From a candidate division WOR-3 bacterium (GTDB lineage: Bacteria; Hydrothermota; Hydrothermia; JBDRYB01): DNA of 64,000 nt. Shown in pieces: positions 1 through 64,000 of the stretch. The translations under genes and the position numbers were made by a program. Position 1 is the stretch's first letter; every line of letters begins with the position of its first letter. The stretch lies in the NCBI GenBank assembly GCA_039803205.1, contig JBDRYB010000001.1, forward strand, positions 203,413-267,412, in the 5' to 3' direction. Under the pieces are notes generated by a model. It was not told the origin of the DNA. It did not search any database and saw only the letters and a program-made list of their open reading frames with translations.

Positions 1-2
1 AA

Positions 3-575
3 GAGGCACTTCTCCTTAGAGTGCCTGAAGTCAGCCTCCACGAGCTTGCCTACCAGTATCATGGGCTTGATAAGAGGCTTCTCCAGAAACTCCTTGAAGG
101 CGTGGTATGCCGATTCGTTATAGACGCGTTCCCGTTTTCTCCTGGGCATCCTGACCTCAATGGGCCCTATCATTCTCAGGACCTTGGGGGGCGCGAGATC
201 AGCAAGCTCCTTTACTATGGGCAGTAGATCGGGGGAGGCCTCCCGTTCATCCTCTACATGTTCCCAGGTTTCCATGAGAAGCTCCAAGGCCCTTTCGGGC
301 GCGAGCTCGGGTTCCACATCCGGCTCCGGGGTCAGGGGCCCGGGCGCGGGTTTGGGAGCAACGAGGCCTATCTGGGTAGAACCCTGTTCCCACGCCGCAA
401 TCCTCAGGCCAAAGCGTTCCGGATCAAACCTTATTCCCTTTATTATTTGCCCAAGAGCGGCCCTATAGGCAGAATTGAATTTCCCAAGCACCCTCAGCAG
501 AGCATCAAGGGGCAGCTCACCTTCCTCCGCCTCCGTGAAGCGCAGAACAACCAAAACCTCTTCCATTTTCCTCAA
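3..575 (-). CDS. Hypothetical protein, partial (runs off the left edge)
   Basis: Own translation of the minus strand gives an open frame from TTG 575 / ATG 566 (MEEVLVVLRFTEAEEGELPLDALL...) to the window edge, with GGAGG upstream. Absent from the ORF track because no stop is in the window. Confidence 0.65.
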   Translation of the reverse strand, partial: MRKMEEVLVVLRFTEAEEGELPLDALLRVLGKFNSAYRAALGQIIKGIRFDPERFGLRIAAWEQGSTQIGLVAPKPAPGPLTPEPDVEPELAPERALELLMETWEHVEDEREASPDLLPIVKELADLAPPKVLRMIGPIEVRMPRRKRERVYNESAYHAFKEFLEKPLIKPMILVGKLVEADFRHSKEKCL

Positions 576-629
576 GGCAAACCTCCCTGAGCTGTTATAA
601 TATTAGCGCAGGGTCGCGAGCGATTGCAA

Positions 630-1361
630 TCATTTCCAAAAAAGATCAACTGACCCCATGAAGTAATCCAGGCCCTCTGCCCCGATGTCCAGCGAGGCAA
701 AAGGCAGGCCCAGGCCGAACCCCCATGTGAGGCCCCTCTCCCTCGTGAAGGGGTTCTCCCTCCAGCCAGCCCTCGCGGATATGTCGGCAAAGGATGCGAC
801 GGTGAAGGATGCGTCAAACCCAGCGCTCATCCTCCACTTCCGCTCCCCCCACGGCTGTCTGAGGTCCAGAATGACGATATATGGAACGCTGTATCCCGTG
901 ACCAAGGATAAAGAAAGCCCTGTCTCCGGCTCGCGGACGAGCTCGTATAGGGCCAGGCCACCAGCGAGCCTCCCGAGGCCCCTTATTGATGCCTGCGGCA
1001 CCAAACCAAGGCTAATGTGGACTCGGTGGTCCTGGCCATCGTGGGAGTATGCCCCTAGCCCACCGAGGGAGAGCCAGCTTAGGAGGGCCTTGCTCAGAGA
1101 GACCCCGTATTCCCACTCATCTGAGGCGAATGAGCCGTATACCAGGGAATTGAACTCGTGCGCTGGAAGTATGACGGCTAATGATTGGGTGTCCCCGGCC
1201 CATGTCCTAGCGTAGATGCCCTCAAGCCTGTTGAAGAGGCCGAGGGTTCCAGGGTTATCCCGCGCGGCTCCTGGGTCATATGGAAGCCCTGATAGGGAAC
1301 CGAGCGCAACGGCCTTGGCGCTCCAGAAGGCTCCGAGTAGGATAGTGCCCAAGCCGGTCAT
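630..1361 (-). CDS. Putative outer-membrane beta-barrel protein (possibly PorV/FadL-like)
   Basis: Signal-peptide-like N-terminus, DPGAARDNPGTLG resembling the D..a...NPa.l motif, amphipathic beta strands and an aromatic C-terminus (VDLFWK). Confidence 0.45.
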   Translation of the reverse strand: MTGLGTILLGAFWSAKAVALGSLSGLPYDPGAARDNPGTLGLFNRLEGIYARTWAGDTQSLAVILPAHEFNSLVYGSFASDEWEYGVSLSKALLSWLSLGGLGAYSHDGQDHRVHISLGLVPQASIRGLGRLAGGLALYELVREPETGLSLSLVTGYSVPYIVILDLRQPWGERKWRMSAGFDASFTVASFADISARAGWRENPFTRERGLTWGFGLGLPFASLDIGAEGLDYFMGSVDLFWK

Positions 1362-1400
1362 CGCTCTGGCAGAAATTATGAACCACAGGCCGCGGTTTTT

Positions 1401-1835
1401 TCAAAATCCCGCGCCAGCTCGCTCAGGGTGTATGATCACCTCCCACTCCAGCCTCGCTATGGCCTTGAGGTGAGCCGAGACAGAGCAGTATTTCTCAATT
1501 GAAAGCCTTGCCGCTTTCTCGTAATCCCCCCTGTTTTTCTCCTGGCCAACGAAGTGATACTCAATCCTTATCTCCTCGTAGACCCTCGGATGGGTTTCGG
1601 CCCTCCGGCCTTCTATGTCGATCCAGAAATCAGAGAAACCGACCCCGGTTTTCCCCAATATGGAGACCACATCCATGCCAGTGCAGGCCGCCGCGCACGC
1701 CAGGAGGGTCTCCATGGGCGTGGGGCCCTCTCCGCCTCGCTCGGGGCCGACATCAAAATGAATGGGGCGGCCCGATGGCCCCTGGGCCACGAACCTCATT
1801 CCGGATATGTGATCCAGCCTGAGCTTTGTGGTCAT
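1401..1835 (-). CDS. OsmC/Ohr family protein
   Basis: GPTPMETLLACAAACTGMDV and EKYCSVS motifs with two conserved Cys. Confidence 0.9.
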   Translation of the reverse strand: MTTKLRLDHISGMRFVAQGPSGRPIHFDVGPERGGEGPTPMETLLACAAACTGMDVVSILGKTGVGFSDFWIDIEGRRAETHPRVYEEIRIEYHFVGQEKNRGDYEKAARLSIEKYCSVSAHLKAIARLEWEVIIHPERAGAGF

Positions 1836-2953
1836 TCCTCGAAGCTCCTTTCCTTGGCCTTGAGAAACGCGAAGAGGCTTTCAAGGAGCCGTTTCAGCTC
1901 CTTGGCCTTAGGGTGAGCGTTTAGGGATGACACCTCGTCAAGACAGCCCATAGCCATCTCAAAATCCCCGCTCATAACCAGGGCACAAGCGACATGGTAG
2001 TTTATACGGGGAGAAAGCGAAGGGTCCCTTCGCGCGGCCTCCAAGTATCTCCTTACCGCTTCCTTGTATTTCCCCTGAGCGTAATAGACCTCCCCGAGAA
2101 ACAGGTGAGCGACAGAAAGGGTGGGATCGAGAGCGAGGGCCTTTGCCGCGATGTCCTCTGCCTGCTCAAAATCCTCCATCTCAAAGCGCTCATAGGCCAT
2201 AAGGAGCAACCTGTGCACCACGGGGAACACATCCTGGGGAGGGGTCTCTCGCTCGGTGACCTCAATTACGCCCTTCTCAATCAAGGAGACTACTGCCTTT
2301 GCGACCTCAAATGTGCTCTCTGGGAACTGATCCGCTATCTCGCGGACGGACCTATTCCCGTCAACCGAGGCCAGGACCTTCCACTCGCTCGGCGTGAAGC
2401 TCAGAGGGCCATCCGGGAGGGATTTTGTATATTGGGGCACGACCTCAAAAGAGGGGAGCTTGGACGAGATCCACTCCCACTCGTCAATGTGCCTGGCCCC
2501 CTGAACCAGGAGCTCCAGAGAATCAACCTCAAGGAGATTCAGGGTCTCCGGGACATCCATATCCTTGAATAGGAACCTGCCGCTGTTCCAGCGGAGCAAT
2601 TCGCCCATCCTCTCCTCAGTGAGGCGCTTCGCGTGTCTCGCTACCTCAACCTTCCTCGGGTTATCCGATTCCAGTATCTCAATCAGGGTGTTCAGCTCCG
2701 TGGCCTCACCCGCTTTCAATGCGGGCATTGGGTATCCCATAACCGAGAGGACATCGGACAATTGCTTTCCTCTTCTCAGGTAGATGAACTTTACCTGGCC
2801 CTCCCTGAGAAATATGTTCCCTCTATCACCGATGCCCTCCTCAAGGCTCAGGTGTTCCCTCTCAACGATGAGGACTCCGGTCCTCCTGTTCATCAGGAGT
2901 ATCTGAAGGAGGTCCATCAAGGGGAGATCGGATAATTCGCCCCTAAGAGGCAC
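1832..2953 (-). CDS. DUF4388 (PatA-N-like) domain protein with C-terminal TPRs
   Basis: LRGELSDLPLMDLLQIL...TGVL, W..GRF.F and EWKVLASVDGNRSVREIA motifs, followed by TPR helices. Confidence 0.8.
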   Translation of the reverse strand: MPLRGELSDLPLMDLLQILLMNRRTGVLIVEREHLSLEEGIGDRGNIFLREGQVKFIYLRRGKQLSDVLSVMGYPMPALKAGEATELNTLIEILESDNPRKVEVARHAKRLTEERMGELLRWNSGRFLFKDMDVPETLNLLEVDSLELLVQGARHIDEWEWISSKLPSFEVVPQYTKSLPDGPLSFTPSEWKVLASVDGNRSVREIADQFPESTFEVAKAVVSLIEKGVIEVTERETPPQDVFPVVHRLLLMAYERFEMEDFEQAEDIAAKALALDPTLSVAHLFLGEVYYAQGKYKEAVRRYLEAARRDPSLSPRINYHVACALVMSGDFEMAMGCLDEVSSLNAHPKAKELKRLLESLFAFLKAKERSFEE

Positions 2954-5285
2954 CTCTTCCTCCTTTTTGTTTTGAAACCTCTGCCATCAGGTATGCTCTC
3001 ATGTTCTCCAGCTGGGCTATGTTCCGCTTTGCCTTCCACGCGAGGGCCTGGTCATAAGCGAGGCTCTCAACCTCTTTCCAGTTCTTTATAGCGGCCTCAT
3101 AGGCTCCCCTTATAGCGCACATCAGGCCCATGAGGTAGAACACCCTTGCCCTGTCAACGCCGGTTTTCAGAGCCTCCTCAAGGCGCTCAGAGGCCTCGTC
3201 ATATCGCTCTCGGAGAAAAGCGACCTCACCGAGAAACAGATGGCCTCTCGGGTCCCCTCTGGAGATGAGGGCCTGGGCTATCCGCTGAACCTCATCGTGT
3301 TTTCCGGATGAGATCATGAGCTCCCCGACCCAGAACAGGGCCTCCGGGTTCTCGTGATCCAGGAGAAGGGCCTTTTTCAGGAACATCTCTGCCTCCCTGG
3401 GCCTTCTGAGCCTCAGAAGAACCCTCCCTGCCCATGCCCAGAGATCGGGGTCTTTCTCCTGGCCCTTGAGCATGTAAAGTATGTGTTTGAGGGCCGCTGC
3501 CCAGTTGCCGAGCCACTCCTCTGAGAGGGCCAAAAGGAGCCTGTCCTCAGGCGTAGGGTTGGTTATGGAAGAGAGATACTCCCTTGCCTCCCTGAACCTT
3601 CCGGATCGGAAATAGACGAGGGCCTTGACCCTCAGGAAACGCTGATCAAAAGGAGAGGCCTTCAGGAGTTCGTCCAATATTGCCAGAACATCCCTGTGCT
3701 TCCCGGTCTCAAGGAGCTTGTCCAGGACCTCATCAAGCCTTCCGCTCCTTTCCAGCTCCTCTGCTGGCGGAAGGGATTCCGAGACCTCAACCGGTATATC
3801 AAATGATAGGCCCCTGAAGGCGAAAAACATGGTGTCTTTCCTGTAGTAGTGCCGGATCGCCCTTGCCTGGCGCATGAACTCAAAGAAACGGGCAAAGCTC
3901 TTTTTCTTGAAATATATGGAGCCCAGGCCTATAAGAGCATCCCCGAAGCCAGGGTCTATCCTGAGAGCCGAGAGGAGCTCCTTTTCCGCGCCCTCATCAT
4001 CCCCCAGAACCCTTTTTATCTCCGAGAGCAGGTTGTGATAGTGAACGCCTTCCCCCCTGGCCTCCTTGAAATGTTCAAGGGCTCTGGCCGCTCCTTCCGC
4101 ATCCCCTGACCTGAGAAGGATATACGCCTTGTTGTAGAAGGCCACCGGAATGCTCTCGGCCTTGCTGAGTTGAGGGAGCGCTTCCCCAGGGGAGCGGTTC
4201 ACGAGGTAAAGTAGAACGCCGTAATTTAGGCAGGCGAACTCGTCCCCGGATTCAGCGGCCAGGCTCGCGGATTCCAGGGCTGGTTTGGCCCTTCCCATGA
4301 AATACGAGTTCAGGGCCCTCAGGATGAGCGCCTCTGTGTTCGGGTGGGGCATGCTGTTGAGGAGGAGCATGCTCGTTGAATGCTGGCCCTCCAAGAAATA
4401 TAGGAGCGCCTCTGCCATGAGGGCCTTTTGGGTTTCCTGGGGGCTTGTGGCGAACTTCTTCGCCTTCTCTATCTCCCTCTCAGCATCGGAGAAAAGCCCC
4501 TTGCCCATGTAAGCCTCCGCGAGCTCCAACCTTGACTGGAACGGGTCTCCACCCGCCTCAGGCTCAGGCTCTACCTCAGGCTCGGCTTCCACGCTGAGGA
4601 CATCCTCCGCCTCAGTCAGCTTCGGGTTTATTGCTGATGCCTTCTCAACGCACTCAAGCGCCTTGTCCAAGAGCCCCATCTCCCCGTAGACGAAAGAGAG
4701 CAGGTAATATGTCTCAGCGGAATCGGGGTCAAGTTGCCTCGCCTTTTCCAGCTCCTGAAGGGCAATATCAAGGCGCTGGGTGTTGTAGTGAACCTCACCG
4801 AGGAGCCTGTATGCCTCTGCCGAGCCAGGGTCCACCTCCACCACCCTCTTCAAGAAACCCTCAGCTCCGTGATAATCCCTGCGCTTTCTCAGTATCCTCG
4901 CGGCACCGAGGAGCGCCCTCGTCTCAGACGGCCTCACGCTGAGAACGGACATGAACTCCGCGAGGGCCTCGTTGCTCCTGCCCATGTTGGAGAGCGCTTC
5001 GGCAGTCGCCAGGCGCCTTGCGATCGCATCCGGATACCCCTGCGCCCTTGAGAGATAATATTCAAGGACATCGTCCTTCCTCCCTACGGTTCTGAGAACG
5101 GCCTCAAGGTTTCGCCTCGCTGGTTCAAAGTTGGGGTCTATCTCAAGCGCCCTCTCCAGCTCCCGAACAGCGTCCTCCGCATATCCCTTCCTGAAAAGTA
5201 TTACCGCTATGTTGTTGTGCGCGTGGGGATCGCGAGGGTCCAGCCTCTCCGCGAGCCCAACCAGAAACCCTCGTTCATCCATCAT
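2943..5285 (-). CDS. Large tetratricopeptide-repeat protein
   Basis: Many TPR motifs (AHNNIAVIL...ALEIDP; AYRLLGEVHY...LDPD). Confidence 0.85.
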   Translation of the reverse strand: MMDERGFLVGLAERLDPRDPHAHNNIAVILFRKGYAEDAVRELERALEIDPNFEPARRNLEAVLRTVGRKDDVLEYYLSRAQGYPDAIARRLATAEALSNMGRSNEALAEFMSVLSVRPSETRALLGAARILRKRRDYHGAEGFLKRVVEVDPGSAEAYRLLGEVHYNTQRLDIALQELEKARQLDPDSAETYYLLSFVYGEMGLLDKALECVEKASAINPKLTEAEDVLSVEAEPEVEPEPEAGGDPFQSRLELAEAYMGKGLFSDAEREIEKAKKFATSPQETQKALMAEALLYFLEGQHSTSMLLLNSMPHPNTEALILRALNSYFMGRAKPALESASLAAESGDEFACLNYGVLLYLVNRSPGEALPQLSKAESIPVAFYNKAYILLRSGDAEGAARALEHFKEARGEGVHYHNLLSEIKRVLGDDEGAEKELLSALRIDPGFGDALIGLGSIYFKKKSFARFFEFMRQARAIRHYYRKDTMFFAFRGLSFDIPVEVSESLPPAEELERSGRLDEVLDKLLETGKHRDVLAILDELLKASPFDQRFLRVKALVYFRSGRFREAREYLSSITNPTPEDRLLLALSEEWLGNWAAALKHILYMLKGQEKDPDLWAWAGRVLLRLRRPREAEMFLKKALLLDHENPEALFWVGELMISSGKHDEVQRIAQALISRGDPRGHLFLGEVAFLRERYDEASERLEEALKTGVDRARVFYLMGLMCAIRGAYEAAIKNWKEVESLAYDQALAWKAKRNIAQLENMRAYLMAEVSKQKGGRGAS

Positions 5286-5878
5286 CCCAGCATTTCCCCT
5301 ATCTTCTCAGCGAAAATGGCTATGGATTCCTGCAACGGCACGAATATCATCTCCCATGTGACCTTGGACTCTACCCTCATCTCAACCTCTATCCCTATGA
5401 ATAGAGAGCCCGGGGTCCCGGCCTGGTCAACGAACCCTGAGACGATATCCCCGTGTGGGCCGCGCTCCACCCTCGGGGTTGACTGAAAAGCGACCAGATC
5501 CATCATGTTCGCCATGGCTGAGAGGAAAGCGCCTGAGACGATGTGAGCGGTCTCGGCCAGGCCTGATATGGCTAGTTCCTCGTTCTCCGAGAGATTCCCC
5601 TCTGGCCAGAGCGCCTCAAGTATTGGCCTTGCGGAGGATTCTGAGACGCACATGAGGACCCATCCCTTGATGTCCCCAAGGACCCTAAACCTGAAGCCGA
5701 AGACAGGCGTTCTGTCCCCGTCAAAAGCCTCCCTCGCCTCAGAGAGGGTGCCGTGCCAGACCCTCGGAACAGCTATGCTTACGGGCCTGCCGAGGAGGGT
5801 TGAGAGGGCTGTAGCGCCGTGTCCTGAGCCTATGTTTATTATCTCCCTGAGGCCGTCCAAGAGCTCCTCATCCCTCAT
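5282..5878 (-). CDS. cheC: CheC-family CheY-P phosphatase
   Basis: LREIINIGSGHGATALSTLLG motif and a second, degenerate E..HI..GAFLSAM motif; adjacent to cheY. Confidence 0.85.
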   Translation of the reverse strand: MRDEELLDGLREIINIGSGHGATALSTLLGRPVSIAVPRVWHGTLSEAREAFDGDRTPVFGFRFRVLGDIKGWVLMCVSESSARPILEALWPEGNLSENEELAISGLAETAHIVSGAFLSAMANMMDLVAFQSTPRVERGPHGDIVSGFVDQAGTPGSLFIGIEVEMRVESKVTWEMIFVPLQESIAIFAEKIGEMLG

Positions 5879-6246
5879 GCGCTCTCCCTGAGAACCCTCC
5901 CTATGACCTCAAGAACCACAGAGGGGTGAAACGGCTTGACTATGAAATCCTTGGCTCCGGAGCTCATGGCCTCAGATACGAGGCTCTGCTGGCCCATGGC
6001 CGATACCACCACTATCCTCGCCTTCGGATCCGAAGCCATTATCTCCTTTATGGCGTCTATCCCGGACATATCTGGCATGACGAGGTCCATCGTCACCACA
6101 TCCGGCTTAAGCCTCTTGTAAAGGGCTATCGCCTCTGAACCCGTCTCCGCCTCACCGGAGACCTCGTAGCCCCCCTCCTCAAGTATCTTGGCGAGGAGCT
6201 TTCGCATGAACTTGGCATCGTCAGCAATGAGAACCCTGTTCCTCAT
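5875..6246 (-). CDS. cheY: Single-domain response regulator, CheY-like
   Basis: VLIADDAKFMR, PDVVTMDLVMP, SAMGQ and AKDFIVKPF motifs. Confidence 0.9.
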   Translation of the reverse strand: MRNRVLIADDAKFMRKLLAKILEEGGYEVSGEAETGSEAIALYKRLKPDVVTMDLVMPDMSGIDAIKEIMASDPKARIVVVSAMGQQSLVSEAMSSGAKDFIVKPFHPSVVLEVIGRVLRESA

Positions 6247-6253
6247 CGGGCAA

Positions 6254-6259
6254 ATTATA
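6254..6259 (-). promoter_or_regulatory. -10 box of a probable leaderless cheY transcript
   Basis: TATAAT 7 nt upstream of the ATG with no Shine-Dalgarno in between. Confidence 0.55.
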
Positions 6260-6293
6260 ATGGGTTGGCGGGGGTTATCTCAATTTCGGGGGC

Positions 6294-7817
6294 CTACCTC
6301 ACCGCCAATTTCCCCTTTTGTATATTGGTCTCCCAGATGTAGACCCCTGGCTCAAGGGGGATCCGGTTCTCGCCCTCGTGCAATTCGCCGGAATAGACTA
6401 GCCTTCCGTCGGATTTGTATATCTTTATCCCAACATCATAAGGGGAAATGAAAAGCGCGCCTCCGGGGACCGGGGAGCAGGTTATTTTGGGCCTGTTATA
6501 AACATCCCTTTCTTCAACGGCTGGCGGACAAACATCGGTTATAGTCAGGCTCGGGGTAGTTATAGTGGGGCTTGGGGATGATGTCTGAGGGGAGCAAGTC
6601 GTCACGCTAACCGAGGGCGAGGATGTGATCAGCGAGGGCGTTCCAACGGTTGGGGAGCATTCCTGAACACAGCCGGGATAGTTCCCGTCAGAACCCAGCT
6701 TGAGGACGAGGAAATAAGAACCGCCGGTGCCGAAACTCCTTGTGTATCCAGCGACAGCGTAGCCTCCGTCAGAAGTTTGGATTATGGAGCGGGCATCGTC
6801 ATAATCCGTTCCACCAAATGTCCTTGCCCAAACGAGAGAACCGTTGGAGTTCAGCTTGAGAACGAGGAAATCACCATAGCCAGCGCCGAAGCTCTCTGTT
6901 GCTCCCGCAACAGCGTAGCCTCCATCCGAGGTTTGGGTTATGGAGTAGGCCCAGTCATCGCCTATCCCCCCAAAAGTCCTTGCCCAGGCGAGAGAACCGT
7001 TGGAGTTCAGCTTGAGGACGAGGAAATCTTGATTGCCGGCGCCAAAGCTCTTTGTCTCTCCCGCGACAGCGTAGCCTCCATCAGAGGTTTGGGTGATGGA
7101 GAGGGCCCAGTCATAATTTGTTCCCCCAAATGTCCTTGCCCAGGCGAGAGAACCATCCGGGTTCAGCTTGAGGACGAGGAAATCATAATCGCCAGCGCCG
7201 AAACTATGTGTGGCTCCCGCGACAGCATAGCCTCCATCAGAGGTCTGGGTTATGGACTCGGCCCAGTCATCGCCTATCCTCCCAAATGTCCTTGCCCAGG
7301 CGAGAGAGCCATCCGGGTTCAGCTTGAGGACGAGGAAATCTTGATTGCCGGCGCCAAAGCTCTTTGTCTCTCCCGCGACAGCGTAGCCTCCATCAGAGGT
7401 TTGGGTGATGGAGAGGGCCCAGTCATAATTTGTTCCCCCAAATGTCCCTGCCCAGGCGAGAGAACCGTTGGAGTTCAGCTTGAGGACGAAGAAATCGACA
7501 TACCCGGCGCCGAAACTCGGCGTGTATCCCGCGACAGCGTAGCCTCCGTCAGAGGTCTGGGTTATGGAGTGGGCATAGTCCCAGCCCGTTCCACCAAATG
7601 TCCTGGCCCAAGCAACTGAGCCATCCGGATTCAGCTTGAGGACGAGGAAATCACTATTGCCGGCGCCGAAACTATATGTCCATCCCGCGACAGCGTAGCC
7701 TCCGTCCGCAGTCTGGACTATGGAGCGGGCATCGTCCCAGTTCGTTCCGCCAAAGGCTTTGGCGAAGAGCCACTGAGCGACCAAGATGTTTGTTGTGATA
7801 AAAGCGTATATCATCAT
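6294..7817 (-). CDS. Secreted 7-bladed beta-propeller (paralog A) with Cys/Ser/Thr/Pro stalk and short T9SS-like CTD
   Basis: Seven 51-aa repeats WARTFGGTxxDxAxSIxQTSDGGYAVAGxTxSFGAGxxDFLVLKL; CTD IKIYKSDGRLVY...PGVYIW...GKLAVR; GGAGG upstream of ATG 7817/7814. Confidence 0.85.
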   Translation of the reverse strand: MMIYAFITTNILVAQWLFAKAFGGTNWDDARSIVQTADGGYAVAGWTYSFGAGNSDFLVLKLNPDGSVAWARTFGGTGWDYAHSITQTSDGGYAVAGYTPSFGAGYVDFFVLKLNSNGSLAWAGTFGGTNYDWALSITQTSDGGYAVAGETKSFGAGNQDFLVLKLNPDGSLAWARTFGRIGDDWAESITQTSDGGYAVAGATHSFGAGDYDFLVLKLNPDGSLAWARTFGGTNYDWALSITQTSDGGYAVAGETKSFGAGNQDFLVLKLNSNGSLAWARTFGGIGDDWAYSITQTSDGGYAVAGATESFGAGYGDFLVLKLNSNGSLVWARTFGGTDYDDARSIIQTSDGGYAVAGYTRSFGTGGSYFLVLKLGSDGNYPGCVQECSPTVGTPSLITSSPSVSVTTCSPQTSSPSPTITTPSLTITDVCPPAVEERDVYNRPKITCSPVPGGALFISPYDVGIKIYKSDGRLVYSGELHEGENRIPLEPGVYIWETNIQKGKLAVR

Positions 7818-7868
7818 AAAACCCTCCGTTACGCCTAAATTATAAACCTTGTCAAGGGGCAAAACAGC

Positions 7869-7959
7869 CTACCGGATGGCCATCTTGCCGGATTGGTTGC
7901 GGGTTACGGGTTGCGGGTTGCGGGTTGTCCAGATGTAGACCCCTGGCTCAAGGCTCAGC
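7869..7959 (-). pseudogene. Orphan 3' tail of a propeller CTD gene, with GGGTTRC heptamers
   Basis: Encodes LSLEPGVYIWTTRNPQPVTRNQSGKMAIR*, nearly identical to the ends of paralogs B and C; no gene body upstream. Confidence 0.85.
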
Positions 7960-7989
7960 GAGCCTAAAACCGCGCACCATTATTATCCT

Positions 7990-8763
7990 ATGCCAAGCTG
8001 CAAGAGGATGAGATTGCCGGAGGGCCTCGTGTCCGATATGGTTCGGAAGGGGCTTGGCCCGCAGGAGATAGGGGTCTATTTCGCCCTGATAGCTGACCCG
8101 CAAACCCATCCATCTGGGGTTGTCCTGAACCAGGAGATAACGAGAACGAGGCTCGGTTTGGCCAAGAAAACCTGGAACCGGGTCCTGAGGAGGCTGGAAA
8201 AGGCCGGTTTCGTGATCCCATCCAGGGAGGTAAAAGGGGTTTTGCTCGTCCCGGAGATGAGCTCCTACTGCCTCAGAACCCCCTCTCAGTTTCACAGGGC
8301 TTTACGAGAAATGGCTGGGGTTCCGGATGACATAGCGTCCCCGTGGAAGGAGAGATACAGGGAGGAACTTTCATCCGAAAGGAATAATAAAAGATCTTAT
8401 AATAAAAAACATGAGAAAAATAATACAAAAGATGTTCCTGAGGGATGCGCGAGGGCGAACGAGCTCGTTTCTGCCTTCGCGAGCGCGTGGAAAACCCAGA
8501 ACCCAGGGGTTCCTTTCTCAGGAGGAGGTGGGCTGGGAAGGTTCCTCAAATCAGCCCTGCGGGAACTCCAGCGAGATGGTTGCCCGGAACCGCAGGAGAC
8601 CATAAGAAAGACGATTGCCTATTGGTTCAATCCTCCCCCTGATCTGCACGGGTTCGCGAGCTCTGTCTCATACGGGTGGGAAGGGTTCATAAAGAAATAC
8701 CCGGAGCTCCTCAGGCGGGTTAGATACGACGAGAGGCCAACGCAAACGAGGAGGATCAATTGA
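7990..8763 (+). CDS. Phage/plasmid-type replication initiator-like protein (N-terminal winged HTH)
   Basis: wHTH-like TRTRLGLAKKTWNRVLRRLEKAGFV, Asn/Lys-rich linker, helical C-terminal domain; stop overlaps the start of a DnaC-like gene. Confidence 0.6.
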   Translation: MPSCKRMRLPEGLVSDMVRKGLGPQEIGVYFALIADPQTHPSGVVLNQEITRTRLGLAKKTWNRVLRRLEKAGFVIPSREVKGVLLVPEMSSYCLRTPSQFHRALREMAGVPDDIASPWKERYREELSSERNNKRSYNKKHEKNNTKDVPEGCARANELVSAFASAWKTQNPGVPFSGGGGLGRFLKSALRELQRDGCPEPQETIRKTIAYWFNPPPDLHGFASSVSYGWEGFIKKYPELLRRVRYDERPTQTRRIN

Positions 8764-9467
8764 TCATCGGTCCGGATTGCACATGCCTCGGCAGGGAGGA
8801 GAAGGCAGGGGATTGCTCGGCCCGAAAGGCCGACCTCTTGATACTCTCGGCATCGGGACCAGGAGAGATAGCCAGGTATTCGCCCTATTGCCGATACACC
8901 CAGGCCATCCTGGGCCCAAAGCGAGAGAGATACGCTGATATTGAAGCAACGAGGGTGATGATCTGGGGCGGATTCCCAAGGGAAATGGCGAAGGGAGCGA
9001 GGCTTTCGGATCTCCCCCCTGAGCTCCTTAAGTGGGATCACCCAAAGATCCTGTTTTTGACCGGAAGGCCAGGCGTCGGGAAGACCTGGGCCGCTGCCGC
9101 CCTCATCCGAAGGGAGCTTGGGGAGGCGATCCTGAAAGGCCCCCTTTGCTCCTATCCTACCGCCTTCGTCTATGCCCCCGATGTTCCGCCATTTTCCAGG
9201 GTCTACGACCTTCCGTGGATCGGCGCGGACCTCCTCCTCATAGATGACCTCCCATTATACGATGCCCATCGCGCCCCACTTTGGCAATCAATTTGCGATT
9301 TCAGATACAGGAACGGGCTGGGCATGCTCATAACAGCGAACACCGAGGCGATTGCCCTGAGCTCCATTGCCCCAAGCTGGAGGCCCGTGCTCTCAAGGCT
9401 ATTTGATGGGGAGCGCTCCTTGGCGATTGAGCTCTCAGGAGCAGACAGGAGGCTCAGAACCTCTTGA
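8760..9467 (+). CDS. DnaC/IstB-like AAA+ ATPase (helicase-loader-like)
   Basis: Walker A GRPGVGKT, Walker B LLLIDD, R....mlITaN, SRL, G.DRR; N-terminal Cys cluster. Confidence 0.8.
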   Translation: MIIGPDCTCLGREEKAGDCSARKADLLILSASGPGEIARYSPYCRYTQAILGPKRERYADIEATRVMIWGGFPREMAKGARLSDLPPELLKWDHPKILFLTGRPGVGKTWAAAALIRRELGEAILKGPLCSYPTAFVYAPDVPPFSRVYDLPWIGADLLLIDDLPLYDAHRAPLWQSICDFRYRNGLGMLITANTEAIALSSIAPSWRPVLSRLFDGERSLAIELSGADRRLRTS

Positions 9468-9672
9468 TTATGAGGCTCAGTATCCAGAATATCACGCTGA
9501 GGACGAGCGAGACCAGGATCGCTGATGTTATGGGAAAGTAAAAGAAGAACCCCTCCCTCTTGATGATTATGTCCCCTGGGAGGCCCCCTCTCTTTAGTAT
9601 CAAAGCGAATGCGATGAGGACCGAACCAAAAGCGACAAGGACCGCTCCGAGGAGAACGAGGAACCTCCCCAT
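9454..9672 (-). CDS. DUF2905 family membrane protein
   Basis: LPGDIIIKREGFFFYFPITSAILVS motif with two TM helices. Confidence 0.85.
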   Translation of the reverse strand: MGRFLVLLGAVLVAFGSVLIAFALILKRGGLPGDIIIKREGFFFYFPITSAILVSLVLSVIFWILSLIIKRF

Positions 9673-9673
9673 G

Positions 9674-10741
9674 CTAAACCACGATGAGGTCCTTCGGAGA
9701 CCTCGTTATGACCTCAGCCTCAGGCTCCTTGACCCAAACCATGTCCTCTATCCTCACCCCGAACACTCCCTCAATGTATATGCCCGGCTCAACAGTCGTG
9801 ACCTCGCCGCCCTCAAGGGTGCAATCAGCCAGATACGAGAGGTGGGGGGCCTCGTGCACATCAAGCCCAACCCCGTGGCCGAGCCCGTGGCCGAACCGTT
9901 CCCCGAACCCTTTTTCGGCTATAAAATCCCTCGCCATGGCGTCCGCGTCCCTGCAGGAGAGGCCGGGCCTCAGGCCCACGATAGCCCTTTCCTGCGCCTC
10001 CTTTACTATACCGTATATCTCCGTGAAATCCTCTGGAGGGGAGGAAGGGCCTATCCAGATCGTTCTGGTCATGTCTGAGGCGTAGCCCATGAGCGAGGCG
10101 CCGAAATCAAGGAGCAGGACCGCGTTTTTCTCTATCACGGCATCCCTCGGCCTCGCGTGCGGGAGAGCGGAGTGGGGCCCGCCTGCCACTATGGTCGGAA
10201 AAGCCGGGCCATCAGCCCCTTCTTTTCTCATTAGGTAATCCATCTCAAGCGCGAGCTCGGCCTCCGTGATCTGGCCAGGCCTTATGTTATCAAGGACCCA
10301 GCTGAAGACCCTCTCCGTTATGGCCTGGGCTGAGGATATGGCCTTCACCTCATCCGGGCCCTTTATCTTTCTGAGCGCGTAGACAGCGCCCTTGAGGGGC
10401 AAGAAGGGAATCCCCAGCTTATCCTTGAACGCCTCGTATTGCTCGTATGTCATGGACTCAGGCTCAAAGTATAGCTCGGAAAGCCCTGAGAGGTATTCGG
10501 GGAGTTCCCTGAATATACCCTCGCTGGTTATGCGGATCCTGCACAGATCGCCTATTTCCTCCCTTGATTGTATATCATAACGAAAATCAGTAAAGAAGAC
10601 AGCCTCGTCCCCCCTTATCAAGAGGTAGGCTGATGAGCCCGAGAACCCGGTCAGGTATCGGATGTTCTTGATGTTGGTCACGAGAAACCCGGGTATTCCC
10701 CTGTCTGAGAGGGATTTCTTGAGGCGTTCCAGGTTGTTCAT
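9674..10741 (-). CDS. Xaa-Pro aminopeptidase (M24B)
   Basis: NIRYLTGFSGS, DFGA..GYASDMTRT, HGLGHGVGLDVHEAP, EPGIY and GVRIED motifs. Confidence 0.95.
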   Translation of the reverse strand: MNNLERLKKSLSDRGIPGFLVTNIKNIRYLTGFSGSSAYLLIRGDEAVFFTDFRYDIQSREEIGDLCRIRITSEGIFRELPEYLSGLSELYFEPESMTYEQYEAFKDKLGIPFLPLKGAVYALRKIKGPDEVKAISSAQAITERVFSWVLDNIRPGQITEAELALEMDYLMRKEGADGPAFPTIVAGGPHSALPHARPRDAVIEKNAVLLLDFGASLMGYASDMTRTIWIGPSSPPEDFTEIYGIVKEAQERAIVGLRPGLSCRDADAMARDFIAEKGFGERFGHGLGHGVGLDVHEAPHLSYLADCTLEGGEVTTVEPGIYIEGVFGVRIEDMVWVKEPEAEVITRSPKDLIVV

Positions 10742-12915
10742 CTGCGGAATATCCTCTTCCAGAACCCGCGCTTCTCGTAATACTTGCCCGTGTATCGCTT
10801 TATCTCAAGCGGGACATCGTTGAACACGGTTCCGAGGAGCCTTATGCTCCCTGTTCTCAGCCTCTCTGCGGCCTCCGCCACATTGCCCTTCCTGCTGAAC
10901 CCGTATCTGACGACGAGTATGACCCCTGATGCCCATCTGGCCATGTGCACGGCGTCGACAACCGGGAGGACGGGGGGGCAATCAAACATGATGCAATCAA
11001 ATCTCCCTTTGGTTTCCATGACCAGCCTGGTGAGGTTCTCGCGCCCAAGGAGGGCTGAGGGATCCGGGGGAACGGTTCCGCCTGGGATCACGGCGAGCCC
11101 ATCCAGAGAAACAACCACATCATCCGGCCTGGCTTTTCCTACCAGGATGTCGGAGAGCCCAGGGGCCAAGGGAACGCCGAATATCTCGTGGAGCCGGGGC
11201 TTCCTCATGTCCCCGTCAACGAGGAGAACCCTCTTCCCCATGCCCGAGAGGGCCCTTGCCACCCCAACCGCGACCGTGCTCTTTCCCTCGCCGGCCGCTG
11301 GGCTGGTTATCACGATGACCTTGGTGGGGTCCTCTGTGGGGATGTAGTCAAGCGATAGCCCGAGCAATTTGAAGGATTCCTCCATGAAGACCCTGGATGA
11401 GCCTGAATCAGCGGCCCTCGGGATCACGGAGAGGCAAGTCGCCTTCGTCAGGCGCTCGAGGACCTTCTTGCTCCTAACGCTAACATCCAGGGACTCCGAT
11501 ATGAATATCCCCAGAATTGAGAGGAGCAGACCAGCCAAAAACCCCATGGCCGCGTTGAATCTCTTTCTGGGCTGGACGGGATAAGGGTCAGGAAGGGCTG
11601 AATCCACCATGACGATGATGCCCGTTTCCTGATTCTCGTTTATCTTTATCTCGTAAAGGTTCTTCGTAAGGGCAGAGTAGACCTCCTCTCCTGCATCAAC
11701 CTTGGCCGCGAGGCGCTCAATCTCTATAATCCTCGCTGGCAGGTCCCTCATCTGAGCCGCGTATCTCCCGTATAGCGCATCAAGCTCCTCAAGCCTCTTC
11801 TGGTAGATCGCCATCCTGTTCGCTATTACGGCCTGCTCCAGGGTGTTTATCTGGGAATCAAGTAGCATTATCGTCGGATGATCGGGTTTATACATGGAAA
11901 GGAGCTTTGCCTTTTCGTTCCTGAGGTTGATGAGGTCAGCCTCCATCATTGAGTATGATGTATCCGGCAAAAGTTTCTTTGATCTTTCGTATGCTGACGG
12001 ATACTGCTTTCTCAGGATCTCAAGCGCGGTCCTCGTCTCCATCCGCTCCTTCTCTATTTCATCAATGGCCCCGAGGATTATCTGGCTCTGGGCAGTTGGC
12101 TCAAACACCCCATACTGCTTTCGCATTTCCACCAAGAGGTCGCCAAGCGAATCCAGCTCGTGCCTCATGTCAGCCAACTGCTCCTCGAGGAACCTTCTCA
12201 TGAGCCTGGAGCGCTCCTTGTCCATTTCCATTATGAACCTGGAGTATTCCCTCGCGTAGGCATTTGTCAGCATTGCGGCCTTCTCCGGCGTCTCAGCGGT
12301 GAGCATGAGGGACATTATCTCGGTCGGCCCCTCCATGAGGACCATCACCCTGCCCTGGAGGTCTCCTGCAACGGCCTGAAGGTCCACGATGTTTATGGAT
12401 ACCCTTTGGCCAGGCTCCAGGCCCTCTGCCTTCACGGTGAATGACCAGTTCTCAACAGGGGTCGGCTCCCCGAACCTCCCGCGCCCAACGAGCTTCCCAT
12501 CCCTTTCAACCCTGAAGCTGTCCCCTTGGGATATTATGGTGTATGACCCCCCTTTGAAGCTATCGGGGAAACTGCAATCGCAGAAGCTTATCTCGGCTCC
12601 GGGGGGCTTTTCGGCCACGAATATGTTCAGGCCAAGTCTTCTTGCGACATTCTCCGCTATAATCCTGCTCTTTATGAGATTCACTTGGGTCTGGAAGGGA
12701 TCTGCCACGAAGAAAGGGGTTCCTACCGCTGTTTTGAGGACGCTTGTTGACCTCGCGAGGTCAACCCTCATCCTGGCTGTTCCCTGATAAACCGGCTTCG
12801 TCGTGAACGATACCACCAAGGAAGCACCAACCGAACCGAGCATTATCGCCGCCACCATTAACCAGTGCTTCTTGAAGAGCTCCCAGTAAAACCTTATCTC
12901 TTTCCTGTCCTCCAT
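10738..12915 (-). CDS. wzc: Polysaccharide co-polymerase / BY tyrosine kinase
   Basis: Two TMs around a coiled coil, ITSPAAGEGKST, DGDMRKP, FDCPP and a short Tyr-containing tail. Confidence 0.9.
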   Translation of the reverse strand: MEDRKEIRFYWELFKKHWLMVAAIMLGSVGASLVVSFTTKPVYQGTARMRVDLARSTSVLKTAVGTPFFVADPFQTQVNLIKSRIIAENVARRLGLNIFVAEKPPGAEISFCDCSFPDSFKGGSYTIISQGDSFRVERDGKLVGRGRFGEPTPVENWSFTVKAEGLEPGQRVSINIVDLQAVAGDLQGRVMVLMEGPTEIMSLMLTAETPEKAAMLTNAYAREYSRFIMEMDKERSRLMRRFLEEQLADMRHELDSLGDLLVEMRKQYGVFEPTAQSQIILGAIDEIEKERMETRTALEILRKQYPSAYERSKKLLPDTSYSMMEADLINLRNEKAKLLSMYKPDHPTIMLLDSQINTLEQAVIANRMAIYQKRLEELDALYGRYAAQMRDLPARIIEIERLAAKVDAGEEVYSALTKNLYEIKINENQETGIIVMVDSALPDPYPVQPRKRFNAAMGFLAGLLLSILGIFISESLDVSVRSKKVLERLTKATCLSVIPRAADSGSSRVFMEESFKLLGLSLDYIPTEDPTKVIVITSPAAGEGKSTVAVGVARALSGMGKRVLLVDGDMRKPRLHEIFGVPLAPGLSDILVGKARPDDVVVSLDGLAVIPGGTVPPDPSALLGRENLTRLVMETKGRFDCIMFDCPPVLPVVDAVHMARWASGVILVVRYGFSRKGNVAEAAERLRTGSIRLLGTVFNDVPLEIKRYTGKYYEKRGFWKRIFRR

Positions 12916-12921
12916 AGCGCC

Positions 12922-13500
12922 CTATCGGTTCATCAAGAGGTAAACGGATATTCCAACTGATACTCCGGTTGCCAGCATGTAGAAGATGCCTGACCAGCCT
13001 CCCCACTTTGAGAGGAGGGTTCTCGGCACATATATGATGTCTCCGGATTCAACCCCAGCCTCAATCGCGGACTGGCCTTTCTTCATCGCCGCGTTCAGGT
13101 TGACCCTGGCCGCTGAGCCCTTCTTTATTAGGGAGACCCTTCCGAGGTCTCCTGATGGCGTTGGCCCCCCTGCCAGGGCCACTATCTCAAGGATGGTCTC
13201 GGAGCCCGTGATGTAGTATTCCCTCGGGCCGAAAACCTCCCCTGTGACATAGACCCTGAAGAGGGGCTCAAGGGTCAACTGCGGGTTGTTGTAGTATGTC
13301 TCGTAAGCCTTCTCCAGCTCAGCCCTGAGAGCCTCGGCCTCCTTTCCCCCGGCCGTGACCTTGCCCAGAATGGGTAGGTAGCAACTGCCGTCCTCCAGCA
13401 CCCGGTATTGGCCGGATATCATGGTGTCCGGCCAGAGGTAGACCCTTATCATGTCACCAGGGGCAAGAACAATGGCCGTAAGCCAAGGCAATAGAATCAT
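12922..13500 (-). CDS. wza: Polysaccharide export protein (Poly_export + SLBB)
   Basis: LAPGDMIRV, DG...LPILGKV, VYVTGEV, ALAGG and GDIIYVP motifs; upstream of wzc. Confidence 0.85.
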   Translation of the reverse strand: MILLPWLTAIVLAPGDMIRVYLWPDTMISGQYRVLEDGSCYLPILGKVTAGGKEAEALRAELEKAYETYYNNPQLTLEPLFRVYVTGEVFGPREYYITGSETILEIVALAGGPTPSGDLGRVSLIKKGSAARVNLNAAMKKGQSAIEAGVESGDIIYVPRTLLSKWGGWSGIFYMLATGVSVGISVYLLMNR

Positions 13501-13655
13501 GCTTAGAGGGCAAATGATAAAGAAAACGGATATGACCGCGCAAGCTCCCTTTTCACCTGCCCGGCCCTTCTGTTAAAGGCCGAATCCGGGCCAGCGCGGC
13601 TGGTTGATCCTCACCGCGGGCTCGGATTATCATTTGAGCGCAAAGGAGGTCTCTG

Positions 13656-16340
13656 ATGCTTCTGGAAATACTCATAGCGAGCCAAACCCTCCCCGGCCTC
13701 TACTTTGAGAGCGGCACGGAGGGCACCTGGGCAAAGATATACACGGGAACAGAGTGGATAAACGAGAAACCCATGAGGAGCCAGCCCATCCCCCCGAAGG
13801 TAGCTGACACGGCCGTGCTCTGGGTTGACAGGAACCACGGAAACGCGGTGGCTGAGCATGTGGCAATAACAGGGGACGGGATGCACATCTTCGCTGGATG
13901 GTGGTTGAACAACAAGCGGGTTTCCGCATACAGGACCCTCGGGACGAATGTCCCCATATGGATGGACAGCCTTCCGGACGCTGAGTGGCAGATAAGGGTT
14001 GACGCATCAAGGGTTGACAAGTTCACATCCGCTGTCCCCGGCCACCCAACCATGGATTGCTACGATAAGGGCTCGGCCACGCCCCTCTGGGAGTTCCGCT
14101 ATCCACCGGGATTCCGGGCCGCGGGCTGGAAGACCTCGGCTGTCTCCTACGATGGCGCTGTTGCCGCATTCATAGGCTCAAACGGCGCTGTTGGCAAGGT
14201 ATGGGTCCTCTCCACAGCCACCGGCGAAACCCTGTGGACAAGGGAGTTCAGCTACGCGAGAGGACCATACGGAGTTGATCTCTCCTCAGATGGCTCGGTC
14301 TGCCTGGTCACATGCTACGACTCCTGCTTCGTCTACGAAAACGGCACCCTGAGGGGCAACTTCTACCACTACGGCCAGGTTCCCTCGGCCATATCTGGCG
14401 ATGGGTCCATAGTGGCGTCCGCCAACTACAACGCTACGGTTCAGGTATGGCAGTGGAACGGATCATCCTATGTTCTCCTTTGGCAGAACAGCGTGGGAAA
14501 CACCTGGGCCACATCTGTTGATGTCTCGCGAGATGGCTCAACCATAGCCTGCGGAACAGGATACAGCAACGGAACCCTGAGGGTATATGACATCTCCTCC
14601 TCTACCCCGCTCTGGACATACGCTGGATACGGCGGATACGGCTCAGGGGTCTGGGCCGTGGCCGTTTCCGGGGACGGAGGGCACATCATTGCCGCATCCT
14701 ACGGGGACACCCTTCCAAACGACACATTCAAGGTTTTAACCGTTCACGACAGGTCCTCATCTGTGCCCCTCCTGACCGTGAACGGCCAGCAGGAGCCCGG
14801 CTCATTGTTCTCGTGCGACATATCCGATGACGGGGTATACGCTACGGCCGGAGGAAAGGCTGTCCACGCATACACCCTTGGCAACGGCGGCGAGGTCTAC
14901 GCGATAATCATAGGGGCTTCGCCCTCGGCGAATGTGGGGACAGAGGCGATACTCTCGCCCCCCAAGTGGGTTCAGCTTTCGGGCAACTACCAGGTCCAAG
15001 CCAGGTTCAGGAACTACGGGGATTCCCCCGCGAGCTTCCCCGTTTATTTCAGGATAGACACGGCCGGCGGAACCGTCTACTCATCCTCCTCAAGCATAAC
15101 CAACCTCGGCCCAGGCTCTCCTCAGACCATAACATTCTCTCCGAACTGGACCCCCCCGAACTACAACCTCTACACAGCCTACGCCTGGACAGAGCTCAGT
15201 GGGGATGGCTACCACGGGGATGATACGGTTTCCCTGACAATAAAGTGCTTCCACGATGCTATGGCTGTTAGCATAGATCAGCCTTTTGACACCATAACCG
15301 TGAATCAGCCCTTTACCCCAGGGGTGACCGTCAAAAACAACGGTTCATACACGGAATCCTTCAGGGTGATCCTCAACATTTACGATTCCTATATGACGCT
15401 CATATACTCGGATACAGCGGTCTCATCCCCCATAGCGCCAGACGCGCAGACGAGGGTGACATTCTCCCCCCAGTGGGCGCCGCCAGCGATAGGATCATAT
15501 ACCGCGGAGGCGATAGCTGAGGTCACGGACAACTACTACACGGACAACGACACGGTGAGAAAGCCTTTTGAGGCTACCTACGAGATCATATACGACGATG
15601 GGGTTCCGGAGGCCTACTATGTGGTCAGCTTCTCGGACGACAACAACAAGTTCGCTGTCCGCTTCACACCGACCATAGACCCACCCCTTTACATAACCCA
15701 GGGCAGGATATATGTGAACCAGGCGGGAAAGCCCTTTGACTATGTGATACTCTGCCCTGATGCTGGAGGCCGCCCTGACACGGCCGCTCCCTATGATACG
15801 GTATACAATGTCTCGGCGCCCTCAGCCCCAGCCTGGGCCTTCTTTGATTTCAGCCCGGACATATATCTCACATCCGGGTCCGACATATGGCTCGTCATCC
15901 ACTGGCCCTCATCAAGCCCGGGCGCTCCAGGGGTCGGGGCTGACAACAACTGGTTCGTGGACACAAGGAGCTGGTGGTATAACAACTCATCGGGCTGGAA
16001 CAACTGGACATCCCACGACTGGATGATCAGGGTGACCCAGGACACGGCCCCATCAGATGTCGCTGAGCCCCCGGACAATCTGAGGTTCTGGGTTGGAATG
16101 CCTTCCCCAAATCCAGCGAGGGGCCAAGCCATCCTCTCATACAGCTTGCCGGACGAGACCGATGTTGAGGTAAAGCTATATACGGTTGACGGGAGGCTGG
16201 CGAAGGAGCTCTTCTCAGGGAGAGAGGGGCCCGGAGTCCACAACCTGAGCCTGGCTCTGGATGTGCCGAACGGGGTCTATTTCCTGAGGCTCAGAGCCGG
16301 GAACCAGAAAGCACTGAGGAAGCTGGCTATCCTGCGCTAG
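13656..16340 (+). CDS. Secreted WD40-like propeller + Ig/CARDB-like domains + full-length T9SS-type CTD
   Basis: S.DG repeats, V.N.G...F.V Ig-like units and C-terminal PNP...YSLP...LYTVDGRL...NGVYFLRL...KLAILR. Confidence 0.8.
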   Translation: MLLEILIASQTLPGLYFESGTEGTWAKIYTGTEWINEKPMRSQPIPPKVADTAVLWVDRNHGNAVAEHVAITGDGMHIFAGWWLNNKRVSAYRTLGTNVPIWMDSLPDAEWQIRVDASRVDKFTSAVPGHPTMDCYDKGSATPLWEFRYPPGFRAAGWKTSAVSYDGAVAAFIGSNGAVGKVWVLSTATGETLWTREFSYARGPYGVDLSSDGSVCLVTCYDSCFVYENGTLRGNFYHYGQVPSAISGDGSIVASANYNATVQVWQWNGSSYVLLWQNSVGNTWATSVDVSRDGSTIACGTGYSNGTLRVYDISSSTPLWTYAGYGGYGSGVWAVAVSGDGGHIIAASYGDTLPNDTFKVLTVHDRSSSVPLLTVNGQQEPGSLFSCDISDDGVYATAGGKAVHAYTLGNGGEVYAIIIGASPSANVGTEAILSPPKWVQLSGNYQVQARFRNYGDSPASFPVYFRIDTAGGTVYSSSSSITNLGPGSPQTITFSPNWTPPNYNLYTAYAWTELSGDGYHGDDTVSLTIKCFHDAMAVSIDQPFDTITVNQPFTPGVTVKNNGSYTESFRVILNIYDSYMTLIYSDTAVSSPIAPDAQTRVTFSPQWAPPAIGSYTAEAIAEVTDNYYTDNDTVRKPFEATYEIIYDDGVPEAYYVVSFSDDNNKFAVRFTPTIDPPLYITQGRIYVNQAGKPFDYVILCPDAGGRPDTAAPYDTVYNVSAPSAPAWAFFDFSPDIYLTSGSDIWLVIHWPSSSPGAPGVGADNNWFVDTRSWWYNNSSGWNNWTSHDWMIRVTQDTAPSDVAEPPDNLRFWVGMPSPNPARGQAILSYSLPDETDVEVKLYTVDGRLAKELFSGREGPGVHNLSLALDVPNGVYFLRLRAGNQKALRKLAILR

Positions 16341-16389
16341 ATCCTTCAAGGAGGCGCAGATATGCAACGAGGAGGATAACCGTTATCAG

Positions 16390-17445
16390 GTGAGCCAGAA
16401 CCAGGAGCGAGGCCTCTACATCCACATCCCTTTTTGCCAGAGCAGGTGCCCCTATTGCTCGTTCTACTCCGAAACGGGCCTTCACCTGAGCGATGATTTC
16501 CTGGAGGCCCTGGCTAATGAGGCTCAGGAATTCAAGGGTTATTGCTTCTCAACATGCTACATAGGCGGTGGGACCCCTTCAGTTCTGTCTCCGGATCAAA
16601 CAGAGAGGCTGTTCGGGATAATCCGAGAGAACTTTGAGCTGGACCGGGGCGCTGAGATAACGGTTGAGGTCAACCCGGAGTCCGCGACCGGGGATCTTCT
16701 CAGAACGCTAAAAGGCCTGGGTGCGAACAGGCTCTCTGTGGGCGCGCAGTCCACCTGGGACAGCGAGCTGGAGCGCCTCGGCAGAAGGCACAGGAACTCG
16801 GACACGATAAGGTGCGTGGAGAACGCCTTGGCCGTGGGCTTCTCAAACATAAACCTTGACCTCATCTTCGGGTTCATCGGCCAGACAGAGGAAAGCTGGA
16901 GAAAGAGCCTCGTGCGGGCCACAGAGCTCCCAATAACCCACATATCAACATACGCCCTGAGCCCACACGGAGGGGTTGAGGAGCTCTCCGAGGAAGAGAT
17001 CATCGTCATGTATGAGATTAGGGACGAGGTCTTGGGCGCTCGCGGCTTCCTGAGATACGAGATAAGCAACTACGCGAGGCCCGGCTACGAATCCGTGCAC
17101 AACCTTATATACTGGCGCCGCAAGGAATACCTGGGCCTCGGGCCCTCTGCCTCAAGCTTCATGGGAAACCGGAGGTGGAGGAACGAACCGGATCTTGAGC
17201 TTTACCTGAAGGCCCCTCCTTTCCAGAGAGAGGAAGAAACCCTCACGCCGGAGCAGGCCAGGCTTGAGGAGATATTCCTGGGGCTCAGGCTCTCTGATGG
17301 GATCGATCTTGGGATCTCGGAGCTCCCGGAGGAACTCGTGGGCCTCGTAGAAATAAAGAACCGCCGGGTCTCCTTGACCCCAAAAGGGGTTCTCGTCTCA
17401 GACCGGGTCGCGCTGGAGCTGTTTGAGGTGCTCGGAAACCAATGA
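16390..17445 (+). CDS. hemW: Radical SAM heme chaperone HemW (HemN-like)
   Basis: LYIHIPFCQSRCPYC, GGGTPS, YEISNYA and HNLIYW motifs. Confidence 0.9.
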   Translation: MSQNQERGLYIHIPFCQSRCPYCSFYSETGLHLSDDFLEALANEAQEFKGYCFSTCYIGGGTPSVLSPDQTERLFGIIRENFELDRGAEITVEVNPESATGDLLRTLKGLGANRLSVGAQSTWDSELERLGRRHRNSDTIRCVENALAVGFSNINLDLIFGFIGQTEESWRKSLVRATELPITHISTYALSPHGGVEELSEEEIIVMYEIRDEVLGARGFLRYEISNYARPGYESVHNLIYWRRKEYLGLGPSASSFMGNRRWRNEPDLELYLKAPPFQREEETLTPEQARLEEIFLGLRLSDGIDLGISELPEELVGLVEIKNRRVSLTPKGVLVSDRVALELFEVLGNQ

Positions 17446-17473
17446 TTCCCGTCCTTTTATCTGCGAATAATCC

Positions 17474-19015
17474 CTATCTGATCGCCAGCTTGCCGGATTG
17501 GTTACGAGTTACGGGTTCCGGGTTACGGGTTGTCCAGATGTAGACCCCTGGCTCAAGGGGGAGCCGGTTCTCGCCCTCCTGCAATTCGCCGGAATAGACT
17601 AGCCTTCCGTCTGCCTTGTATATCTTTATCCCAATATCATAAGGGGAAATGAAGAGCGCGGCGCCCGGAACCGGGGAGCAGGTTATCCTGGAGCCCGGAA
17701 GGATGTCTCTCTCTCTGACATAAACCGTTGGGCAAACCTCGGTTATGGCCGGATCTGGGGTGGTTATAGTTGGGTCTGGGGATGATGTCTGAGGGGAGCA
17801 GTCCGCGCCAACTGAGGGTTCGGTTATGGTTGGCGAAACATCGTAGACGGTTGGGGAGCATTCCTGGACACAGCCGGGATAGTTCCCGTCAGAACCCAGC
17901 TTGAGGACGAGGAAATCATAATCGCCGGCGCCGAAACTCCTTGCCTTTCCCGCGACAGCGTAGCCTCCATCCGCGGTCTGAGCTATGGAGGAGGCCATGT
18001 CCCAGTCTGTTCCGCCAAATGTCCTCGCCCAGGCAAGTGAACCATCCGGGTTAAGCTTGAGGACTAGGAAATCACTATTGCCAGCGCCGAAACTCTGTGT
18101 GTATCCCGCGACAGCGTAGCCTCCATCAGAGGTCTGGTTTATGGAGGAGGCTATGTCCCCGTTTGTTCCGCCAAATGTCCTCGCCCAGGCAAGTGAACCA
18201 TCCGGGTTCAGCTTGAGAACGAAGCAATCAAAATAGCCAGCGCCGAAACTCTGTGTGTATCCCGCGACAGCGTAGCCTCCATCAAAGGTTTGGGTTATGG
18301 AGGAGGCATCATCCGTGCTTGTTCCCCCAAATGTCCTTGCCCAGGCAAGAGAGCCGTCGGAGTTCAGCTTGAGGACGAGGAGATCCCGATCGCCAGCACC
18401 GAAACTATATGTGTGTCCCGCGACAGCGTACCCTCCATCAGAGGTCTGGGTTATGGAATAGGCCCTATCCCAGCTGGTTCCGCCAAATGTCCTTGCCCAG
18501 GCGAGAGAGCCATCCGGGTTCAGCTTGAGGACAAGGAAATCAGCATTGCCAGCGCCGAAACTATATGTGATTCCCGCGACAGCGTAGCCTCCATCCGCGG
18601 TCTGAGCTATGGAGGAGGCTATGTCGTAGTCTGTTCCCCCAAATGTCCTTGCCCAAGCGAGAGAGCCGTTGGAGTTCAGCTTGAGGACGAGGAGATCCCG
18701 ATCGCCAGCGCCGAAACTATATGTGTGTCCCGCGACAGCGTAGCCCCCATCAGAGGTCTGGGTCATGGAGTAGGCCGTGTCCCAGTCTGTTCCGCCAAAT
18801 GTCCTTGCCCAGACAGGTGAGCCATCCGGGTCCAGCTTGAGAACGAGGAAATCATAACCGCCAGCGCCGAAACTCTGTGTGCGTCCCGCGACAGCGTAGC
18901 CCCCATCCGCGGTCTGGACTATGGAGCGGGCCTCGTCCCAGTTCGTTCCGCCAAAGGCTTTGGCGAAGAGCCACTGACCAACCAAGATGTTTGTGGTTAT
19001 TATAGCGTATATCAT
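17474..19015 (-). CDS. Secreted 7-bladed beta-propeller (paralog B) with T9SS-like CTD
   Basis: Seven 51-aa blades; same architecture as paralog A; 513 aa. Confidence 0.85.
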   Translation of the reverse strand: MIYAIITTNILVGQWLFAKAFGGTNWDEARSIVQTADGGYAVAGRTQSFGAGGYDFLVLKLDPDGSPVWARTFGGTDWDTAYSMTQTSDGGYAVAGHTYSFGAGDRDLLVLKLNSNGSLAWARTFGGTDYDIASSIAQTADGGYAVAGITYSFGAGNADFLVLKLNPDGSLAWARTFGGTSWDRAYSITQTSDGGYAVAGHTYSFGAGDRDLLVLKLNSDGSLAWARTFGGTSTDDASSITQTFDGGYAVAGYTQSFGAGYFDCFVLKLNPDGSLAWARTFGGTNGDIASSINQTSDGGYAVAGYTQSFGAGNSDFLVLKLNPDGSLAWARTFGGTDWDMASSIAQTADGGYAVAGKARSFGAGDYDFLVLKLGSDGNYPGCVQECSPTVYDVSPTITEPSVGADCSPQTSSPDPTITTPDPAITEVCPTVYVRERDILPGSRITCSPVPGAALFISPYDIGIKIYKADGRLVYSGELQEGENRLPLEPGVYIWTTRNPEPVTRNQSGKLAIR

Positions 19016-19066
19016 AAATAAACCTCTGTTAGGCTCAAATTATAAACCTTTGTCAAGGGGCAAAAC

Positions 19067-20608
19067 CTACCGGATCGCCAGCTTGCCGGATTGGTTGCGG
19101 GTTACGGGTTGCGGGTTACGGGTTGTCCAGATGTAGACCCCTGGCTCAAGGGGGAGCCGGTTCTCGCCCTCGTGCAATTCGCCGGAATAAGCTAGCCTTC
19201 CATCGGCCTTGTATATCTTTATCCCAATCTCATAAGGGGAGATGAAGAGCGCGGCGCCCGGAACCGGGGAGCAGGTTATCCTGGAGCCCGGAAGGATGTC
19301 TCTCTCTCTGACATAAACCGTTGGGCAAACCTCGGTTATGGCCGGATCTGGGGTGGTTATAGTTGGGTCTGGGGATGATGTCTGAGGGGAGCAGTCCGCG
19401 CCAACTGAGGGTTCGGTTATGGTTGGCGAAACATCGTAGACGGTTGGGGAGCATTCCTGGACACAGCCGGGATAGTTCCCGTCAGAACCCAGCTTGAGGA
19501 CGAGGAAATCATAATCGCCGGCGCCGAAACTCCTTGCCTTTCCCGCGACAGCGTAGCCCCCATCCGCGGTCTGAGCTATGGAGGAGGCCATGTCCCAGTC
19601 TGTTCCGCCAAATGTCCTCGCCCAGGCAAGTGAACCATCCGGGTTCAGCTTGAGGACTAGGAAATCACCATTGCCAGCGCCGAAACTCTCTGTGTATCCC
19701 GCGACAGCGTAGCCCCCATCAGAGGTCTGGGTTATGGAGGAGGCATGGTCCCAGCTCGTTCCCCCAAATGTCCTTGCCCAGGCAAGAGAGCCATCCGGGT
19801 TAAGCTTGAGAACGAGGAAATCATAACCGCCAGTGCCGAAACTCTGTGTGTATCCCGCGACAGCGTAGCCCCCATCAGAGGTCTGAGCTATGGAGGAGGC
19901 TATGTCGTAGTCTGTTCCCCCAAATGTCCTTGCCCAGGCGAGAGAGCCATCCGGGTTAAGCTTGAGAACGAGGAGATCATAACCGCCAGCGCCGAAACTA
20001 TATGTGTATCCCGCGACAGCGTAGCCTCCATCAGAGGTCTGGGTTATGGAATAGGCCCTATCCCAGCTGGTTCCGCCAAATGTCCTTGCCCAGTGGATAG
20101 AGCCATCCGGGTTCAGCTTGAGGACGAGGAAATCATCATCGCCAGCGCCGAAACTATATGTGTGTCCCGCGACAGCGTACCCTCCATCAGAGGTCTGGGT
20201 TATGGAATAGGCCCTATCCCAGCTGGTTCCGCCAAATGTCCTTGCCCAGTGGATAGAGCCATCCGGGTTCAGCTTGAGGACGAGGAGATCAGCATTGCCA
20301 GCGCCGAAACTATATGTGTATCCCGCGACAGCGTAGCCTCCATCAGAGGTCTGGGTCATGGAGTAGGCTCCGTCCTCGCTTGTTCCGCCAAATGTCCTTG
20401 CCCAGACAGGTGAGCCATCCGGGTTCAGCTTGAGAACGAGGAAATCATAATCGCCAGCGCCGAAACTATATGTGTATCCCGCGACAGCGTAGCCTCCATC
20501 AGAGGTCTGGATTATGGAGCGGGCCTCGTCCCAGTTCGTTCCGCCAAAGGCTTTGGCGAAGAGCCACTGACCAACCAAGATGTTTGTGGTTATGAAAGCA
20601 TATATCAT
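19067..20608 (-). CDS. Secreted 7-bladed beta-propeller (paralog C), tandem duplicate of B
   Basis: Same length as B (1542 nt, offset 1593 nt); blade 7 and stalk identical to B at protein level; GGAGG upstream of ATG 20608. Confidence 0.85.
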   Translation of the reverse strand: MIYAFITTNILVGQWLFAKAFGGTNWDEARSIIQTSDGGYAVAGYTYSFGAGDYDFLVLKLNPDGSPVWARTFGGTSEDGAYSMTQTSDGGYAVAGYTYSFGAGNADLLVLKLNPDGSIHWARTFGGTSWDRAYSITQTSDGGYAVAGHTYSFGAGDDDFLVLKLNPDGSIHWARTFGGTSWDRAYSITQTSDGGYAVAGYTYSFGAGGYDLLVLKLNPDGSLAWARTFGGTDYDIASSIAQTSDGGYAVAGYTQSFGTGGYDFLVLKLNPDGSLAWARTFGGTSWDHASSITQTSDGGYAVAGYTESFGAGNGDFLVLKLNPDGSLAWARTFGGTDWDMASSIAQTADGGYAVAGKARSFGAGDYDFLVLKLGSDGNYPGCVQECSPTVYDVSPTITEPSVGADCSPQTSSPDPTITTPDPAITEVCPTVYVRERDILPGSRITCSPVPGAALFISPYEIGIKIYKADGRLAYSGELHEGENRLPLEPGVYIWTTRNPQPVTRNQSGKLAIR

Positions 20609-20668
20609 AACCAAACCCTCCGTTAGGCCTAAATTATAATATAAACCTTTGTCAAGGGGCAAAACAGC

Positions 20669-20771
20669 CTACCGGATGGCCAGCTTGCCGGATTGGTTGC
20701 GGGTTACGGGTTGCGGGTTACGGGTTGTCCAGATGTAGACCCCTGGGTCAAGGGGGAAATGAAAAAAGCGC
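20669..20771 (-). pseudogene. Orphan, internally deleted CTD tail with GGGTTRC heptamers
   Basis: LDPGVYIWTTRNPQPVTRNQSGKLAIR* is joined directly to ALFISP-like sequence at an AAGGGG microhomology. Confidence 0.8.
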
Positions 20772-20953
20772 AGTGTTTCAAAATTCCGGATCACCGGACA
20801 AAGGGATTGTCTGAGTGCCAAGAGCCCCTGAGATGTCTCATCGGTGGGATATAGCAAAAGCCTCTTCGAGGCTGAAGGGCTCAGCCTTGTCCGTTCATAA
20901 TCTCTTCCCTTATCCCGTAAGGGCAAAATCTTAGTGGCCTCGCCGGAGGCACA

Positions 20954-21400
20954 TCAAGGCCCCCCAGCCCTGGTTTTCAAAGGCTTAGGGCCATAAGGGG
21001 TCGGCTTTGGCTCATCCGCCCAGGTTCCCGAACGGTTATGAACCTCAAATATACCCTTGCCCACCATCTGAGCTTTGCCCTTGCCCGTCGCGTCAATCAC
21101 CAGGTCCTTGCCGAGGGCCATAACTATGAAGTCCGAGCCGGAAATGCTGAAAGTGCCTATTCCAGGAACGAATTTCCAGGCTTCATCTCCGTCAGCCACC
21201 TTCTCAGGGACCTGCGCGTCCCCGGCCAGGTCCTTATACCACAGCGAACCCTCGCCGGTTATGGTAAGGGAACCATGACCTCTTATATAGACCAGGCCGT
21301 TGCCCTCCGCGTGAAGGGTTTTCTCGGTCTCGCTCTTTCCTTTTTCGTGTCCTTGGCCGCCGGTCCCAGCAAACAAAAGGCCCGCGATCACTAATTTCAC
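20954..21400 (-). CDS. Hypothetical secreted beta-rich protein
   Basis: GTG start with GGAGGTG RBS, short signal-like N-terminus, Gly-rich beta strands. Confidence 0.65.
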   Translation of the reverse strand: MKLVIAGLLFAGTGGQGHEKGKSETEKTLHAEGNGLVYIRGHGSLTITGEGSLWYKDLAGDAQVPEKVADGDEAWKFVPGIGTFSISGSDFIVMALGKDLVIDATGKGKAQMVGKGIFEVHNRSGTWADEPKPTPYGPKPLKTRAGGP

Positions 21401-21508
21401 GATTCACCTCCTTGAGCACGCAGATTGTAAAGCTACGGCACGATCCCTTTCCACTCAAGGGGAAAGATGGTTGAATCCCATCCCATCGTTCCAGCATAAT
21501 AAAACCCC

Positions 21509-22498
21509 TTGCGAAAGATCGGCGTCATGACCTCTGGAGGCGATTGCCCCGGCCTCAACGCGGCCTTAAGGGCAATAGTCCGAAGGGCAAAAAAGGACCA
21601 CGGCCTTTCGGTTATTGGCTTCATGAGGGCTTGGGAGGGGTTGCTTGAAGGGGATTTCTTTGAGATGGATTTCCAGCATGTCTCGGGCATCCTTCCCCTG
21701 GGCGGCACCATCCTCCACACGACCCGCAAGAACCTCCTTGAAAAGCCCGGCACAATGGAAAGGGTCCTCGCCAGGCTTGACGAAATAGGGCTTGATGGCC
21801 TCATAATCATCGGCGGCGATGGAACCCTGCACTGGGCTTGGCAACTCCACAAGCGTTGGCCCAAAGTGGTTGTCATACCCAAGACCATAGACAACGATGT
21901 CTGGGGAACTCGTTATTCAATAGGTTTTGACACCGCTGTCTCGGTGGCGGTTGAGGCTCTTGACCGTCTTCACACCACGGCTGAATCCCACGATAGGGTC
22001 TTTGTTGTTGATGTGATGGGAAGGGCAACGGGATGGATAGCCATACACGCTGGGATTGCGGGGGGAGCGGATGTGATAGTCATCCCGGAGCATCCCCTCC
22101 GGGAATCCGAGGTCCTCCAAATAGTTGATGAACGCCGAGCAAGGGGAAAATCGTTCTCAATAATCATAGTCGCTGAAGGGGTTCACTATGTCGCCATGAA
22201 GGAGAAGGAGAGCGCTTCAAAATACCTGGCTGGATTGATTGAGTCAGAGCTCGGAATTTCGGCCCGAACCGTCAAGCTGGACTATGTTCTCAGGGGTGGA
22301 ACCCCAACCTCCTACGACCGGCTCCTCGCCACCAGAATGGGATACACAGCGGTTGATTTCCTGGTGGCGGGGAAATTCGGCGTGATGACCTCTTTGAGGG
22401 GAACCCAAATAGCCTCCGTTCCGATACAGCGCGTCGTGGGCAGAATAAACAGGGTTGACGAAGCCCTCTGGGCAATGGCCAGGACATTCTTCGGATGA
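21509..22498 (+). CDS. pfkA: 6-phosphofructokinase (GGDGT + PKTIDND type, probably ATP-dependent)
   Basis: TSGGDCPGLN, GGDGT, PKTIDND, GFDTA, MGR and RGG.P motifs. Confidence 0.95.
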   Translation: MRKIGVMTSGGDCPGLNAALRAIVRRAKKDHGLSVIGFMRAWEGLLEGDFFEMDFQHVSGILPLGGTILHTTRKNLLEKPGTMERVLARLDEIGLDGLIIIGGDGTLHWAWQLHKRWPKVVVIPKTIDNDVWGTRYSIGFDTAVSVAVEALDRLHTTAESHDRVFVVDVMGRATGWIAIHAGIAGGADVIVIPEHPLRESEVLQIVDERRARGKSFSIIIVAEGVHYVAMKEKESASKYLAGLIESELGISARTVKLDYVLRGGTPTSYDRLLATRMGYTAVDFLVAGKFGVMTSLRGTQIASVPIQRVVGRINRVDEALWAMARTFFG

Positions 22499-22506
22499 GG
22501 CTATCC

Positions 22507-23130
22507 CTACATCTCAGGAACCCAAAGGCAATTTCCCAATCTCTTGGCCTTGCCCGTCTTTATGAAGTAAAGCGTGAGGGCCGCGGCAACCGCGTCCAGG
22601 GCATCCGGGTCAAGCTTTTGCCAGATGTCCTTCCCGAGATTAGGGATGTATTCAGCCAAAAGAAGCAAACGCTGGAGCTGACCGCGCTCGGAGAGCTTGT
22701 TGGCGAGAGGGCCGTATGAGCCTGCCCTGGATAACATGACGAAGCTCGCGTGGGGGTAGACCTCGTAGACCTTGTGCTTCCCGCGCGATCCGGTTGCGAA
22801 GCCCTCTGCCTTTGGCTTTCCAGCGAGGCCCAGGAACTCCTTTGCTCTTGCGTAGAGAGCGGGCATGTATCCCCCGCCGGGGGGTAAGCACGGGATCCCC
22901 AGCTCCCAAAGGGCCTTTTCCTCCTCTCGCCACATGCGCCCCTTTCTGGGAAGGTAAATCGGGCAGTCAAGCGCGATCTCGGTTATCTCGGCGTTCTTCA
23001 GTATGCTCGTGAGGTCATTTTTTGTTCCGAAACGGAAAAGCCCAGCCATGGCTATGGCATCATCCCCGACCCTTATCGTGGCAAGAACCCCAGGCCTCTT
23101 TATCGCAATATCCATTCCAGCGCAGATCAT
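22507..23130 (-). CDS. DUF429 family RNase H-fold predicted nuclease
   Basis: AGMDIA, IALDCP, YEVYPHAS and DALDAVAAA motifs. Confidence 0.8.
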   Translation of the reverse strand: MICAGMDIAIKRPGVLATIRVGDDAIAMAGLFRFGTKNDLTSILKNAEITEIALDCPIYLPRKGRMWREEEKALWELGIPCLPPGGGYMPALYARAKEFLGLAGKPKAEGFATGSRGKHKVYEVYPHASFVMLSRAGSYGPLANKLSERGQLQRLLLLAEYIPNLGKDIWQKLDPDALDAVAAALTLYFIKTGKAKRLGNCLWVPEM

Positions 23131-23912
23131 CAGAATATCCTCCTCCCATCCGTGGCTCTGAGGCCTATCTGAAACACAACGGGATCGTCAACAGGCCTGT
23201 ATATACCTGGATCGTGAAGCCTCTCATACTCAAGGAAAAGCATGAGGGTGGCTCCTGCTCCTCTCACGAAAACCCCTGTCTCTGCCCTCGTATCCGCGTA
23301 GGTTGCCCAAGGATACCCGTCCAACTTAACATCAGCGCACAGGTAAGGCCCCCAACCCCAGGATGCCCTCAGCCTTATCCCGGCTTCCCAGGACCATGTC
23401 AGGCCCGTTATCCTTCCGGTCGGGTCATCAAGCCAGAGGACATATTTGTGCGCCCTCGTGTAGAATGGTTTCCGGATGACCCCGGCGTGCACGCTTGAGA
23501 AGATGAGTGTCCTTTCGTCCCTGTCTATGTCGTGCTTGCACCGATGGGTGAAACCCACCTGGGCTATGAAGCCCCGTCCCCCATGAGAGAGAAGGGCGCC
23601 TTCTTCCCAGTATAAAGCGAGGGGCTGAAACCTTATCTTTGACTCAGGGCCAGCAACGAGCTCGTTCGCTCCGTAAATGCAAAGGGTGATGTCCCTCACT
23701 CTGAGGATGTCAAGAAGCCCGCCTATGCGCACAGACCACGCGTATGTCGTATCGGGCAGGTATCCGCCGTAGGATGCCCACGCGCCAATCCCACCAAGGT
23801 ATGTTCCGCTCGTGTCCACAGCGGGATTGAGGATCACGCTCCTTGCGGGAAACGGAACGGAAAGGAGCCCAAGCATGATCCCATTCATCAGAAAATAACC
23901 CCTTTGGCCCAC
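23130..23912 (-). CDS. Hypothetical outer-membrane beta-barrel-like protein (paralog of 23888..24637)
   Basis: Shares FxPLAxxWEEG, HxCKHDxD and FLEYERxHD with its neighbour; true start uncertain. Confidence 0.6.
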   Translation of the reverse strand: MGQRGYFLMNGIMLGLLSVPFPARSVILNPAVDTSGTYLGGIGAWASYGGYLPDTTYAWSVRIGGLLDILRVRDITLCIYGANELVAGPESKIRFQPLALYWEEGALLSHGGRGFIAQVGFTHRCKHDIDRDERTLIFSSVHAGVIRKPFYTRAHKYVLWLDDPTGRITGLTWSWEAGIRLRASWGWGPYLCADVKLDGYPWATYADTRAETGVFVRGAGATLMLFLEYERLHDPGIYRPVDDPVVFQIGLRATDGRRIF

Positions 23913-24637
23913 GATCCAAGCCCTATCCCGAAATGGCCTTTGGCTTTTGGCTTCCCGTAGAGCCCGGAGTCGTGAGCCCGTTCGTATTCAAGAAATCCAG
24001 CAAAACTGGCGCCCTGCCCCCTCGTGAATCCCCCTGTCCTCCCGAGGGCATCAAGGCCGAGGCCGTCTTTATATGCAAACAACACGATGCCCCCGGTCGC
24101 AAAAACCTCCCCTGAGGCCCAGGATGCTCTTGCGCCCAGGCTCCAGAGAAGCCTCCCTTCCCTGGCCTCCGGGTAATCCGTCCTGTAGAGGTATAGGCAC
24201 GCGAACCCCTGAGCGTGCTCGCCCAGGATGCCGCCGAGGAGCCTCGTTCCCACGAGTATCCGTCTCAGGGTGTCAACATCGTGCTTGCACGAATGGAGAA
24301 ACCCTGTTTGCCAGAAGGCGCTTTCTGCGGGCCCTGTTATGAGAATCCCCTCTTCCCAGCGCACCGCAAGGGGGTGGAACGAGATCAACCCTCCTGGTGA
24401 CGAGGAGATTACCTCCGAGGAAGCGACTATTGCCGCGCTCTTGCCGTTTCCTCTGATGAGCTCAAGAAATCCGCCCATCTTGATGCTAAATGAAAGCTCG
24501 CGATCCCACGGATACCAGGAAGCGTTTGCCCATATTCCTGAGGCTCTGAGCCAGCCATCATCAGCCGCGCATGCGAGGGGATTGATCGCTATGCCCCTTG
24601 CAGGGGAGGGCATTGAGAGCATGAAGGCCCAAACCAA
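23888..24637 (-). CDS. Hypothetical outer-membrane beta-barrel-like protein
   Basis: Same motifs as the neighbour; C-terminal Phe; TATAAT 7 nt before the TTG start. Confidence 0.6.
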   Translation of the reverse strand: MVWAFMLSMPSPARGIAINPLACAADDGWLRASGIWANASWYPWDRELSFSIKMGGFLELIRGNGKSAAIVASSEVISSSPGGLISFHPLAVRWEEGILITGPAESAFWQTGFLHSCKHDVDTLRRILVGTRLLGGILGEHAQGFACLYLYRTDYPEAREGRLLWSLGARASWASGEVFATGGIVLFAYKDGLGLDALGRTGGFTRGQGASFAGFLEYERAHDSGLYGKPKAKGHFGIGLGSWAKGVIF

Positions 24638-24716
24638 AGGTGATATTATAAAGTGATCTTGCCTTTGGGTTCTCTATTCTTGCGCCGGAATGCGTTCTGG
24701 CCTTATCCTATTAATA

Positions 24717-26186
24717 GTGAAGATCCTTTGGGTTGATGACGAGATAGATCAGTTCAAGAGCCACCTGCTTTTTCTTGAATCAGAAGGGCTTACCGTCAAG
24801 ACCGCTTCCTCCGCGCATGAGGCGCTTGAGGCTCTGGCCAGGGAGGCCTTCAACCTGATACTTCTGGACTACAGGATGCCAGGGGTTGATGGGCTTACGC
24901 TTTTTAGAGAGATAAAGCGCATGGCCCCACATGTTCCTATAGCCATGGTAACCATGATGTCCGACAAGGATGTAATGGAGACAGCGGTAGCGGCTGAGGC
25001 CTTTGATTTTGTAATAAAACCCGTCCAACCATCCCAGATAGTCGTGATAGCGAAGAAGGTCGCGGCAAGGGAGGTGAAGCAGAAAAAGTTGGGGAAAGAG
25101 CTCGCAGAGGTCTTTAGAACCCTTTCCACCCTCCCGGATACATACCAGGGATGGCTGGCAAAGGCAAGGCTCCTAATGGAGACCAGGTTGGGCCTATCCG
25201 AAGAGGACAGGAAAGCGCTTGATGAGGCCCTCGCATCAGCAAACGAGGAGTTCGCGCGCTGGATTGCCAGGAATTATCCAAGGCTCCTCTCAGAGGGCTA
25301 CAATTTCTCTCACAATATCCTGGAGCGCCACATCTTTCCCACCCTGAAAGAGGGGGGAAAGGCCATCCTCTTTCTCATTGACTGCTTTAGGCTTGATCAG
25401 TTCTCCTACTTTATCCCCACCCTCTCCTCGGATCTGAGGATCGGTATTGTGGATTACATGTCCATACTCCCATCCGCGACCGGATTCTCCAGGAACGCCA
25501 TGTTCGCTGGGGTGCTTCCAAAGGAGATACACGCTAGGCATCCGGGCTGGCTTGACGATAATCAGAACGAGCAGACTCTCCTTTCGGAAAACTTGGCCAG
25601 GTGCGGACTAGGTGGTCTCACCTTCACATACAGGAAGCTCAATACATTTGAGGACCTGAAGCGCCTCATAATTTCTGATAAACCTCTCCAGGTATACATC
25701 ATCAACTTCGTGGACCTAATGTTCCACCTCAGACACGAGCTGGATGTCCTCAAGGCCCTGGGCGAGAGCGTTGATGCGCTCATGCATTGGGGAGACTTCC
25801 TCCTCAAGGAATCCGAGCTCGCGGATAAGGTCAAGGAGGCAGTCGATCAAGGGTTCAAGGCCTTCATAACCTCGGACCACGGATGGGTCATGGCCGAAAG
25901 GCCGTCGCTCATCCACGGAGGAGGGGACCTCACCCCTGGGCTCCGGTATAAGTTCGGAGATTCAATAAGGCTTGTTCAGAACTCCGGGATCATAGTAAAG
26001 GAGCTATCAGATTGGGGGTTGCCCTCAATCCCCGGCGCGCACAGGCTCCTTCTTTCCACTGACTACTCATTCCTGGTCTATTCAACTGACCCGCGCAGAT
26101 ACGAGAAGGTCTATAAGGGAGGGGTTTTCCACGGCGGGATAAGCCTAGAGGAGATGGCCCTGCCCCTGATCAGGGTAGAAAAATGA
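24717..26186 (+). CDS. porX: PorX-type response regulator (receiver + PglZ/alkaline-phosphatase domain)
   Basis: KILWVDDEID receiver; LIDCFRLDQ, SILPSAT..SRNAMFAG, ITSDHG, LRYKFG and FHGGISLEEM PglZ motifs. Confidence 0.85.
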   Translation: MKILWVDDEIDQFKSHLLFLESEGLTVKTASSAHEALEALAREAFNLILLDYRMPGVDGLTLFREIKRMAPHVPIAMVTMMSDKDVMETAVAAEAFDFVIKPVQPSQIVVIAKKVAAREVKQKKLGKELAEVFRTLSTLPDTYQGWLAKARLLMETRLGLSEEDRKALDEALASANEEFARWIARNYPRLLSEGYNFSHNILERHIFPTLKEGGKAILFLIDCFRLDQFSYFIPTLSSDLRIGIVDYMSILPSATGFSRNAMFAGVLPKEIHARHPGWLDDNQNEQTLLSENLARCGLGGLTFTYRKLNTFEDLKRLIISDKPLQVYIINFVDLMFHLRHELDVLKALGESVDALMHWGDFLLKESELADKVKEAVDQGFKAFITSDHGWVMAERPSLIHGGGDLTPGLRYKFGDSIRLVQNSGIIVKELSDWGLPSIPGAHRLLLSTDYSFLVYSTDPRRYEKVYKGGVFHGGISLEEMALPLIRVEK

Positions 26187-26719
26187 GCCTGATTCCGAAC
26201 CACAAGCCGCGACCTGGGAGTTGTGAGAGCAAACGATTGAGCCTGGTGTATGTGGGCCTTGGCTCAAACATGGGCGACAGGTTATCCAATCTAAGGGAGG
26301 GGGTGAAAGCCTTGAGAAAGATGGGAAGCATCCTCGCTGTTTCCTCTGTCTACGAGACAGAGCCCTGGGGCCGAGAGGATCAGAATTGGTTTCTCAACGC
26401 TGTTGTTCTCCTGGAAACGAGCTTGAGCCCCATTGATCTCCTCAGAGCGTTGAAGTCAGCAGAGGCTGGGTTCAAGAGGGAGCCGGGGAAGTGGTCCCCG
26501 CGGGAGCTTGATATGGACATCCTGCTATACGATGGGGAAACCAAGAGCACAGGGGAGCTGGTCATACCCCATCCGGAAATGGGGAACCGCTCCTTTGTTC
26601 TCGTGCCCCTTGCTGAGCTGTTCAACCGAGGGGCGCCCTCTCTCGGATACCCAATAGGAAACATATGCCCTGATGGGAAGGTTGTTAGGCTTTTCTCGGG
26701 GCCGGAGGCGATAACATGA
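26183..26719 (+). CDS. folK: 2-amino-4-hydroxy-6-hydroxymethyldihydropteridine diphosphokinase
   Basis: GLGSNMGDR, SSVYETEPWG, PRELDMDILLY, PHP and FVLVPLAE motifs. Confidence 0.95.
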   Translation: MSLIPNHKPRPGSCESKRLSLVYVGLGSNMGDRLSNLREGVKALRKMGSILAVSSVYETEPWGREDQNWFLNAVVLLETSLSPIDLLRALKSAEAGFKREPGKWSPRELDMDILLYDGETKSTGELVIPHPEMGNRSFVLVPLAELFNRGAPSLGYPIGNICPDGKVVRLFSGPEAIT

Positions 26720-27489
26720 AGATAACCGTTCCGCACATAGTTTCAATGAAGGGCAAGGAGAAAATAGTTGCCCTCACCGCTTATGATTTTACCTTTGCAA
26801 GGCTCCTTGATGAGGCAGGGATTGATGTAATCCTGGTTGGAGACAGTGCGGCCATGACGGTCCACGGGCACCCCAACACCCTTGCCATATCCCTGGATGA
26901 GATGCTCGCGCACACGAGGGCTGTGGCACGAGGCGTCAAGAACGCGCTCCTGGTAGGAGACATGCCATTTGGCTCTTACCAGAGCTCTGCAGAAGAGGGA
27001 ATAAGGTCCGCGATTGCATTCCTCAAGGCAGGGGCTGAGGCCGTCAAGATCGAGGGGGGCAAGGAGATCGCTCCCTTGGTCAGGGAGCTGACGAGAATGG
27101 GGATACCGGTGATGGGGCATGTCGGAATGCTTCCCCAGCGAGTTCACGCATACGGCGGGTTCAAGCTCCAAAAGGACAGGGCGATAATTGAGGATGCCAA
27201 AGCGATATCCGAGGCTGGGGCGTTTTCCTTGGTGCTCGAGAAGATACCCACGGCCCTCGCCAAGGAGATAACCGAGACCGTTCCCGTTCCCACCATAGGC
27301 ATAGGAGCAGGCCCGCATTGCGATGGCCAGGTTCTCGTTCTCTATGACATGCTGGGCCTCAATCCGGAGTTCAGGCCGAGGTTCCTCAAGAGATATGTGG
27401 ATGGATGGGGAATATTGAAAAAGGCAGTGGAGGACTACGCCAAAGAGGTGAGAGAGGGGCTTTATCCGGATGAGGAGCACAGCTTCTAG
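26716..27489 (+). CDS. panB: 3-methyl-2-oxobutanoate hydroxymethyltransferase
   Basis: LTAYD, ILVGDS, DMPFGSY, VKIEGG and IGIGAG..CDGQVLV motifs. Confidence 0.97.
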   Translation: MKITVPHIVSMKGKEKIVALTAYDFTFARLLDEAGIDVILVGDSAAMTVHGHPNTLAISLDEMLAHTRAVARGVKNALLVGDMPFGSYQSSAEEGIRSAIAFLKAGAEAVKIEGGKEIAPLVRELTRMGIPVMGHVGMLPQRVHAYGGFKLQKDRAIIEDAKAISEAGAFSLVLEKIPTALAKEITETVPVPTIGIGAGPHCDGQVLVLYDMLGLNPEFRPRFLKRYVDGWGILKKAVEDYAKEVREGLYPDEEHSF

Positions 27490-27549
27490 TTGAAAAGGGC
27501 CAGGGGCATCCCTTAAGATTTCGGCTCAAACCCATAGGAGGTTTTTGCG

Positions 27550-27912
27550 ATGAAGAAGCTATTGTTTGGCTTTGTGCTCGTAGGTTTCCTGGCGGGGTGC
27601 GCGACCATCGTCATTGACGCGCCGCCCGGCGCCGACAACACGGTATCCTTGACCTCTCAGCCATCCGGAGGCTCCTCGTATCACTTCGTTGCCAAGAAGA
27701 AGGTATGGTATATACTTTGGGGGCTCATCCCAATCACAGACAACCACACCGCTGATCTGGTTGCCGCAAGCGCGCAGGGCAAACCCGTGAGGAATCTCAG
27801 AGCCACGACCACCTACACCTTCGTTGACTGGCTTCTATCAGTGGTTCTAAACATCATACCCACCACAATCCAAGTGAAATCGGTTATAGTTGAGGGCGAT
27901 GTGGTGAAGTAA
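27550..27912 (+). CDS. Bor/Iss-like lipoprotein
   Basis: Lipobox FLAGC; WYILWGLIP motif. Confidence 0.7.
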   Translation: MKKLLFGFVLVGFLAGCATIVIDAPPGADNTVSLTSQPSGGSSYHFVAKKKVWYILWGLIPITDNHTADLVAASAQGKPVRNLRATTTYTFVDWLLSVVLNIIPTTIQVKSVIVEGDVVK

Positions 27913-27989
27913 TCCCTGAGCTATTCGAAACACATTTGTTTTCGGCAAAGGCCAGGCGCGATGGCCTGGTTCTGGATTATAATTTCCAC

Positions 27990-28709
27990 ATGCGAGTCAT
28001 AATAACTGGCGGTTCAAGGGGAATAGGCTTTGAGATAGCGAAGAGGTTCGCAGAGGGCGGAAGCTTGGCCCTCGTTGATGTTCTGGAGGAGGATCTGAGG
28101 AGCGCTGAGGCGAGCTTGAAGGGGATGGGGGCGGATACAAGGGTCTTCATCGCTGATGTGAGGGATCGCGCGAGAGCGGAGGAGATAGCAAGGTCCCTTG
28201 TAGATGCCTGGGGGGGAATTGATCTCCTCGTGAACAACGCTGGTGTGACGAGGGACAAGCTCTTCATGCGCATGGAAGAGGAGGATTGGAACGCGGTCAT
28301 AGACATCAACCTCAAGGGCGCCTTCGTCTATTCAAGGGCTGTCTTCCCGATCATGCTGAGGCAGAGATCCGGAGTCATAATCAACATCTCGTCCGTGGTC
28401 GGAATAATCGGAAACCTCGGCCAGACCGCTTATTCAGCCTCAAAGGCCGGCCTTATCGCGCTGACGAAATCCCTGGCAAAGGAAGGAGGCAAGCGGGGGG
28501 TGAGGTGCGTGGCTGTGGCTCCGGGTTTCATAAGGACCGCGATGACCGATGCTCTTCCCGAGGAAATAAAATCCGAGTATCTATCAAGGATAGCCCTCGG
28601 CAGGTTCGGAGAGGCCTCGGAGGTCGCGGAGCTGGTCCATTTCCTGGCGTCTGAGAGGGCATCCTATATCACGGGCCAGGTTTTCGTGATCGACGGAGGG
28701 ATGATATGA
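27990..28709 (+). CDS. fabG: 3-oxoacyl-ACP reductase
   Basis: TGGSRGIG, NNAGVTRD, YSASK and VAPGFIRT motifs. Confidence 0.93.
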   Translation: MRVIITGGSRGIGFEIAKRFAEGGSLALVDVLEEDLRSAEASLKGMGADTRVFIADVRDRARAEEIARSLVDAWGGIDLLVNNAGVTRDKLFMRMEEEDWNAVIDINLKGAFVYSRAVFPIMLRQRSGVIINISSVVGIIGNLGQTAYSASKAGLIALTKSLAKEGGKRGVRCVAVAPGFIRTAMTDALPEEIKSEYLSRIALGRFGEASEVAELVHFLASERASYITGQVFVIDGGMI

Positions 28710-28733
28710 TCTTGAAAAATTGGAGGTTTTGAG

Positions 28734-30167
28734 ATGCCAGAGGTAAAGGCCCTGAAATGCGCTTCGTGCGGAGCGCCCCTAGAGGCCGAAAAGGGCCAGA
28801 CCAGGATCAAGTGCCCCTTCTGCGGAACCGTTAACATGATAGAGCCAGAGCCAGGGGAGGCTGAAATACCGAGCATAACGATTGATCTGAGCGAGCTAGT
28901 TGAGACAGCCATCGCTGAGGCTGAGAAGGCGCCCAGGCCCGCCCCCCCTCCAGCGGGATTAAAAGCCGCTGGCATAACAGCAGTAATAATTTTGCTCTTA
29001 CTCATTTTGATCCCGGTGGGCCTCTCTATTGGGATCCCCTTGCTCATAAAGAAGGCGGGTAGTTATTCCCTCCGCCAGGCAGGGATCAAGGGTGACAAAA
29101 TGGTGGCTGTCCTATACAAGGATTCAAAGTATCACTTGGGCCGCGTGAACCCGAAGAACGGCAAGATCATCTGGCGGAAGGAATTGGGCAAGGAGTATTC
29201 GATCGCGAGTATAGCCATAGGCGATGAGAGGGTTTATACCGCATCAGGGGATGGTTCTCTGAGTTGCTATGACCTGGATAACGGCAGTTTGCTCTGGGAA
29301 GCCAACACCCGCGCGTATGTTTATCTGAACAACCTCGTTCCCCTTGGGAATGGCGTATGCTTTTTGGGCAACGATGACACCCTCAGGTTCTTCAACGCGG
29401 ATGGGAAACAGACCTTGAGCCGATGCTATAAAACCTATTGCTTGCCAAGGGCCCAGGGCGAAAGGATATATCTGGCCCAGGACAGCTTGCTCTCGGCTAT
29501 CAACCCCGAAAACGGGAAGGCTGTTTTCACGACGAGATTGGGTTTTGACCCCAGATACATGTGTTTGGACCCCTCTGGAATTTATGTTCTCGGCAATGCC
29601 TATTGGCAGAGCAAGACATGCCTCGTCAAACTCGATCTCAAGACCGGCTCTGTGCTCTGGGAGAACGCGTATCCTGAGACTTACGCTTACGATTCTCTGC
29701 TGGCACTGGGCAAAACCCTTTATCTCTTTGACGATTCTTTAGCCTCCGTTAGCTCATCCAGCGGCCAGAGGCTTGGAAATTTCTACGATGAGGCTTGGGA
29801 ACCCACGCGCGTGATCCCTGGGGATGACAATACCTACATCGTTCTCAGGAGGTCAAGGGGCGTCACGGCGTTCAGGCTCGTATCCGCTGATCCTGGTTCA
29901 CTGGCCACCACTTGGAGAGAGGAGCTCAAGGACACCCTGGTTGTCTTTGGAGACGGTGCCTTCATCATTGACACCGCATCGGATGGAGCAATCGTCAGAA
30001 AGCTGGATGGCAAAACCGGCAAAGAGCTCTGGAAGAAAAAGATTGAGCTGAAAGGCTACATCTGGGATGCCTTTTTGGCAGGAGGCAATTTGATCATAGA
30101 GGGTTCGGGGGCAACTCTCGCCATAAGAACCAAGGACGGCAAGAAGGCCTGGAAGGGGATAAGATAG
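28734..30167 (+). CDS. Membrane-anchored PQQ-type beta-propeller with N-terminal zinc ribbon
   Basis: CASC...CPFCG, one TM helix, repeated D..tGk.lW motifs. Confidence 0.75.
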   Translation: MPEVKALKCASCGAPLEAEKGQTRIKCPFCGTVNMIEPEPGEAEIPSITIDLSELVETAIAEAEKAPRPAPPPAGLKAAGITAVIILLLLILIPVGLSIGIPLLIKKAGSYSLRQAGIKGDKMVAVLYKDSKYHLGRVNPKNGKIIWRKELGKEYSIASIAIGDERVYTASGDGSLSCYDLDNGSLLWEANTRAYVYLNNLVPLGNGVCFLGNDDTLRFFNADGKQTLSRCYKTYCLPRAQGERIYLAQDSLLSAINPENGKAVFTTRLGFDPRYMCLDPSGIYVLGNAYWQSKTCLVKLDLKTGSVLWENAYPETYAYDSLLALGKTLYLFDDSLASVSSSSGQRLGNFYDEAWEPTRVIPGDDNTYIVLRRSRGVTAFRLVSADPGSLATTWREELKDTLVVFGDGAFIIDTASDGAIVRKLDGKTGKELWKKKIELKGYIWDAFLAGGNLIIEGSGATLAIRTKDGKKAWKGIR

Positions 30168-30186
30168 GATAACCCCGGGATCATAA

Positions 30187-30603
30187 CTATTGAAAGCTCA
30201 GCACCCTCAGGAGCCAGAGAGCGGCAACGGCCCTTTTCTCAAAGACGCCAACTGGGCCATCCAGATGGCCTATTGTCCTGTATGAAGCGTCGGTTATGTC
30301 CCCGTCGTCCTCTATGTGAAGGATAGTTCTGTAGCTCTCATCCGTGACATCCCCATCTTCCTCAACATGGCCTATTGTCCTGTATGAATCGTCGGTTATG
30401 TCCCCGTCGTCCTCAATGTGGCCTATTGTCCTGTATGAATCGTCGGTTATGTCCCCGTCTTCTTCAATATGCGCTATTGTCCTGTAGCTTTCGTCAGTTA
30501 TGCGTCCATCGGCCTCCAAGTGGGCTATCGTCCTGTAGCTGTCATCGCGGACGGTTATATCCCCTGAGAAAACCATCGCGCTCAACAGAAAAATCTCTAT
30601 CAT
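30187..30603 (-). CDS. Beta-flower-like 17-aa repeat protein
   Basis: Six D(D/E/A)SYRTIxHxExDGxIT repeats (51 bp each) plus a hydrophobic C-terminal helix. Confidence 0.65.
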   Translation of the reverse strand: MIEIFLLSAMVFSGDITVRDDSYRTIAHLEADGRITDESYRTIAHIEEDGDITDDSYRTIGHIEDDGDITDDSYRTIGHVEEDGDVTDESYRTILHIEDDGDITDASYRTIGHLDGPVGVFEKRAVAALWLLRVLSFQ

Positions 30604-30713
30604 GGTCTTAATTATCGGGCTTTGCCGCGGATCATTTCAACTGAGAAGAGAAGGTATCCTCCAGGCAGGTTTTTGCATTATAATTTGCATCTTAGCAACC
30701 ATGGAGGTGCAAG

Positions 30714-32264
30714 ATGAAGCACTTGTCAGCCGTAATAGCTTTGGCAGTCTCCGTGAGCTGGGGAGGACTGCCGCATGTGAAGGACGGAAGGGGCGGAGGG
30801 ATAGAGCCCCAAATCAATGAGGGCTCTAGGGACCCGGTCCTTGTTCCCTCAGGCCCAGTCACTTGGGTAAAGACATACATAACATCCCAGAGGGCTGAGA
30901 TATGGTTCCTGGCGCCGAATCACCATGCGGCTACGGACATGGACAACGATGGAGACATAGATATTGTCTTTACAGCGCTGAGCTCGGACGATCCATGGTG
31001 GGGCCAGGTATACATAGCCTACAACCAGAACTTCCCGGTGTTCTCCGTCTCAGCAATAAGCCCAGAGGTCAGAACACCATACGCGCTTGATGTTGACGAC
31101 AGGAACGGGGATGGCCTCAAGGATGTCCTCTACTGCTCTGCCAGATATCACGAGGATACCTGGGGAGACACATATGGGCATCCCTTCTGGCTCATGGCCC
31201 CGAGCTGGACCCAAATTGACCTGGGGGAGTATGACTTCCCGAACCACTGCGCGGCATGGGACTTTGATGGGGATGGGATCCTTGACGCGGTCTTCGGGGA
31301 TGAGAATTCCGCTGTTTATGTCTCCCTCACTGGGGGAGCTGGACTGATAACAGTCATGTCCGGCTACGGCGAGGGGGTTTCCATAGGTGATTTCAACGAG
31401 GATGGCCAGATGGATATAGTATCAGCTGGTTGGGGGCCTGTTGCCGTGGCGCTGAACCAGGGAGGAGGACAGAGCTGGAACGCCTATCAGGTTCACGCTA
31501 AGGCCGGCCACGGCGTCCAGGTTGGCGATGTGAACGGCGATGGCCATCTTGATATAGTGGGTTGCCACCAGGATGTGATGCTCCTTCTCGGCAACGGGGC
31601 AGGTGGCTTTACTCCGGTGACCGTTTATTCTAATTTCGCTGATACCCTCCCGGGTTTCGGCGGCCTCTCCGAGTCCGAGGTGGGAATCGCTGACATTGAC
31701 GGCGATGGGGATCGGGACATAATCGTCTCAACCATGAGGCCTTTGGTCCACACCATAGCCTGGTTTGACAACCTGGGAGGCAATCCCCCGACATTCCAGA
31801 TGTGGCCCGTTGAACCAGGGACAGGCCAGAGCTCGTATGGGGTTGAGGTAAAGGATGTCAACAGGGATGGATGTGTTGATATTGTCGCTGGGGTCGGGCC
31901 AAATCTCTATGTGTGGCTGAACACGGACTGCGCTACCGACATAACAGAGGGGTATGCCGAGAGGCCGAAAGAGGAGCTCGGGTTTACCGGCAGATTTTCC
32001 TCTGGCATCCTGAGCCTCACCAGCACGAGGCCTTCCGAGGGTTCTGTTTCTCTTGAGGTATACAACGCTTTGGGCGCGAGGGTTGCCAGGGCCAGCTTCT
32101 CCGGAAGGGAGTTCTCTTTGCCCCTCTCTGTTCCAAAGGGAACATATATCTGCGTTCTCCGAGCCGAAGGCGAGAGGTTCACTGGGAAGTTCGCTGACGA
32201 GGGGACATTCACCCTGAAAAAAATGGAGAGGATAAGGCCTTCAGAGATGGAGAAGGGGGAGTAA
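30714..32264 (+). CDS. Secreted FG-GAP/VCBS repeat protein with T9SS-like CTD
   Basis: Seven DxD/NxDGxxDI motifs; LEVYNALGARV...GTY tail. Confidence 0.85.
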   Translation: MKHLSAVIALAVSVSWGGLPHVKDGRGGGIEPQINEGSRDPVLVPSGPVTWVKTYITSQRAEIWFLAPNHHAATDMDNDGDIDIVFTALSSDDPWWGQVYIAYNQNFPVFSVSAISPEVRTPYALDVDDRNGDGLKDVLYCSARYHEDTWGDTYGHPFWLMAPSWTQIDLGEYDFPNHCAAWDFDGDGILDAVFGDENSAVYVSLTGGAGLITVMSGYGEGVSIGDFNEDGQMDIVSAGWGPVAVALNQGGGQSWNAYQVHAKAGHGVQVGDVNGDGHLDIVGCHQDVMLLLGNGAGGFTPVTVYSNFADTLPGFGGLSESEVGIADIDGDGDRDIIVSTMRPLVHTIAWFDNLGGNPPTFQMWPVEPGTGQSSYGVEVKDVNRDGCVDIVAGVGPNLYVWLNTDCATDITEGYAERPKEELGFTGRFSSGILSLTSTRPSEGSVSLEVYNALGARVARASFSGREFSLPLSVPKGTYICVLRAEGERFTGKFADEGTFTLKKMERIRPSEMEKGE

Positions 32265-32280
32265 TCCTTCTCGCATAAAA

Positions 32281-32322
32281 TAACAAAAGGGCCGGCTATA
32301 TCGTTCAGCCGGCCTTTTGTTA
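32281..32322. terminator. Bidirectional intrinsic terminator
   Basis: TAACAAAAGGGCCGGCT-loop-AGCCGGCCTTTTGTTA between convergent genes. Confidence 0.8.
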
Positions 32323-32333
32323 ATCTCTTCTGG

Positions 32334-33473
32334 CTACTCCAGGACGATGATGTTCCTGGGCTCGCAGATCGCCTTGAGCTCCTTTGGCCACACGGAGACG
32401 GTAACCTCACCGAGGTGAGCCGTGCGCAGGAGATACATGTATGTCCGGCCCTGGCCAATCCCTCCGCCTATGGAAAGGGGGATCTGGTCATTCAGGATTG
32501 CTTGATGATAGGGGAGTTGCAGGAAGTGTTCCTGGCCAGTTTCCTTTAACTGCTGGACCAGGGTCTCCTTCGTCACCCTGATGCCCATGGATGTGAGCTC
32601 GTGCCTGCGCCTCGTTACCGGGTTCCAAACCAGGATGTCCCCGTTCAGGCCGTGCATTTGCTTTCCGTTCTTGACTATGGTTGGCGTGATCCAGTCATCG
32701 TAGTCTGCGGCGCGCATCTCGTGCGGATAGCCGTCCTCAAGGGTATAGCCTATGCCTATAATGAATATGGCTGGCGCGACCTCGGTGAGCATCTTTGTCT
32801 CGCGCTGTTTGCGGGGCAGGTTCGGATAGCGTTCAAGTATCTCCTCCGCGTGGAAGAACTCAAGCTTCTTGGGGATCGGCGGATACTTGTCCGTGGCCAG
32901 CACGGGATATTCCTTCTGGATCATCTGGCCCGCCTCGTATATGACCCCCCAGATCGTCTCCACGGTCTTCTTCAGGTAATCCAGGTTCCTATCCTTCTCC
33001 GTGATGACCTTCTCCCAGTCCCACTGATCAACATAGGAGCTGTGATCGTGATCCAAGAAGTAATCCTTGCGAACAGCGCGCATGTCAGTGAGGATTCCCT
33101 CTCCGACCTGGCACTCAAACTGCTTCAGGGCCATGCGCTTCCATTTCGTCGCGGCCTGAACGATCTGCGCTTCTATGGGCTTTTCAAGTCCGAGTCCGCA
33201 GAGGAACTCAATCGGGGTGCGCGAGCCATCCCGGTCCAGGTAGTCATTCACTCCGCTCTCCTTTGTCACGATAAGGGGCACCTGAACCATGAAGAGGTTG
33301 AGCTCCTTGCAGAGGTTCTCCTCAATAAACTGCTTTACTTTATAGAGGGCCTTCATCCGATCCTTTGGGCCCAACAAAGGCTTGTAATCATTGGGGAGGA
33401 TCTTCTCCACCTCCTCATAGGTGCTCACACCTGGTCCGGCCAAATCCTTTGTCTTGTCGTAGCTCTGCTGCAT
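32334..33473 (-). CDS. asnA: Aspartate--ammonia ligase
   Basis: KWKRMAL, HSSYVDQWDWEKVI, RAADYDDW, LNGDILVWN and SIGGGIGQ motifs. Confidence 0.95.
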   Translation of the reverse strand: MQQSYDKTKDLAGPGVSTYEEVEKILPNDYKPLLGPKDRMKALYKVKQFIEENLCKELNLFMVQVPLIVTKESGVNDYLDRDGSRTPIEFLCGLGLEKPIEAQIVQAATKWKRMALKQFECQVGEGILTDMRAVRKDYFLDHDHSSYVDQWDWEKVITEKDRNLDYLKKTVETIWGVIYEAGQMIQKEYPVLATDKYPPIPKKLEFFHAEEILERYPNLPRKQRETKMLTEVAPAIFIIGIGYTLEDGYPHEMRAADYDDWITPTIVKNGKQMHGLNGDILVWNPVTRRRHELTSMGIRVTKETLVQQLKETGQEHFLQLPYHQAILNDQIPLSIGGGIGQGRTYMYLLRTAHLGEVTVSVWPKELKAICEPRNIIVLE

Positions 33474-33530
33474 AGTTCTCTCCTTTTAGTGAGCCAATAG
33501 CTCATGTGTTTCTGTTCAGAAGGAACTAGA

Positions 33531-34496
33531 TTATAAAATATCGTGCGGAGCAATTTCAATAACGCCCGTGATCCTCGCTACCAGCTCTAGGCACCTTTTC
33601 ACGCCCGGGGTTATCACCAGGTGGGTGTGGTCGTGGGGTTTGACGAGAACGGTATCCCCCACCAATCTAGCAGAGGTAAGAAATCTCTGAAGAAAGCCCC
33701 GTTCTGAGACGAGACAGAGAAAAAGGGCCTCCTGTCCGTCTTGAGAAAGATATGCCTTCATCACACGGAGGACGCTACACTCATGCTTTTCCATTACGGG
33801 AGAGAAATCTCTGACGACCGAGGCCAGGTCCTTGGGAGCTCTCATTTTTATCTGACTCATCTCGATCTCCGCAGGAAAAAGCCCAGAAACATCCGGCTCG
33901 CTCCTCTTTCTAAAGAGCAAAGGATAAATCGCCCTTCCCTTCGCGCGCCACTTCTCGTGATACTTTGTCATCGGGACGGGCCATGTTTCGGACTCGAGCT
34001 CAAAGGCCCCGGAAACCACTGCCTCTGAGATCACCCAGTCCCGATAATCCGGCCAATCGGTAGCCACAAGAGCCTCGCCCCCATCAACTGTTCTCGCAGA
34101 AAGGAGCTTGAAAAAGCCGGATGAAAGAAGCCTGCGGTGTTCGTGCTTTGCCTTTGGCCACGGCTCAGGAAAGAGAACCCATGTCCGGGATATGCTTCTG
34201 GCTGGCAGAAAATAGAAGAGCGCTGAGGCCGCGTCAATCTTTGCTATCCTGACATTCCGTATCCCCGCGCGAGCGAGCCTCTTGGAGGCCTTCAACACCG
34301 AAAGGGAAGAGACCTCAAGGCCCAGAATGTTCAGATCCGGCCTCTCACCTGCCCTTTGAACGAGAAAATCCCCCCTTCCAAAGCCTATCTCAAGCTCCAA
34401 AGGGGCATCCCTTCCGAAAAGCGCTGAGAGGACAAAGGGCCTTTTGGCCTTAAAGGGATCAAAAATCGGCCAATCTATCGGTTCCTTATCTCCCAT
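33531..34496 (-). CDS. trmB: tRNA (guanine46-N7)-methyltransferase with C-terminal extension
   Basis: LEIGFGRG, FPEPWPKAKHEHRRL, ATD and TKYHEK motifs. Confidence 0.9.
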   Translation of the reverse strand: MGDKEPIDWPIFDPFKAKRPFVLSALFGRDAPLELEIGFGRGDFLVQRAGERPDLNILGLEVSSLSVLKASKRLARAGIRNVRIAKIDAASALFYFLPARSISRTWVLFPEPWPKAKHEHRRLLSSGFFKLLSARTVDGGEALVATDWPDYRDWVISEAVVSGAFELESETWPVPMTKYHEKWRAKGRAIYPLLFRKRSEPDVSGLFPAEIEMSQIKMRAPKDLASVVRDFSPVMEKHECSVLRVMKAYLSQDGQEALFLCLVSERGFLQRFLTSARLVGDTVLVKPHDHTHLVITPGVKRCLELVARITGVIEIAPHDIL

Positions 34497-34939
34497 ATGA
34501 ATGGGACAGAGGGATCATCTATCCGAACCCTGAATTCATCGGGATTTTCGTAGTTATAAAGCTTGTCGGGCACATTTATCACGAGAGCTGTTTCGCTCCC
34601 AAGCGCCTGAAAGCCGTGCATGACCAAGGGAGGTATGACAACTAGGCAGGGGTTGAGGTCCCCGATAAAGAGCTCTGTTATCATGCCTTTTGTTGGAGAA
34701 TCATCCCTCGGATCGTATAGGCCGAGACGGATCATTCCCCTCACGCAAGCGACGAAATCCGTCTGATGCTTGTGGTAGTGCCAAGCCTTTATCACACCGG
34801 GATAGACCGCGGTGAGGTAGACCTGGCCGAAAACCCTGAAATCAGGGTCATCTGAGCGAAGTATCTCGGTAAGCCACCCGCGATCATCCGGGATGACCCT
34901 GAGAGGTTTAACCCTGAGGCCATCTATGCCATGGTTCAT
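34475..34939 (-). CDS. rmlC: dTDP-4-dehydrorhamnose 3,5-epimerase family cupin
   Basis: DDRGWLTE, PGVIKAWHYH, D.R.DSPT and IPP.V.HGF motifs. Confidence 0.85.
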   Translation of the reverse strand: MNHGIDGLRVKPLRVIPDDRGWLTEILRSDDPDFRVFGQVYLTAVYPGVIKAWHYHKHQTDFVACVRGMIRLGLYDPRDDSPTKGMITELFIGDLNPCLVVIPPLVMHGFQALGSETALVINVPDKLYNYENPDEFRVRIDDPSVPFIWEIRNR

Positions 34940-35865
34940 AAGAGAGGCTTTGGAAAGGCCGAGAGGCTCACCAGGTTTCCATCGTTGAAGAGAGCCCTGG
35001 CAACGATGTCACCGTTTTCTCCTCTTACCTCTTGGCCGAGGCTAACGCCGGGGAATTTCTGCCATCTTACCCCTCTGAGACCCCTCAGAACAGCTATTGC
35101 TTTGGACGGCTCCGTGAATCTGGATGGAGCTCCCATTCTCTCCATCGCATCAAGGGCGTAGGACTCTGCCAGCTTGAGCCTGAGAGCCTCCATCACCTCC
35201 GGCCCCGGAAGGAGATCAAGCCCAAGGAGCTCCTCCCCCGCAAAAGCGATGAAACCAGACGCCCCATCAAGCCTGAAACCCTCAGTGAAAGCGGAAGTGG
35301 CCCTCTCGACCGCTGAGTAAGCGTCGTGCATGGATGAGGTCGCTGATGAGACCCTCATTGAGCTGAGTTTCTTGCTCACGGAGGACCAGACAGCTCCCTG
35401 GTCAGCCGCAAAGCCTTTCCCGGCCCTCAATGACGCGCCAACGCTCTTGGCGAGGATCGCTCTCAGGGAGGGATAAGCGGATGAACCCACCCTGAAGGCC
35501 TTTTCTCCTCTCCAACGGCCCTGTTCAACGCATGTCACTGGGATCCTGTGGGTTAAGCCTGCCTCCGCTAGAATAGCGGTTGCGACGACCCTGTTCTGCA
35601 TCCCCGCAACCAGGCCCTCCCCATCCATTATGAAAAGGGGCCTTCCGCCATCACGGCCGAGTTCTATATCAACCCAAGGCACCCGACCAGTATCGCGAAT
35701 CTTTGCCGAACCAGAAGCAACAGCCTCATCAAGTGTCCTGAAACAGCCCTCGCCCCCATCATCCCTGAACAATGGAAATACAGTGAGGTTCCTGACCATC
35801 CTGGCCTCACCAAGCCTCGCGGGCAATTCCCTCTCAGCTATGCTTAACTCAACTCCTTCCATCAT
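34936..35865 (-). CDS. ARPP-1 / DUF6569-like domain protein
   Basis: NLTVFPL, DGE.L...QNRV, IPVTCVEQGRW, Q..VW and SYALDA motifs. Confidence 0.75.
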   Translation of the reverse strand: MMEGVELSIAERELPARLGEARMVRNLTVFPLFRDDGGEGCFRTLDEAVASGSAKIRDTGRVPWVDIELGRDGGRPLFIMDGEGLVAGMQNRVVATAILAEAGLTHRIPVTCVEQGRWRGEKAFRVGSSAYPSLRAILAKSVGASLRAGKGFAADQGAVWSSVSKKLSSMRVSSATSSMHDAYSAVERATSAFTEGFRLDGASGFIAFAGEELLGLDLLPGPEVMEALRLKLAESYALDAMERMGAPSRFTEPSKAIAVLRGLRGVRWQKFPGVSLGQEVRGENGDIVARALFNDGNLVSLSAFPKPLL

Positions 35866-36045
35866 GGTCTAATTATAAACCAGGTGGCCGAGCTGGATCA
35901 CCATCCGGATATTCCTGGTTAAAAGATAATGTTGACACCATGTTTTTGACCGAAATTAACCCTCCTCAGAAACCAAACTCTGATTTTATGCGAAGCTCAG
36001 AGGATAAACCACCCAAAGATCAGGGTTTTAGTGTCAAGGTTGAAT

Positions 36046-36189
36046 TAAACCTCCGTTTTGGTTTCTCAAAAATAAAAACGCGCCGGCCCCAGCAAATTCC
36101 GGGAGGTGCTGAGTGCCGGGGCCGGCCCTGGGTTTTCATCTCACAACCGCCTTTCCTTTGAATTGGCCAGCCTGCCAGAAGTAGACCCC
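36046..36189 (-). repeat. CTD-end + hairpin + RBS repeat, copy 1
   Basis: Near-identical to 43834-43986 and 37685-37800; GC hairpin 36082-36126 followed by a T-rich tract on the sense strand. Confidence 0.9.
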
Positions 36190-37644
36190 GGCGTCAAGGT
36201 TTATCAGGTTTCTGCCCTTCCTAAGCTCTCCCGAATAGACGAGCTTGCCGTCGGCCTTGTATATCCTCACGAGCATTTCCTCCGGAGAAATGAAGAGCGC
36301 GCCGGCGGGGAGGGGGGAGCAGGTTATGCCGGATTCACTGTATAAACTACTTTCTTCAACAAAGAGAGGCACGCAGGCATCCGTTATGGTCAGGTTCGGA
36401 TTTGTTATCGTTAGGCTTGGAGAAGATAATATGGGAGAGCAAGGAACGCCAACAGAGGGAGATGATGTGGCGGGATAGATATTCATCACGGTCGGAGAAC
36501 AGCTCTGAACACAATCGGTATAATTCCCTTCCGAATCTAGCTTGATAACGAAAAGGTCGTTACCACCAGCACCAAACTTCGCTGTAGTTGCGGCAACAAC
36601 ATATCCTCCTTCAGGGGACTGGATCAGCGAGTAGCCACCATCAGGTGCCATAGACCCATCAAATGTCCTGGCCCAATCCAGAGAGCCGTCCGAGGCGAGC
36701 TTGAGAATGAAGAGATGGTTGCCAATGCCAAAGCTATATGTAAATCCGGCAACTGCGTAACCTCCATCCACGGTCTGGATTATAGAGTATCCCCTATCAG
36801 TGGTGGTTCCGCCATATGTCCTGGCCCAATCCAGAGAACCGTCCGAGGCGAGCTTGAGAATGAAGAGGTCGTTACCACCAGCACCGAAGCTGCTCGTGTA
36901 TCCTGTAATCGCATATCCTCCATCCGTAGTCTGGATTATGGAGTAGGCATTATCATAGTCTGTCCCCCCGTATGTCCTGGCCCAATCCAGAGAACCGTCC
37001 GAGGCGAGCTTGAGAATAAAGATGTCATACGAACCGGCACCGAATACATTTGTCCATCCCACAACAGCATATCCTCCATCATCAGTTTGGATCACCGAGT
37101 TGGCACCGTTATTGGCTGTCCCTCCAAATGTCCTGGCCCAATCAACGGAGCCATCAGAAGCGAGTTTGATAACTAACATGCCGGCAGGGAAAAGACTTCC
37201 TTCTCCCGCGAGCACATATCCTCCATCAGTGGTCTGAATCACTGAATAAACCTGATCATAGCCAGTTCCACCGTATGTTCTTGCCCATTCAAGGGAACCA
37301 TCAGAAGCAAGCTTAAGGACAAGAAAGTCTCTGAGGCCAGCACCGAAGCTTTCTGTCCACCCAGCTACTACATATCCTCCGTCAGTTGTATGGATCACTG
37401 AATATCCCCCCCAATCATAGTTCACCCCTCCGAATGTCTTGGCCCAACTCACAGAACCATCAGGGGCCAGCTTGAGAACAAGGAAGTCATACAGGCCAGC
37501 GCCAAAGCTCTCCGTACGCCCAGCGACCACATATCCTCCATCAGTGCTAGGGGTTATGGAAAATGCCCAATCCAAGCTTGGACCGCCGTATGTCTTGGCC
37601 CACAGGTTCTGCCCCAAAAGAACGGCTATAAAAAGGCTTGTCAT
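36136..37644 (-). CDS. Secreted 7-blade propeller with T9SS-like CTD
   Basis: WARTYGGT...QTTDGGY...ILKLASDGSLD repeats; ends GVYFWQAGQFKGKAVVR. Confidence 0.85.
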   Translation of the reverse strand: MTSLFIAVLLGQNLWAKTYGGPSLDWAFSITPSTDGGYVVAGRTESFGAGLYDFLVLKLAPDGSVSWAKTFGGVNYDWGGYSVIHTTDGGYVVAGWTESFGAGLRDFLVLKLASDGSLEWARTYGGTGYDQVYSVIQTTDGGYVLAGEGSLFPAGMLVIKLASDGSVDWARTFGGTANNGANSVIQTDDGGYAVVGWTNVFGAGSYDIFILKLASDGSLDWARTYGGTDYDNAYSIIQTTDGGYAITGYTSSFGAGGNDLFILKLASDGSLDWARTYGGTTTDRGYSIIQTVDGGYAVAGFTYSFGIGNHLFILKLASDGSLDWARTFDGSMAPDGGYSLIQSPEGGYVVAATTAKFGAGGNDLFVIKLDSEGNYTDCVQSCSPTVMNIYPATSSPSVGVPCSPILSSPSLTITNPNLTITDACVPLFVEESSLYSESGITCSPLPAGALFISPEEMLVRIYKADGKLVYSGELRKGRNLINLDAGVYFWQAGQFKGKAVVR

Positions 37645-37684
37645 GATAAAGACTCCTTTTGTTTCTTTTTTAAGAGAGATATAG

Positions 37685-37800
37685 GCCGGCCCCAGCGAAT
37701 TCCGGGAGGTGCTGAGTGCCGGGGCCGGCCCTGGGTTTTCATCTTACAACAGCCTTTCCTTTGAATTGGCCTGCTTGCCAGAAGTAGACCCCTGGCTCAA
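37685..37800 (-). repeat. CTD-end + hairpin repeat, copy 2
   Basis: GCCGGCCCCAGCGAATTCCGGGAGGTGCTGAGTGCCGGGGCCGGC plus the shared gene end. Confidence 0.9.
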
Positions 37801-39229
37801 GGGAGATCCTGGTCTGGCCGGGGTGGAGTTCTTGGGATAGGAATAGGCGGCCATCGGGAGAATATATCTCAACTCTGGAATCCACAGCTGACAGAAACAC
37901 AACAGCACCATCAGTAAGTATAGCTCTAATCCACGGGCTTGCTTCCCGCTCTTCCAAAGAGATGCTCGCGCACGGATCGCTAAAATTGGGCACCGGCTCA
38001 GACTGGTTAAGAGTTTGGTCAACAACCGTTGGGACAAAACCTACGCCCGTTGTCTGATCTATCACTGTTGGGTTGACAAGTGAGGTAGAGAACACCATAT
38101 TCCTCAAGCAACCCTGATATGTTCCGTCCGGGTTGAGGCTTAGCGCGAAGGCATCGGTTCCGGTGCCCCAGCTGGTTGTGTAGCCAGTGCAGATCGGATT
38201 CCCAGACGCAGAAACCCTTATTGACCAAGCCTCTTCGTTTCCGACTCCGCCAAAAAGCGATGCCCAAATCAGGTTTCCTGATGGGTCTATCTTCATTATC
38301 AGGGCATCCTTCCCCAAAGCACCAGTGCTGGTAGTATATCCGGCCATGATCACGCCATCACCGGTTCTGTCAGCAGAGTAAATATACTCATATCCGTTTT
38401 CGCCGTATATCCTCGACCATAGAGGAAAGCCATCTGTGCCTAAGCGCATGACGAATATGTCCGTCCCCGAGGCACCGAAATTTGAGGTTTGGCCAGCTAC
38501 AATAAAGGTTCCGTCTTCCATCTCAAGGATCGCGTAAGCAGAATCACCCAAAGGTCCTCCGTATGTCTTAGCCCACTGGGTATTCCCCGAAGGATCCGTT
38601 TTAACGAGAAAGATGTCTCGCCCCCCGGCGCCAAAGCTTTGCGTCCAACCACCTACCAAAAATCCCCCGTCTCTGGTTTGGATCACTGGATAGGCATCCT
38701 CCTCAGCGGATATCGGTCCTCCATAAACCTTTGCCCAAACCAGGTTTCCATTGGGATCTATCTTGATCAGGTAAAAGTCGTCCTCGCGGGAAGATGACTC
38801 TGTCCACCCAGCCACGATGAAACCATCGGAAACAGTTTTAAGCGATCTAGGGCCATCCCAGTCTTCTCCTATGTATTTCTTTGCCCAGATTACGGAGCCG
38901 TCAGCAAGGGAAACCTTCATCACTATAACATCCGCGTTGCCAGAGGGGCCAGACTCTGATGCAAGCACGATGTTATTATCCGGAGTTATGTCTAAGCCCA
39001 ATCCCCAGTCGTTATACGGCGTGGAATAAACCTTGGTCCAGAGGGGACTGCCATCCGGAGCCATCTTGATCAATAGAAGATCTGCTCCAGCTCCCCAGCT
39101 TGTTGTGTGGCCCAGAAGCAGAACGCTTCCATCTGGCGCCTCCGTGATATACTGGCCCATCTCAAAGTTGTCCCATCCATAAGTTCTGGCGAAGCCCGCC
39201 AGAAGAACAACGCAAGCTAAGTGCATCAT
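37739..39229 (-). CDS. Secreted propeller (divergent) with T9SS-like CTD
   Basis: W.K.YGG / D..l.K.D..G repeats; ends EPGVYFWQAGQFKGKAVVR; AAGGAG RBS upstream of ATG 39229. Confidence 0.85.
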   Translation of the reverse strand: MMHLACVVLLAGFARTYGWDNFEMGQYITEAPDGSVLLLGHTTSWGAGADLLLIKMAPDGSPLWTKVYSTPYNDWGLGLDITPDNNIVLASESGPSGNADVIVMKVSLADGSVIWAKKYIGEDWDGPRSLKTVSDGFIVAGWTESSSREDDFYLIKIDPNGNLVWAKVYGGPISAEEDAYPVIQTRDGGFLVGGWTQSFGAGGRDIFLVKTDPSGNTQWAKTYGGPLGDSAYAILEMEDGTFIVAGQTSNFGASGTDIFVMRLGTDGFPLWSRIYGENGYEYIYSADRTGDGVIMAGYTTSTGALGKDALIMKIDPSGNLIWASLFGGVGNEEAWSIRVSASGNPICTGYTTSWGTGTDAFALSLNPDGTYQGCLRNMVFSTSLVNPTVIDQTTGVGFVPTVVDQTLNQSEPVPNFSDPCASISLEEREASPWIRAILTDGAVVFLSAVDSRVEIYSPDGRLFLSQELHPGQTRISLEPGVYFWQAGQFKGKAVVR

Positions 39230-39246
39230 GTCTCTTAACTCCTTCT

Positions 39247-40803
39247 TTATCTCATGAACATTGCCTTGCCTTTTTGCGCTTGGGTTATCCAAAAGTAGAC
39301 CCCTCGGTCAAGGTCTATTCTGTTTTCCCCCTCTCTAAGAACCCCGTAGTGCACCAGACGACCATCCGAAGCATAGATGGATATGGGAGTTTCATAGGTG
39401 CTGAAGAAAGAAATACCCCCTCGGAGGGTTCTAACAATCACGAGCTTCTCCTGGTTCTCTTGGTTCTGCTCCCCGATCTCCTCGTATAGGGGATCACATA
39501 TCTGTTCCGTAGTAAGATCGAGGGTTCCGTAGCCGAAATTTAGGGAGGCGGGAGGAGGATAAGAATTTGGAGTTAATGATATAAAGTAGCTTGTGTCCTG
39601 ATGCTCCAGGGGAGGATACCCCTTAGGGCCGACGCAACCCGGGTAGAACCCCTTCCTTGAGACCTTGAGGACGATGCCATCGTTAGCACCTATGACTGAA
39701 GAGGGGTTAGAGTATCCCACAACGCTTATAGAACCGTCAGGCATCTCTATCAAATCAGTAGCCGATTCCATGTGTGCCGGGAGCGATACAGCGAAGTTTA
39801 CCCCGAACAAAGAGTCTAGACCTAAGAGCCCGTTGCCGGTTGTTAGACAGAAGTCTCCGTTATCTGTTTGGATGATCTCGTAGACTTCATAGGTGCTACC
39901 GCCTCCAAATCTTTGGATCCTTGGGTTTCGGAGCTCAGAATCTACCTCCATCACGAAGAAGCCATCGGTTCTAGATGTTCCGGTTAGAACAAAGCCGCGC
40001 CCTGTTTGCGCTATTGAATGAGGCACATCCATAAAAGAGGTTGGGTAAAGACCGTTGATGGTATCAAGATCATAAACATAAACGGGCCCGGCTGGGTCGC
40101 CATCTTGGGTCACCTCAAACAGAAGAATCGCCTCATCGGTTATGTTGTCTGAATAGGTGCCCGCTATAACGAAGCTTTCTTGAGGCTCTTTTCTGGTCTG
40201 CGCTATACCGAAAGGCACCTCATGATAGTAAGGTTTTTGGAGCCACCTAGCAGACGAACTCTCTATTTGTCCACCCGGCGTCAACTGAACAAACAGAAGC
40301 ACGATATCCGCGTATCCATCTGGATCCCTAATAGAGGTAACCACGACTATGCGGCCAGCACGGGAAAGTATCATTTTTGGCCGCGGACAAGTTCCACTCG
40401 TTGGGCTCCAACCCATAGTCCAAAGAATATCCCCGTTTACATTCACGGCCATGAGAATAATCCTCGTGCCATCGTATCCGCAAACTATGTAGATATTTTT
40501 TCCATCGGGAAGCGTGAACGGGGCTAAGGATAGACCCTCCTCATTATTTGGATCTGAGCCTATAACATGGTAGTTTTTGAACCACTGATATTCCCCGCTG
40601 TGGCCAAGCTTGAGCAGGAAGATATCCCATGTGTATGAAGGGTTTGTAGGATCGAGGTTGAAATCCCCCGTTATCAGATAACCCTGTTCATCGTAGACAA
40701 TATCGTAGGGTTTTATGGAAGCCCTCTGTCCTGAAACAGATCCATACCCATAAGCTTTGGCCCAGAGATCCACGCCCATAAGAAATGCAAGGAGCTGATA
40801 CAT
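39247..40803 (-). CDS. Secreted highly divergent propeller with T9SS-like CTD
   Basis: LWAKAYG N-terminus, YPGC stalk, IYASDGRLV...GVYFW tail. Confidence 0.75.
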   Translation of the reverse strand: MYQLLAFLMGVDLWAKAYGYGSVSGQRASIKPYDIVYDEQGYLITGDFNLDPTNPSYTWDIFLLKLGHSGEYQWFKNYHVIGSDPNNEEGLSLAPFTLPDGKNIYIVCGYDGTRIILMAVNVNGDILWTMGWSPTSGTCPRPKMILSRAGRIVVVTSIRDPDGYADIVLLFVQLTPGGQIESSSARWLQKPYYHEVPFGIAQTRKEPQESFVIAGTYSDNITDEAILLFEVTQDGDPAGPVYVYDLDTINGLYPTSFMDVPHSIAQTGRGFVLTGTSRTDGFFVMEVDSELRNPRIQRFGGGSTYEVYEIIQTDNGDFCLTTGNGLLGLDSLFGVNFAVSLPAHMESATDLIEMPDGSISVVGYSNPSSVIGANDGIVLKVSRKGFYPGCVGPKGYPPLEHQDTSYFISLTPNSYPPPASLNFGYGTLDLTTEQICDPLYEEIGEQNQENQEKLVIVRTLRGGISFFSTYETPISIYASDGRLVHYGVLREGENRIDLDRGVYFWITQAQKGKAMFMR

Positions 40804-40822
40804 GCTTAAACTCCCTTAGTTT

Positions 40823-42340
40823 TTATCTCACAATCTTCAAGGTTTTCGTGCCTCCCCTATACTGGAGGACTACCAGATAAACGCCCCTTGCCTCTGTTTT
40901 GGGGATAAAGGTATGGCCGCCTTGGCTCAGGACTCCTTCATACAGGGCTTGAACGAACCTTCCCTGCGCGTCATAGAGCGAAAGGGATACCTGATCTGAC
41001 CTTGGCACGAAGAGGTAAAGACCCCTGCCCGCGGCCCTGAACTCAAGATCTCTTTCAAACCCTTCCTCGGCCTCGTAAAGTGGGCCACAACCAGAAGCGT
41101 TCCCAGGGTCATCAATGGCGAAAACCGTATAGCCCTGAGCATCGGGGACCTGCGTTCCCGTTATTATCTCTATGCATCCGTCCCCATCTATGTCTCCGGC
41201 GAACGGGGAGTGAACATCGTGGGCAAGCGTTATTTGCCAGGCTACGGTTCCATTCTCAGCGTTCAGACAATAGAGGATGTCGTCCTGCCACTGAGAGACC
41301 AGATACTCGAACTTCCCGTCTCCATCCACATCAGCGAGTGCACCCGGGGTGTGAATCTCGTATCCCGGCGCAATGGACCACTTCTGGGTTCCGTCTGAAC
41401 CTCTAAGGCAATAGACGCTGTTGTCAAAACTAGCTATAAAAACCTCCATCTGACCATCAGCGTCCACATCAGCTAATGAGGGAGAGGAGCGCACCTCCCT
41501 TCCCGCGGTAAAGGACCACTTCTGGGTTCCGTCTGAGCCCGCCAGGCAATAGACCTTGTTGTCCTGACTGCCTATTACTACCTCCATTTGGCCATCAGCA
41601 TCAACATCGGCTACCGCAGGAGAAGAGAGCAGGCTACTTCCCGTCATGAAGGCCCACTTCTGGGTTCCGGTTGAACCAGCGAGGCAATAGACCTTGCAGT
41701 CACGACTGCCTACGAGGGCCTCAACTTGGCCATCGCCGTCCACATCAGCTATTGCGGGAGAAGAATACACCCAGCTCCCAGTTATGAAGGCCCACTTCTG
41801 GGTTCCGTCTGAACCAGCGAGGCAATAAAGCTTGCCATCATTACTGCCCACGACTACCTCCGGCTGGCCATCGCCGTCAAGATCAGCTATTGCGGGGGAG
41901 GAATACACCTCGTCTCCCGTCGTGAAGGCCCACTTCTGGGTTCCGTCTGAACCAGCAAGGCAATAGACCTTGTGGTCATAACTGCCTATGACTACCTCAA
42001 TCTGGCCATCGGCGTCAACATCAGCTACAGCAGGAGAGGACTGCACATTGCTCCCCGTAATGAAGGCCCACTTCTGGGTTCCGTCTGAACCAGCAAGGCA
42101 ATAGACCTTGTGGTCATAACTGCCTATGACTACCTCAATCTGGCCATCGCCGTCAACATCAGCAATAGCGGAGTACTGCCATTCAACGATACCCCCCGCA
42201 AAACGCCACTTTATCGTTGGGGTAGTTATAGCGCCCCTCATGAGCTGGACGGATTTGTGGGTTGGCTCGCCGCCCCACATGGGCCAGGTTCCGAAAACCT
42301 GGGCTATACATACTGTCAGTATAGAACCTATCATAGCCAT
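40823..42340 (-). CDS. Secreted FG-GAP/PQQ-hybrid 8-blade propeller with T9SS-like CTD
   Basis: 46-aa repeats KWAFxTGxxVxSSPAxADVDxDGQxEVxxGSxDxKVYCLAGSDGTQ; LYDAQGR...GVY tail. Confidence 0.85.
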   Translation of the reverse strand: MAMIGSILTVCIAQVFGTWPMWGGEPTHKSVQLMRGAITTPTIKWRFAGGIVEWQYSAIADVDGDGQIEVVIGSYDHKVYCLAGSDGTQKWAFITGSNVQSSPAVADVDADGQIEVVIGSYDHKVYCLAGSDGTQKWAFTTGDEVYSSPAIADLDGDGQPEVVVGSNDGKLYCLAGSDGTQKWAFITGSWVYSSPAIADVDGDGQVEALVGSRDCKVYCLAGSTGTQKWAFMTGSSLLSSPAVADVDADGQMEVVIGSQDNKVYCLAGSDGTQKWSFTAGREVRSSPSLADVDADGQMEVFIASFDNSVYCLRGSDGTQKWSIAPGYEIHTPGALADVDGDGKFEYLVSQWQDDILYCLNAENGTVAWQITLAHDVHSPFAGDIDGDGCIEIITGTQVPDAQGYTVFAIDDPGNASGCGPLYEAEEGFERDLEFRAAGRGLYLFVPRSDQVSLSLYDAQGRFVQALYEGVLSQGGHTFIPKTEARGVYLVVLQYRGGTKTLKIVR

Positions 42341-42362
42341 GCCTAAACCTCCGTCTTTACTT

Positions 42363-43829
42363 TCATCTTATTGCTACCTTCCCTCTTGAGTTCCCAGCCA
42401 TCCACACATATACCCCCTTTTTGAGGGGAACAAAGTTCTCCCCTTTCTTTAAGTTTCCGGTATAAACAGCCTGACCGATAACAGAGTATATCTTAAGCTC
42501 GGTATCCAGAGAGGAGATGAATAAAACACCATTCGGACTAGGGTGGCATAAGATCTTGATTTGATCAATGCCTTCGTTCTCTTCAAACTTAAGGGGCTCG
42601 CATAGATCTACAGGGGTAATAGATGGAGATGAAACCTCAAGTACCGGGTAGACCACAGGCAGATTTGGTATACCGGTGACAATAGAGGGATCGTATACAT
42701 CGATAGAAGGGGATTCCACAATCGCAGGAATAAATTGAGTGCATTCAGGATAGTTGCCATCCGGAGGAATGATTTGCACTTGAAAGTCCTGTGTGATAAC
42801 ATACTGTCCGCTCTGGTTTTGGAGCAAGGAGTTAACAGCTACCCAGGGTCTCGAGCACCAGATCAAGGAACCGTCGCTGGACAATTTAATTAGGCTAATG
42901 GTCCCTGAACCACCTATAACAAAGTTCCCGTCCCTGTCTTGGATTAGAGACCTTGCATCGTTTCTAGAATTGTCGGAATTATCGATTCTGCTTGCCCACA
43001 TCAGATTGCCGTCAGGAAAGAGTTTTAAGACCAGGGCATCATCGAAGTGATTGCCGTAAGGACTCTGTGCTCTGCCTGCAACTATGTAACTATTATCTGA
43101 GGCCTGAGCTATCGACTGGGCCCCGTTTGACAGTAGCATGCTAAAAATCCTTGCCCACTCGAGAGAGCCATCTGCTCGTATCTTTATAATCAAAGGGTCC
43201 TCTAAAAGATCGTCAGTGTAACCAGCTATAGCATATCCATCGTCCCGTGTTTCTATTATAGTATGTGCAAAATCGTTTCGATTAGCTATTCCGAAAGTCC
43301 TGGCCCACACCAATGAACCGTCAGTGTTCAGTTTAAAGACAAGGATATCACTAGTGTTAGGAGAAGTAAACATGCGGCCCGCAAATACATAACTGCCATC
43401 GGTCGCTTGGGTCGAAGAATAGACCTGATTAACTAAAGTGTCCCCAAAAATCCTCGCCCAAGCGAGCGAACCATCTGACTCTAGTTTGAGGACCAAGGCT
43501 TTGCTCTGGCCATTTCCAAAACCAGTATATCCAGATATCACATAGCTGTTGTCCACAGTGGATTGGAATACAGAAAATGCATATTGATCGTAGTTATCCA
43601 GATCGAAAACCCTATCCCATATTACAGAACCATCGGGCGCTAGCTTGAGGACCAAAATATCCAAGTCTCCGGCGATCACATTTTCAACATGCCCTGTAAG
43701 AACATAGTTGCCGTCATTGGATTGTATTATAGACCATGAAGAAAGAGGAGACAAGAAATTCCCGGTATATGCCTTTGCCCAAAGCCCTTGTCCAAAGAGC
43801 AAGCTCGTTGTGATATAAAGGCTCATCAT
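42363..43829 (-). CDS. Secreted divergent propeller with T9SS-like CTD (low GC)
   Basis: LKL..DGSL.WAR repeats, NYPEC stalk, IYSVIGQ...GVYVW tail. Confidence 0.8.
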   Translation of the reverse strand: MMSLYITTSLLFGQGLWAKAYTGNFLSPLSSWSIIQSNDGNYVLTGHVENVIAGDLDILVLKLAPDGSVIWDRVFDLDNYDQYAFSVFQSTVDNSYVISGYTGFGNGQSKALVLKLESDGSLAWARIFGDTLVNQVYSSTQATDGSYVFAGRMFTSPNTSDILVFKLNTDGSLVWARTFGIANRNDFAHTIIETRDDGYAIAGYTDDLLEDPLIIKIRADGSLEWARIFSMLLSNGAQSIAQASDNSYIVAGRAQSPYGNHFDDALVLKLFPDGNLMWASRIDNSDNSRNDARSLIQDRDGNFVIGGSGTISLIKLSSDGSLIWCSRPWVAVNSLLQNQSGQYVITQDFQVQIIPPDGNYPECTQFIPAIVESPSIDVYDPSIVTGIPNLPVVYPVLEVSSPSITPVDLCEPLKFEENEGIDQIKILCHPSPNGVLFISSLDTELKIYSVIGQAVYTGNLKKGENFVPLKKGVYVWMAGNSRGKVAIR

Positions 43830-43833
43830 GGTT

Positions 43834-43986
43834 TAAACCTCCGTTTTGGTTTCTCAAAAATAAGAACGCGCCGGCCCCAGCGAATTCCGGGAGGTGCAAG
43901 GCGCCGGGGCCGGCCCTGGGTTTTCATCTCACAACAGCCTTTCCTTTGAATTGGCCAGCCTGCCAGAAGTAGACCCCTGGCTCAAG
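43834..43986 (-). repeat. CTD-end + hairpin + RBS repeat, copy 3
   Basis: Hairpin 43870-43914; its GGAGGT serves the ATG at 43829. Confidence 0.9.
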
Positions 43987-45444
43987 TTGGATCTTGTTCT
44001 GGCCAGGCATAAGGGTCTTGGAGAGAACGAGTCGCCCATCAGAACAGTATATTCTAAGATCCAGCTCGCCGGATACGGAGAATACCAAGCCACCGAGCAC
44101 GGACGAACCGAAGGGTGTTGAGCCGGGGTATTGATCAGACTCCTCCACATTCTCGTAGACCGGCGCGCATATGTCGTAAGGCAAATAACCCTGCGGCAAT
44201 ATGGACATACTGCCCATAGGCAAGCTTGGAGAAATGGAGGTAGGGGTCCAGCTCAAATTGGTCTGAACGGGAGATGGGTTTCCGTAGATGGGAGACCAGC
44301 TCTGAACGCACGAGGGATACGAGCCGTTCTCAGCGACGCGCATATAGAATATGTCATCTGAACCCAAAAAGCCATAGGAATCTGTTGTCCCACCAACGAA
44401 ATAACCTCCCTCAGGGAACCTGAATCCCCCTATGGCGTTTTCAAACCCAGCTCCACCGAAACAAATTGCCCATTCAGGGTTTCCGTTATTGTCAACCTTC
44501 ATGGCAAAGGCGTCATCCCCACCTGCCCCGGCGCTAGCGGTCCTGCCAAAGAGAACACAACCACCATCAGGGGTCCCAGAAACTTCCCATGCGATCTCCA
44601 AGCTATTGCCCCCGTAGTTCCTGGCCCAGACGAGGTTTCCTGACTCATCGATCTTGAGAAGGAGTATGTCCCCATTTGCCCCATAACTCAAGGTGAAACC
44701 GGCCACAAAGAATCCGCCCTGGGCCTGAACGATGGCTTCAGCTTCATCGTAGCCGCCTCCCCCATAAGCCCTTGCCCAGATGATGTTTCCGGAACCATCG
44801 CACTTGACAACCAGAAGATCAGCGCTTCCTGAGCCAGCGCTTGTGGTATACCCAGCTAACACATAGTTCCCATCAGCGCTTTTGCAGGCTGAGAAGAGCT
44901 CGTCCTCACCTGAACCCCCGAACCTCTTGGCCCAGAGCATCTGATCTCCCAGCTTGTTGATCTTGACGAGAAGCGCATCCGGATTGCCAACATCTTGACA
45001 GAATCCCGAGATCACGAAGCTCGTATCGCTTCCCTCAATGAGCTCCACCCCTGAGGTAGCTATATCGGTTCCAGATAAGCCGAAAACATTGGCAAAGCCT
45101 ATGTAATCGCCTGAGGAGCTCAATCTCAAACACCAAGCGTTAGAACCGCTCTCTCCCACCAGGAGATATGTGCCGTCTGATACAGGTATGGCATCCCAAA
45201 AGTAGTCATACAAGAAGGGCGCGCGCCCAAACGATTTGGCCCAGACGATCTGTCCGTCCGGAGAGATCTTGGCCGCTATGGCCTCGTAGGAGCCAGCGCC
45301 CTGGTTGAAGCCACCTCCAGAGATAATAGCCGCCCCATCAAGGGTTAGCCTCGCCGATACTAGCCCCTCGTCGCTGTTTGTTCCAAAATGCCTGGAGAAA
45401 AGAGGGGCAGAAAGAGTAACCAGGAAGACAATCATTATCAGCAC
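43924..45444 (-). CDS. Secreted divergent propeller with T9SS-like CTD
   Basis: WA+.fGG repeats, YPSC stalk; ends EPGVYFWQAGQFKGKAVVR. Confidence 0.85.
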   Translation of the reverse strand: MLIMIVFLVTLSAPLFSRHFGTNSDEGLVSARLTLDGAAIISGGGFNQGAGSYEAIAAKISPDGQIVWAKSFGRAPFLYDYFWDAIPVSDGTYLLVGESGSNAWCLRLSSSGDYIGFANVFGLSGTDIATSGVELIEGSDTSFVISGFCQDVGNPDALLVKINKLGDQMLWAKRFGGSGEDELFSACKSADGNYVLAGYTTSAGSGSADLLVVKCDGSGNIIWARAYGGGGYDEAEAIVQAQGGFFVAGFTLSYGANGDILLLKIDESGNLVWARNYGGNSLEIAWEVSGTPDGGCVLFGRTASAGAGGDDAFAMKVDNNGNPEWAICFGGAGFENAIGGFRFPEGGYFVGGTTDSYGFLGSDDIFYMRVAENGSYPSCVQSWSPIYGNPSPVQTNLSWTPTSISPSLPMGSMSILPQGYLPYDICAPVYENVEESDQYPGSTPFGSSVLGGLVFSVSGELDLRIYCSDGRLVLSKTLMPGQNKIQLEPGVYFWQAGQFKGKAVVR

Positions 45445-45487
45445 CTCCGGTTAGCTCGTAATTATAACAGCCGAGCTTACAATCAGC

Positions 45488-47062
45488 TTACAATCTCGCG
45501 CTCTCCTCCGCGCACATTTCTCTCAATCTCCTATAATATTGCCTGTATTCGTCAATATACGGGTCGTAGGGAAACTCTGGCAATAGATCGTCCCTGCTCA
45601 GCTCTCTTGCCCTCTCGAAAAGCTTGACCCTCTCTGATTCGTCCCTAGCGGCTGAGAACAGGCGGACTACCTCCTCAAGTTCCTCGAGGTCAGTCCTCAC
45701 ATCCTGGAGGTAATAGAAATCCCCCCTTTTTGCTATGATGTCTCTGGAGAGAGCCTTGCGAATGGAATTGATCGTCACATAAAGATTCACCCTTCCCCTT
45801 TTGTCGTAGTTTCTCTTTGGCCAAAGCAAATGAAAGAGGTGATCCGCCGGGATCCTGTGTTTGGGGTTGAGCAGTAGGTAAACCAAAGCTAACAGAGAAC
45901 TTCTGCGCCCCAGGCTTTGGAGAGGCATCTCTTTCCCATCAAGCCATACCTTGAAACTCCCTATGAGCTGGGCTTTCAGCCCTTTCATCTCCGCGGAGTT
46001 GTTGTTCTTATTGAGGGTATCCACAACCACGCATATGTCCTTCAGGAGCGGGTCCTTCCTTATATTGGGATGGAGCTGGATCAGGGGCCCGGATAATCTG
46101 ACGAGCTTGGTGAAAACAGGGCTATCCTCCCTCCAGGCAATTACTGCACCGGTAAGGGCACAAAATAACGCTTCCGTGTTTTGATATATTGAGAGATACA
46201 ACCTCGCGGCTTCTAGGAGCCTCTCAGCTGAGTCGCCCCCGTTGTTGAGGAGCGCCTCTGATTCCATTATAGCTGGCAGAGTGTTTTGTTCTCTCGGGGT
46301 ATTGAGGATTGTTCGCCTAATAATGTTCGGGTTTGAAAGGGATAGTCCCGAGAGCCTAGTTATCTCTAGGGCTTTAGAGAGCGGGTAAATCGCATACGAG
46401 GAGTTGCGGTCCAACGCGCAAACGCAGGATTCTTCAAGCATCCTCAAGGACTTGGATAGGTTACCCGAAATCCTGTAGCTAAGCCCCATCATCTCCATAA
46501 CCCCAATCCTATCAGGGTGTTGCCCGAACGATTCCATGGCCTCACGGAATATCTCAAGCGCCCTCTTGGTGTCACCGATCATGGTCTCATAGATTCCGAG
46601 GTAAAACTTGAGGCGCCGGCTCATGGCCCCGAGGTCTCTGGTAGAATATACGGACGCCACATCGTAGAATGATTTGTAATCCATCTTCATGAAGTCAATC
46701 ACTGCCATATCCAGGATACTGGCATCAACGATCCTCTGGTTCCCGATCGCTTCTCCTATCTCCTTAGATCTCAGAAAGTATGTTTTGGCTATATCAAGTT
46801 CGGCGAGGTATCTGTATGCGGTGCCGAGGGTCCTGAAGAGAAACTCGGCCAGCTCTGGCTCATCGTTGACCTTGGTCAAAAGCCTAACGGCCTTCTTGAT
46901 TGCGGAAACGGGACGAAACCCATAAGTCTCCAGCCTCGCCTCAAAGACCCTGTAAGCCAGGGGGTCCTTGTTCCTCATTTCCTCAAGGAACCTCTCAAAC
47001 GCACTCGTATCGCCTGAGGAATTAAGCCTAAGAGCCTCTCTTATGAGCTCAATGGACCTCAT
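45488..47062 (-). CDS. Putative transcriptional regulator: TPR-like region + C-terminal wHTH/BTAD (SARP-like)
   Basis: LIGSFKVWLDG, LVYLLLN, LWP...NLYVTINSIRKAL, TDLEE and LLPEFPYD motifs. Confidence 0.7.
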   Translation of the reverse strand: MRSIELIREALRLNSSGDTSAFERFLEEMRNKDPLAYRVFEARLETYGFRPVSAIKKAVRLLTKVNDEPELAEFLFRTLGTAYRYLAELDIAKTYFLRSKEIGEAIGNQRIVDASILDMAVIDFMKMDYKSFYDVASVYSTRDLGAMSRRLKFYLGIYETMIGDTKRALEIFREAMESFGQHPDRIGVMEMMGLSYRISGNLSKSLRMLEESCVCALDRNSSYAIYPLSKALEITRLSGLSLSNPNIIRRTILNTPREQNTLPAIMESEALLNNGGDSAERLLEAARLYLSIYQNTEALFCALTGAVIAWREDSPVFTKLVRLSGPLIQLHPNIRKDPLLKDICVVVDTLNKNNNSAEMKGLKAQLIGSFKVWLDGKEMPLQSLGRRSSLLALVYLLLNPKHRIPADHLFHLLWPKRNYDKRGRVNLYVTINSIRKALSRDIIAKRGDFYYLQDVRTDLEELEEVVRLFSAARDESERVKLFERARELSRDDLLPEFPYDPYIDEYRQYYRRLREMCAEESARL

Positions 47063-47263
47063 AGTCTTAGAACTCGCGAGACCTCAACTCGGTCACGGGG
47101 AAAATTTTAAGGCACTCCTTTAGGCTCACTCACCCTATCCATATCCCGTGAGCTCAATAAAGGCGCGGATCCGTCGAGCGCATCCCGCCTCTCGGCCCCG
47201 CGCGATAACTTTTGCTGATATAACGCAAGGGTTTATAATTTGCCTCGTGTTGAGGAGGAAATA

Positions 47264-47911
47264 ATGGCCAAGAAGGAAAAAGGGAAGCCTGAAGGAGCAG
47301 AGGCCCCTTCGGCACCAGTGAAGCTGACTCCGGTTGACATAAGGAGGGCCACTTTTGGCTCTGCTCTGGGAGGTTTCAAGAAGGCAGAGGTTCAGGCCTT
47401 TCTTGAGAGGGTGGCAAAGGCCATGGAGGAAGTCCTGCGGGACAAGAGAACCCTTGAGGAACAGATGGGCGAGCTCCGGGCCCAACTCATGATAGTGGAC
47501 GAGCTCAAGGCCGAAAGGGACAAGATGGACGAGCAGATGTTCCTTTTGAGCAGCGAGATAGAGGCATACAAGAAGGAGCTGGAAAAGCTGAGAGCCGGAG
47601 GCGCTGGTCCGGAAACAGAGGCCTTGAAGCAGGAGAACGAGATACTTCGCCAGGAATGTGAATCCCTGAGGGCGCAGATTGAGACGCTCTCAGCGGCCGA
47701 CCCCGGCGAGATTGAGGCCCTCAGAGCCGAGATAAAAAACCTAAAGGCTCAGCTAGAAGAGGCGAGGTCCGCAGCTGGAGGGCCTGCAGAGGTCATTGGT
47801 CTAGCCAAGAGAGTGGCAGAGCAGATAAAGGCAAATGCCAAAGAGGAGGCCAGACAGGCCCTCATGAACGCCATGAAGAGGATAGAGGATCTCCTTCAGG
47901 AGCTTGGGTAG
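47264..47911 (+). CDS. DivIVA-domain coiled-coil protein
   Basis: LTPVDIRRATF...GF...EV.AFLERV followed by a long coiled coil; GAGGAGG RBS. Confidence 0.85.
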   Translation: MAKKEKGKPEGAEAPSAPVKLTPVDIRRATFGSALGGFKKAEVQAFLERVAKAMEEVLRDKRTLEEQMGELRAQLMIVDELKAERDKMDEQMFLLSSEIEAYKKELEKLRAGGAGPETEALKQENEILRQECESLRAQIETLSAADPGEIEALRAEIKNLKAQLEEARSAAGGPAEVIGLAKRVAEQIKANAKEEARQALMNAMKRIEDLLQELG

Positions 47912-47964
47912 ATCGTGTCTTTGGATCATGGCGAGCGAAGTGAAAAGAGGGAAGAGGGAACCTA

Positions 47965-48393
47965 ATGGGCACATATCCTTTCACGAAAAGAAGGTTCGCG
48001 AGGGCGCTCGCTGTGGAAATCATCTATAGGTTTTACCTCCTTGGTGAACCTCACGAGGACTCCCTCAGGGATGTGATCGCTCGCGAGGACCCGGATACTG
48101 ATGAGCGCGATCTTTTGGAGAGAATAGTGGAAACCCACAGGCTCAGATGCGAGGAAATAGCGACTCGCGTCTCCCGGGCCTGTCCTGGCTGGAAACCTGA
48201 GAGGATGCTCTTCCTTGATAGGGCAATAATAGAAGCCGCAGTGGCAGAAATGATGACAGGCCAGACCCCTCCAAAGGTGGCCATCTCCGAGGCAATAGAG
48301 ATAGCCAAATCCCTTTCCACAGAGCGTTCGCCCGGTTTCGTGAACGGTGTCCTGGATGGCATCCTCAAGGATATGAGCGCGACTGAAGGATGA
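47965..48393 (+). CDS. nusB: Transcription antitermination factor NusB
   Basis: RRFARALAV, W..ER...LDRAI and P.KVAISEAIEIAK...FVNGVLD motifs. Confidence 0.92.
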   Translation: MGTYPFTKRRFARALAVEIIYRFYLLGEPHEDSLRDVIAREDPDTDERDLLERIVETHRLRCEEIATRVSRACPGWKPERMLFLDRAIIEAAVAEMMTGQTPPKVAISEAIEIAKSLSTERSPGFVNGVLDGILKDMSATEG

Positions 48394-49127
48394 AAGTAGC
48401 AATAATTTCAGACGCCCACGGTAATCTTGAAGCAACAGAGGCCGTGCTGGCTGATATAGAGAAGAATGCTAATCCCGACGAGATATGGTTTCTCGGGGAT
48501 TCTGTGGGATACGGCCCACAGCCATCTGAGGTCCTTTCCCTCATACGAGAGAATGCCAGTATCATTCTCAGGGGGAACCACGACACTGCCCTTTTTGACC
48601 CCCAATCCTTTGATGACCTCAATCCGAGGGCACGGGTCGCTCTTGAGTGGACAAAGGAGAGGATAGGGGAGCAGGATGTGGACTTCCTCAGGAAGCTACC
48701 CGTGTTCAGGGAGGACGAGGAGAACCGGGTTCTCTTGTGTCATGCCTCACCGCATGAACCCTCTGAGTGGCACTACATATTCACCGACGAGGACGCTGAG
48801 AGGGCGTTCTCCGCGACCGAAAGCCCCATAATAATAACCGGCCACAGCCACCTTCCCCTTTGCTTCACGAGAAAGAAGGGCATAACAAGCCAGGTCCACG
48901 GCCCGGAAGCGCTTTCGCTCAACCCTGATGCGAGATACCTTCTAAACCCTGGTTCTGTTGGCCAGCCAAGGGACGGCGACCCAAGAGCCTCATACGCGGT
49001 TCTTGATACCGAGGCTGGGAGGTTCTCGGTTCGGAGGGTTGAGTATGATCTCAGGGCTGTGGCCAAAAAGATAGCGGACTCCGGACTGCCTTTATTTCTG
49101 GCGGAAAGGCTCTTTGTCGGGTTGTAA
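48390..49127 (+). CDS. Metallophosphoesterase (YfcE/calcineurin-like)
   Basis: SDAHGN, LGD.VGYG, GNHD, GHSH and NPGSVGQPRD motifs. Confidence 0.92.
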   Translation: MKVAIISDAHGNLEATEAVLADIEKNANPDEIWFLGDSVGYGPQPSEVLSLIRENASIILRGNHDTALFDPQSFDDLNPRARVALEWTKERIGEQDVDFLRKLPVFREDEENRVLLCHASPHEPSEWHYIFTDEDAERAFSATESPIIITGHSHLPLCFTRKKGITSQVHGPEALSLNPDARYLLNPGSVGQPRDGDPRASYAVLDTEAGRFSVRRVEYDLRAVAKKIADSGLPLFLAERLFVGL

Positions 49128-50358
49128 AAGGTTCTTCATCCTCACCCTCGGTTGCCCCAAGAACCTGGTTGACTCCGAGAGGATAGCGGGCGCGCTCTCA
49201 TCCCTCGGCCACTCAATTGTTTTCAGCCCCCACGAGGCTGACATGATAATCCTGAACACATGCGCTTTTATCTCTGCGGCAGAGGATGAAGCAAAAGAAT
49301 ACATAGACCGGTTTTCAAAGGAGAAACCCCTTCTGGTTGTTGGGTGTCTTCCCGCGAGGCGAAAGGGGCTCAAAAGGAGATACGGAGATACCGCGCCAGA
49401 GGCCGAGATGGTCATCCAGCTCTCTGATGCGATATTCAGGGACCCAGAGGCCGGGACCAGGCTCATAGATACCGCCCCATACGCCTATCTCAAGATAGCA
49501 GAGGGATGCTCTCGGAGGTGCAGTTTCTGCGTGATACCGAGAATAAGGGGCCGTCTCCGCTCCAGAAGGATAGAGGATATAGTATCCGAAGCAAGGGCCC
49601 TAATTGAGCTCGGGAAAAGAGAGGTGATCATCGTAGCGCAGGATACGAGCCAATTCGGGAGGGACACGGGCGAAAGCCTTGAGAAGTTGCTCGTTGAGAT
49701 AGACAGGCTTGAGGGGGATTTCTGGCTCAGGCTCATGTATCTTCACCCAGTTGGCATGACCAGGCGCCTCGCGCTAACTCTCAGATCCCTGGATCACCTC
49801 GTTCCCTATCTGCACATGCCAGTTCAACATGTCTCTGATCGGGTTCTCAGGGCTATGCTCAGAGCCGGGGGCCTCAAGGCTGTGAGGAGGGCGATCGGTT
49901 TGATAGAGAGGTATCTTCCGGATGCATTCCTTAGAACGGAGATCATGGTTGGTTTTCCAGAAGAGACCGAGGATGATTTCAAACTCGTTATCAGCGCGAT
50001 AGAATCCGGGCTCTTCAGGCGCGTCGCCGTGTTTCCCTTTTTCAGGGAAAAGGGCTCTCCGGCATATAAAATGCCTCAGATCCCAGCCCACATCATTGAT
50101 TCCCGTTATCAAGAGGCGGCCCAGGCCGCCAGAGGGCTTCACGAGAGGGTTCAGGGCTCTTTGGTTGGAAATGAGCTCCGGGTAATCGTTGATGAGCCAG
50201 GCCTTGGAAGAACCGAATATGACGCGCCTGAGGTGGATTTCTCGGTTGCTGTGCCAGAGGGCCTGGAACCAGGAAGCCTTTGCTCAGCGCGGATAATCGG
50301 GGTTGATGAGGAGGGAGACCTCATGGCCGAGATCAGTCCGGACCCCTCATCCTTCTGA
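49114..50358 (+). CDS. rimO: Ribosomal protein S12 methylthiotransferase
   Basis: LGCPKNLVDSE, NTCAFI, CSRRCSFC, W.RLMYLHP and DAPEVD motifs. Confidence 0.92.
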   Translation: MSGCKRFFILTLGCPKNLVDSERIAGALSSLGHSIVFSPHEADMIILNTCAFISAAEDEAKEYIDRFSKEKPLLVVGCLPARRKGLKRRYGDTAPEAEMVIQLSDAIFRDPEAGTRLIDTAPYAYLKIAEGCSRRCSFCVIPRIRGRLRSRRIEDIVSEARALIELGKREVIIVAQDTSQFGRDTGESLEKLLVEIDRLEGDFWLRLMYLHPVGMTRRLALTLRSLDHLVPYLHMPVQHVSDRVLRAMLRAGGLKAVRRAIGLIERYLPDAFLRTEIMVGFPEETEDDFKLVISAIESGLFRRVAVFPFFREKGSPAYKMPQIPAHIIDSRYQEAAQAARGLHERVQGSLVGNELRVIVDEPGLGRTEYDAPEVDFSVAVPEGLEPGSLCSARIIGVDEEGDLMAEISPDPSSF

Positions 50359-51526
50359 TCGGGCTTGCTATAAGTGAACCGAGGCCCCTGCGCTTGTTCT
50401 TGCTTATCGCAATAAGGAGCACCGCGAGGATTATGTAGAGCGCGGTGAATCCCCAGCGGACCCACGGGATCGGGATCATCAGCTGGACAAAGAACAGGAG
50501 AAAGAGAAGCAGAGCTTCCCATATGTTCATGTGGTAATCCGAGAGTATGGATACAGCGAAAAGGCTCTGAGCCGATGTAAGCGCTACCTCCTCAACCTGG
50601 CGAGCGTCCATGTGCAGGGCGCCAGGCCTTCCTCCGGATAGGGAATAGACCAAAGGAAGGGTTCCGATGAGGAGGGTCCACTGATTGACCTTTGAGGAGA
50701 CGAGAGCGCCGAATCCCTCGCCGGGATGCATCTTTAGCGCGAATATGGTCGCTACGATTATCTCAGGGGATTCTGAGGCAAGGGGAGCGAGCCACTGAAC
50801 CAAAATGAACTCGTCTATGCCCATTGCTCTGCCCAGAGCGAGTAGGCTCTCCGCGAAGGGCTCGGTTGAGGCAAGTATAACGAGGCCAGCGTAAAGAAAG
50901 AGAAAAACCACAATAGGCCTCCTTATCCCTGGGGTAAAGGAGCCCAGTGTTGCCGCGCAACCCTCCAGCTCCGGCTCAACCTTGTGCGCCCTTGCGGCCT
51001 GAAACATGTATAGCCCAAACAAGAAGACCAGGACAACAGAGTCCAGGAGGTCAAGCCTTCCCTTTAGCGGTATGACGAAGGAATAAAGGGTCGCTATCGC
51101 GAGAAAGGAGAGCTCTATGCCGTATGTCTTCTCAAGGGCTATGCCGCTCCTTCTGGTCTTTAGCCAGAACAAAAAGATGAGAAATGACCACCCGAAACCG
51201 ATGAGCAATCTGTTGGCTCCTGTCATGTTAGCGGTGGCGTAATGGGTGTATTCCGGGACATGAGGGGCCATCCAAGCGAAATAGAAGTCAACGGCGTATT
51301 CGGGAAGCACAGCAAGAATAGCGAGGAGGGCTATTGCCAGCGCCCTTGAGAGGTCCAGCTGCGCGACCTCGCAAGCAACGGAAAGCATGTATGCGGCTGA
51401 AACTATACCGGCCCCGAAAACCAGAGCGCCGAGCCAGGGCGGGAGGTGCATGTGGGTAAAGCGAAGCGCGATCGCTGGCAAAGCGGCAACGACGGAAATC
51501 ATTAAAGGCAAAAGGCTTATGAACAA
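50333..51526 (-). CDS. Sodium/calcium (CaCA) exchanger family protein
   Basis: LPEYAVD...ANMTGAN and PLASESPE...SSKVNQWTLL alpha repeats; many TMs. Confidence 0.85.
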   Translation of the reverse strand: MFISLLPLMISVVAALPAIALRFTHMHLPPWLGALVFGAGIVSAAYMLSVACEVAQLDLSRALAIALLAILAVLPEYAVDFYFAWMAPHVPEYTHYATANMTGANRLLIGFGWSFLIFLFWLKTRRSGIALEKTYGIELSFLAIATLYSFVIPLKGRLDLLDSVVLVFLFGLYMFQAARAHKVEPELEGCAATLGSFTPGIRRPIVVFLFLYAGLVILASTEPFAESLLALGRAMGIDEFILVQWLAPLASESPEIIVATIFALKMHPGEGFGALVSSKVNQWTLLIGTLPLVYSLSGGRPGALHMDARQVEEVALTSAQSLFAVSILSDYHMNIWEALLLFLLFFVQLMIPIPWVRWGFTALYIILAVLLIAISKNKRRGLGSLIASPIRRMRGPD

Positions 51527-51616
51527 ATGCTTATCTCCGCAAGGGGCAAATTATAAACCCCGAGGTGGAGCCAGGCCCACCGCGAGCTTTAGAATTATGG
51601 CCCAAAGGAGAAGAGA

Positions 51617-53461
51617 ATGGAAGGCAAGAGAATAGAGAGAATAGTCGCGACTGATTGCGGCTCCACAACGACGAAATCCCTCATAATCGTTTATAATGAA
51701 GAGGAAAAAACCTACAGGCTCGTGGCGAGGGGGGAAGCCCCCACCACGGTTGAAAAACCATTTGAGGATGTCACCATCGGCGTCAGAAACGCCTTCAGCG
51801 AGCTTGAGGAGGTCACCGGATACGAGATACTCAAAGAGGATGGAACCATCCTAAAACCCTCCATGCCGGACAAGAAGGGCGTTGACATCTATGTTTCAAC
51901 CTCATCTGCCGGGGGCGGGCTTCAGATGCTCGTTGCCGGGGTCGTGAAGGCCATGACGGCCGAGTCCGCGGCCAGAGCGGCCTTGGGAGCTGGTGCAATT
52001 GTCATGGAAACCATAGCCTCAAACGACGGGAGACTGCCCCACCAGCGGGTTGAGCTCATAAGGCGCCTCAGGCCAGACATGATCCTCCTCGCCGGGGGGA
52101 CCGATGGGGGAACCGTTAAGCATGTGGTTGAGCTCGCTGAACTAATCGCCGCGGCCGAGCCCAAACCCCGGTTCGGCTTCACATACAAGATGCCGGTCAT
52201 ATACGCCGGAAACAAGGACGCGAGGGATGAGATCCAGAGGATACTATCAGATAAGGCCTCCCTTCATATTGTTGACAACATAAGGCCTGTTCTTGAGGCT
52301 GAGAACCTGATACCGGCTCGCGAGGCAATCCACGAGCTGTTCATGGAGCATGTGATGCAACAGGCGCCTGGCTATCACAAGCTCATGGAGATGACTGATG
52401 TGCCGATAATGCCGACGCCAGGAGCGGTCGGGCTTCTGGTTGAAAAGGTGGCCAGGCAGTTCAACATAGAGGCCATGGGCGTTGATATTGGCGGCGCGAC
52501 AACGGACATATTCTCGGTATTCAGGGGCATATTCAACAGGACCGTCTCAGCTAACCTCGGAATGAGCTATTCCATATCAAATGTAATGGTTGAGGCCGGC
52601 CTCCCGAACATCCTGAGATGGGTTCCGTTTCACCTCGACGAGGGGGACCTGCGCAACCGCATAAGGAACAAGATGATAAGGCCCACGACCGTGCCCCAGA
52701 CCCTAGAGGACCTGATAATAGAGCAGGCAATAGCCAGGGAGGCGCTTCGTCTCGCGCTTGAACAGCACAGGATGATGGCCGTTGAGCTCAAGGGGGTTCA
52801 GAAAGTAAGGACAATAGCCGAAAGCTTTGACCAGACAATAACGGGCCAGACCATAGTCAACATGATGACCCTCAACCTGCTAATCGGCTCAGGCGGGGTC
52901 CTTTCCCACGCGCCGAGGAGGTCCCAGGCCGCCCTGATGCTTCTGGACTCCTTCCAACCAGAGGGCGTGACCTTCCTGGCCGTTGATTCCATATTCATGA
53001 TGCCGCACCTCGGTGTCCTCTCAACAGTGCACGAGGAGGCCGCGACCCAGGTCTTTGACAGGGACTGCCTCATCCGCCTCGGCACATCAATAGCCCCTCT
53101 TGGCAGAGTCAAGGAGGGCAAGAAGTGCATGAGGGTAACCCTCAAATGGCCGGACAGGAAGGAGGATGTTTTTGAAGTAAACGGGGGCCAACTTCTCAGG
53201 GTTCCGCTTGAGGTTGGTAAGAAGATAGAGGCAATAGTGGAGCCCGCTGGCGGCATGGATGTTGGCGAGGGCAAAGGTAAGAGGGTTGAGACAACCCTTG
53301 AGGGCGGAGTCGTAGGCCTCATCCTTGATGGGCGAGGAAGGCCCCTCATTCTCCCGCAGGATCCGGCTCTCAGGGTTTCCAAGCTCTCGGAGTGGGTTGA
53401 GGCCCTGGATGTCTATCCGAAGAAGGAATACCAGGAGCTTCTGGCCGCGAGAGGACAATGA
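51617..53461 (+). CDS. glmL: Glutamate mutase L (GlmL/MutL-like) ASKHA-fold ATPase
   Basis: DCGSTTTK, SSAGGGL, LAGGTDGG, PTPGAV, DIGGATTD and RTVSANLG motifs. Confidence 0.8.
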   Translation: MEGKRIERIVATDCGSTTTKSLIIVYNEEEKTYRLVARGEAPTTVEKPFEDVTIGVRNAFSELEEVTGYEILKEDGTILKPSMPDKKGVDIYVSTSSAGGGLQMLVAGVVKAMTAESAARAALGAGAIVMETIASNDGRLPHQRVELIRRLRPDMILLAGGTDGGTVKHVVELAELIAAAEPKPRFGFTYKMPVIYAGNKDARDEIQRILSDKASLHIVDNIRPVLEAENLIPAREAIHELFMEHVMQQAPGYHKLMEMTDVPIMPTPGAVGLLVEKVARQFNIEAMGVDIGGATTDIFSVFRGIFNRTVSANLGMSYSISNVMVEAGLPNILRWVPFHLDEGDLRNRIRNKMIRPTTVPQTLEDLIIEQAIAREALRLALEQHRMMAVELKGVQKVRTIAESFDQTITGQTIVNMMTLNLLIGSGGVLSHAPRRSQAALMLLDSFQPEGVTFLAVDSIFMMPHLGVLSTVHEEAATQVFDRDCLIRLGTSIAPLGRVKEGKKCMRVTLKWPDRKEDVFEVNGGQLLRVPLEVGKKIEAIVEPAGGMDVGEGKGKRVETTLEGGVVGLILDGRGRPLILPQDPALRVSKLSEWVEALDVYPKKEYQELLAARGQ

Positions 53462-54312
53462 AGTTTTCCTGGAGCGGAGACAGGGCTTTTGAGATATACC
53501 TCAAGGAGATAGAGGACATCCCAACTCTGAGCAGGGAGGAAGAGCGGGAGCTCCTCATAAAGGCGAAAAATGGGGACAGGGACGCGATAGCGAAGCTGGT
53601 CTACGCTCACCTCAAGTTCGTGGTTCACATAGCCAGCAAATACCAGGGATACGGGGTTCCCATTTCCGACCTAATAAACGAGGGGAATCTCGGGCTCCTG
53701 AAAGCAATAGAGCACTTTGACCTCTCAAAGAAGGTTAGGTTCCTCTCATATGCTATATGGTGGATCAAGCAATCCATATACCGGGCGCTCGATCTCTATT
53801 CTTCAACCGTGAGGATAACCCCAGAAAAAAGGGCCAGGCTAAAGGAGATCCTGGAGACCGAGAAACGCCTCGTCCACGAGACAGGGTTCCCCCCTTCTAT
53901 CTATGAGGTCGCTGAAGAGATGGGGCTTTCGCCGGAGGATATCGCTGAAGCAAGGCTCCTTGCGAGGAGGGATGTTTCCCTTGACATGCCGGTTGGCAAG
54001 GACGAGAGGGATACCACGCTTGGTGATGTCCTTGAGCAGGCCGCCCTGCCCTCTCCGGACGAGATATATGAGGCAGAGGAGATGCGCGAGATACTCCTCA
54101 GGCTCCTTCACCGGCTTGATAAAAAGGAGAGGAACATACTCGTGCTGTATTTTGGGCTTGAGGGCCAGCCGCAGAAGACCCTTGAGGAGATAGGTGAAAT
54201 ATTCAACATCTCCAGGGAGCGCGTCAGGCAGATAAAGGATAGGGCAATAGAAAAACTGCGCAAGTGGCATTCTGAGGACCTGAAGGATTTCGTTGAGGAG
54301 GGCGAGGAGTAG
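53458..54312 (+). CDS. Sigma-70 RpoD/RpoS-family sigma factor lacking region 1.1
   Basis: YLKEI..IP.L, DLINEGNLGL, SYAIWWIKQ and TLEEIG...SRERVRQI motifs. Confidence 0.92.
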   Translation: MKFSWSGDRAFEIYLKEIEDIPTLSREEERELLIKAKNGDRDAIAKLVYAHLKFVVHIASKYQGYGVPISDLINEGNLGLLKAIEHFDLSKKVRFLSYAIWWIKQSIYRALDLYSSTVRITPEKRARLKEILETEKRLVHETGFPPSIYEVAEEMGLSPEDIAEARLLARRDVSLDMPVGKDERDTTLGDVLEQAALPSPDEIYEAEEMREILLRLLHRLDKKERNILVLYFGLEGQPQKTLEEIGEIFNISRERVRQIKDRAIEKLRKWHSEDLKDFVEEGEE

Positions 54313-55061
54313 TGAGAAGGCCCGTTATCCTATTGACCAACGACGATGGCCCCTCATCTCCTGGGCTCACCGTTCTCCGGGAAGCCCTTGAGGAGCTCGG
54401 TGAGGTCTGGACGGTTATCCCAGCGACAGAGCAAAGTTGCATAAGCCACTCCCTCACCCTATCATCTCCCATCAGGGTTGAACGCCTGAGAGAGAGGTTC
54501 TTCTTGGTCCACGGAAAACCAGCGGATGCGGTGATAATCGCTATAGGTGACCTTCTCCCCCAGAAACCAGGGCTCTGCGTTGCCGGGGTGAACAGGGGCT
54601 ACAACCTCGGAACGGACGCATTTTACTCTGGCACGGTTGCCGCAGCAAGGGAGGCCGCTTTCATCGGGATACCAAGCCTCGCGGTCTCGGTGGAGAAGGA
54701 AAACGGGGAGGATTCAGCGGTTTCATGGGGAACGGCGGCTCATGTAGCCATCAGGGTTGCCAAGGCCATGCTGAGCGGGCGGCTGACCCATCCCCTCTGG
54801 AACCTGAATGTGCCAAACACACCCCAAGTGAAGGGTATAATGCTCAGTAGGGCTGGCAAAAGGCAGTATGCAGAGGTTCTCAGGAAAGGGGGGGATGGGT
54901 TCTATGTCATAGCAGGAACCCCAACCAAATCCGCAGAAGAGGGAACCGATATCTGGGCCGTGTCCCAGGGCTTTGCCTCCCTGACGCCGATATCAGTTGA
55001 TCCCACGGAGAGAGATGGATTACCAGAAGGCACGGGAATCCCTTCTCAGGACCCTTTCTGA
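54312..55061 (+). CDS. surE: 5'/3'-nucleotidase SurE
   Basis: ILLTNDDG, G.PAD and GVNRGYNLG...YSGTVAAA motifs. Confidence 0.93.
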   Translation: MRRPVILLTNDDGPSSPGLTVLREALEELGEVWTVIPATEQSCISHSLTLSSPIRVERLRERFFLVHGKPADAVIIAIGDLLPQKPGLCVAGVNRGYNLGTDAFYSGTVAAAREAAFIGIPSLAVSVEKENGEDSAVSWGTAAHVAIRVAKAMLSGRLTHPLWNLNVPNTPQVKGIMLSRAGKRQYAEVLRKGGDGFYVIAGTPTKSAEEGTDIWAVSQGFASLTPISVDPTERDGLPEGTGIPSQDPF

Positions 55062-55644
55062 ACAGGGGATAAAGGACCAGAGGGTGCTTGCGGCTATGGC
55101 TCGCGTTCCTCGGGAGAGGTTTCTTTCTCCGGCTCAGCGGAGCCTCGCCTACGCGAACATTCCTCTTCCCATAGGCGATGGCCAGACCATATCCCAGCCA
55201 TACATGGTCGCATACATGACCGAGAGGCTGGGGGTGGGGCCTGGGGATAGGGTCCTTGAGATAGGCACCGGTTCTGGTTATCAGGCCGCGGTCCTCGCTG
55301 AGATCGGGTGTGAGGTCTACTCGGTTGAGCGCATACCCGAGCTCGCCGAGAGGGCGAGGAAGGTCCTCTCCGAGCTGGGATACGATGTTAGAATAAGGGT
55401 TGGAGACGGAAACCTTGGGTGGCCAGAGGCTTCGCCTTTCAGGGGGATAATGGTAACGGCTGGTGCCGGGAGGGTTCCTGATCCCCTGCTTTCCCAGCTT
55501 GACATGGGCGGAAGGCTCATCATCCCCATAGGCTCATCCTGGCTTCAATACCTTACCATCATAACGAGAACTCAGGATAATTTCAAACATGAGAAGGATA
55601 TTCCCTGCTCCTTTGTCCCTCTTGTTGGGCCTTACAGCTACTGA
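55015..55644 (+). CDS. pcm: Protein-L-isoaspartate O-methyltransferase
   Basis: VPRERF, GQTISQPY and VLEIGTGSGYQAA motifs. Confidence 0.95.
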   Translation: MDYQKARESLLRTLSEQGIKDQRVLAAMARVPRERFLSPAQRSLAYANIPLPIGDGQTISQPYMVAYMTERLGVGPGDRVLEIGTGSGYQAAVLAEIGCEVYSVERIPELAERARKVLSELGYDVRIRVGDGNLGWPEASPFRGIMVTAGAGRVPDPLLSQLDMGGRLIIPIGSSWLQYLTIITRTQDNFKHEKDIPCSFVPLVGPYSY

Positions 55645-56029
55645 TTGCAAGGGGCCTCAAACCCACCCTGCGGCAAAACCAGGACACCACCTCCTGATCA
55701 AGGGCGATACCCTCTGGGTTGAGATAGCCTCAGAGCCGGGAGAACGCGAACGAGGGCTCATGTTCCGCGAATCCCTCGCGCCTGACTCCGGAATGCTCTT
55801 TGTGTTTGAGGATAAGCGAATCCTCTCCTTCTGGATGAGGAACACGAGCGTGCCCCTCTCAGTAGCGTTCCTTGATGAGAACTGGATCATCGTTGACACC
55901 CAAGACATGGAGCCCCTCTCAGATAGATTGCATTTCTCACGGAAACCAGCCCAGTATGCTATTGAGGCAAATCAGGGATGGTTCAGAGCGAGGGGAATAG
56001 GCCCGGGAGACACGGTTCTCTTTAGGTAA
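55589..56029 (+). CDS. DUF192 family protein
   Basis: GLMFRESL...GMLFVF, FWMRNT..PL and A.E.NQG motifs. Confidence 0.9.
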   Translation: MRRIFPAPLSLLLGLTATDCKGPQTHPAAKPGHHLLIKGDTLWVEIASEPGERERGLMFRESLAPDSGMLFVFEDKRILSFWMRNTSVPLSVAFLDENWIIVDTQDMEPLSDRLHFSRKPAQYAIEANQGWFRARGIGPGDTVLFR

Positions 56030-56080
56030 GCCGAGAGGAAAAGACCTGGGCTCCTGCCTTATAATTTTCCCGAAACCAAT

Positions 56081-57184
56081 ATGACCGAGCTAAGAAAGAC
56101 CGCTTTGAACGCGCTCCACCACAGCTTGGGCGCGAGGATGGTTCCTTTCGCGGGATACGAGATGCCCGTCCAGTATGAGGGCGTCATCCCTGAACACCTC
56201 TGGGTCCGTAAGTCCGCTGGGCTTTTTGATGTCTCGCACATGGGAGAGATAGATGTGAAGGGCCCCGGCGCTCTTGAGATGCTCATGCGCATAACCACCA
56301 ACAACCCATCAAAGCTCGCCGTAGGCCAGGTCCAATACTCCGCTTTTGGAACCGAGCAGGGGGGCGCGGTTGATGACCTTCTCGTATACAGGATGGCAGA
56401 GAACCACTTCTTCCTGGTTGTGAACGCGGCAAACGACGACAAGGACTGGGCCTGGGTATCCAAGCACGCTGAGGATTACGATGTTGAGGTAGCGCATCTG
56501 AGCTCAGATTACACCGAGTTGGCGTTCCAGGGGCCCTTGGCCCAGGCTGTCCTACAGGAGCTCACGGACTATGATCTTGAGAAGATAAAATATTACTGGT
56601 TCGCGCACATAGACCTGATGGGCAAGAAGGATGTCCTCGTATCGCGGACAGGCTACACCGGCGAGGATGGATTCGAGATATACACGACTGACCCGGAGTA
56701 TGGCGTTGACCTCGCCAAAAGGCTCCTCTCGGACAAGAGGGTCAAGCCAATAGGGCTTGGCGCGAGGGATACCCTCAGGATGGAGATGGGGTATTGCCTT
56801 TACGGAAACGACATAGATGATAATCAGAACCTCCTTGAGGCTGGCCTCGGTTGGATAATTGACTTTGAGAAGCCGGACTTCATCGGAAAAAGGGCGCTGG
56901 TTGCCTCAAAGGAAAAGGGCCTGAAATACCGGAGGGCTGGCTTCGTAGTGAAGGAGGAGGGTGGGCTTCCGAGGCACGGCCAGAAGGCTTTCATAGCTGG
57001 CCAGGAGGCAGGCTGGGTCTCATCAGGGACCCTCGCGCCATCCTTGGGTAAAGGCGCCGGCATGGCATATCTTCCCAGGGATTTCAAGGTCGGGGATGTC
57101 TTTGAGATAGAAGTGAGGCCTGGGAAGCGCCTCAAGGCTGAAAGGGTGAACCTGCCGATGGTAAAAGGGAGCGTGAGGAAGTAA
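56081..57184 (+). CDS. gcvT: Glycine cleavage system aminomethyltransferase T
   Basis: FAGYEMPVQY, FDVSHMG, SRTGYTGEDGFE and GLGARDTLR motifs. Confidence 0.96.
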   Translation: MTELRKTALNALHHSLGARMVPFAGYEMPVQYEGVIPEHLWVRKSAGLFDVSHMGEIDVKGPGALEMLMRITTNNPSKLAVGQVQYSAFGTEQGGAVDDLLVYRMAENHFFLVVNAANDDKDWAWVSKHAEDYDVEVAHLSSDYTELAFQGPLAQAVLQELTDYDLEKIKYYWFAHIDLMGKKDVLVSRTGYTGEDGFEIYTTDPEYGVDLAKRLLSDKRVKPIGLGARDTLRMEMGYCLYGNDIDDNQNLLEAGLGWIIDFEKPDFIGKRALVASKEKGLKYRRAGFVVKEEGGLPRHGQKAFIAGQEAGWVSSGTLAPSLGKGAGMAYLPRDFKVGDVFEIEVRPGKRLKAERVNLPMVKGSVRK

Positions 57185-57221
57185 GACGGGCTAATTAGCT
57201 TGTCCACATTTTGACTGACAG

Positions 57222-57677
57222 CTAATCCAGGTTAACCGTTCTCTCAACCTCTATATCCTGGGATATGGTGCCTATGGGGGTGTCAAAGTGGACGGTTCCG
57301 GCCATCCTTATCTTTGACTTCTTCTTTGAAACAGCGGCCATAACCACATCAACCATCTTCGGAATGGTTGAATACTTGATCTTGAGCCTCGTTGTTATTA
57401 TGCCCTCCCCGCGCTTGGGTATGGTTTGCTTCTCAGAAACAACCCCCTGAGCTACCTCAACATCCTCCATGAAAAGCGTGTAATCAAGCCTATCAAGAAC
57501 AGCGTCCACATCGTTTGGGTTTTTGGCGTTGAGCTTGAGCTCCAGCTCAAACCCAGAGAAGTCAGCGTTCACCAGCTTTGCCCCGTGAAGGCTGAAGTCG
57601 CAGTTTGCGAGGGCCTTCCGCTGGGCTATCCAGGTGCAGCTCAGAAAGGAAATCAGGAATAAAAGGAGCTTTCTCAT
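57222..57677 (-). CDS. LEA type 2 / WHy-domain lipoprotein
   Basis: MRKLLLFLISFLSC lipobox; NPN...L..LDY motif. Confidence 0.8.
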   Translation of the reverse strand: MRKLLLFLISFLSCTWIAQRKALANCDFSLHGAKLVNADFSGFELELKLNAKNPNDVDAVLDRLDYTLFMEDVEVAQGVVSEKQTIPKRGEGIITTRLKIKYSTIPKMVDVVMAAVSKKKSKIRMAGTVHFDTPIGTISQDIEVERTVNLD

Positions 57678-57778
57678 GGGGAAATTATGGGGCAGGTAGA
57701 ATAAGCGATGCAATTTCTGGGGGCTGAAAAGCGGCGAAGAGTTCCGCGACTTTCCCTTTGAGCTCTACCTCAGTGGAC

Positions 57779-58948
57779 CTACCGGATAACTCTGATGAAC
57801 CTTTTCTTTCCCACTCTGAGAACGCCCGGATCCAATACAACCTGACCAACCGAGAGCCTCACGCCATTGAGTCTGACCCCTCCACCATCCAGAAGCCTTC
57901 TGGCCTCTGATCTGCTTGAGGCCAAGCCTAACCTGACCAGGAGATCGACGATCTCAATCCCCCCCTCCGGAAGCCTGAATTCGGGCATGTTGTCGGGTTG
58001 GCCACCCTCCCTGAATATCCTTATAAACTCTGCGTCAGCCGCCTCAGCCTCAGCGCTACCGTGGAAGACCTTGACTATCTCCCTTGCAAGCCTGGCCTTG
58101 GCCTCACGGGGCTCTGCCTTTATCAGCTCCATGAGATCAGGGGTCAGCTCCAGCAAGAGCTCGTAATACTCTGGCATGAGCTCGTCCGGTATTGACATTA
58201 TCTTGCCATACATCTCCCTCGGGGGCTCTGTTATGCCGATGTAGTTATCAGAGGACTTTGACATCTTCTTGACCCCGTCTGTCCCCCTGAGAAGGGGCAT
58301 TGTGAGTATGACCTGCGGCTCCTGGCCGAAGTGCTCCTGAACAGCCCTGCCAACGAGGAAATTGAACTTCTGGTCAGTGCCTCCTACCTCAATATCAGCA
58401 GATACAGCATAGGAATCATAGCCCTGATAAAGGGGATAGAGAAACTCGTGGATGTAAATGGGGATCCCCGCCCTAAACCTCTTTTCGTAATCATCCCTCT
58501 CAAGCATCCTGGCGACAGTATAGCAGGACGCCAGCTCAATCACATCCGCCGCGGTCAGTTTAGCGAGCCACTCCGAGTTTCCCCTGACCTCTGTCTTCTC
58601 CGGGTCAAGGACCTTATATACCTGCTGGAAATAGGTTTTGGAGTTCTCCTCCACCTGCTCTTTTGAAAGACGAGGCCTTGTCTCGGATTGTTCCGAGGGA
58701 TCCCCTATCATTCCCGTGAAATCCCCGACTATAAAGATGATGTGAGCCCCGGCTTCCTGCAGCTCCTTGAGCTTCCTGAGGACCACATAGTGGCCGAGGT
58801 GTAGGTCAGGCCTCGTTGGGTCGCAACCCAGCTTTATCCGCAGGGGCCTTCCCTCAATGTGGCGCTTTGCCTTTTGGATGAGATCCCCCTCGGGTAGAAC
58901 CTCGTGTGTCCGAGCCTTTATGAGCGCGAGGAGCTCCTCTAGGGTCAT
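57779..58948 (-). CDS. tyrS: Tyrosine--tRNA ligase
   Basis: [24 protein letters not shown] and C-terminal S4 domain. Confidence 0.97.
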
Positions 58949-59026
58949 GGCGAAGATTATAAAGTTTCGCGAACCCTGTCTGCTCGCTGTGTGATCCTCT
59001 CCCTGAAGGCCGAAGGGGGGAAATAA

Positions 59027-59319
59027 CTACCGGATCACCACCTTGCCGGATTGGTTACGGGTTACGGGTTGCGGGTTGCGGGTTGTCCAGATGTAGACAC
59101 CTGGCTCAAGGCTCAGCCGGTTCTCGCCCTCGTGCAATTCACCGGAATAAGCTAGCCTTCCGTCGGACTTGTATATTTTTATCCCAATATCATAGGGGGA
59201 GATGAAGAGCGCGCCCCCGGAACCGGGGAGCAGGCATAGTCATGGCCCGTTCCGTCAAATGTCTCGGCAAAGATGAACTGACCCATCAGCATGCTTATTG
59301 TTATGAAAAGATACATCAT
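59027..59319 (-). pseudogene. Internally deleted, frameshifted propeller-family gene (signal peptide fused to CTD)
   Basis: MMYLFITISMLMGQFIFAETFDGTGHDYA is fused to CSPVPG; a 1-nt loss in the C5 run at 59214-59218 precedes ALFISPYDIGIKIYKSDGRLAYSGELHEGENRLSLEPGVYIWTTRNPQPVTRNQSGKVVIR*. Confidence 0.85.
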
Positions 59320-59489
59320 GATAAGGCTCACATTATTGAACCTCGTTAATGAGCATCTCAGGATCACCTGACCGCTTAAACTTTGCCCAAAACCTCCCTT
59401 AACTCTCTCCGTCAGGGCCCTCGGAGCTGAGGCTCACGAAATCCTCAAGGAGGTGGAGAAAAGGGTAGGGTCAGCATTATAATCTGGTC

Positions 59490-60221
59490 ATGAAGGTCCG
59501 AGTTATACCCATGCTTTTTCTGGCTACATGCGCGCCCAAAACCTCAAGTCAGCCAGGCCAGGTTGAGAGTGATTTAACCCTAACGCTCGGATACCAAGGG
59601 GGGCTTGTTCCCATTCAGGCGAGGTTTGGCGCTCCTTATCTCATAATCCTGAAGAACGGGGGGGTCTTCAAGCTAACCGAGGAGGGCGAAACCCTCCGCT
59701 ACGCTGGATTTCTCCCCGAGGACAGGGCACGCTTTATTGGCTTCGCGAGGAGGCTGTGGGATTCAGGCCTTGAGGGGAATTTTTCCGTTATGGAGGGAGC
59801 CACAGATCTCCCCTCGCTCGTGATAAGAATGAAAAAGGGGGAGGAAACCAGGGAAATATCCATATACGGCTACCCAATGGGAAGGCTCAAGAAGCCCGGA
59901 GGCCAGTTCATAGATTCAATTATGGCTCTGGCTGGCTCAGCAAAAACAACGGCCGAGGGTTGGGTTCCTTGGGAGGTGGAGCTCAGAGCAATGTCCTGGG
60001 CAGGCGATACGGCCGGATTGCGGGTTTATGACTGGGAGGGGCCGGACATTCCGCTGGACTCCTTAGCAGAGGGATACCTGGCCGCTGAGATCGGGGGAGA
60101 CACCGCCAGGGAGCTGATCATCTATCTCACGGGGAAAACCGCCTACACGAGAAGGGATATGGCCCTTTTCAGGAAGGGGGGAAAGCTATACTGGGTGGCG
60201 ATTATCCCCATCCTCAGGTAA
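59490..60221 (+). CDS. Hypothetical lipoprotein
   Basis: FLATC lipobox-like; ATDLP motif; TATAAT 6 nt upstream of the ATG. Confidence 0.65.
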   Translation: MKVRVIPMLFLATCAPKTSSQPGQVESDLTLTLGYQGGLVPIQARFGAPYLIILKNGGVFKLTEEGETLRYAGFLPEDRARFIGFARRLWDSGLEGNFSVMEGATDLPSLVIRMKKGEETREISIYGYPMGRLKKPGGQFIDSIMALAGSAKTTAEGWVPWEVELRAMSWAGDTAGLRVYDWEGPDIPLDSLAEGYLAAEIGGDTARELIIYLTGKTAYTRRDMALFRKGGKLYWVAIIPILR

Positions 60222-60285
60222 GAGAGGACTGGTTTCGCTGTTTTTATCACCTATCCCTTTCTTCAAAAAGGTTAACCTGAATTTA

Positions 60286-63200
60286 TTACTCCTTCGGGAT
60301 AGCCTTCTCAGCGGCTTCTGCCTCGGCCTTCTCGGCCTCAAGAACGATCTCGCGGAACGGCGGAGCGCCCGTGCCCGCTGGAATGAGGCTCCCTATTATG
60401 ACATTCTCCTTGAGACCCCTGAGCTCGTCCGTCGCGCCGGAAATCGCGGCCATAGAGAGCACCTTCGTGGTATCCTGAAAGCTGGCCGCGGCTATGAAGG
60501 AATCGGTTGACAAAGCGGCTCTCGTTATCCCGAGGAGCACGACCTTGTGCTGGGCTGGCCTTCCGCCTGATGCGACTATCTTTGCGTTCTCCTCCTTGAC
60601 CCTCGCCAGGTCAATCAGGTCTCCGGGCAGGAACTTGGTGTCCCCTGGGTCCTCTATCCGGACCTTTCTGAGCATTTGCCTAACTATTATCTCTATGTGC
60701 TTGTCGTCTATCTCAACGCTGGAGAGCCTGTAGACCTCCTGGATCTGATCGAAGAGGTATTCCTGGACATATTCCTTTCCCCTTATCCGAAGGAGGTCGT
60801 GCGGGTCTATTGAGCCTGTGGTGAGGGGCTCGCCTGCCTCAACGGCTTCACCGTCACCAACGAGGAGATACCTTCCGTAAGGAACATCGTAGTCAACTGG
60901 CTTCCCCTCTTTTGGCACCACTTTGATCTTGAAAACCCCTTTCTCAAGGCTCTCAATTGAAACCACTCCGGCTATCTCGGAAACAAGGGCCTTGTCCGCT
61001 GGGCTTCTGGCTTCAAAAAGCTCCTCAACCCTCGGTAGCCCTCCCGTTATGTCCCTGGTCTTCGCTATTCCAGCAGAGACCTTTGCTATGATGTCCCCTT
61101 CCTCAACCAGGGGAAGCTCAGCCGTTTCTCCGGATTTGACCGCGTCTATTGCCTTGCCAGCGAGGCGGCACTCGTGAACCAGCGCGACCTCCTCTATGAC
61201 CTCTCCGGTCCTCTCGTCCAGGATCACGGCCTTTGGATAAAGCCTGCGCTGACGGGAAACATATATGACATACTCAACCTTGTTCTCCTCAACCGTCTCT
61301 CTGAGGGTTATGTTGGGTATAACATCAACGAGCTTGAGCCTTCCCCTTTTTGATACCAGGATGGGGAGCGCATACGGTTCCCATTCGCAAAGCATGTCCC
61401 CGCGGTTGACCTCCTGGCCATCGGAGACGAGGACCTTTGAACCATAGGGGATGCGGTATACCCTCTCCCTCTTGCCCGTCTCGTCCCTGAGGACGATAAC
61501 GCCCTTCCTGGATAGCACGCTCCTCGCTTTCTTCTTGCCGGCCAGGATTAGGCCCCGGAACTCCACCTTCCCAGCAAAAGCCGCAAAATGCGCGGCCTGC
61601 TGGGCTATACGCTCAGAGACCCCGCCAGTGTGGAATGTCCTAAGGGTCAGCTGGGTCCCTGGTTCTCCGATGGACTGCGCGGCCATAACCCCAACAGCCT
61701 CCCCTATCTCAACTAGACGGCCAGTAGCGAGGTTTCTCCCGTAGCACTTCGCACAAAGCCCGCGCTCGGCCTCACAGTAGAGGACGGATCTTATGGTTAC
61801 CTCCTCTATGCCTGCTGACTCTATTCTCGCGGCCGCATCCTCATCTATTTCCTCGCCTTCTCGGACTATGAGCTCCCCGGTTTCAGGGTCAAAGATGTCA
61901 TCAAAAGCCACCCGGCCAACTATCCTCTCGGATAAGGGCTTTATGACTGTCTCGCCCTCCTTTAGGGCTGTCATGCGCCTTCCCTGAACCGTGCCGCAGT
62001 CATGCTCGGTAATGGTCACCTCCTGCGCCACATCAACGAGACGCCGGGTAAGGTGGCCAGCATTTGCCGTCTTCAACGCGGTGTCCGAGAGGGACTTTCT
62101 GGAACCGTGTGTTGATATGAAGTATTCCATCGAGCTGAGGCCCTCCTTGAGGGAAGAGAGAATAGGGGTTTCTATGAGGTCACCTATCTCCCCCTTCTTG
62201 ACAGGCCTCGCCATCAGGCCCCTCATCCCAGCGAGCTGGCGGACCTGATCCATGTTTCCTCTGGCTCCGGATGAGACTATGATGTGGATGGGGTTGAATC
62301 CCTCCCTGTCCTCAGCCATGCACCTAGAGAGCTCGCGCTTGACCTCCTCGGTGGTCCTCGTCCAGATATCCAGGATGTTCTGATAGCGCTCGGCCCTTGA
62401 GAGCTCGCCCTCCCTGAAGAGCGCGTTGACCCTTTCTACCTCATCAAAAGCCTTCTTTATTATCTTTGATTTGCTAGAGGGGATGAGAAGGTCATCTATG
62501 CCAAAGGTAAGGGCTGAGATGGTTGCGTAAAGAAAACCTGCGTCCTTAAGGTTATCAAGGAGCTCTGTGGTGCCCACTGTCCCCAGGATCTTGAAGCACT
62601 TGGATACCAAGTTTTGTATGGATTTCTTGTCCTGGGTCTCGTTGATGTATCCGACCGCGGCCCTCATATCACGGGGCAGGATGCTGTTGAATATGAGGCG
62701 CCCGACGGTGGTCTTGACCGGAACAAACCTGCCACCAGGAGCGGTATCAAGGGGATCGCCCTCTGCTTTGAGCATCACCATTATCGGGGAGTTCAGACCC
62801 ACGATTTTCGCATCGTAGGCACTGAGAGCCTCTTGCCAATCGGAGAAAGACCTCGTTGGCTCCCCATCAAACCCCTTGGCTTTCGTCAGGTAAGAAAGCC
62901 CGGCAACCATGTCCTTTGTCGGGGCCGCGAGGGGTTTCCCGTGGGCAGGAGACATTATGTTGTGAGGGGCGTAAAGGAGGTAGTAGCTCTCTGCCTGAGC
63001 CTCAAGGGATATTGGCACATGAACTGCCATCTGATCCCCATCAAAATCAGCGTTAAACGCATTACAGACCAAAGGATGTATGGTTATGGCCTTTCCCTCA
63101 ACCAGAACGGGATCAAATGCCTGGACAGAAACCCTATGAAGGGTGGGCGCGCGGTTCAGCCATATGGGATGACGCCTCGTCACATCCTCAAGCATCTCCC

Positions 63201-63999
63201 ATACCCCTTCGTGCCTCTTCTGGAGGAGCTTCCTGGCGCTCTTGGAGCTCTTCGCTAGTCCGGAGTCCTCAAGCTTTCGCTCTATGAAGGGTTTGAAGAG
63301 CTCAACGGCCATCTCCTTTGGTAGGCCGGCCTGATTGAGCTTCAGGTCAGGGCCAACCACGATAACCGAGCGCCCGGAGTAATCAACCCTCTTCCCCAGG
63401 AGATTCCTGCGCAGGCGTCCGTGCTTGCCTCTGAGAATATCCGAGAGGGACTTGAGCTTTCTGCCCCCCCTTCCGGTAACCGGCTTCTTTCTCCGCGAGT
63501 TGTCCAGGAGAGCGTCAACCGCCTCCTGAAGCATGCGCTTCTCGTTCCTGAGGATTATCTCGGGCGCCCTTATGTCCATCATGTGCTTGAGCCGGTTGTT
63601 CCTGGAGATCACATGCCTGTATAGGTCATTCAGGTCAGATGTAGCGTATCTGCCTCCCTCAAGCGGGACAAGGGGCCTGAGGTCCGGGGGAATGACCGGG
63701 AGGACCTCAAGGATCATCCACGCGGGGTTGTTGCCGGAGTTGATGAAGGCCTCAACTATGCGCAGTTTCTTGAGGAGCCTTGCCCTCTTGAGAGCGGAGC
63801 GCTCCACCTTTAGATATGTCTGAAGCTCCAGGTATAGGTTCTCCAGGTTAGTCTTCCTTCCGCCATCAGGAGAGGTGGTCTCCTGAAACAGCTCGTCGAG
63901 GAGCTTCTTTATCGGCGGCGCACCCATCTCGGCCACGAATGAGCCGGGGCCGAACTCATCCCTCTTCTCCTGATACTCGCTTTCTGAGAGTATCTGGCA
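60286..63999 (-). CDS. rpoC: DNA-directed RNA polymerase beta' subunit, partial (5' end beyond the window)
   Basis: [30 protein letters not shown] and GGLPRV motifs; frame open to the right edge. Confidence 0.99.
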
Positions 64000-64000
64000 C

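Follow-up and report, generated by a model that had tools for sequence, protein, structure and literature searches.

Mosaic delta-60/DUF5122 propeller genes with hypervariable blade codons and strain-specific replacement in a candidate division WOR-3 bacterium

Neisseria pilE/pilS, Borrelia vlsE, lamprey VLRs and diversity-generating retroelements (DGRs) all combine a conserved framework with variable patches and use RecA-type or template-directed copying. The WD40 repeats of the HNWD/NWD NLR proteins of Podospora anserina (PMC4986451; 10.1101/2025.01.13.632504) share with the genes described here blades that are 80–100% alike and evolve in concert within and between paralogs, repeat shuffling and change in repeat number, difficulty of short-read assembly, and diversifying selection on a few codons per repeat at the interaction face. 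Highly repetitive propellers (PMC9218822) resemble our genes in having blades that are more than 60% identical, lineage-specific framework signatures and frequent decayed copies; they are explained there by new amplification from one blade, and the terms 'gene conversion', 'hypervariable' and 'DUF5122' are absent from the main text. Replacement flexible genomic islands (PMC4033161), known from aquatic prokaryotes, offer a further parallel: closely related strains carry different content at one chromosomal place and, as proposed here, exposed structures, exchange by homologous recombination and possible phage pressure are involved.

The window, that is, the whole stretch of 64,000 nucleotides analysed from a candidate division WOR-3 bacterium, contains two propeller genes, B and C, together with paralogs and relics. 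We consider it probable that they diversify in an HNWD-like manner, through RecA-type conversion combined with the replacement of genes, and that diversifying selection acts on them as surface proteins. The features of the window are as follows.

6294–7817, minus strand: gene A, 507 aa, a close paralog.
7869–7959, minus strand: orphan B/C-type 3' tail upstream of A.
16390–17445, plus strand: hemW (radical SAM), outside the system; the fixed marker defining the B slot.
17474–19015, minus strand: gene B, 513 aa, with leader, seven 52-aa units, stalk and T9SS-like C-terminal domain.
17474–17863, minus strand: C-terminal domain (17474–17683) and stalk (17684–17863) of B.
17864–18955, minus strand: the seven 156-bp units of B, each with eight hypervariable codons.
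19016–19066, minus strand: C-to-B spacer; it contains a TATAAT box and also a ribosome-binding site rich in purines.
19067–20608 (from the ATG), minus strand: gene C, 513 aa, with B-like anatomy and units at 19457–20548.
19242–19558, minus strand: 317-bp tract identical in C and B (B copy at about 17649–17965), spanning the end of unit 7, the stalk and the start of the C-terminal domain.
20669–20757, minus strand: orphan 3' tail of a lost third array gene, directly upstream of the spacer of C.
20757–20960, minus strand: dispersed repeat of about 200 bp abutting this orphan tail, possibly a mobile-element remnant.
36136–37644, minus strand: gene E, an older paralog heading a six-gene array.
59027–59319, minus strand: relic of the A–D subfamily, the leader and the start of unit 1 being joined out of frame to the C-terminal domain, with the blades and stalk deleted.

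As the preliminary description stated, B and C are tandem minus-strand genes of equal length with closely matching ends. Their unit 7 is identical in protein sequence (one silent base of 156 differs), their stalks agree at all 180 nucleotides, and one of 20 N-terminal and four of 70 C-terminal domain residues differ; units 1–6 show 4–11 amino-acid differences per unit. The repeat, given there as 153 bp, is 156 bp (52 aa) long. Both stalks have a Ser/Thr/Pro/Cys composition, and the leader of B is short and hydrophobic. Near copies of the C–B spacer precede A and C; a canonical −35/−10 promoter was rejected for this spacer, as TTGACA lies only 5–11 nt from TATAAT. No Rfam match reached the gathering score in the window.

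A, B, C and D, the last another paralog of this subfamily, are delta-60/DUF5122 seven-bladed propellers. They match TIGR02608 with 147.6, 142.5 (in seven stretches), 168.3 and 138.4 bits, respectively (cut-off 76.5), and A–C match PF17164 with 103–117 bits (cut-off 27). No combination of NACHT/NB-ARC, WD40 and effector domains was found, only DUF5122/delta-60 exceeding its cut-off. B and C belong to the fast-evolving A–D subfamily of about 46 full-length propeller genes, the products of which are presumably exported. An AlphaFold2 model (pLDDT 91.8) has 28 propeller strands in a closed seven-bladed fold with 1+3 closure. The nearest solved fold is the CylK propeller (PDB 7fh6 and 7ron; E = 1e-20, r.m.s.d. 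2.5, 25% identity), which belongs to an enzyme carrying an additional N-terminal domain and offers no functional lead; no description of the function of the delta-60/DUF5122 family was found in the literature searched. A lectin function was set aside, the NCBIfam BP39L match being weak and far below its cut-off and the PLL/PHL fold matches lower-ranked; neither is counted as evidence.

Variation had been described as concentrated in two stretches of each blade, and it falls at unit codons 5, 6, 8, 10, 25, 27, 33 and 34, which hold 1346 of the 1891 pairwise amino-acid differences (71%; codons 1–41, 21 A/B/C units). The reported richness in Y, W, D, S, R and H is borne out by 109 of the 168 residues at these codons, 74 of them Y, D or W, and the 28 units of A–D carry 23 loop-1 and 25 loop-2 variants. 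In 378 blades from 108 other proteins the same eight columns again rank highest by entropy, which shows that the set was not selected post hoc. Variability at these columns characterizes the whole family and is not peculiar to the B/C locus.

At these codons pN is 0.565 (0.38–0.71 for each singly) against a framework pS of 0.245 (28 units), a raw ratio of 2.3 (codon bootstrap 1.7–3.2), which is a count over non-independent pairs of recombining units, not a codon-model estimate, and could be inflated by old loop islands that escaped conversion. The corrected ratio is 3.3 against framework silent change and 2.0 against silent change within the variable codons (21 units), where silent change is also higher (0.35 versus 0.24). 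The framework, described earlier as almost invariant, is so in protein (pN 0.039) but not at silent sites (pS 0.244), and its dN/dS of 0.14 (21 units) indicates strong purifying selection. The eight sites occupy the d–a loop, the first half of strand a, the end of strand b and the b–c loop. Assigned by strand order and not from coordinates, they are predicted to cluster on one propeller face, with the conserved turns on the opposite one. By the counting ratio and this strand topology, diversifying selection appears to act at fixed codons on one face.

An alternative account, which we regard as unlikely, combines amplification of a single blade with neutral conversion, the loops tolerating change and the strain differences arising as young, dispensable genes turn over by birth and death. 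Because the same columns vary across the family, structural tolerance does account for part of the variation; highly repetitive, short-lived propellers are common (PMC9218822); the family includes relics as well as genes with one and with three units, and loss of mismatch repair would raise neutral exchange. However, neutrality predicts that pN at the variable codons should approximate framework pS, which is at odds with the observed ratio of 2.3, and both the strong purifying selection on the framework and the enrichment of the replacements in Y, D and W speak against it.

All three reported mosaics are present. TDYDIASSIAQT was found in B3 and C5, TSWDRAYSITQT in B4, C3 and C4 (with no differences over the first 48 nt) and GHTYSFGAGDRD twice in B, in B2 and B4, each where it had been reported. 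The nearest partners of B3 are C5 over codons 1–16 and C2 over codons 25–41, so that its halves differ in partner; those of B4 are C3/C4 in the 5' half and B2 in the 3' half. Units 1–6 differ by 6–38 of 156 nt. A Sawyer-type fragment test (1000 permutations) was significant for units 1–6 of A, B and C, with p = 0.002 for all polymorphic codons and p = 0.011 for silent ones only; the corresponding values were 0.002 and 0.082 for B/C and 0.062 and 0.003 for A–D. For units 2–6, pairwise nucleotide differences per 123 at the same versus different positions were 24.6 versus 24.4 (A–B), 23.0 versus 23.4 (A–C), 15.2 versus 17.4 (B–C) and 24.0 versus 24.3 (C–D). Blade distances thus do not follow position, and the tract and position tests together support the suggested conversion within and between genes. 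Framework distances group by genome, the units of A–D lying 7–11 of 99 nt apart and 14–17 from those of gene X of a congener, which are 10.9 apart among themselves; a FastTree tree of 43 units, from which one congener unit (X7) is absent because the search pattern did not capture it, had low support and is used qualitatively only. Units 3 and 5 of A have an exact tract of 131 bp in common. High identity between units and exchange within and between paralogs, the HNWD-like mode of repeat exchange, are thus both present.

The blade number, thought to stay at seven, does so in A–D but not in the family, which includes 1-, 3- and 6-unit genes and the bladeless relic. The 1-unit gene lies in this genome (G000:C1:116876–117505), and the proteins P0152 and P0305 have three and six units; this repeat-number polymorphism (1-, 3-, 6- and 7-unit genes) is one between paralogs and sister strains.

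A sister strain that is about 99% identical in the flanking proteins (98.6–100% in eight comparisons) has a different propeller at the B slot beside hemW. The accession of this protein, P0022, adjoins that of the sister hemW, its final residues read the downstream flank of B in another frame, and a contig joint in run X4 (17477 to 7885) spells the same end. P0022 and B have 236 of 321 propeller residues and 64 of 70 tail residues in common; with A, P0022 shares 64 of 65 stalk residues. Propellers have probably been replaced at two other slots, those of D and E (the position of E being probably another replaceable slot), assignments drawn from gene ends, contig extents and accession order and not from DNA. 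P0025 shares 63 of 70 tail residues and 218 of 346 propeller residues with D; its accession is 21 places away from that of the 1-unit gene, and the corresponding distance in G000 is 20 gene steps. Since the D-slot allele is stable in four sister records (501–504 of 505), replacement is slow. None of the variable 4-mers of ten sister-strain proteins (36 in loop 1, 34 in loop 2) equals an A–D 4-mer. Six older paralogs are 96.5–100% identical between the strains; these were picked for their multi-member clusters and give no proportion. Slot placement lacks confidence for P0152, P0306, P0239, P0305/P0163, P0012 and P0067. In the congeners G001 and G002 no B/C-type gene was found beside hemW or pfkA, the closest genes lying in other contexts; the hemW contig of G001 ends 170 bp past the gene and is uninformative for synteny. 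A metagenome scan with P0022 returned 23 distant loci (30–53% identity), none of them from the sister strain. Different content at the same place, as in replacement flexible genomic islands, is thus found at the B slot and, less securely, at the D and E slots.

An antibody-, VLR- or pilin-like system had originally been suggested, and a dedicated, programmed diversifier of such a type, or of the DGR type, would reshuffle half-blades into expressed slots within a clone. The constant framework with two variable loops per blade and the many loop variants would suit it, as would the wholly different loop sets of strains that are 99% identical and the two orphan tails whose breakpoints coincide to within a few bases. 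Contigs placed over the repeats are also more numerous and more varied in runs X3 (436) and X4 (251) than in the other two (143 and 129); the summed depth there, which cannot be read as a copy number, is likewise greater in X3/X4 than in X1/X2. We nevertheless judge this account decidedly improbable. No reverse transcriptase (PF00078, RVT_1) was matched in G000, which is 95.9% complete (control positive in 3 of 14), and A or G is the last base of 73 of the 224 variable codons; AAY templates cannot yield such endings, so adenine mutagenesis is ruled out for these codons. A DGR was rejected on both grounds. A search for tyrosine recombinases (PF00589) gave seven matches, none within 200 kb of the locus; the only one on contig C1 is at 431.6 kb, with B and C at 221–224 kb. 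No long inverted repeats of the integron or shufflon kind were found at B/C. A silent donor archive is not apparent: none of 22 loop-1 and 23 loop-2b variants has an exact or one-mismatch DNA copy outside A–D, among assembled sequences from which repeats may be missing, and four of 19 loop-2a variants, 15 nt in length, were found exactly there. Loop import from older paralogs was rejected, no matching loop DNA being found outside A–D, and a site-specific cassette system at the orphan tails is unsupported, as the remaining orphan tails have different breakpoints, the dispersed repeat directly adjoins the tail before C and there is no tyrosine recombinase nearby. A second assembly of the same strain type, moreover, is identical at 828 of 829 compared residues.

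The sequence of B between the end of unit 4 and the stop codon is confirmed by this second assembly, as is that of A, for which it has two pieces that overlap. In run X1 the depth over the identical stalk tract is 75.4, against 37–39 in the flanks, so two real copies of the tract exist. Logan contigs break inside all three genes, and since none spans the repeats the blade order is not confirmed by them. In the RNA run X5, 0.06 of the words were present. That the mosaics are a short-read misassembly of a simpler array is hardly credible: the contig breaks, the residue of C6 that the second assembly carries at B position 314 and the 317-bp tract, which could swap the ends of B and C, would accord with it, but only four of the 31 exact repeats of at least 40 bp reach 100 bp and only one reaches 150 bp, the two loops of a unit fit into 90 nt, the doubled stalk depth and the second assembly agree with the sequence, and in the sister strain unit 5 of P0305 and P0306 shares half-blades in the same way with different loops. 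As far as tested, none of the three outcomes that the preliminary description named as contrary to its reading was obtained, whether in the position test, in the placement of the variable sites or in the lengths of the exact repeats.

In the reading we prefer, RecA-type conversion and the replacement of genes supply the variation on which diversifying selection acts, and the proteins are most likely T9SS-exported, stalk-mounted binding heads (adhesins or capture proteins) binding through the top face. The T9SS genes searched for in the genome gave matches over cut-off to SprA_N, PorV and, in five cases, Peptidase_C25. The C-terminal domains of A–D match neither PF18962 nor TIGR04183, their nearest Atlas clusters carry PF18962 in 90–91% of members, and the tail of paralog E scores below the cut-off of these profiles (E-value 0.0074). 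The leader is hydrophobic and only about 13 aa long before a conserved Gln. Homologous recombination of the ordinary kind would generate diversity at two levels, one nested in the other. Short conversion tracts starting and ending in the near-identical framework would copy half-blades to new positions and homogenize the blade scaffold, while unequal exchange would add or remove units. The conserved leader, spacer and C-terminal tail may serve as recombination arms, with whole propeller cassettes being replaced, duplicated or lost at fixed chromosomal slots and orphan tails left behind. New loop residues would arise by point mutation and be kept by diversifying, probably frequency-dependent, selection.

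RecA is present in the genome. MutS1 was found in none of the three genomes of the genus, compared with all 38 other genomes of the class, and only a C-terminal remnant of MutL is left, before miaA (PF01119 also has no match in six of the 38). Loss of MutS1/MutL in the genus may ease exchange between blades 13–22% apart, although it happened only once, in a single genus. Mismatch-repair loss matters little below 15% divergence in Bacillus subtilis (PMC6382021).

As to the selective agent, we lean slightly towards changing substrate or partner surfaces; phage evasion or a decoy role is possible but rather doubtful, and kin recognition would be a surprise. An extension to which we give little credence is that this free-living genus, lacking mismatch repair, keeps its propellers as a standing combinatorial library of shared framework and convertible loops, with gene ends as recombination arms, each lineage having its own set of binding heads, renewed so quickly that the sets differ inside a single population. 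If true, it would be a surface-displayed antibody-like repertoire without a dedicated enzyme and a natural binding-scaffold library of thermostable habitat.

The comparison with known systems defines what is particular to this locus. Unlike pilE/pilS, vlsE, VLRs and DGRs, B and C have no silent donor archive, single expression site or reverse transcriptase that we could find. HNWD proteins differ in that B and C are bacterial and predicted to be exported, bear a stalk and a T9SS-like tail and no NACHT/STAND or effector domain, are built of delta-60/DUF5122 and not WD40 blades, vary at eight sites per blade as opposed to four, and are replaced as whole cassettes at slots, with no RIP-like mutator known here. 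Half-blade exchange between genes and replacement between strains go beyond the amplification account of PMC9218822. In contrast to the islands of PMC4033161, the replaced unit is one gene, its arms are its own leader and tail, and the genes also recombine internally. What is new is that the sister strain has a different propeller beside hemW, and probably in two further slots as well, and that no loop set is shared. The locus is a concrete, testable case of bacterial surface renewal that gives a first functional lead for the delta-60/DUF5122 family and offers a natural scaffold in which eight positions of each blade could be tuned. The overall picture resembles an evolutionary arms race conducted by ordinary recombination; a new molecular machine is not demonstrated. 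One-face diversifying selection with concerted evolution is well established in the intracellular immune receptors of fungi. In the uncultured free-living bacterium studied here, predicted exported proteins seem to follow that regime, strains differ by the replacement of single genes at slots, and MutS1 is lacking throughout the genus.

The close-paralog propeller genes of the source assembly G000 (2.32 Mb, 50 contigs, 95.9% complete) lie on contig C1, on which the window spans C1:203413–267412 without any N:

17474–19015, minus strand: gene B, 513 residues, in tandem with C
19067–20608, minus strand: gene C, 513 residues, in tandem with B
6294–7817: gene A, 507 residues
C1:95410–96951: gene D, the fourth close paralog (DNA identity 81%)

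Homologs are named at source 'candidate division WOR-3' and 'delta-60 repeat protein', and the four runs with at least half of the window's words, all from a single study, are labelled hot springs metagenome. B and C are adjacent genes of equal length, as the preliminary description stated, and differ at 120 of 1542 nucleotides: three in the leader, 10, 21, 24, 13, 24, 12 and 1 in units (blade repeats) 1–7, none in the stalk and 12 in the C-terminal tail. The sharing claimed for the last blade and the stalk is therefore exact for the stalk and exact but for one nucleotide in unit 7; the repeat measures 156 bp and not 153 bp. The leader comprises about 13 hydrophobic residues followed by a conserved Gln; in Bacteroidota, Gln often follows the signal cleavage site. 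Seven delta-60/DUF5122 units score above the curated cut-offs and are followed by a Ser/Thr/Pro/Cys stalk and a 70-residue β-rich tail. An AlphaFold2 model (49-sequence alignment) gave a closed seven-bladed propeller (pLDDT 91.8), to which the closest solved structure is the CylK propeller.

Type IX secretion (T9SS) models had no direct match to the tails of A–D. PF18962 is present in 90–91% of members of the nearest Atlas clusters, and G000 encodes SprA, PorV and C25 peptidases. A 7-bp tandem repeat in the B/C-type tail (17500–17531, 19093–19125, 20695–20727, 7895–7927, 59053–59085) adds seven in-frame residues; slippage there would put the export signal out of frame. A tail profile matched 96 segments of G000, with 46 full-length reading frames at E ≤ 1e-20 and nine short or broken ones. 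PF17164 matches number 50, 24 and 5 in the three genus genomes and 0–3 in 38 other genomes of the class, counts that are rough because the model is short and weak; a tblastn search of the two congeners with the sister-strain propeller P0022 gave 43 and 52 matches.

Every half-blade mosaic quoted for B and C was found in the sequence. Conversion within and between genes, as first proposed, is supported by nearest partners that differ between the two halves of single units and by a Sawyer-type test on units 1–6 (all codons and silent only, respectively: A–C, p = 0.002 and 0.011; B–C, 0.002 and 0.082; A–D, 0.062 and 0.003). Independence of blade order from position stands for units 2–6, where same-position pairs are no closer than different-position pairs in ten gene pairs (largest gap, B–C, 15.2 versus 17.4 of 123 nt), but not for the end units, to which position dependence is limited. 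Rearranged copies also occur:

preceding A and preceding C: orphan tails
59027–59319: relic, internally deleted
C1:116876–117505: one-unit gene with leader, stalk and tail intact

Array neighbours with divergent propellers have homogenized tails and spacers; together with the half-blade mosaics, the orphan tails and the relic, this indicates that exchange works on half-blades and on whole genes. The one-unit gene, and 3- and 6-unit forms in a sister strain, contradict a constant blade number of seven. The one-unit gene is 96.5–97.5% identical in sister strains, and its product might form a propeller by oligomerizing. A dispersed repeat at 20757–20960, the final 30 bases of which recur at more than 12 genomic places, some with longer shared flanks, may be the degenerate remains of a mobile element. 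The stretch 7990–9467, immediately upstream of the orphan tail of A, encodes a helix-turn-helix protein and a DnaC/IstB-like ATPase; this module resembles a phage or plasmid replication module and is conserved in the sister strain.

The main new result, which goes beyond the preliminary description, is the difference in propellers between strains. The sister strain is represented both by metagenome runs X3 and X4 and by several assemblies that their sources name WOR-3. Its X3 flank contigs differ from G000 at about 1.3% of bases (39/2472, 30/2833) and its flank proteins are 98.6–100% identical (eight comparisons); the clusters of A, B/C, D and the older paralog E contain the G000 strain type only. 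P0022 occupies the sister's B slot, the chromosomal place marked by hemW: its accession comes straight after that of the sister hemW, and in our reading its final residues equal B's downstream flank in another frame, an X4 contig joint giving the identical end. P0022 matches the B propeller at 236/321 residues, with new blades, A's stalk at 64/65 and the B/C tail at 64/70. Probable occupants of two further slots are P0025 (D) and P0160/P0156 (E), with ends 18–21/22 and 63–66/70 identical to the slot genes and propellers 62–66%. Among pattern-recovered units of ten sister proteins, some units being missed, 0/36 loop-1 and 0/34 loop-2 variable 4-mers equal any in A–D; the sister genes have half-blade sharing of their own. 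Six other paralogs, selected for clusters with several members, are 96.5–100% identical between strains. The D-slot allele is nearly unchanged across four sister records, which counts against fast replacement.

Codons 5, 6, 8, 10, 25, 27, 33 and 34 hold 1346 of 1891 pairwise amino-acid differences among the 21 A–C units. In 378 blades from 108 other proteins (ten G000-type records excluded, a small number of sister-strain alleles of older paralogs retained), these eight columns also have the highest entropy, which removes the post-hoc objection and makes the pattern family-wide. The d–a and b–c loops make up the top face of propellers. Assigned by strand order in the model, the eight sites of all seven units lie in the d–a loop, the N-terminal half of strand a, the C-terminal end of strand b and the b–c loop, whereas the opposite a–b and c–d loops hold the conserved QTSDGG and NPDG turns; the variable sites are thus predicted to share one face. 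In the 21 units, pN and pS are 0.039 and 0.244 for the framework and 0.545 and 0.353 for the variable codons. Across 28 units, variable-codon pN exceeds framework pS by a raw factor of 2.3 (bootstrap 1.7–3.2). Because unit pairs are not independent, this value strongly hints at diversifying selection at the eight codons but does not amount to a formal test. Neutral turnover, without such selection, appears unlikely.

No MutS1 was found in G000 or the congeners G001 and G002 (96, 86 and 98% complete), but it is present in 38/38 other genomes of the class; each genus genome has one MutS_V match, MutS2-like. The ATPase-side domain of MutL was not found in these three genomes and was also missed in 6/38 others. 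G000 retains a 221-codon C-terminal MutL remnant at the usual place before miaA (C5:75132–75797; MutL_C E 0.0004, below cut-off); its position within a 114-kb contig favours decay over an assembly gap. A search of the three genomes for NucS was also negative. In Bacillus subtilis, MutSL loss is reported to matter little while divergence stays at or below 15% but to have an effect of about 100-fold above that (PMC6382021); unit pairs here are mostly 13–22% divergent. As a single loss in one lineage, its association with propeller exchange is correlation only. The boldest reading, a combinatorial surface library that a genus without mismatch repair would keep standing with no dedicated enzyme, is unlikely.

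A programmed diversifier is less likely still: no reverse transcriptase was found in G000, no tyrosine recombinase near the B/C locus and no silent loop archive in G000 outside A–D. RecA is encoded. Adenine-only mutagenesis is excluded by the third codon positions of the variable codons. Misassembly of the mosaics is very improbable, given the exact repeats among A–D (31 of at least 40 bp, nine of 60, four of 100, one of 150), a second assembly that reproduces the final 306 residues of B except one and both halves of A without difference, and a shared-stalk depth of 75.4 against 37–39 in run X1. Run contigs end inside repeats, so that the complete blade order is that of the assembly; the single B difference is the C6 residue and reflects a conversion polymorphism or else a chimera.

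We consider it probable that these proteins are exported, stalk-mounted binding heads whose blades would exchange sequence by RecA-type conversion, with replacement running between gene ends and selection retaining novel top-face residues; export, binding, RecA dependence and a selective agent are what we infer. The observation is real, in part as described: stronger between strains than the preliminary description could show, and weaker as a 'system'.

Many paralog stops are followed by a GC-rich hairpin with CACCTCC (anti-Shine–Dalgarno) in its loop; then come a run of T and the GGAGG site of the following gene:

36136–45444; C3:58–68 kb; C5:42–50 kb; C1:182–189 kb; C16: hairpin spacers

Rfam had no match anywhere in the window, hairpin spacers included. 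A TPR and DNA-binding regulator (45488–47062) lies upstream of the six-gene array headed by E; A, B and C are without such a neighbour. Within the array, an FG-GAP/PQQ-type propeller (40823–42340; 138-bp internal repeats about 80% alike) represents a second propeller family of similarly homogenized appearance. Elsewhere in the window, 30187–30603 encodes a small protein with five to six 17-residue tandem repeats. Between the 894-residue gene and hemW (16340–16390), both congeners (loci L021, L022) carry an additional 390-residue gene whose tail is T9SS-like, and X3 and X4 contigs end at 16331–16360, which together suggest an insertion polymorphism. DNA neighbouring the congeners' closest propeller genes (L002, L003, L008, L009, L012, L014) corresponds to numerous separate G000 contigs, and synteny at pfkA and hemW is absent; the genus appears extensively rearranged, possibly at propeller genes.

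A literature search, covering few subscription journals and no supplements, returned nothing on WOR-3 with T9SS, on 'delta-60 repeat' or on type IX secretion with propellers and gene conversion; in the available text, DUF5122 occurred only in a modelling table (PMC8078820), and further listings, judged by title and opening of the abstract, contained no work on this family. Podospora HNWD repeats work in a similar mode (PMC4986451; bioRxiv 10.1101/2025.01.13.632504), but the propellers here are not NLRs; recently amplified propellers (PMC9218822), the sequence tables of which could include delta-60/DUF5122 members, overlap with the A–D case, and replacement islands (PMC4033161) with slot replacement. 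The propellers described here thus represent a known mode of evolution in variant form.
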